Origin: a virus
Taxonomy: Duplodnaviria; Caudoviricetes
DNA length: 25,859 nt
Direction: 5' to 3' (one strand)
IMG/VR virus record: IMGVR_UViG_3300046028_008858
Location: 1 to 25,859 of that record
A program made the position numbers and the translations under genes. Numbering within the stretch: the first letter of the stretch is position 1; each line of letters begins with the position of its first letter. Of this stretch, positions 1-25,859 are shown piece after piece. The notes beneath the pieces were generated by a model, which searched no databases, was not told where the DNA came from, and saw nothing but the letters and a program-made list of their open reading frames with translations.

Positions 1-7
1 GAAACAG

Positions 8-238
8 ATGACACAATCAAATGAGATGGTAAACCATCCAAATCACTATGGAGGTGAGGATAACACATACGAAGTAATAAAAGTATGTGAGGCTTGGGAA
101 TTAGATAAAGACGCTTATCTCTTCAACGTAGTTAAGTATGTTGCAAGAGCAGGCAAGAAAGACCAAGCAAAAGAATTGGAAGACCTTAAGAAGGCGTCTT
201 TCTATTTAAACCGTAAAATTAAAAACTTAGAAAAATGA
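8..238 (+). CDS. DUF3310 (SaV-like) phage protein
   Basis: VNHPNHY...EVI...NVVKYVARAGKK...EDLKKASFYL pattern typical of DUF3310. Confidence 0.85.
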   Translation: MTQSNEMVNHPNHYGGEDNTYEVIKVCEAWELDKDAYLFNVVKYVARAGKKDQAKELEDLKKASFYLNRKIKNLEK

Positions 239-672
239 TTTATTGGTTAACAGGACAACCTGGTTCAGGTAAAACTACATTAGCGAAAGCAATCATTAAA
301 GAAAGATTCTTCCGAGATTGGTTTCACATTGATGGTGATGATATTAGAGAGTTATTTGACAATAAAGACTATTCAAAAGAAGGTAGAATGAAGAACGTAT
401 TATTGACACAACAACTAGCTCAATACCTCCACTATAAGGGTAAAGATGTGATAGTGTCTTTAGTGTCACCATATAAAGAACAGAGAGAGTTATTTAAAGA
501 AAAAATGGGTGATATGTTAAAGGAAGTTTATGTCCATACCTCTGAAGTTAGAGGTAGAGAAAACTTCTTTGTTGGAGACTACGAACAACCTACAGAAAAC
601 TATACAGACATTTGCACTGATAATATTTTGGTAGACGAATGTGTTGAAATAATCTTTAAAAAAATTATCTAA
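235..672 (+). CDS. cysC: Adenylyl-sulfate (APS) kinase
   Basis: WLTGQPGSGKTT P-loop, IDGDDIR, YSKEGR..N, VSLVSPY..R and YEQP motifs of CysC; short form with a reduced lid region; ATGA overlap with the upstream gene. Confidence 0.85.
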   Translation: MIYWLTGQPGSGKTTLAKAIIKERFFRDWFHIDGDDIRELFDNKDYSKEGRMKNVLLTQQLAQYLHYKGKDVIVSLVSPYKEQRELFKEKMGDMLKEVYVHTSEVRGRENFFVGDYEQPTENYTDICTDNILVDECVEIIFKKII

Positions 673-1073
673 TGAAAAAAATACATGTTGAGGGCGACCC
701 AAAATTAAAAAATACGGGGGGTAAACAATATTCAATGTTTGTAGGTAGATTCCAACCATTTCATGATGGACATAGATGGGTTCTTGATGAAATGTTGAAT
801 GAAGGTAAGAATGTTCTTATTTGTATCAGAGACATTGAACCTGATACAAATAACCCATTCACTGCTAAAGAAGTTGAGAATAATCTTAATGGACAACTTC
901 TTGATTTAATTATGGAAGGTAGAGTTAAAGTAATGGTAATCCCAAACATTGAATCTGTAAACTTCGGAAGAGGAGTTGGATACGATATCATAGAATATTT
1001 ACCACCACAAGAGGTGAGTGATATCTCAGCCACTAAAATAAGAGAACAATTAAAACAAGAAAGTAAATTATAA
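672..1073 (+). CDS. Small HxGH nucleotidyltransferase (cytidylyltransferase/NMNAT-like)
   Basis: GRFQPFHDGH, NPFT and ISATKIR motifs; TAATG coupling to cysC. Confidence 0.8.
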   Translation: MKKIHVEGDPKLKNTGGKQYSMFVGRFQPFHDGHRWVLDEMLNEGKNVLICIRDIEPDTNNPFTAKEVENNLNGQLLDLIMEGRVKVMVIPNIESVNFGRGVGYDIIEYLPPQEVSDISATKIREQLKQESKL

Positions 1074-1921
1074 TGTTAGAAACAAATAGAATTATTCAAG
1101 GAGACTGTGTTGTTGAGATGGGAAAACTCCCTGAGGCTACGGTTGACTTAATGGTTACATCACCACCATATAACGTGGGAATAGATTACGATAGTCATAA
1201 CGACAGAATGTTTATGGAGGATTATTGGGGATGGACCGAACAATGGCTAACACAAGCTTATCGTTTATTAAAAGATGATGGTAGAGTCGCTATAAACGTA
1301 CCTTATGAAGTAAATGTACAAGACAGAGGTGGTAGGGTTTTATTTATGGCTGAGTTTTGGAATGTTATGAAAAAAGTTGGGTTTCAATTCTACGGACTTG
1401 TTGACCTTGACGAAAACTCGCCACATAGAAGTAAGACTACGGCTTGGGGTTCATGGATGTCACCAAGTAGTCCTTATATATATAATCCTAAAGAGTGTGT
1501 TGTTTTAGCATACAAAAAAGACAGGATTAAAAAAGTTAAAGGTGAACCACAATGGAAAGGAGAGTTGGTTGACTTGGAACAAGAAGATGGTACTATAAAA
1601 CAAAAAATGATGTATCAAGACGAAGATAAAAAAGAATTTATGAGTCTTGTATATGGACAATGGGAATATTTTGCTGACACCAAACAACAAACTAAAGCAA
1701 CATTCTCAATGGATATTCCAATGAAGGCGATTAAGATACTAACCTATAGAAACGATGTGGTACTTGACCCATTTGCAGGTAGTGGGACTAGTTTGGTTGC
1801 TGCGGAAATTAGTGGTAGACGATGGATTGGGATTGAATTAAGTGAGAGCTATACTAAAGTGGCTAAAGAAAGAGTTCAACACTTTATAGATAAGAATCGA
1901 CAAATAGAATTAGGTTTATAA
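1073..1921 (+). CDS. DNA N4-cytosine/N6-adenine methyltransferase (beta class)
   Basis: TSPPYN catalytic motif N-terminal, VLDPFAGSGTS SAM-binding motif C-terminal, IGIEL. Confidence 0.93.
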   Translation: MLETNRIIQGDCVVEMGKLPEATVDLMVTSPPYNVGIDYDSHNDRMFMEDYWGWTEQWLTQAYRLLKDDGRVAINVPYEVNVQDRGGRVLFMAEFWNVMKKVGFQFYGLVDLDENSPHRSKTTAWGSWMSPSSPYIYNPKECVVLAYKKDRIKKVKGEPQWKGELVDLEQEDGTIKQKMMYQDEDKKEFMSLVYGQWEYFADTKQQTKATFSMDIPMKAIKILTYRNDVVLDPFAGSGTSLVAAEISGRRWIGIELSESYTKVAKERVQHFIDKNRQIELGL

Positions 1922-1922
1922 T

Positions 1923-1948
1923 AAAAAGGTCCTTGAGACCTTTTTTTT
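1923..1948 (+). terminator. Intrinsic terminator
   Basis: AAAAAGGTC-cttga-GACCTTTTTTTT directly after the methylase stop. Confidence 0.8.
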
Positions 1949-1980
1949 GTTTATACGAGTATTTATTAAGAAAAGTACAA

Positions 1981-2178
1981 ATGGTTCAAATCATAATCAC
2001 AGAAGAACAATTAAAATTAATTAAAGAAAACCTTAGGATTGATAAAAACTATAAGGGTCAATTTAGTGAAAGTAATATTGATTCCTCAAATACAAGTACT
2101 TCAATAGAAATAGACCCATTTGCTAAATTTTTAAGAGGATTGTTTACAGGACAATTAAACCAAATGTCTGAAGTGTAA
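1981..2178 (+). CDS. Hypothetical protein with IITEEQL..IKE leader motif
   Basis: ATG at 1981 preceded by TATTTAT (1960-1966); N-terminus MVQIIITEEQLKLIKE. Confidence 0.6.
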   Translation: MVQIIITEEQLKLIKENLRIDKNYKGQFSESNIDSSNTSTSIEIDPFAKFLRGLFTGQLNQMSEV

Positions 2179-2188
2179 AAAAATAACT

Positions 2189-2560
2189 ATGAAAGAAGAA
2201 TTAATTTTAAAACTAATACAAATACAAACTCAGTTTAAATTTATGCATTGGCAAACAATGGGCGATGCTAAACATAGAGCTTATGGTGAAATATACGACA
2301 CTTTAGGAGACCTTATTGATAGTTTTGTAGAATCAATGATGGGTAAATATGGTAGACCAGAATTTGAGTCGGAATTTTCAATAATGTTTCAAGATTTAAA
2401 ATCATTAAGTGTTCAAAACTTTATAGATGGAATTACTGAATTTTTAGTGTCAATGACTGAACAGTTAGATACTAAATATGATACTGATTTATTAAATCTA
2501 AGAGATGAAATGTTGGCTTCGGTTAACAAATTAAAATACTTACTTACGTTAAAATCATAA
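2189..2560 (+). CDS. Ferritin/Dps-like four-helix protein (DUF5856-like)
   Basis: HWQT...HRAYGEIYDTLGDLIDSFVE and C-terminal LLNLRDEM..VNKLKYLLTL resemble Dps ferroxidase helices. Confidence 0.75.
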   Translation: MKEELILKLIQIQTQFKFMHWQTMGDAKHRAYGEIYDTLGDLIDSFVESMMGKYGRPEFESEFSIMFQDLKSLSVQNFIDGITEFLVSMTEQLDTKYDTDLLNLRDEMLASVNKLKYLLTLKS

Positions 2561-2585
2561 TAATGGTAAAAAACTTAGTTAATTG

Positions 2586-3998
2586 ATGAAAAGAATAATA
2601 TCGGAAACAGGGCTTAGAAACATTAATGCTCTAAAAAAAAGGTATCAAAAAGCTGAGATTTATTTTCATCAAGATTTGGATGGTGTAACAACCGCAATTG
2701 CGATGAAAAAATACCTTGAAGATAATGGTATTAATGTCATAGGCACTCACATTATTCAATACGGTGATAAAGAATTCTCTGTTAAAAAAAATGACGCTCA
2801 AGGAGATGTAATGCCAGTTCTTGTTGATTTTGCTCACGGTAAACCGATGTTTGTAATTCATACTGACCACCACGATAAGCAAGTTGGTGTTGAAAAGGGA
2901 ACCTCAAAACAGTTTAGAGGGGCTCGTTCAAATGTCGAAACAATCTCACAAGTTGTATCTCCAACCGATTTATTTCCTTCGGCCGATATATTATTAATTA
3001 ATACTGTAGATTCTGCGGATTATGCAAAGTTTAATGTAACACCACAGGAAGTGGTTAATTATGTTTACAGGATAGATAAAGATTCTTCACTCCAAAGAAA
3101 TAAAATGTTATTAGGATTAGTAATTAACAAATTACTTTTAGCGTTTAAAAACAAACCAGGATTCTTAGAGTCTTTGGTTATGGATTCTGAACCATCTTTA
3201 ATGTCGATATTAAATAACATTAAAGATTGGATGACAAGAACAAACGCAGCAAAACCTGAAGACTTACAAAAAAATGCACAAGATTATGCGGACAAAATGA
3301 AGGGCTACCCAACTGTATCTGATAACATTATTTTTCAGTACGGTGGGGGGAGTATGTTTAAACCTGGGTCTTACGACCGATATACACCATTTAGAAATAA
3401 TCCTGAGGCAGACTTTCTCATCATGGCGTGGCCGATGGGACTTGTTCAAGCTTCTTGTAATCCATTTAAGAAAGAAAGAGAACTTAAAGGTGTTAATCTT
3501 GGGGAAATTGCTCAAGAAGTACTTGCCAAATGGGAAGACCAACTAAAGGAGAAAAAGATACCGTTATCGACTATGAAGTGGGTTAGCGAAACGAGCGCAG
3601 GACCTGAAAGTGTTGGGTTCACTTTTAAAGATTTTGACGCTCTTTACGGTGGTAAATTCATGTTCATGGACGGAGGAGAAGAGATGTTAAATAAGATTGA
3701 AGAAATGATGGAAAAACCATTCAGTGATTTGTCTGAAGAAGAAATTTCATTGATGGATAAAATTGGAATCAATGCTTGGGACCTTATTCAATCTAACTCA
3801 GGTGGGCATAAATGTATTACCAATATTTCAGGACTTAATTATTTAGGTAGAGGTAAAAGACCACCACAAGGAGGTATTAGATATGATTCTGAGAGAGATG
3901 ATTCGCCATCAGTTAAGTTTACCAAGATGATTGCAAACCAATTTCAAAAAGTATTAAAGGAAAAAATTGCGGAGTCTAAAAATTCAACAGAAGATTAA
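2586..3998 (+). CDS. DHH-family phosphoesterase (NrnA/RecJ superfamily)
   Basis: HQDLDG (DxDG), LVDF, HTDHH and C-terminal SGGH (DHHA1-like); N-terminus MKRIISE. Confidence 0.75.
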   Translation: MKRIISETGLRNINALKKRYQKAEIYFHQDLDGVTTAIAMKKYLEDNGINVIGTHIIQYGDKEFSVKKNDAQGDVMPVLVDFAHGKPMFVIHTDHHDKQVGVEKGTSKQFRGARSNVETISQVVSPTDLFPSADILLINTVDSADYAKFNVTPQEVVNYVYRIDKDSSLQRNKMLLGLVINKLLLAFKNKPGFLESLVMDSEPSLMSILNNIKDWMTRTNAAKPEDLQKNAQDYADKMKGYPTVSDNIIFQYGGGSMFKPGSYDRYTPFRNNPEADFLIMAWPMGLVQASCNPFKKERELKGVNLGEIAQEVLAKWEDQLKEKKIPLSTMKWVSETSAGPESVGFTFKDFDALYGGKFMFMDGGEEMLNKIEEMMEKPFSDLSEEEISLMDKIGINAWDLIQSNSGGHKCITNISGLNYLGRGKRPPQGGIRYDSERDDSPSVKFTKMIANQFQKVLKEKIAESKNSTED

Positions 3999-4348
3999 GA
4001 TAGGTCATAAGTAATACTATCGCCAGCTTCAATATTAAGGATTTCACAAGAACCACCCTCAATCTCTAACACAATATTACCGTTCCCACAATAAGAAGGA
4101 CAATCAAATTCGTCATTACACGGAGGACAATTGTGATGTATATTAACAATCACGTTGTTCTTTATAATAATTATGTCTAACGGTATTAGACAATTTTTCA
4201 TCCAAAAACATTGTTTATCTCCACCCATTAAAAACAACAAACCATTAAAGTCGTTGTCAAAGGTTTTACCCATCATCCCAATTGATTGAGACTCCCTATC
4301 AACTAATGTTTTAACATTAAAAGTATTGTCATTAATTTTTACCTTCAT
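3995..4348 (-). CDS. DUF192 family protein
   Basis: GMM...GLLFL...FWMKNCLIPLDIIII...VLEIEGG...I.AGD; start moved to MKVKIND, 5 nt after TATTTAT. Confidence 0.88.
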   Translation of the reverse strand: MKVKINDNTFNVKTLVDRESQSIGMMGKTFDNDFNGLLFLMGGDKQCFWMKNCLIPLDIIIIKNNVIVNIHHNCPPCNDEFDCPSYCGNGNIVLEIEGGSCEILNIEAGDSITYDLS

Positions 4349-4533
4349 AATTAATAAATACTTTAGAAAACATAATAGTATTTGAATTTTTATCGTATAT
4401 TTGTATTCACAAAACAAAAAAGGGGTGAAAACTTGACAAAAGTGTAATTTTTATTATACTTTGAAAACATTGGATATATTTATATGTTCATGTCCGAAAG
4501 GACAAACACCTCCAAAATTCACAATAAAAAAGA

Positions 4534-4565
4534 TTTGATAGAATGAGAATTTTTTCCTATCTTTG
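4534..4565 (+). promoter_or_regulatory. Bacteroidota primary-sigma promoter upstream of tRNA
   Basis: TTTG-N20-TATCTTTG matches the -33/-7 consensus TTTG...TAnnTTTG. Confidence 0.8.
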
Positions 4566-4627
4566 TGAAACAAATCCCATAAGAAAGTTTTCGAGAGAAT
4601 TCAAACCTTATGGGGTTTTTTAACTAA

Positions 4628-4638
4628 GTTCTTTAACA
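4628..4638 (+). promoter_or_regulatory. boxA-like antitermination site
   Basis: GTTCTTTAACA compared with rrn boxA TGCTCTTTAACA; 11 nt before the tRNA; second copy at 5171. Confidence 0.55.
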
Positions 4639-4649
4639 TTAAAATATAT

Positions 4650-4721
4650 CGCGAGGAGGTTGTTGGTTACCCACCGGTCTCATAAGCCAGGTCCACGGCA
4701 GTTCAATTCTGTCCCTCGCAA
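4650..4721 (+). tRNA. tRNA-Met(CAT), initiator-like, atypical D arm
   Basis: Acceptor CGCGAGG/CCTCGCA with C1:A72 mismatch; anticodon loop CTCATAA; T arm GGCAG-TTCAATT-CTGTC; CCA not encoded. Confidence 0.8.
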
Positions 4722-4724
4722 CTA

Positions 4725-4824
4725 AAATCCACCAAAATGGTGTCTGATACTGACAGCTCTTTAGGGGTGATGGGTGTGAAAGCAGACTGAAAAGGGTACA
4801 ACCCAAACCCATAGTGATGGATTT
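4725..4824 (+). ncRNA. Putative ~100 nt multibranch structured RNA of unknown family
   Basis: Closing stem AAATCCA/TGGATTT; internal stems TGTC/GACA, ATGGGT/ACCCAT, GGGT/ACCC; no credible ORF. Confidence 0.4.
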
Positions 4825-4835
4825 AAAAAAAAAGA

Positions 4836-4867
4836 TTTGACTAATTAAAATATTAGTTGTATCTTTG
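4836..4867 (+). promoter_or_regulatory. Bacteroidota primary-sigma promoter
   Basis: TTTG-N20-TATCTTTG. Confidence 0.8.
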
Positions 4868-4972
4868 TAAACCAAACGGGTAACACCGAGAGGTTTTTTA
4901 ACAATCACCGAAAACAAATCTCACTATCGGTATAAAATAGAGTAAGATTGTTAAAAAAAAACTTCACAAAAA

Positions 4973-5004
4973 TTTGATAGTATCAAAACTTTCATCTACC
5001 TTTG
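4973..5004 (+). promoter_or_regulatory. Bacteroidota primary-sigma promoter
   Basis: TTTG-N20-TACCTTTG, followed by TGAAACAAAT exactly as after the 4534 promoter. Confidence 0.8.
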
Positions 5005-5170
5005 TGAAACAAATGAGAAGGGTTGACCTGATTAATCTTCGGATAAGTTAAGGTTGTGAAATTCCAAGTTCTTATTTCAAAACTGTGTTTGTTCACAACG
5101 GTTTGAAATTAAAAGGTGAACATGATTGTCGGGGATAACAATCGTAACATCAACCCCCTTTAGTGAAAGC

Positions 5171-5180
5171 GTTCTTTGAA
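5171..5180 (+). promoter_or_regulatory. boxA-like site upstream of the large ncRNA
   Basis: GTTCTTTGAA-TTAAAATAT, nearly the same context as GTTCTTTAACA-TTAAAATAT at 4628. Confidence 0.55.
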
Positions 5181-5260
5181 TTAAAATATTTTTTCTATAA
5201 GAGAACCGTGAGTTGAACCTTCGGGGAATACGAGCAAACGTCATACTTATAGAAAGAAAT

Positions 5261-6068
5261 TGGGCGGTCTATAGTCCATGAAATAAACTGTGAAAGCAGT
5301 ATAAAGTGACTCATCTTGATTGAAGTGGGTTGCGGTTTCCGAAAGGGAGCTCGAGTAGACAAGCGGGATATTATCAAACCTTTAGTATCGAGGGTAACAC
5401 TGTAGAGAAAGTGGTTTGGTAACCAAGCGATGTGGGTCGTTTGGTTGAGGGGGGAACTCCAATAAGAATAACTCGTAGAACTGTTGTGAGACATATGGTT
5501 ATCCGACCATACTATTGCGGAGTTCAATATAAAAGTAGACTTAAAACCGAAAGGTAAGAGTTCGTACAGGTGGTGCTGTTGTTCTCCTTACTCTTGACCT
5601 ACCAAGGTAGGAGTTATGAAGTAGACTTAAAATATGGAGGTCGGGAGACTTCAAGGTGTAGTTCAGTATTGTCTCGTTCAAAAGATGGGACAGCTGGTTT
5701 GACGGACCGCTACATCTATCATCCACAAATCAAACTTTTACTTTCATGTGAAAACTAAAAATCTAAAAGGAAAAGTGTTCGTCAGTCGTGATAGACAGGT
5801 CACTACTTAGTCATGAGTTGTTCATGGCCGTAAAGGGTCCCAAGCCCGATACGATTGTTTTGAAAGTTCTCTAGTCCCGCAAGGATTAATTGGGGTGGCA
5901 ACCTCGAAGAGTGATAAGTAAGAATAGAGTATATTACGACTTAAGGATTGGTTAATCTAATTGACCGTGACTGAGAGGTACTTCTCAAAAGGAAGTGGAA
6001 ATCGGAGGAACACAAATAATCTCCTGTAAAGTCTCTCATTGAAAGGTGTATTCTCAACCTGAATGCCA
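5261..6068 (+). ncRNA. Large (~800 nt) structured ncRNA, GOLLD-like
   Basis: GC-richer than flanks, no credible ORF, many stems with G-U pairs and GNRA loops on the + strand (GGTTTCC-GAAA-GGGAGCT, AACCAAGCGAT/GTCGTTTGGTT 5421-5446, ACC-GAAA-GGT, GAGGTC-GGGA-GACTTC). Recurrent AGTAGAC, tRNA-linked, ends GTGTATTCTCAACCT before a terminator. Size and context fit GOLLD; the family call is from recall, not a covariance search. Confidence 0.65.
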
Positions 6069-6070
6069 CT

Positions 6071-6105
6071 AAACCCTAATTGTTTTTACAGTTAGGGTTT
6101 TTTTT
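6071..6105 (+). terminator. Intrinsic terminator of the ncRNA locus
   Basis: AAACCCTAATTGT-loop-ACAGTTAGGGTTT plus T tract. Confidence 0.88.
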
Positions 6106-6106
6106 A

Positions 6107-6138
6107 TTTGTATATATAATTTGAATTTACTATCTTTG
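6107..6138 (+). promoter_or_regulatory. Bacteroidota primary-sigma promoter
   Basis: TTTG-N20-TATCTTTG, 21 nt before ATG 6160. Confidence 0.8.
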
Positions 6139-6159
6139 TAATCACAAAACGATAAAGAT

Positions 6160-6441
6160 ATGAACATACCTCAGCACAACATCAAGATTCAACACGAGAC
6201 CTTCGGAGTATTGTTAAGCGAAAACTTCGTCAACTCAACTCAATTCAAATTGTTTTTGAAGATGGTTCAGGGTTGTATTGAACTCAAGAACGACTTAACG
6301 TTTTTCAACGGTACTGATTTCTTTATCCACGTACCACACAAACATTTGGTTAGTTCAATGATTACTACTAATGTTAATACATATACATTAGCTGAACACC
6401 TTATTAATAAATCTAAAATGGAGGCGTTAGAAACAAAATGA
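6160..6441 (+). CDS. Hypothetical protein
   Basis: 93 aa ORF behind a host promoter; ATGA overlap with the next gene. Confidence 0.8.
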   Translation: MNIPQHNIKIQHETFGVLLSENFVNSTQFKLFLKMVQGCIELKNDLTFFNGTDFFIHVPHKHLVSSMITTNVNTYTLAEHLINKSKMEALETK

Positions 6442-6737
6442 TAACCATTCAAAATATTATAGAATTTTCTAAAGAACACCCTTCACTTAGAAATGGTAGG
6501 GTTACACGAATTGGAAACAATAACGTAGAATTTTCTATTGTTGGAGGTACTAGCGGGTTATACGGTGATTTTATTAATAATTTTGAGGTGGCAATTTTTG
6601 ATAAAGAAAATAATGAGTTTATCACAAAATTCTTTTACCCTGATATATTAGATGATGTAATTGCTTATATGTCAAAGGAAGATTTGGAAGTCTTAATTAA
6701 TAAGGTATTGAGAAGTAATGATTTCCAAGTTAGATAA
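6438..6737 (+). CDS. Hypothetical phage protein
   Basis: SIV...GLYG....FEVAI...DDVIAY pattern recalled from small phage proteins; coupled to the upstream gene. Confidence 0.8.
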   Translation: MITIQNIIEFSKEHPSLRNGRVTRIGNNNVEFSIVGGTSGLYGDFINNFEVAIFDKENNEFITKFFYPDILDDVIAYMSKEDLEVLINKVLRSNDFQVR

Positions 6738-6775
6738 AACTTGGTGGTGGAACCTGTACAAACCAGTACGGCCCT

Positions 6776-6803
6776 AAAGGAGAGACTTCGGTCTCTCTTT
6801 TTT
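6776..6803. terminator. Bidirectional intrinsic terminator
   Basis: AAAGGAGAGAC-TTCG-GTCTCTCTTTTTT between convergent genes. Confidence 0.88.
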
Positions 6804-7284
6804 ATTGTTCCCACCATATAAAGAATCCGCAATTATCGTAAATATACTTATTACAGTCTTCTTTAAATTCCTCAAGCATATTTTCAAACTCACCCCACTC
6901 ACCCATACCAATATCTTCATATATTTCATCTATTGTTCTATAAACTTCATTACCCTCATCGTCTTGATGAAGAACATTTGAGTCACCCCAACTCCATCTG
7001 GCAATTACTGAAGTGATGTCATTCTCCAAGTCAATATGGGGATTGTGGAATATAAAGTAAACGTATTCGTCATTACTAATATTAATTCTAACACCTTTTT
7101 CACTGCTAAGTTTCTTTATTGTTTTTGACACAAAATCGTCAGATTGTTCTTCACCTATTTCACCAACTAATTCTGTTAAGAAATTATCTAAATTATAACC
7201 AATCATTTTGGCGATGGTTGCGGTATCAGGATTCGGATATCCAACCTTATTCAATACCTTTAAAAATCTATTTAACTCACTCAT
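6802..7284 (-). CDS. Hypothetical acidic protein
   Basis: 160 aa ORF, third gene of a tight minus-strand operon (1-nt gaps). Confidence 0.8.
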   Translation of the reverse strand: MSELNRFLKVLNKVGYPNPDTATIAKMIGYNLDNFLTELVGEIGEEQSDDFVSKTIKKLSSEKGVRINISNDEYVYFIFHNPHIDLENDITSVIARWSWGDSNVLHQDDEGNEVYRTIDEIYEDIGMGEWGEFENMLEEFKEDCNKYIYDNCGFFIWWEQ

Positions 7285-7285
7285 A

Positions 7286-8110
7286 CTATAACATATAAAA
7301 ATAAGGTTCGATATCGTCTGAATCGTTGAATATCCTCATCGGTTTGGTTAATTTAAGGGTTGGTTCGTCAGAATAGAAGGTACAATAAATCTCATTAATC
7401 TCCACCTCACTTCTAAATTCTTCGTGTAAATCATACGTGTAATACAATACAATATATTCGTCCCGTAGTCTATCGAAATCGTATTCAGACATTGCAGGTT
7501 TATCGGTATTCATATTAAGTTCACACGAATCTTTTATTTGTTGGTTCCAAGTGGCGATTAAGGAAAAATCATATACTAATTCATCGGAACTTACTTCTCC
7601 TTCACCATAACAATCATGGCATTCTTCTTTTCCATCTCCATCACAACTAGTACACTTAAACTCTCCATCACCATCACATTCGGGGCAAGTCGTGTAATCA
7701 CCATCACATTCTTCACAACCTTCACCATCACATTCTTCACAAGGTATTACCCCAGAACCATCACATTTCTCGCAACTGACGTGGCCTCCTCCTCTACAAT
7801 CTCTACAACTAACCTCCCCAGAACCATCACAAGATGAACATGTTGTATTAAATTCTTTACCTTCCGTTGTAAACAAGTTCGCGAAACCTAATGAATTAAT
7901 CATTTTATCTCCAAGATTAAACCCTTTACCTTGATTATACGAATAAATATATATTATTAACTTGACAATATTATCAGGACCCAAATAGTTGAAGTAGTCG
8001 CTTTGTTTTTGCATTACAGGAATTAAAAAGTCATAAACTTCTTGAGGTGTGTCTGACTTAGGTATTAATTCTGATAAATTTGCCGCTAATTTTTTTATTT
8101 TTTCATTCAT
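7286..8110 (-). CDS. DnaJ-type zinc-finger (CxxCxGxG repeat) protein without J domain
   Basis: About 8 CxxCxG(xG) repeats in the central region; no HPD motif. Confidence 0.8.
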   Translation of the reverse strand: MNEKIKKLAANLSELIPKSDTPQEVYDFLIPVMQKQSDYFNYLGPDNIVKLIIYIYSYNQGKGFNLGDKMINSLGFANLFTTEGKEFNTTCSSCDGSGEVSCRDCRGGGHVSCEKCDGSGVIPCEECDGEGCEECDGDYTTCPECDGDGEFKCTSCDGDGKEECHDCYGEGEVSSDELVYDFSLIATWNQQIKDSCELNMNTDKPAMSEYDFDRLRDEYIVLYYTYDLHEEFRSEVEINEIYCTFYSDEPTLKLTKPMRIFNDSDDIEPYFYML

Positions 8111-8111
8111 A

Positions 8112-8498
8112 TTATTCAGGTTCTGGTGATACTGTAAATATCATGGTAACTATGTGTTCACTGTCTGCAACAAATTTCATATCAATAATTAGACCTGCAT
8201 CTGCTGCGAAATTATTATCCGAGCCTGAAATTATTTTACCTTTAGGCGATAGTATGTATTTAGTGATGGAGTCACGTAATTTATTTACCATATTCTTAAT
8301 ATCCCTACAAAAAAAATCGGCGTCAATATCAATCGCACCCAAATAATCAAACTTAATGTTAATCTCATACCTTTCAATCGATTCTTTATTGTTTACATAA
8401 TCAATATGTAAATAGAACTCCATAACATTAAAATATGTTGCTAAATCAGAGGAGATGAGATATTTAAGTTTTTCCGATAAAATTTCTTCATTAATCAT
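8112..8498 (-). CDS. Hypothetical protein
   Basis: 128 aa ORF, TATTTAT 4 nt upstream; N-terminus MINEEILSEKL. Confidence 0.8.
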   Translation of the reverse strand: MINEEILSEKLKYLISSDLATYFNVMEFYLHIDYVNNKESIERYEINIKFDYLGAIDIDADFFCRDIKNMVNKLRDSITKYILSPKGKIISGSDNNFAADAGLIIDMKFVADSEHIVTMIFTVSPEPE

Positions 8499-8561
8499 AT
8501 TAATAAATACCTTTATTTTCGTATTTCGGTTAGTTATTATATATGATATAAATTTAAGAAC

Positions 8562-8879
8562 ATGACTATTAAAGTAACATTAACTGAAGAAGAAATCCTT
8601 AGTACCCCAAATGATTCTGAGTTGGGTGAGTTAGTTAGAAATAAATTTTGGCAAGCCAGGAGGGACCAAGAAGGACCTCAATACGATGATGAACACTTCG
8701 GACTCACCATAGGTGAAGACGGTCTTGTAACGTCTGTAAATCGTCCTGACGAGTACGATACTTGTGTTATGTGTGGTAAGAAAACACCGTATCTTAGAAG
8801 TACTCATATTGATTTAAGATTTAATTATATTCAAGGTATGGGTCAAATTTGCGTTGACGAATCAACCTGTGGAAAATAA
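8562..8879 (+). CDS. Hypothetical protein with C-terminal Zn-ribbon-like cysteines
   Basis: CVMCG...HID.R..YI.G.GQIC. Confidence 0.75.
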   Translation: MTIKVTLTEEEILSTPNDSELGELVRNKFWQARRDQEGPQYDDEHFGLTIGEDGLVTSVNRPDEYDTCVMCGKKTPYLRSTHIDLRFNYIQGMGQICVDESTCGK

Positions 8880-8907
8880 TTTAATTTATGTGGATATGAA
8901 AAATAAA

Positions 8908-8939
8908 TTTGGTGGGTAATGTATTATTCCTTATATTTG
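8908..8939 (+). promoter_or_regulatory. Bacteroidota primary-sigma promoter
   Basis: TTTG-N20-TATATTTG. Confidence 0.8.
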
Positions 8940-8961
8940 TTTAACCAAAAACAAGAAAGAT

Positions 8962-9417
8962 ATGACAACCAACACCAACACCCTAATCAAAGTAACAGAA
9001 GGAACATTAGCAGGAGACGTATTCTACGGTTCTTTTGACACCACAGTAAAGAACAAGAGAGTCTCTGTAATGGTTTCCAACCACATCAAAGATGTAAACA
9101 AAGAGTACGAGTTCCGTATCGCAAACAAATGTCAGGCGGGATTCATTAACATCCACGACAGTAAAGGTACAGCATCTGAGATGATGAGAGGATGGACCAA
9201 AAACTCTTTGGTTAACATCCAAGTAAAGAATGAGTTCGGTCACTGGATGAACGTATACACAACCAAAGGTGGTAAGTGGTACTCAATCGACAAAGGTTTC
9301 TTAGAAGTAATGACTGTAGGAACCATGAGACAATCGTTCTCTGACATGTGTGACATGGAATTATGGGGTCGATTCGGAGCCAAAACTTGGGCTGACAAAG
9401 CTTTCACTCAAAACTAA
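8962..9417 (+). CDS. Hypothetical (probably early) protein
   Basis: 151 aa ORF between a host promoter and a terminator. Confidence 0.85.
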   Translation: MTTNTNTLIKVTEGTLAGDVFYGSFDTTVKNKRVSVMVSNHIKDVNKEYEFRIANKCQAGFINIHDSKGTASEMMRGWTKNSLVNIQVKNEFGHWMNVYTTKGGKWYSIDKGFLEVMTVGTMRQSFSDMCDMELWGRFGAKTWADKAFTQN

Positions 9418-9425
9418 TAAAAAAT

Positions 9426-9449
9426 AAATCCCCTCATGGGGATTTTTTT
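9426..9449 (+). terminator. Intrinsic terminator
   Basis: AAATCCCC-TCAT-GGGGATTTTTTT. Confidence 0.85.
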
Positions 9450-9491
9450 AATAATATATTTAATTTGGGTTGACAATTAAAAGATAAGACA

Positions 9492-9680
9492 ATGTTTGAG
9501 AATAAGATATTTTGGAAAGACACCTTTGATGGTGAGAAAGCTCAAGGAGGTATCTTCTACAGAGCGGTAGACTTGAAGAAGTTTATGGAATTGGTGGAGG
9601 CCAATGAGAATGGAAACGGTGGCGAGATTGTTGGGATTCGTTTTGAAGATAATAATGTAGAATTTATTGTGAAGAAATAG
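9492..9680 (+). CDS. Small hypothetical protein
   Basis: 62 aa ORF with A-rich leader similar to neighbouring genes. Confidence 0.75.
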   Translation: MFENKIFWKDTFDGEKAQGGIFYRAVDLKKFMELVEANENGNGGEIVGIRFEDNNVEFIVKK

Positions 9681-9681
9681 T

Positions 9682-9712
9682 TTTGTAATATCGTAGGTAT
9701 TCACTATATTTG
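9682..9712 (+). promoter_or_regulatory. Bacteroidota primary-sigma promoter
   Basis: TTTG-N19-TATATTTG. Confidence 0.78.
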
Positions 9713-9735
9713 TATTCACAAAAACAATAAGACAT

Positions 9736-10476
9736 ATGACTCCTACAATCTCCACAATCGAAAAAGTACGTAACTATCAAGGTCAAAATTCTTTCGTCAT
9801 CAAGATGAAAGATACCATATCAAAATACGGAGGTCTAACTCCTAAACAGTTAGCCGCTGTTGAAAAATGTCTTAACGCGGTTGCAACCGTTAAAACTGAA
9901 GAAATGACTGAAGACATGAAACGCATCGTTGAGTACAAAGGTGAGAACACGTTCGTTAAGGACATCGCATCTAAGTTCCAAAAGTATGGTACCTTAACTG
10001 AGAAACAAAAGTCAGCCGCTTTGTCTCAGATTCAAAAAGAGGAAGACAAAGAGAAGACCATCCGTATGAACTGGCCGACTCCAGGTGAGACAATCGTAAT
10101 CGGTCGTAAGATTGGTCAACAGTTGAAAGAGACTTATGGATTGGAGTTCAACCCTACATTGATTGACATCACTCGTTTGTTAGGTGTTAGTCCTAAAGCG
10201 GTAAGATTCGCGGGTAAAATGACCATCAAACGTGGTAAAATCTGTACCTCTTGTATGAGAGACTTGACAGATGAGTTCTCAATGTTAACAGGAATGGGTA
10301 AGATATGTGCGGGACACTTGAAAATCCCTTACATCAAAGATGCGTCTGAGACAGCTCGTTTCCGTGAGGACTACTTGAAGAGAGTTGAGGAGATTGGGGA
10401 GATGGAGTTTTGGATTCCAAAAAACCAAATCAAAAAGTGGACAGGAATGACCGAAGCTATCATGAGAACCATGTAG
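9736..10476 (+). CDS. DUF6011-like Zn-binding protein with duplicated N-terminal helical repeat
   Basis: CTSCMRDLTDEFSMLTGMGKIC fits the CxxC.RxLTD..S...G.G..C pattern; two copies of Y.G.N.FV.......KYG.LT.KQ. Confidence 0.7.
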   Translation: MTPTISTIEKVRNYQGQNSFVIKMKDTISKYGGLTPKQLAAVEKCLNAVATVKTEEMTEDMKRIVEYKGENTFVKDIASKFQKYGTLTEKQKSAALSQIQKEEDKEKTIRMNWPTPGETIVIGRKIGQQLKETYGLEFNPTLIDITRLLGVSPKAVRFAGKMTIKRGKICTSCMRDLTDEFSMLTGMGKICAGHLKIPYIKDASETARFREDYLKRVEEIGEMEFWIPKNQIKKWTGMTEAIMRTM

Positions 10477-10479
10477 AAC

Positions 10480-10512
10480 ATAAACCTCAACGAAAGTTGG
10501 GGTTTTTTTATT
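10480..10512 (+). terminator. Intrinsic terminator, identical 33-bp copy at 12001
   Basis: AAACCTCAAC-GAAA-GTTGGGGTTTTTTT. Confidence 0.88.
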
Positions 10513-10530
10513 CTTAAGGTATTTATGAAT

Positions 10531-11517
10531 ATGGAATATATTATCTCAGAGTCGCAACTTAAAAAAATACTTGAGCAGTCTAATGCACCATCTATGGCCA
10601 TTATTACTAAGTTATTTAAAATGTTAAATAACGAAAAGAAAAAACACAAAACAAGAGCCGCTCTTATTGAGGTAATTAAAGGTTATTTACCTTATTTAAG
10701 TATTCCTGAACAATATTCATTATATCTCTTAGAATTATATCTTTTAAACTATAGAAAAGACGGTGATTATTCTAATTTAACTAAAGATAATTTTGTCGAC
10801 CCAAGAAAAATGAAAGGTAAAGGGACTTCAAACCCTAAAGCTAGTCAATACACAATAGCTCAATTACCATTTAAAGGTTCAAACTTAGAAGGGTATTGGA
10901 GTGAAGACAGAAATGGAAAACCATATTATAAGGTTGTTTCCTATGGATGGTACCCAATTTACATTTATAAGGATGATAAATGGTATGAGGCCACTGAAAA
11001 ATACTCATCTTCAACATCGAAACAAATGGGTAACGCAGACCCTGTATCATGGAATGACTATTTGGACAATGAAGTTTATACATTAACTAATGATGAAATG
11101 AGAATGTTGGAACAAGGGAAAAGTCATGAAGAAATAATGCAAGCCAAACTAAAAAAATTAAAAAACGTTGAATCTGAACTTTCGAAAAGAAAAAAAACAT
11201 CTAAGACTTGGGGTTATGGCACGCCTCAAGTGAATATTAAATTCAAAGTTAAATCCATTGATATTGAAGACGATAAGGCAATTGTTACCGTTGACATTTA
11301 TGATGTTTTAAAAAGAGAAGGTGGTATAGAAGTTCCGACAACTCAAAATTATTTAAAAGGTGAAATTCCAAACATTACTCCAAAAATTATTGAAGATAAT
11401 ATTAAGTCCAAACTTAAAGGTGAATTAAAAGACTACATTGGAACTCGTTTTAGATATACGGGTGAAGACTCTCCAAATACACAAGTAGAATTTAAATTTA
11501 ACCATCTAAAAAAATAA
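10531..11517 (+). CDS. Hypothetical protein with YIISESQL..ILE leader
   Basis: Long ORF; TATTTAT at 10520-10526 favours ATG 10531; central SYGWYPIY...WYE...YS.STSKQ domain. Confidence 0.85.
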   Translation: MEYIISESQLKKILEQSNAPSMAIITKLFKMLNNEKKKHKTRAALIEVIKGYLPYLSIPEQYSLYLLELYLLNYRKDGDYSNLTKDNFVDPRKMKGKGTSNPKASQYTIAQLPFKGSNLEGYWSEDRNGKPYYKVVSYGWYPIYIYKDDKWYEATEKYSSSTSKQMGNADPVSWNDYLDNEVYTLTNDEMRMLEQGKSHEEIMQAKLKKLKNVESELSKRKKTSKTWGYGTPQVNIKFKVKSIDIEDDKAIVTVDIYDVLKREGGIEVPTTQNYLKGEIPNITPKIIEDNIKSKLKGELKDYIGTRFRYTGEDSPNTQVEFKFNHLKK

Positions 11518-11604
11518 TGAAATACATAGGGTGGTGGAAGTTTATACCAATCAATTAAAATTTCTTAAAATCGTGATATATATGTATTAAAACACATATT
11601 TTTA

Positions 11605-11997
11605 ATGGAAAAATTTAATCCTTATCATCAACACTTATTAGTTAAATGTTGGGTCACAAATCCTCCAAAGAAAGAGGAATTATTAAATAAATGGTTTACG
11701 TATTTGGTTGAGACGGTAGGGATGAAAGTTGTTGCTGGTCCAACTAGCGTTTATGTGTCAGACCCTGGTAATGAAGGACTGACGGGAACAGTTACACTCG
11801 CAACGTCACACGCATCAATCCACATTTGGGACAACGCAGAACCACCTATGGTTCAGTTTGATATCTACAGTTGTAAGGAGTTTACTCTTGAACAGGTAAT
11901 GAAATGTTTTAACCCTTGGGGACTTATCAAAGCAGAATGGGTAATGATTGACCGAAACAGCACACCAACAATAACCTCACAAGGAAATTGGAACTAA
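11605..11997 (+). CDS. speD: S-adenosylmethionine decarboxylase proenzyme (pyruvoyl-dependent)
   Basis: HLLV...GLTG...ATSHASIHIW...DIYSCK.F; autocleavage Ser in T-S-H. Confidence 0.85.
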   Translation: MEKFNPYHQHLLVKCWVTNPPKKEELLNKWFTYLVETVGMKVVAGPTSVYVSDPGNEGLTGTVTLATSHASIHIWDNAEPPMVQFDIYSCKEFTLEQVMKCFNPWGLIKAEWVMIDRNSTPTITSQGNWN

Positions 11998-12000
11998 GTT

Positions 12001-12033
12001 ATAAACCTCAACGAAAGTTGGGGTTTTTTTATT
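12001..12033 (+). terminator. Intrinsic terminator, identical to 10480-10512
   Basis: ATAAACCTCAACGAAAGTTGGGGTTTTTTTATT. Confidence 0.88.
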
Positions 12034-12058
12034 AAACTATTTTTACTATCTTTGTAAT

Positions 12059-12400
12059 ATGGGAAGATTAACTCAACACATGTTAGAAGAAAAAATGATT
12101 GATGAAATCATACAGGAATTTAATTTCGAACGATGTTATCTTGCGATGAATACTCTTAATTGGGAATGGTTTAGTACGGGGGTTCCAACTGTTGAAATGT
12201 TAAAAGATGCCGCAATAGACAGACTCCATTCTGCGATGGAAGGAGTTAAAGATAAAGAGAATAAACTTTCTGCGAATGAGCATTACTCCGCTTCAAGTGG
12301 AGGACTTAAAGGAACTGCATGGAAGAACCGTTACGGTCATGTAACAGGGATAAAGTTAGAGTTCGTTCTTGAAGAATGGGACTCAGATGGAGATTATTAA
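12059..12400 (+). CDS. Hypothetical phage protein
   Basis: 113 aa ORF; TATCTTTG (12047-12054) 4 nt upstream. Confidence 0.8.
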   Translation: MGRLTQHMLEEKMIDEIIQEFNFERCYLAMNTLNWEWFSTGVPTVEMLKDAAIDRLHSAMEGVKDKENKLSANEHYSASSGGLKGTAWKNRYGHVTGIKLEFVLEEWDSDGDY

Positions 12401-12456
12401 ATTAAACTTTTAGACATTTACTCGTTCATTATTTCTATCCCTGATATTTATTCGTA

Positions 12457-13449
12457 ATGAAAGTATGTTTAAAAAAATTGGGTGAGTTTCCAAAGAAGAA
12501 TGAAGTTCTTGTTATTAAGAAGTTTCTTCAGTTTTTACAATCCCAATCACCATTAAATCAAGAAGTTCGTATTACGTTCACTGACTCCCGTGAGATTCCA
12601 ATGACCACAGGTGTTAGAATGCCTGATAATGAAATTGTGGTATTGGCCAAAGGAAGATTATTAATTGATATATTAAGAACCGTATCACATGAATGGGTTC
12701 ACGAATTCCAATACCAAAAAATGGGAGTTAGAGATGATGTTAAGATTCAAGATATTGGAGGTCCTGAAGAAAATATGTGTAATGTATTATCAGGGATATT
12801 CATCAAGAAGTTTGAAAAGAAATACCCTGAGTTTAGTGAAGTTACTTACGGAGAGACCGTCAATGAAGAAGTAATATCTGAAATATCTCCTGAATCAACA
12901 GGGATTAATAAATTTTTGGAATTTATGAGAAACAACCCTGAATATATCGTAAAAATGGGTTTTAGAAACCACGACAGATTAGAGGATTATGTTTATACTG
13001 GTACTTACGAAGAATTCTCCGAATTATTAAACGAATTAAATGAGTTGATTAAAAATAAAAGCGATTATATCGATGGTGAAATGGATGAAATCGAGAGAGC
13101 AGTCCAAGACTTAAGTAGAGATGGTGACCTTGAAACGACAGTTCAGGATGTTACATCCGCATTTAATAAAGCCAAAGAGATTGACTTAACTAAAGATATT
13201 TGGTCCAAACTTGAAAACACAGAATCTACTCAAGTTAAGAAGGGGGAAATGAAAAAAGTTGTTGAAATTGCAAAAAAATACAATAAGACATCACCTCACA
13301 TATTAAAGAAATCCTTAATTAAAGGAGACTACGGTCGTCCTATGATATTAAAGTTTGGTAATAGATATCATTTGGTTGCTGGTAACACAAGACTTTGTAC
13401 TGCTGCGGCGTTAGGGATGACACCTAAAGTATTACTTGCTGAGGTTTAA
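12457..13449 (+). CDS. Multidomain protein: HExxH (zincin-like) N-domain plus ParB/Srx-like C-domain
   Basis: LRTVSHEWVHEFQ...E; C-terminal PMIL....YHLVAGNTRL; acidic linker ETVNEEVISE. Confidence 0.65.
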   Translation: MKVCLKKLGEFPKKNEVLVIKKFLQFLQSQSPLNQEVRITFTDSREIPMTTGVRMPDNEIVVLAKGRLLIDILRTVSHEWVHEFQYQKMGVRDDVKIQDIGGPEENMCNVLSGIFIKKFEKKYPEFSEVTYGETVNEEVISEISPESTGINKFLEFMRNNPEYIVKMGFRNHDRLEDYVYTGTYEEFSELLNELNELIKNKSDYIDGEMDEIERAVQDLSRDGDLETTVQDVTSAFNKAKEIDLTKDIWSKLENTESTQVKKGEMKKVVEIAKKYNKTSPHILKKSLIKGDYGRPMILKFGNRYHLVAGNTRLCTAAALGMTPKVLLAEV

Positions 13450-13760
13450 CAATTACTTTTAACTCTGTGAATTGAGGTGATAACATCAAACATGTTGTAT
13501 ATACTTTCCCACGTTGAATCTACTAGTTCATCTGAATCATCTTGTGTATGAGGTTCTTTTTGGTTCACCCAAATTCTAATCATATAATCACCTGACTTCT
13601 CAAGTCGATATACTTTTGCGTCACAAATAAGGTTTGATTCAGGAACAACAACATCATCTAAGTACCTTTGAATTAATTTAACCATAGAACCATCTTCAAA
13701 TGAAGTCTCTGATTCCACAATTCTACTAAACTGTTTTTCTGTTACAATATATGATTTCAT
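13446..13760 (-). CDS. Hypothetical protein with YIVTEKQF..IVE leader
   Basis: 104 aa ORF, leader motif, TATTTAT upstream. Confidence 0.8.
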   Translation of the reverse strand: MKSYIVTEKQFSRIVESETSFEDGSMVKLIQRYLDDVVVPESNLICDAKVYRLEKSGDYMIRIWVNQKEPHTQDDSDELVDSTWESIYNMFDVITSIHRVKSNC

Positions 13761-13786
13761 TAGTAATTTTATATTTATAAATATAT

Positions 13787-14065
13787 CTAATATATTTTAA
13801 CCCTACATTCTTCATCTTCTAAAACAATTTTATTAATTGCATCATCTCTCATCATTACCCGTGATAATACGGTACCATTATCACTTAAGATGTTTACAAT
13901 CCAAAGACCTAGTCGGTGTTCAGATATTTCGATTAATTCGCCTGTATACATTCCAAGTTCCATTATACGTAATCGAACACAACTATCACAATTCTCACAT
14001 TGTTCGGGTGGAGGTACATCTTTTATTTTAAAAGTTTTACCGACTAAAGAATCGTCAATTAACAT
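13787..14065 (-). CDS. FeoA-like SH3-fold protein with CxxCxxC insert
   Basis: G..F.I..V...RLRIMELGMYTGELIEI...RDDAINKI.L resembles FeoA. Confidence 0.6.
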   Translation of the reverse strand: MLIDDSLVGKTFKIKDVPPPEQCENCDSCVRLRIMELGMYTGELIEISEHRLGLWIVNILSDNGTVLSRVMMRDDAINKIVLEDEECRVKIY

Positions 14066-14096
14066 AGTAATGGTTTTTTATAAATATTTATTAATT

Positions 14097-14279
14097 ATGA
14101 GTAAAGAAAATAGAATAGACGGAATATATATTCCGTTAAAGATTGGAGACACTATCTACACAGGAAGATTCAAAAATAAGAAAACAACTGTAAAAACAAT
14201 AGGTAAAGATGAATATGGTATGCCTACCATTAATGGTAAACGAGTGGCGACATTTAGAATTATTTCAAAAGAAAAATAA
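14097..14279 (+). CDS. Small basic hypothetical phage protein
   Basis: Start moved to ATG 14097, 5 nt after TATTTAT; KIGDTI.TGRFKNKK..VK.IG.DE.GMPTING. Confidence 0.75.
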   Translation: MSKENRIDGIYIPLKIGDTIYTGRFKNKKTTVKTIGKDEYGMPTINGKRVATFRIISKEK

Positions 14280-14693
14280 TTACCACTCAAAAGATGTGTT
14301 TGTATTTGTTGATTCATAGTTCAAGATGAACGGCATTCCTGTTGATTTACGTATTATTTTTTCCAAATCGTAAGTTAAGTCATCTGCATCAAAATCACCT
14401 CGTCTTATTGAAGAATAATATACCATGATTTTTACACTCATATATTTCTCTTCTGTTTCTCTATTACTATGTTTTATAGTAACCCAATCTGCCTCTGTAA
14501 CCTTAACTTTCTCAAGTTCTTCGATTTGTCTACAAGTTCCTGCGCCAACATCTCCTCTATAATCATCAGCACCATTATCGCAATCTTTACGAATATAATC
14601 CATTCTATCATCAATAAGTTCTTGAAAAAGTTGGATACGCTTTTGTGATTCTACTACAAGATTATATTGTGATTCTGTTAGGATATATTTCAT
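14280..14693 (-). CDS. Hypothetical protein with MKYILTESQY..VVE leader
   Basis: 137 aa ORF, leader motif, TATTTAT 5 nt upstream. Confidence 0.85.
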   Translation of the reverse strand: MKYILTESQYNLVVESQKRIQLFQELIDDRMDYIRKDCDNGADDYRGDVGAGTCRQIEELEKVKVTEADWVTIKHSNRETEEKYMSVKIMVYYSSIRRGDFDADDLTYDLEKIIRKSTGMPFILNYESTNTNTSFEW

Positions 14694-14720
14694 ATGATAT
14701 AAATACTACAAATTAATATG

Positions 14721-16040
14721 TTATGAATCAAACTCTTGGACGGATAAAAAGAATTTGTTAGGGAATTTTTCTCTAAAGTATCTAGCAAACATTAATTTAA
14801 GTGTGGTGTGAGATATCGGAAGGTAGTTCATGAAAGTCCAATAGAAGTCTCTGTCAACAAGAAACGTATAATCATTATATCTTATAACATCATTATCGGA
14901 ATTACTCCAAGCAACATCATCTTCATGAGTTGACCAATAAGGGGATTCATTATATGTTAATTCTGAAAACTTACCATCCACTATTTTTTTGAATAGTTTA
15001 TAAAACTTTATCGCATTTTCTTTTGAAATCTCTTCAGTTTGTTCATTCAAGAGTTTACTGTATTGTGATTCGGTTACCATATAAGTTTTCTTTGATTCTT
15101 TCAGACCTTTCATACATCTTTCTTTGTATACATTTACAAGATGTTTTCCAAATAAATCTACAAGATTAATATAGAACACATCTTTATCTTTAAATGATAC
15201 TTGAAGGTCTTCAAGATAGTTGTGGGCCAAAATATCACAGGCTTCGGCAACGAAATCACCAATATCATTAAATTCGCATGGATTTAGTTCATAATCAACA
15301 AGATTATCAATATCTTCTTTCATATGTTCAAAAGACAATCTTCTACGAAGATATGTTGAAATAGATTCATTAATATTCTCATCAACTTCATCAATTAACA
15401 TTGATTCATAAGGAATACCAAGTTCATTCAAACTCCACAATATTTGATTATACTTTCCATCATATAAATTCTTTGAAAAGTCTTCGCCCTCCCAATGTTT
15501 TGGGGGTGCGAAACGTGTTACTGCGGTGTGAACCCAACTATCAGGGCTTGAATGTTTTAAATTATAAAGGGTTATGAGGTGAGTATGTTTAGATTTAAGA
15601 AACTTCTTATAGTTTTTAGAAGTGGGTTTACCATCAATTGATGGTGTGATAAAGATTGCTCCTGCATCAATTAATTTATTAACATCAAATGGTAATCTTT
15701 CAGGTATTGTATTTCTACCTTTTTTATAATTGTAAACGACAGATTCGTTCATTTCTTTGCTTTCGTTATATTTACGAGCGGTGGAACCAACATAAACATC
15801 AAGTCCTGTGTATTTTTTAATCTCTTCTTTAAGACCTGACCTCATTCTATTTGCAACAAATCCTGGCTTTGTGATTTCCTTGTTTATCCAATCTAAATCT
15901 AATACAATATAAACTGCGATTCTATCTTCCTCATATTCGGAACCTTCTTCAGAGTCAACAAAAAAACTACAAACACCTTCCATGGTGTAGTCCTTAAGGA
16001 ACGATTCTAATATCTTTACGGTCTTTTCGTGTTGGTTCAT
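14721..16040 (-). CDS. Multimodular hypothetical protein with internal leader-like motif
   Basis: 439 aa; modules separated by EMNES, NINES and LKESKKTYMVTESQYSKLLNEQ. Confidence 0.85.
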   Translation of the reverse strand: MNQHEKTVKILESFLKDYTMEGVCSFFVDSEEGSEYEEDRIAVYIVLDLDWINKEITKPGFVANRMRSGLKEEIKKYTGLDVYVGSTARKYNESKEMNESVVYNYKKGRNTIPERLPFDVNKLIDAGAIFITPSIDGKPTSKNYKKFLKSKHTHLITLYNLKHSSPDSWVHTAVTRFAPPKHWEGEDFSKNLYDGKYNQILWSLNELGIPYESMLIDEVDENINESISTYLRRRLSFEHMKEDIDNLVDYELNPCEFNDIGDFVAEACDILAHNYLEDLQVSFKDKDVFYINLVDLFGKHLVNVYKERCMKGLKESKKTYMVTESQYSKLLNEQTEEISKENAIKFYKLFKKIVDGKFSELTYNESPYWSTHEDDVAWSNSDNDVIRYNDYTFLVDRDFYWTFMNYLPISHTTLKLMFARYFREKFPNKFFLSVQEFDS

Positions 16041-16052
16041 ATGTAATAAATA

Positions 16053-16316
16053 CTACTCAACAGAAATAACTTTCAACTTATATCCTTTTAAGAACCAATA
16101 ATTAATCACGGTCACGAATACTTGTTCAATATAACCTTTACCGAACTTCTTATTAAGAGTTTCTTTCACCTCATCACTAACATACATCGTTCCCGTCTTA
16201 ATATCAAACAGGAAGAATTCATTTGTCCAAGTCTGTTCTACCTTATCGTAATAAAGGTATGGGAAACTAAAATTATCATCAATAAACTTAACTACTAACT
16301 TTTCTATACTTGTCAT
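16053..16316 (-). CDS. Small hypothetical protein
   Basis: Start moved to MTSIEKL (16316), 6 nt after TATATTTG; avoids overlap with the divergent gene. Confidence 0.7.
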   Translation of the reverse strand: MTSIEKLVVKFIDDNFSFPYLYYDKVEQTWTNEFFLFDIKTGTMYVSDEVKETLNKKFGKGYIEQVFVTVINYWFLKGYKLKVISVE

Positions 16317-16344
16317 ATTAATCAAATATACGATATTTATTAAT

Positions 16345-17235
16345 GTGAGACAACTAATTAGAAAGATACTTAAAGAACAAACAGGCCAAGACAATCGTCC
16401 TAATAAGATTATGAAAATGATTGACGACATCGGACTATACAATACCGTTAAAATGGTCGGGGGTTATGAAAGTTTATTAAATTATATTAACCCTGAAGAT
16501 ATTACTGAATCGGATAAGATTAAATTTATTCGAGATGTTGTGACATCAAAAGGACCTGAGATAAGTGGAAGAAATAATATATCTACATTTGATTTAGGAA
16601 TTAAACCTATTTGGTATGATGAATACAAAAATAGGATTAGAGTTATTACTACCATGTATGGAAACGGTGCGAAGCTTAATGTATATATAAATGAAACATA
16701 TGATGATAGTGGAAATATGTTATATACCCATATGCCTGAAGATGTGATAGACAGAGTCTTTAAAGTAATGACAAACGTATTGGACGACAAAAAAGAGGAA
16801 ATGACCGAAGAAATGATTGAATCCGACCCCAAAGTAGGAACAGGGAAAAAACCTAAGGACTCTGACCGAAGGTTGTATACAGATGAAAACCCAAATGATA
16901 CGGTATCTGTAAAGTTCAGAACCAAACAAGATATCATTGATACCTTGAGTAAAGATAGTTTTAAATCTAAACCACACGCCAGACAATCTCAAATTATTAA
17001 TTTAATACATCAAAGATTGAGAGTTGCTTTAGAAAGGGCAAAAGACCCTGAAGTTAAAAATAGGTTAAGAACCGCTTTTGAATATATCGAAACTCGTAAA
17101 GAAAAGTCTAAAAAGAAAACAGAGGAAATGAGAGAGGGTGAGATTACTGAAAGATGTTGGAAAGGTTATACACAAAAAGGAATGAAGACAATGTTTGGTA
17201 AGAGATATCCCAACTGTGTTAAGAAAACAAAATAA
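16345..17235 (+). CDS. Multimodular hypothetical protein (GTGKKPK..RRLYTDENP and CWKGY...PNCVK modules)
   Basis: GTG start 4 nt after TATTTAT; MRQLIRKILKEQ leader; modules preceded by MIE and ITE. Confidence 0.85.
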   Translation: MRQLIRKILKEQTGQDNRPNKIMKMIDDIGLYNTVKMVGGYESLLNYINPEDITESDKIKFIRDVVTSKGPEISGRNNISTFDLGIKPIWYDEYKNRIRVITTMYGNGAKLNVYINETYDDSGNMLYTHMPEDVIDRVFKVMTNVLDDKKEEMTEEMIESDPKVGTGKKPKDSDRRLYTDENPNDTVSVKFRTKQDIIDTLSKDSFKSKPHARQSQIINLIHQRLRVALERAKDPEVKNRLRTAFEYIETRKEKSKKKTEEMREGEITERCWKGYTQKGMKTMFGKRYPNCVKKTK

Positions 17236-17241
17236 TGAAGT

Positions 17242-17265
17242 CCTCACTTAACGGTGGGGTTTTTT
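17242..17265 (+). terminator. Probable intrinsic terminator
   Basis: CCTCAC-ttaacg-GTGGGG-TTTTTT between convergent genes. Confidence 0.65.
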
Positions 17266-17266
17266 A

Positions 17267-17995
17267 TTAACCAATCTCACTATTCCTAATAGAAGCAATA
17301 AAGTACTTAACCTTCTCGGGTTCATATTCGTCACCTGAATTAAAAAGAATAAACTCCGAATCATTATTCATTATCCACACATTGGAATACTTCGGAAGAG
17401 CACTTGTCCAAACCCTCAAAGATGCTGGATACAACGTGGCGTCAGAGATTAAATAATCAACATCATCAAGGATGGTAAGATACATCTTTGTACCATATCC
17501 CATTCCGATTAATGATTTATCTGCTGCGGTTACTTTAACCTTATAAGAATCACCTGAGATTATATCGCTGCGGTCGGTACCAATTCTACCTACAAACAAT
17601 TTAGACGAGGGGTCAAAGAAATAATAGTTACGAGATTCAGATTCATCAATAAAGTAAACAAGACCACGACCATTCTTTAACTTGGTTAATTTGGTTGCAA
17701 GATAGAATGCAAATCCTGATAAGATATTTCTTGACTTAAGGTTCTTAGGTAGAGCGGAAGTTCCTAGTTCATCAAGTTCATCATAAAACTCCAATATATT
17801 ATCATCGGACAGGTCACTGACATTAGCTCCCACAACTTTGGTATAATAGTTCCTAAACGCGTTCACCCTTTTTCTCTCACTAAAACCATTAATGAATGTC
17901 CAAAAGAATTTAACGGGAGAGAGTTTAAACGTTCCTTTTTTTATACCCACTTCCTGTAGTGTTTTATATTGTGACTCTGTGATAATATACTTCAT
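17267..17995 (-). CDS. Protein with MKYIITESQY leader and C-terminal GNAT-like domain
   Basis: DKSLIGMGYGTKMY (acetyl-CoA binding motif A-like), LISD...AS.RVW. Confidence 0.6.
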   Translation of the reverse strand: MKYIITESQYKTLQEVGIKKGTFKLSPVKFFWTFINGFSERKRVNAFRNYYTKVVGANVSDLSDDNILEFYDELDELGTSALPKNLKSRNILSGFAFYLATKLTKLKNGRGLVYFIDESESRNYYFFDPSSKLFVGRIGTDRSDIISGDSYKVKVTAADKSLIGMGYGTKMYLTILDDVDYLISDATLYPASLRVWTSALPKYSNVWIMNNDSEFILFNSGDEYEPEKVKYFIASIRNSEIG

Positions 17996-18067
17996 AGTTT
18001 ATAAATAGATGAATAGTTAGAGTTTTTTATTGATTAAAACTCATTGGGTTTTTATATTTAAAAAAAT

Positions 18068-19033
18068 ATGAAAGATTTAATAATTGTAACCGCTTATTGC
18101 CCAACAGATGAACAAGTTGGTGCATTAGAAAAGTGTTTAGAATCAGTTAAAAAAACTGGATGTCACATTTTATTGGTGTCACATACTCATATCCCAATTC
18201 ACATTCAAAAAAAATGTCAGTATTACTTTTATGATTATCTAAATGAAACGTCAGATGATTATGATTTATTAGGTTATAATAATTATGCCACAAGTGATTT
18301 CATTATTCAATCAAGGTTTTTCATGAAAAAGTTTTATGGATTCGCAATTTATAGAATGTTTTCAATGGCAAGCCAAATAGCAATAAACTTTGGATATGAT
18401 AAACTACATCATATAGAGTATGATTGCGAACTATTGGACAAAACCATTATCGATGAACATAGTTCACTTTTAGAAACATATAATTCAGTATTATATACTA
18501 ATGACGGAACACCTGAAGGATTTCTTTTTGGTTCATTAAAATCTTTTAAAGTTACTTCTTTACCTGAAATGTTTAAAACATATAACAGAGATTATATAGA
18601 GGGTGAAATAAAAAAAATTGAACCTAATCATTTAGAGTATTTAACAAAAAAACTGTTTATTGATTCAGGGAATGTCTTATTTAAAAGCGAAAAAGATTTA
18701 TCTAAACAAAGATTCAGTAAGGGACCAAAGTTCTATGATATAGGTGTACACTATACTTTGTATTATAATTCAATTGACAATACAATAAACATTTTTTATC
18801 TCTCAAAAAAATCTTATAATGAGAATATTGTTGTGATAGTGAATGATAAAGTAGTTCGTTTTAAAGCGTTACCAAACCAATGGCGTATACAACCTTTAGG
18901 GTTATTAGATGATGTGAATTATGTTAGGATAGATAATTCCGATAAATGTCTATATGAGAAATCCTTTGATGACGAATTCAAAAGAGCATTCATAAATAAA
19001 TCGTACATCACTTACTATGAAAAAAATAATTAA
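18068..19033 (+). CDS. Hypothetical protein, possible GT-A glycosyltransferase-like
   Basis: LIIVTAY...LLVSH...YFYD..N...HIEYD (DxD-like); first gene of a sugar-modification operon. Confidence 0.45.
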   Translation: MKDLIIVTAYCPTDEQVGALEKCLESVKKTGCHILLVSHTHIPIHIQKKCQYYFYDYLNETSDDYDLLGYNNYATSDFIIQSRFFMKKFYGFAIYRMFSMASQIAINFGYDKLHHIEYDCELLDKTIIDEHSSLLETYNSVLYTNDGTPEGFLFGSLKSFKVTSLPEMFKTYNRDYIEGEIKKIEPNHLEYLTKKLFIDSGNVLFKSEKDLSKQRFSKGPKFYDIGVHYTLYYNSIDNTINIFYLSKKSYNENIVVIVNDKVVRFKALPNQWRIQPLGLLDDVNYVRIDNSDKCLYEKSFDDEFKRAFINKSYITYYEKNN

Positions 19034-19844
19034 TTTCACACCTACGGGGACACAAACCACAAGGGACAATTCGTTTGCTCCATTATTACCGAATGAAATA
19101 ATAGAGGAAGTTCATCATGCAAATGAAGTGGGGATTTCAATTGTGCACTTACACGCGAAAGATGAGGAAACATTACAAAACACCTACAAGAAAGAAGTGT
19201 ATCAAAAGATTATAGAAGGGATAAAAAAATATTGTCCTGAGCTATTGATTTGTGTTTCACTAACAGGAAGAAACTTCCCTGAGTTAGAGAAAAGAGCTGA
19301 GGTATTACAGTTACATCCTGATATGGGTTCACTAACCATGTCATCATTAAACTTCCCATCAGGGGCATCCATCAATCAACCTGATATGATACTTTCTTTA
19401 ATTCAAGAGATGGATAAATACGGGGTCCAACCTGAAATAGAATGTTTCGATACGGGAATGTTAAACTATACAAATTACCTTATTTCAAAGAAAATATTAA
19501 AATCACCACACCACATTAATGTCATATTAGGGAACATATACAACGGACAATGTGATTTTAGCACCTTATCAACCATCAAATCTAATCTACCAACAAACTC
19601 ATATACTTGTTTGGGTGGGATAGGTTCCCAACAACTCAAGAGTACCACATATGGCTTGTTAGATTTTGATGGAATCAGAATCGGATTAGAAGACAACCTA
19701 TACTACAAAGATAAGGAAAAGACAACAAATATAAAATTATTAAAACGAGCTCATAGAATAATGGAAGAATTGGAGATTATTCACTATAATTCAAACGAAT
19801 TAAGACAAAAAGGATATGGAAATAAAATTATTAATAATAGGTAA
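19017..19844 (+). CDS. Beta-keto acid cleavage enzyme (BKACE / DUF849 / Kce family)
   Basis: IINFTPTG, P..P.EI, G.SIVHLHA (Zn HxH), PDMGSL...SLNF, PEIECFD.G, RIGLEDN. Confidence 0.92.
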   Translation: MKKIINFTPTGTQTTRDNSFAPLLPNEIIEEVHHANEVGISIVHLHAKDEETLQNTYKKEVYQKIIEGIKKYCPELLICVSLTGRNFPELEKRAEVLQLHPDMGSLTMSSLNFPSGASINQPDMILSLIQEMDKYGVQPEIECFDTGMLNYTNYLISKKILKSPHHINVILGNIYNGQCDFSTLSTIKSNLPTNSYTCLGGIGSQQLKSTTYGLLDFDGIRIGLEDNLYYKDKEKTTNIKLLKRAHRIMEELEIIHYNSNELRQKGYGNKIINNR

Positions 19845-20457
19845 GGGAGATAATATCATAACAATGATATTGGATAATCTGTATTCAAATAATCTTAAAC
19901 CAAAAGTCACGGTTCATAACAACTTAAATTTACCAATAGTCAACTCATTTCATCATGACGATTTTAAAGTGGAAATTTTATCTGAGGTTAACCTATTTGA
20001 GTATGATATATTCATGCTCGGAGTTTACCAACCCAAATTTAAAATTAAACTGATTAAAGAACTTGGACTTACTAAAAACAAATTCATCAATGTAATCCAT
20101 GATGGGTTAGACATATCTAAGATGAGTACCATCGGTGGAGGAGTGTTAATTAACTCAAAGGTTTCAATAGCTGCACATACAAAGATAGGTGATTTTGTAA
20201 CAATCAACAGACATGTTTCCATAGGTCATCACACAACCATCGGTAACTATTGTTCCATTAACCCTGGTACCAACATCGCAGGAAACGTAATAATAGGTGA
20301 AGGAACAACCATAGGTATGGGGGTAAACATAATAGATGGTATAAAGGTAGGTAAGAATACCATAATAGGTGCGGGTTCTGTAGTAACGAGGGACATTCCT
20401 GATAACGTGGTTGCATACGGTTCACCTTGTAAAATCATTAGAGACAATGAAGCATAA
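19816..20457 (+). CDS. NeuD/PglD-type sugar N/O-acyltransferase (hexapeptide repeat)
   Basis: Left-handed beta-helix repeats, IGHH catalytic His, GAGSVVTRDIP...YGSPCK. Confidence 0.9.
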   Translation: MEIKLLIIGKGDNIITMILDNLYSNNLKPKVTVHNNLNLPIVNSFHHDDFKVEILSEVNLFEYDIFMLGVYQPKFKIKLIKELGLTKNKFINVIHDGLDISKMSTIGGGVLINSKVSIAAHTKIGDFVTINRHVSIGHHTTIGNYCSINPGTNIAGNVIIGEGTTIGMGVNIIDGIKVGKNTIIGAGSVVTRDIPDNVVAYGSPCKIIRDNEA

Positions 20458-21058
20458 TCCATATAAAATAGTGGAGATGTTTGAAGAGGAGATTGCCGAA
20501 TATACGGGAGCTCCATATGCAGTTGCATTAGACAACTGTACTGATGCATTATTCTTGTGTTGTACTTACTTAAAAGTACAGGATGTCACAATACCAAAGA
20601 AAACTTATTTGTCGGTCCCACAAGCTGTAATGGCGTCAGGGGGTAAAGTATTATTTGACGACACGGAATGGAAAGGACTATACCAATTAATACCATATCC
20701 AATATATGATTCAGCAAGAAGATTTACTTCAGGGATGTATATTCCAAATACATTTATGTGTCTATCGTTCCATCCCAAAAAAATATTAAAAATGAGAAAA
20801 GGTGGAATGATTCTAACTGATGACAAAGATGCTTACGATTGGTTCAAGAAAGCAAGACACGAAGGTAGAGATGAAATACCATATACACAAGACAACATCA
20901 CATTCATGGGGTGGAATATGTATATGACACCGCCTGATGCTGCGGAAGGACTATGGATGATGACATCTATGCCGAAACACAATGAAGATACAATAGAAGA
21001 TTATCCTGACTTAAGAAGAAACGATTTATATAAGGATATACTGTGTAAAGGTGAATAA
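20447..21058 (+). CDS. Short DegT/DnrJ/EryC1/StrS PLP aminotransferase
   Basis: FEE.IAEY.GAPYAVA.DNCT.AL, DSA, SFHPKK (PLP Lys), GGMILTDD, GWN..M; only 203 aa, lacks the usual C-terminal part. Confidence 0.85.
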   Translation: MKHNPYKIVEMFEEEIAEYTGAPYAVALDNCTDALFLCCTYLKVQDVTIPKKTYLSVPQAVMASGGKVLFDDTEWKGLYQLIPYPIYDSARRFTSGMYIPNTFMCLSFHPKKILKMRKGGMILTDDKDAYDWFKKARHEGRDEIPYTQDNITFMGWNMYMTPPDAAEGLWMMTSMPKHNEDTIEDYPDLRRNDLYKDILCKGE

Positions 21059-21127
21059 AAAAAAGGTTAGGTAATTTACAAAACAGATAATTTGTTTTAT
21101 ATTTTATTTAAACAAAAAAACCAAACT

Positions 21128-21841
21128 ATGTCTTATTTAAACACGCCCACACCTATCGTTGAAGCTTTCATCAGAGGTAATTTCCTCAGAAATCAAGAAG
21201 ATTCATTTGATAAAAAGTTCCCATGTTATATTTTTGGTGTGTCTTCCATACCTGCTCAGGCGCCACTATTTCACTTCATGATGGAAGATGGTGGAATTTG
21301 GTGGAGAATGCCCATACACGCTTTCTGTTGGAAAGAAGACGCTCCACAACAAGAATTAGACGAGCTTGTCTTATGGGACTCCTTTACTTATCACGTTGGA
21401 GTAACAGCGTTCCCGATTTTAAAAAACAAAACTTGCAAGTTTACTTCAAGAAGAAGAGTACAATATTCAGGACGTTACTTGTTCACTTTAGATTGGGGTA
21501 GTTCTGATGATATGAGTGATACAGACTTCGGACTTAGTGAATTCCCGTCTCAACATAAGTGCGGACACTTCATTCAGATGGATAATGGAAACTTCGCAAT
21601 CCAACCAAATAATCGTTTAATAATGCACGACCCATCTTTTACGGTGAAAGAAGAAATTGTAATCAATAGAAAATACAACACCACTCTTTGGACGGCGGAA
21701 AGAAATGGTAGATGGGTTACACCTGACACCGATGTATTTAATTATGACCACACAGACTTAGAATCAGGTGAATCTAATAAAGATAGGTCTGAGGAATACG
21801 ACAAGTTAGACGAAAAATACAAGAATGAAAATAATATTTGA
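21128..21841 (+). CDS. Hypothetical phage protein
   Basis: WWRMPIHAF, LWDSF, YLFTLDW, HKCGH...DNGNFAIQPNNR; start moved to ATG 21128. Confidence 0.8.
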   Translation: MSYLNTPTPIVEAFIRGNFLRNQEDSFDKKFPCYIFGVSSIPAQAPLFHFMMEDGGIWWRMPIHAFCWKEDAPQQELDELVLWDSFTYHVGVTAFPILKNKTCKFTSRRRVQYSGRYLFTLDWGSSDDMSDTDFGLSEFPSQHKCGHFIQMDNGNFAIQPNNRLIMHDPSFTVKEEIVINRKYNTTLWTAERNGRWVTPDTDVFNYDHTDLESGESNKDRSEEYDKLDEKYKNENNI

Positions 21842-22463
21842 CCATTTACACGGACACGTTAAGGATGATAGAGTTTTTTGCGAGGCGTTTGTAATCCCTG
21901 AAGGAGAAACAGAAGAAGAACTTTTGGGATTAGGGTTCCTACCAAATATTCAACCACCTATTTATTGGTATCAGGCTAAAAGTTGTAGAATCAACAATGA
22001 AAAAGTTGTTTTATCCTATAAGAGAAAAAAACTATTATCTCAACTTGAGATAGAAATCATTCCTTACGTGGATAACAAAGAAGATGTTGATTTGTTCTTT
22101 CAGGATTATTTTAAATGGAAAAAATTTGATATTATGGAATATTATAATAATAATTCAAATCATAGTGATTTAAAAATCATGAAAGTCAAATTGGATAATG
22201 TTGTCGTGGCATACACGAGGTTTAAAGAATTTGAAAATGTGTTGTTGGGATTAGAAACCGCATTTATTCATACTGAATTAAAATTTTCTTTTGGGAAGGA
22301 TTCTATACTACTACTAAGTAATTACGGAAAGACACAAGATAAGAATTATTTATACATTTACGAATCATATCAGGATTACTTTCCTTACAAATTAGAAATT
22401 ACTGGTGCTGAATTTTGGGAAGGGGAAAAATGGATTGACCCGACTATTTATAATCATGATTGA
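21825..22463 (+). CDS. ATE/Bpt-like aminoacyl-tRNA:protein transferase
   Basis: LGLGFLP...WYQ.KS.RI (ATE_N-like) and SFGK...YLYI...YK....G.EFW.G..W (ATE_C-like). Confidence 0.55.
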   Translation: MKIIFDHLHGHVKDDRVFCEAFVIPEGETEEELLGLGFLPNIQPPIYWYQAKSCRINNEKVVLSYKRKKLLSQLEIEIIPYVDNKEDVDLFFQDYFKWKKFDIMEYYNNNSNHSDLKIMKVKLDNVVVAYTRFKEFENVLLGLETAFIHTELKFSFGKDSILLLSNYGKTQDKNYLYIYESYQDYFPYKLEITGAEFWEGEKWIDPTIYNHD

Positions 22464-23169
22464 AGGTAATTTTAAAATACTGAGACACACTATTGAAGAA
22501 CTAAAAAAGTTCAAACGCGTGTTACTTTTAACATGTTCAAATAGAGGTGTAGAGGTAATGAAAACCCAAACACCAAAATCTTCAATACTTGCTCAAATCA
22601 TCAACAACAAAGTTGAAAACTCAGTATTAATTGATGTCACTCAACTAAAGATTTATCCATGTGAAGGTAATGTCTCAAGAATGGAAGGTAATGTTTGTGG
22701 TATCATGGAGGCTCAGTTAAAAGATGAAGAAAAGAATCCAACAGGATATCATAGATGTTGGGCGTCAATACACAATCCTGATGATGAACTTTGGAAGATA
22801 AGTAAAGAACTATTTGAGTCTGATTGTGTTATATTCTTCTCTTCTGTTAGATGGGGTGCGGCAAATATGTTTTATCAAAAACTAATAGAGAGATTAAATT
22901 GGATTAACAACAGATACATACCATATGGTGAATCAAACATAATCAAAAATACAAAATCAGGTTTTATCTGTGTTGGGCAACATAGTTACGCTGAACAAAT
23001 TTGTGAACTTCAATATAACAATCATAAATATTACGGATTTGATGCCGATAAAGATTTGTATTGGTTTTGGAAAGCGGAAGACATCGATTACGATTATGAA
23101 ACTTTACAAGGATACTTGGAAAGTTACCCTGAGTTCTTCGAAGAATTTCACATTAAGATAAAACCATAG
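22456..23169 (+). CDS. Flavodoxin-fold / NADPH-dependent FMN reductase (iron-sulfur flavoprotein-like)
   Basis: VLLLTCSNR, KS..LA, IYPCEG..S...C...CWAS..NPDDE, SSVRWG....YQKLIERL. Confidence 0.8.
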   Translation: MIEGNFKILRHTIEELKKFKRVLLLTCSNRGVEVMKTQTPKSSILAQIINNKVENSVLIDVTQLKIYPCEGNVSRMEGNVCGIMEAQLKDEEKNPTGYHRCWASIHNPDDELWKISKELFESDCVIFFSSVRWGAANMFYQKLIERLNWINNRYIPYGESNIIKNTKSGFICVGQHSYAEQICELQYNNHKYYGFDADKDLYWFWKAEDIDYDYETLQGYLESYPEFFEEFHIKIKP

Positions 23170-23177
23170 TAGTAAAG

Positions 23178-23217
23178 AAAAAAGGGGGTTGGGGGATTGA
23201 ATGCCAGCCACACAACG
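23178..23217. repeat. G-rich intergenic repeat, copy 1
   Basis: AAAAAAGGGGGTTGGGGGATTGAATGCCAGCCACACAACG; second copy at 24072. Confidence 0.85.
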
Positions 23218-23517
23218 CTAAATAATTAATCCTGTATCAATACCATAAGTCTTTTTAACATATCGGGACATACTATCATTAAACGAACCTATGGATAAAT
23301 TAAACATATCGCAACCGCCACTAAAATATCCATTAGAGCAATACCACATCACATCATTAATAGGTTGACCCAAAATCATATGTTTTTCGTATAAATGGTT
23401 CACTTTAAAAAATCCCTCCCATTTATCTTTAAAAATGATGCCGTCAAAGAAATGAGCGGAATCAAATTTGTGAGCCCAATAATGTTCTAACATCTTATCA
23501 ATCGTTTCGTTCGACAT
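23218..23517 (-). CDS. Hypothetical protein
   Basis: ~99 aa; start at 23517 or 23526; overlaps the end of the upstream gene. Confidence 0.7.
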   Translation of the reverse strand: MSNETIDKMLEHYWAHKFDSAHFFDGIIFKDKWEGFFKVNHLYEKHMILGQPINDVMWYCSNGYFSGGCDMFNLSIGSFNDSMSRYVKKTYGIDTGLII

Positions 23518-24007
23518 TGCCTTCATATCTAACAGGTGGAACAAAAGACATATCATATTCCGATAATTCAATTCTCAAACCATCCAAATCCTCACGGGAA
23601 TAGATGGGAGAAAACTTAGGTCTTTGATTAAACGGAACATCATCACGTTTATCCCACTCGTTCAATTCCTTCTCAGTATCAACAACCATACGTTTAAGGT
23701 ATTCGTGGTGTTTCCACTTATCATAGTCATCAACGGATTTAACGTACATAACATCGCCGTAGTTCTCTATATGAGAAAGGTCGGGGTTAGTAGAATAAAC
23801 ATCAACAATACCATCATCACCGAAATAACGATAACATAGTTCCTGAAGAGTGTGAGTATTATAAACATGTTCCTTCCAAATACGACCATACGAACGGACA
23901 TTACATAGATAGACATAGCCGTCAGAGTAATTCTTAATACGGTTAACTATATCGTTTTTAAGTTCAACAAGTTCTTCGATGGTGTAGTTTGTAATATCAA
24001 GTTTCAT
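23498..24007 (-). CDS. Hypothetical protein
   Basis: 169 aa; TACCTTTG -7 box on the minus strand at 24029-24036. Confidence 0.8.
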   Translation of the reverse strand: MKLDITNYTIEELVELKNDIVNRIKNYSDGYVYLCNVRSYGRIWKEHVYNTHTLQELCYRYFGDDGIVDVYSTNPDLSHIENYGDVMYVKSVDDYDKWKHHEYLKRMVVDTEKELNEWDKRDDVPFNQRPKFSPIYSREDLDGLRIELSEYDMSFVPPVRYEGNVERND

Positions 24008-24071
24008 ATGTGTATATTAATAATATAACAAAGGTAAGAAATTAAAATGATATATTATGTACAAAAACCAT

Positions 24072-24108
24072 AAAAAGGGGTTGGGGGATTAATGCCAGCC
24101 GAACAACG
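24072..24108. repeat. G-rich intergenic repeat, copy 2
   Basis: AAAAAGGGGTTGGGGGATTAATGCCAGCCGAACAACG. Confidence 0.85.
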
Positions 24109-24114
24109 ACAGAG

Positions 24115-24555
24115 TTATTCGTATATGTATATTAGACTACGAGCGTTAGTATGAAACGTCTTATTCATAATGGATAATAAAGGACCTCTCCAAATATTAA
24201 TACTACCAAATAAGTTAGTAATTCTCTCGTACATATCTTCCGACATAAGTATGGTCTCAAACTCACTATCACTTATATCAGGTCTATTCTCACAAACCTC
24301 AGGTAACTCATCTGAAATTTCCGAAGGGTAATCACCATCATCATCGTAGTAGTTACCATTAACTAATTTAAATAGATAATCATCGTATTCGCTCTGAGGT
24401 AGAACAAACACAACGGCATAAGGGTCACAACAAACACCCATACCACAATTAAATTCTGCCCAATCATGGTAACAGTCATCAAATCCTTCATAAGACATAT
24501 TAAGATATTTGTGAAGGATTTTAGTAAGTTTAGATTCTGATATTATTACTTCCAT
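24115..24555 (-). CDS. Hypothetical protein with MEVIISESKL..IL leader
   Basis: Start moved to 24555, 4 nt after TATTTAT; Cys cluster C...CGMGVCC. Confidence 0.8.
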   Translation of the reverse strand: MEVIISESKLTKILHKYLNMSYEGFDDCYHDWAEFNCGMGVCCDPYAVVFVLPQSEYDDYLFKLVNGNYYDDDGDYPSEISDELPEVCENRPDISDSEFETILMSEDMYERITNLFGSINIWRGPLLSIMNKTFHTNARSLIYIYE

Positions 24556-24588
24556 ATGGATAAATATGAATAAGATGTATTTATGAAT

Positions 24589-25026
24589 ATGAACTACGAT
24601 TATCAACATGGGTATTGTCACTATTTCGCGAATATCATTATAGATGAAATAAGAAAATTAGTACCAAAGAACTTCCCTATTAATTATTACTTAATCCTTG
24701 CAGAGAGACTCGATGACGAGGGGGAAGTAATAGATGATGTTTTAGTTCATGTCTATATAAAGATAGGGGATTATTATTTAGACTCAGAAGGTTTCCACAC
24801 TATAGATGATGTAAATAAAAGAGAACAAGAGTGGGTAGACATAGAAGAAACACTAACACCTGAGGATTATTCTTTTGATTCATACCAAGAAGAAAGTGAG
24901 AATATACCTGAGCACTTCTTTAATAGATTCTGTAAGAGAGATACAGTAAAGAAAGATATTAAAGATTTCATATCACAACCACAGTTTAAAGACTTTATTA
25001 CAAAACTACATAACAGACATGAGTAA
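24589..25026 (+). CDS. Hypothetical protein with possible Cys-His-Asp (transglutaminase/papain-like) triad
   Basis: GYCHYFA...VHVY....YYLDSEG; TATTTAT at 24578-24584 favours ATG 24589. Confidence 0.6.
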   Translation: MNYDYQHGYCHYFANIIIDEIRKLVPKNFPINYYLILAERLDDEGEVIDDVLVHVYIKIGDYYLDSEGFHTIDDVNKREQEWVDIEETLTPEDYSFDSYQEESENIPEHFFNRFCKRDTVKKDIKDFISQPQFKDFITKLHNRHE

Positions 25027-25032
25027 TGTATA

Positions 25033-25101
25033 ATTAACTCACTCACTCCATGGTCGGACTAAGAACACTCCCGTGTTCCCGACCATTTCATTCGTTCATT
25101 A
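25033..25101. repeat. 69-bp structured repeat, copy 1
   Basis: ATGGTCGG-actaa-GAACAC-tccc-GTGTTC-CCGACCAT hairpin flanked by TCACTCACTCC and TTCATTCGTTC. Confidence 0.92.
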
Positions 25102-25144
25102 CATATAAATAGTAATAATCTTTATTACGGTAAATTAAAAAAAG

Positions 25145-25175
25145 TTTGGAGATATAAGAAATAGTAGTATCTTTG
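25145..25175 (+). promoter_or_regulatory. Bacteroidota primary-sigma promoter
   Basis: TTTG-N19-TATCTTTG, 24 nt before ATG 25200. Confidence 0.8.
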
Positions 25176-25199
25176 TAGTTCACCATTAAAAAATAAACT

Positions 25200-25640
25200 A
25201 TGTTAAATTCCATCGTAAGAGGTTTCGGACTCACAATTGGCCGCAGAGCGGCAGACAACATGATTGATAACTTATCTCAATCTTCAGGAGAATACAAGAG
25301 TTCTCCTTCTTTATCAGGAAAACAAATTTTCAAAACAATCCTGTGGTCATTTATGTCAATGATTTTGGCGATTTTTATTACCTCATTTCTTTTTGCTATG
25401 GAAGCGGTAGACGAAAAAAACGTTTATATTCCATTTCTTATCCTGACCTTGTTGTTTACTTTTGTTATCGGAAAGGGTTATTATGACGATAACAAGAGAG
25501 TTATAGACAGAGTAAACACATATAATAAGACAATAAAGGAAAAAGAACGTTTAACTAAACAAACCGAAGAACTTTATGTTAGTGAAAAAATTACTAAACG
25601 AGAGTATGAAGTTCTTATGATGAAAATTAATAAGTTATAG
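25200..25640 (+). CDS. Membrane protein (2 TM helices, C-terminal SHOCT-like tail)
   Basis: Two hydrophobic segments; L.ELY....ITKREYE...KI. Confidence 0.8.
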   Translation: MLNSIVRGFGLTIGRRAADNMIDNLSQSSGEYKSSPSLSGKQIFKTILWSFMSMILAIFITSFLFAMEAVDEKNVYIPFLILTLLFTFVIGKGYYDDNKRVIDRVNTYNKTIKEKERLTKQTEELYVSEKITKREYEVLMMKINKL

Positions 25641-25650
25641 GGAATCTGTT

Positions 25651-25719
25651 ATTAATTCACTCACTCCATGGTCGGATTAGGAACACTCCCGTGTTCCCGA
25701 CCATTTTATTCGTTCATTA
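25651..25719. repeat. 69-bp structured repeat, copy 2
   Basis: 65/69 identical to 25033-25101; all 4 differences lie outside the two stems. Confidence 0.92.
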
Positions 25720-25759
25720 ATTCCACATTCCTGTCTTACCAAAATACATTATGATATTA

Positions 25760-25791
25760 GTTGGGGGCATAAAATATATTCATTATCTTTG
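25760..25791 (+). promoter_or_regulatory. Probable Bacteroidota promoter for the next (truncated) gene
   Basis: GTTG-N20-TATCTTTG; ATG at 25850 runs off the window. Confidence 0.55.
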
Positions 25792-25859
25792 CTCTTAACA
25801 AACTTCACAAACGAAGATAATACAATAAATTTCATTAAGATAAATAATTATGTCAGCAG

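What the first reader, a model, noticed from the sequence alone, without database searches (positions are those of the whole stretch)
5261..6068. ~800 nt highly structured RNA, probably a divergent GOLLD-family RNA in a Bacteroidota phage
Seen: dense short stems with G-U pairs and GNRA loops on the + strand only; a 14-nt internal duplication AAGTAGACTTAAAA (5533-5546 and 5619-5632) plus GAGTAGAC (5353), which are AGUA loop-E-type strands; an AT-rich linker (~5725-5775) splitting 5' and 3' domains; and a terminator 2 nt after the end. Known: GOLLD RNAs are ~800 nt, phage/tRNA-associated, two-domain, of unknown function, and have been reported to form multimeric RNA-only assemblies. My GOLLD call rests on size, context and recalled motifs (GTGACTGA, 3' GTATTCTCA). 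If it fails the model, it is a new giant ncRNA class.
Basis: partly seen in the sequence, partly recalled or inferred. Interest (0 to 1): 0.85.

Follow-up and report, generated by a model that had tools for sequence, protein, structure and literature searches.

The report
Lake jumbo-phage GOLLD cage RNA
This 800-base gene-free stretch of a large lake phage is a full-length member of the known GOLLD RNA family, predicted to self-assemble into a hollow RNA-only cage, and it lies behind the same short signal that bacteria of its likely host phylum place before their ribosomal RNA, which would let the phage make it in bulk.

Summary
The GOLLD call is right; 'divergent' and 'possibly a new class' are not. 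Rfam GOLLD matches 5654-6060 over the whole model (332 bits, cut-off 150). The 5' half, 5261-5653, is colinear by eye with the solved env-38 GOLLD. In 62 relatives its helices are 91% paired, against 37-43% when slid. Nine of ten cage-bridge motifs are kept; B4 keeps three of five pairs.

Corrections: the 14-nt 'duplication' is the two strands of near-palindromic helix P11, identical in only 2 of 62. The third copy is a strand of P2. The AT-rich linker lies inside the 3' domain.

Lake metatranscriptome contigs cover the RNA. Relatives are ~300-kb phage records.

A boxA-like GTTCTTTGA precedes the RNA in 59 of 62 relatives (control 2 of 581) and matches rRNA leaders and spacers of the likely host phylum. 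This suggests rRNA-type antitermination. This scan reported that leader before on other DNA (8 notes); I found no paper on it.

Verdict: new member of a known kind. The cage's function remains inferred.

The parts
5261..6060 (+). GOLLD RNA, full length (800 nt), env-38 type
   Evidence: Rfam RF02032 332.2 bits at 5654-6060; conserved at 76-92% in IMG/VR relatives while the non-coding flanks align only in short pieces; RNA contigs from 5259 to 6057
5261..5653 (+). 5' (cap) domain, helices P1-P12; not covered by the Rfam model
   Evidence: Colinear by eye with env-38 residues 1-420; 122 pairs, 91% paired, 84 with two-sided change in 62 sequences
5654..6060 (+). Conserved 3' (ring) domain
   Evidence: Model positions 1-416 of 416; many top covarying pairs
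5533..5546 (+). First copy of the 14-mer = 5' strand of helix P11 (5534-5542)
   Evidence: Pairs with 5619-5627; 6 of 9 pairs are 62/62, one is 60/62, the two central ones vary
5619..5632 (+). Second copy of the 14-mer = 3' strand of helix P11
   Evidence: The two 14-mers are identical in only 2 of 62 sequences
5355..5360 (+).
   Evidence: 368 of 372 cells paired; 5269-5358 occurs as four pair types
5384..5387 (+). AGUA strand of the bulged-G/loop-E motif, partner near 5407-5408
   Evidence: AGUA in 57 of 62; maps by eye to env-38 G132-U133-A134 / G156-A157
5431..5436 (+). Hairpin loop predicted to pair with the linker start 5722-5727
   Evidence: 5 of 6 pairs 62/62; G-C to A-U in 2 sequences
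5725..5775 (+). AU-rich variable linker inside the 3' domain (inside the cage in env-38)
   Evidence: 24% GC; 5718-5775 is 50-72 nt long across relatives; PMC12286853
6071..6108 (+). Intrinsic terminator
   Evidence: 13-bp stem plus T run; stem varies but stays paired in the close relatives, absent here in L041/L042
5171..5179 (+). boxA-like GTTCTTTGA
   Evidence: Within 130 nt upstream in 59 of 62, control windows 2 of 581; same motif in 13 of 16 16S leaders and 18 of 18 spacers of a phylum draw
5189..5258 (+). Hairpin between boxA and the RNA, likely removed by processing
   Evidence: 13-bp arms; fold; swapped or absent in relatives
5017..5161 (+). Predicted closed leader structure before boxA (boxB position)
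   Evidence: Fold; RNA contig 4906-5157 in run X5
4973..5004 (+). Bacteroidota-type promoter P3 (TTTG / TAnnTTTG)
   Evidence: consensus from PMC6847099
4836..4867 (+). Bacteroidota-type promoter P2
4534..4565 (+). Bacteroidota-type promoter P1, followed by a hairpin 4569-4621
4628..4636 (+). Second boxA-like site, before the tRNA
4649..4721 (+). Degenerate tRNA with CAU anticodon and C1-A72 mismatch
   Evidence: Missed at default settings; ARAGORN score 96.3 at relaxed threshold; Rfam tRNA 21.1 bits, below cut-off 29

Best explanation
This is a full-length GOLLD RNA gene of a large lake phage, whose 800-nt product is predicted to self-assemble into a hollow RNA-only cage that likely shelters or scaffolds parts of the host translation machinery during infection. 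Steps: (1) Shown: family identity, two-domain structure, promoters, boxA-like site, terminator, presence in RNA libraries. (2) Inferred, about 0.6: host RNA polymerase starts at the tandem promoters, boxA loads the host rRNA antitermination complex (NusB-S10, NusA, NusG, SuhB), and the untranslated RNA is made fast and folded like rRNA. (3) Inferred, weak: the leader is cut off near 5259-5261 and the RNA ends at about 6060 before the terminator. (4) Inferred by homology, about 0.85: monomers join through GNRA/A-minor and kissing-loop bridges into a dihedral cage of about 12-14 chains, with the AU-rich linker inside. (5) Inferred, about 0.3: the cage binds or encloses ribosomal particles or tRNA so that phage protein synthesis continues in a stressed host.
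For: Identity: 332.2 bits over model positions 1-416, no other family at cut-off. 5' domain: colinear with env-38 (by eye); 91.2% paired against 36.9-42.9% in six slid controls; 76 of the top 110 covarying column pairs are at least 85% complementary. Bridges, mapped by hand from the paper's table and counted in 62 sequences: B1 loop GAAA 62/62, receptor U-G 61/62; B3 loop GGAA 62/62, receptor pair 5541-5620 62/62; B5 G-C 62/62; B6 receptor G-U 58/62; B7 5770-5840 G-C 41, C-G 19 and 5769-5841 62/62; B8 GC, switching to CG in L041/L042; B9 GGCA in the window; B10 receptor pairs 61/61 and 61/62. Leader: boxA-like site in 59 of 62, promoter within 320 nt in 60 of 62, although the leaders around it differ widely in length and sequence. 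boxA is necessary and sufficient for the rRNA antitermination complex in E. coli (PMC10250234). RNA contigs identical to the window start at 5259 in runs X1, X3 and X4; one in X1 ends at 6057. Ribosome pull-down and tRNA cargo are cited or proposed in PMC12286853.
Against: No assembly, binding or knockout data exist for this RNA. B4 keeps only three of env-38's five Watson-Crick pairs and its loop is shorter, so the stoichiometry may differ. 34 of 62 loci show no tRNA by default ARAGORN within 1.5 kb upstream or 1 kb downstream (some loci are shorter), and the window's own tRNA is degenerate; this weakens a tRNA-cargo role. L042 lacks the boxA-like site, and L046 and L106 carry a one-base variant. 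Flavobacterium-related genomes mostly use a different boxA (exact match in 2 of 14 leaders and 1 of 12 spacers). The RNA evidence is contigs only: no strand, no true ends, no matched DNA run, and depth sums many strains. The 62 sequences are related (effective number about 20), so counts are not independent events. The ribosome pull-down is known to me only through a citation.
Confidence: 0.62

Rival explanations
1. Same RNA and cage, but it works as a decoy: an abundant rRNA-like stable RNA that soaks up host RNA-cutting defence enzymes, Nus factors or other RNA-binding proteins.
For: rRNA-like leader; found in many lake RNA libraries; a DHH-like gene is a frequent neighbour, in 33 of 61 loci; expression rises at lysis according to PMC12286853.
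Against: A decoy does not need ten conserved, covarying inter-chain bridges. No partner was identified here.
Confidence: 0.15
2. In this lineage the RNA forms a smaller or open assembly, or works with a phage protein such as the conserved 93-aa neighbour, rather than as a closed RNA-only 14-mer.
For: B4 shortened and P11a reduced to 3 bp; GOLLD stoichiometry varies from 8 to 14 with construct and sequence (PMC12990946); the 93-aa gene lies downstream in 25 of 61 loci.
Against: All ring and inter-shell bridge motifs are kept. The neighbour has its own promoter after the terminator, sits at varying distances, and has no fold match.
Confidence: 0.15
3. The boxA-like motif is only a processing or spacing signal, or a relic, and the RNA is transcribed without antitermination.
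For: Distance to the RNA varies from about 17 to 126 nt; one relative lacks it; boxA loss lowers 30S activity only 2-3-fold in E. coli.
Against: Kept in 59 of 62 otherwise divergent leaders and matches host rRNA leaders and spacers.
Confidence: 0.2
4. The RNA is a new giant ncRNA class, or ROOL, OLE, RNase P, tmRNA or an intron.
For: The 5' 393 nt match no Rfam model.
Against: The Rfam GOLLD model covers only the 3' domain, which matches at E 7e-95; the 5' part follows env-38; no other family reaches its cut-off.
Confidence: 0.01

Closest known systems
GOLLD RNA env-38 (Rfam RF02032; PDB 9MEE; D7 14-mer; PMC12286853)
   Same: About 800 nt (833 there), same order of 5' helices, same 3' domain, AU-rich linker at the same place, upstream Met-tRNA, bridge motifs B1-B3 and B5-B10.
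   Different: P5 and P11a shorter; B4 kissing loop three pairs instead of five; B7 uses G-C/G-C instead of G-C/A-U; lake phage of about 300 kb rather than a marine scaffold; the upstream tRNA is degenerate. Comparison made by eye.
Streptococcus agalactiae GOLLD (PDB 9L0R, 12-mer; seen through review PMC12990946)
   Same: Conserved 3' domain; L10-L12 kissing loop.
   Different: That RNA is 700 nt and lacks P9, P11a-c and P21b; the window keeps P11a-c and P21b.
rRNA operon leader (tandem promoters, boxB hairpin, boxA) and the rrn antitermination complex (PMC10250234, PMC8632103)
   Same: Tandem promoters, hairpin, boxA-like sequence, tRNA and a long untranslated RNA, intrinsic terminator.
   Different: Phage-encoded; drives a non-ribosomal RNA; only 10 nt lie between RNA end and terminator, leaving no room for a long leader-trailer helix; Nus binding untested.
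ROOL RNA (6- or 8-mer cage)
   Same: Large phage RNA near tRNAs that forms an RNA-only cage.
   Different: No ROOL match; unrelated sequence and fold according to PMC12286853.

Membership tests
GOLLD RNA (RF02032) | Score above the gathering cut-off over the conserved 3' domain | tested here: met
   332.2 bits vs 150, positions 1-416 of 416
GOLLD RNA (RF02032) | Length of about 700-850 nt with a separate, more variable 5' domain | tested here: met
   800 nt; relatives 782-875 nt as cut out
GOLLD RNA (RF02032) | 5' domain helices of the env-38 type | tested here: met
   Colinear by eye; 91% paired, 84 of 122 pairs with two-sided change. The paper's figure was not visible, so some helix names are my mapping.
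GOLLD RNA (RF02032) | Variable AU-rich linker within the 3' region | tested here: met
   24% GC, 50-72 nt
GOLLD RNA (RF02032) | Phage or prophage location, often near tRNA genes | tested here: met
   G000 is a virus record; degenerate tRNA-CAU at 4649-4721; tRNA-CAU near 25 of 62 loci
GOLLD nanocage (env-38) | Sequence elements of bridges B1-B3 and B5-B10 | tested here: met
   against the table (hand mapping)
GOLLD nanocage (env-38) | Bridge B4, five-pair L10-L12 kissing loop | tested here: inconclusive
   Three pairs kept (60/62, 62/62, 62/62, one with A-U to G-C in 2); outer two 0/62 and 9/59
GOLLD nanocage (env-38) | Self-assembly into a closed multimer | not testable with these tools
   Needs mass photometry or cryo-EM
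GOLLD RNA (RF02032) | Expressed as a discrete stable RNA | tested here: inconclusive
   RNA contigs cover 5259-6057, but contigs give no strand, level or true ends
ROOL, OLE, RNase P, tmRNA, introns | Rfam match at cut-off | tested here: not met
   No match among 4227 families other than GOLLD; ARAGORN finds no tmRNA
   The copies pair with each other (P11) or with 5267-5272 (P2), and AGUA is not kept in the first copy
rrn antitermination leader | boxA sequence as in host rRNA operons, after promoter and hairpin | tested here: met
   not matched by most Flavobacterium-related genomes
rrn antitermination leader | NusB-S10 binding and antitermination | not testable with these tools
   Bench test needed
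Initiator tRNA (for 4649-4721) | 1-72 mismatch and three G-C pairs in the anticodon stem (features recalled) | tested here: not met
   C1-A72 present, but only two G-C pairs, one U-G and one C-A

The most novel reading that the evidence does not exclude
Large phages of Bacteroidota transcribe GOLLD through the host's rRNA antitermination and RNA-chaperone complex, as a counterfeit ribosomal RNA, and the resulting cage acts on host ribosomes. The leader would be a genetic handle for GOLLD's function. In one sub-lineage the spacer even displays a look-alike of the host 16S 3' end.
Probability: 0.3. Interest if true: 0.7.

Novelty: new member of a known kind. Interest (0 to 1): 0.3.

Why it matters
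GOLLD's function is an open question, but this copy does not change the family. It adds a covarying 5'-domain alignment for the env-38 subtype, which Rfam lacks. It adds independent support for inter-chain bridges B4, B7 and B8, and a natural variant with a shortened B4 for testing what sets cage size. The rRNA-style boxA leader, if functional, explains how an untranslated 800-nt RNA is made in bulk and gives a one-base test in cultivable Bacteroidota.

Tried and rejected
Tandem duplication or loop E for the 14-mer: rejected. New RNA class or another family: rejected. Small ORFs over the RNA: the 110-aa frame 5195-5527 on the - strand has no Pfam match; the two shorter frames were not searched. 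Sigma-70 promoter scan: 8 sites against 6.4 expected, uninformative. Major capsid search PF07068 rang nowhere, controls included, so it says nothing. No capsid or terminase family among the 41 and 39 ORFs scanned. Protein-coding bins of 1-14000 had little or no contig cover in four RNA runs; absence of cover is not evidence, and the runs were picked by this region. The 93-aa neighbour: no Pfam or PHROG family at E 0.001, no Atlas hit, model pLDDT 78 with no PDB match at E 0.001. The 471-aa neighbour: no PDB sequence match, only a sub-threshold DHH hit. Flavobacterium as host: one 7.4-kb MAG contig carries a relative, but its boxA type differs, so not accepted. The first 16S-leader script found few starts because of a too strict motif (redone). 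PMC7549688 was not held. Literature searches without relevant hits. Rows dropped: of 104 full-length RNAs, 62 were kept at under 97% identity; loci cut by contig ends, L045 and L100 (no 5'-domain hit) and L124-L130 (short flanks) were left out; 9 of 62 have no letters at the last hairpin because of trimming.

Full report
Observation. The 14-mer lies at 5533-5546 and 5619-5632 and GAGTAGAC at 5353; such a repeat arose in 7 of 5000 shuffles. The + strand of 5261-6060 folds at z = -2.87 and the - strand at +0.15. The linker 5725-5775 is 24% GC, and a terminator hairpin starts at 6071.

Identity. Rfam GOLLD matches 5654-6060 over all 416 model positions with 332.2 bits (cut-off 150); nothing else in the window reaches a cut-off. 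The model covers only the 3' domain. I compared the 5' part by eye with the env-38 sequence and contact tables in the supplement of PMC12286853. The two run in parallel from the first helix to the last, with shorter P5 and P11a here. The paper's figures were not visible, so helix names beyond those in the text are my mapping.

Relatives and covariation. A window motif found 40 IMG/VR loci, a degenerate 3'-domain motif found 87 more and one MAG contig titled Flavobacterium sp., and two phage records of 635 and 642 kb matched the 5' domain at about 70%. From these, 104 full-length RNAs were cut out and reduced to 62 at under 97% identity, the other 61 being 61-92% identical to the window. Of the top 110 covarying column pairs, 76 are at least 85% complementary, in both domains. 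For 122 pairs in 22 helices of the 5' domain, 91.2% of cells are paired and 84 pairs show a two-sided change. Six slid controls give 36.9-42.9% and 35-52 pairs. The helices were drawn with these sequences in view and the sequences are related (effective number about 20), so this is support, not a probability.

The repeats. The two 14-mers are the two strands of helix P11, a near-palindrome with two central A-G mismatches. Six of its nine pairs hold in 62 of 62 and one in 60 of 62, while the 14-mers are identical in only 2 of 62. In env-38 both ends of P11 are A-minor receptors, which likely explains why the strands look alike (inference). GAGTAGAC holds the 3' strand of P2 (368 of 372 cells paired). 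The AGUA strands that map to env-38's bulged-G motifs are 5384-5387 and 5917-5920. The linker lies inside the 3' domain and is spanned by helix 5701-5707/5777-5783.

Cage contacts. Mapping the ten env-38 bridges by hand, nine keep their sequence elements. B7 covaries (G-C 41, C-G 19), and the B8 dinucleotide switches from GC to CG in the two huge phages. B4 keeps three pairs, with A-U to G-C in two sequences, but loses the outer two. A further six-pair match joins loop 5431-5436 to the linker start 5722-5727; env-38 shows a complementary pair of different sequence at the same places by eye. I could not see whether it is drawn in the published structure. A cage is therefore likely, its size open; known GOLLD assemblies range from 8 to 14 chains (PMC12990946).

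Expression. Twenty RNA runs hold part of 4400-6200, 18 of them at a share of 0.2 or more, all lake or freshwater. I laid six of them. Contigs cover 5259-6057 in X1, and contigs identical to the window start at 5259 in X1, X3 and X4. X5 has a contig over 4906-5157. These are assembled contigs: they show presence in RNA libraries, not strand, level or true ends.

Context. G000 is a virus record. Relatives' CheckV values imply about 300 kb (112 kb at 37%, 229 kb at 76%). Two of four records searched hold a terminase, and one of these also holds the window's 471-aa neighbour at 62% identity. Three of those records are classed as provirus, so the lifestyle is open. Three promoters of the form TTTG-N-TAnnTTTG precede the RNA and one follows it; this is the Bacteroidetes consensus (PMC6847099). 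A degenerate tRNA-CAU lies at 4649-4721. The 32 IMG/VR loci of the close group that I scanned each gave a tRNA-CAU, but over all 62 only 25 do and 34 show no tRNA nearby.

Leader. A boxA-like GTTCTTT[GA] lies within 130 nt upstream in 59 of 62 loci, against 2 of 581 downstream control windows. The same motif is in 13 of 16 16S leaders and 18 of 18 spacers from an even draw of the MAG's phylum. It is in only 2 of 14 leaders and 1 of 12 spacers of the MAG's near relatives, 10 of which use GTTCATTGA in the spacer. So the host is likely Bacteroidota but probably not Flavobacterium. In E. coli boxA recruits the rRNA antitermination complex, which may also chaperone folding (PMC10250234; PMC8632103). 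GOLLD with boxA returned 0 papers, the Kretsch main text has no 'boxA', and searches gave nothing relevant; subscription papers were not searched. This scan noted the same leader in at least 8 other genomes; I had seen it before that look-up and tested it here.

Mechanism. Most likely the host polymerase makes the RNA through an rRNA-type antitermination complex (0.6), the leader is trimmed, monomers assemble into a cage (0.85), and the cage shelters or scaffolds translation components (0.3). The last step rests on the rRNA-like set-up, the Met-tRNA link and a pull-down cited in PMC12286853; the patchy tRNA link speaks against tRNA cargo. Rivals are a decoy role, a smaller or protein-bound assembly, and a leader without antitermination.

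Papers seen. PMC12286853: main text to the start of Methods, sections 19 and 23, supplement 1 part 2 plus a term search, supplement 3 parts 1 and 5. PMC12990946, PMC10250234, PMC8632103, PMC6847099, PMC6582537: passages. Weinberg 2009, Chen 2014, Wang 2025 and Morgado 2020: not seen, known through citations. The unseen alignments (supplement 4) and figures could already show the 5431/5722 pairing.

Verdict. A real, conserved, ordinary GOLLD: new member of a known kind, interest 0.3.

Noticed in passing
L047, L049, L066, L069, L072-L074, L085, L090, L096, L103, L111, L120, 37-72 nt before the RNA: 13 of 62 relatives carry AACACCTCCC followed by a pyrimidine run in the spacer between boxA and GOLLD, resembling the 16S 3' end of the sampled host-phylum genomes. 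The window lacks it there and has only AACACCTCC at 4505-4513.
   Followed up: partly
window 5431-5436 with 5722-5727: Predicted pseudoknot joining the 5' domain to the start of the linker; 5 of 6 pairs 62/62, compensatory change in L041/L042. Not checked against the published model.
   Followed up: partly
spacer between boxA and GOLLD in L001, L019, L021, L022, L033, L038 and others: 13 spacers match GATGA...CTGA, in several as a hairpin resembling a C/D kink-turn (motif recalled); the window has a different hairpin at 5189-5258, and four relatives have none.
   Followed up: partly
window 4649-4721; L031: The window's tRNA-CAU is degenerate, while L031, 96% identical over 2549-5672, has a canonical one of another type: the tRNA module appears to be swapped or decaying.
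   Followed up: partly
window 4725-4824 and 4894-4958: Two further closed hairpin modules between the promoters, with no Rfam match at cut-off; RNA contigs touch both in X3 and X5.
   Followed up: no
window 2583-3998 (+): 471-aa protein with DHH-type motifs and a sub-threshold Pfam DHH hit (E 0.0011); lies upstream of GOLLD in 33 of 61 loci, a lower bound set by flank length.
   Followed up: partly
window 6160-6441 (+): Conserved 93-aa protein of no known family, 737 relatives, downstream of GOLLD in 25 of 61 loci; no fold match.
   Followed up: partly
window 3995-4417 (-): DUF192 gene divergent from the RNA cluster, present near GOLLD in 25 of 61 loci.
   Followed up: no
L096 and L097 (one 14.5-kb contig): Two GOLLD matches in opposite orientation on one contig with the same leader layout; may be an assembly artefact.
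   Followed up: no
L054, L055, L065, L079-L081, L108: In these relatives the tRNA-Met lies directly after GOLLD rather than before it.
   Followed up: no
L041 and L042: tRNA-like elements that ARAGORN cannot assign flank GOLLD in both huge phages; L041 has a P11c extension of about 40 nt.
   Followed up: no
window 19017-21841 (+): Cluster of metabolic genes: beta-keto acid cleavage enzyme, hexapeptide transferase, DegT aminotransferase and a PHROG ferredoxin-type protein.
   Followed up: no
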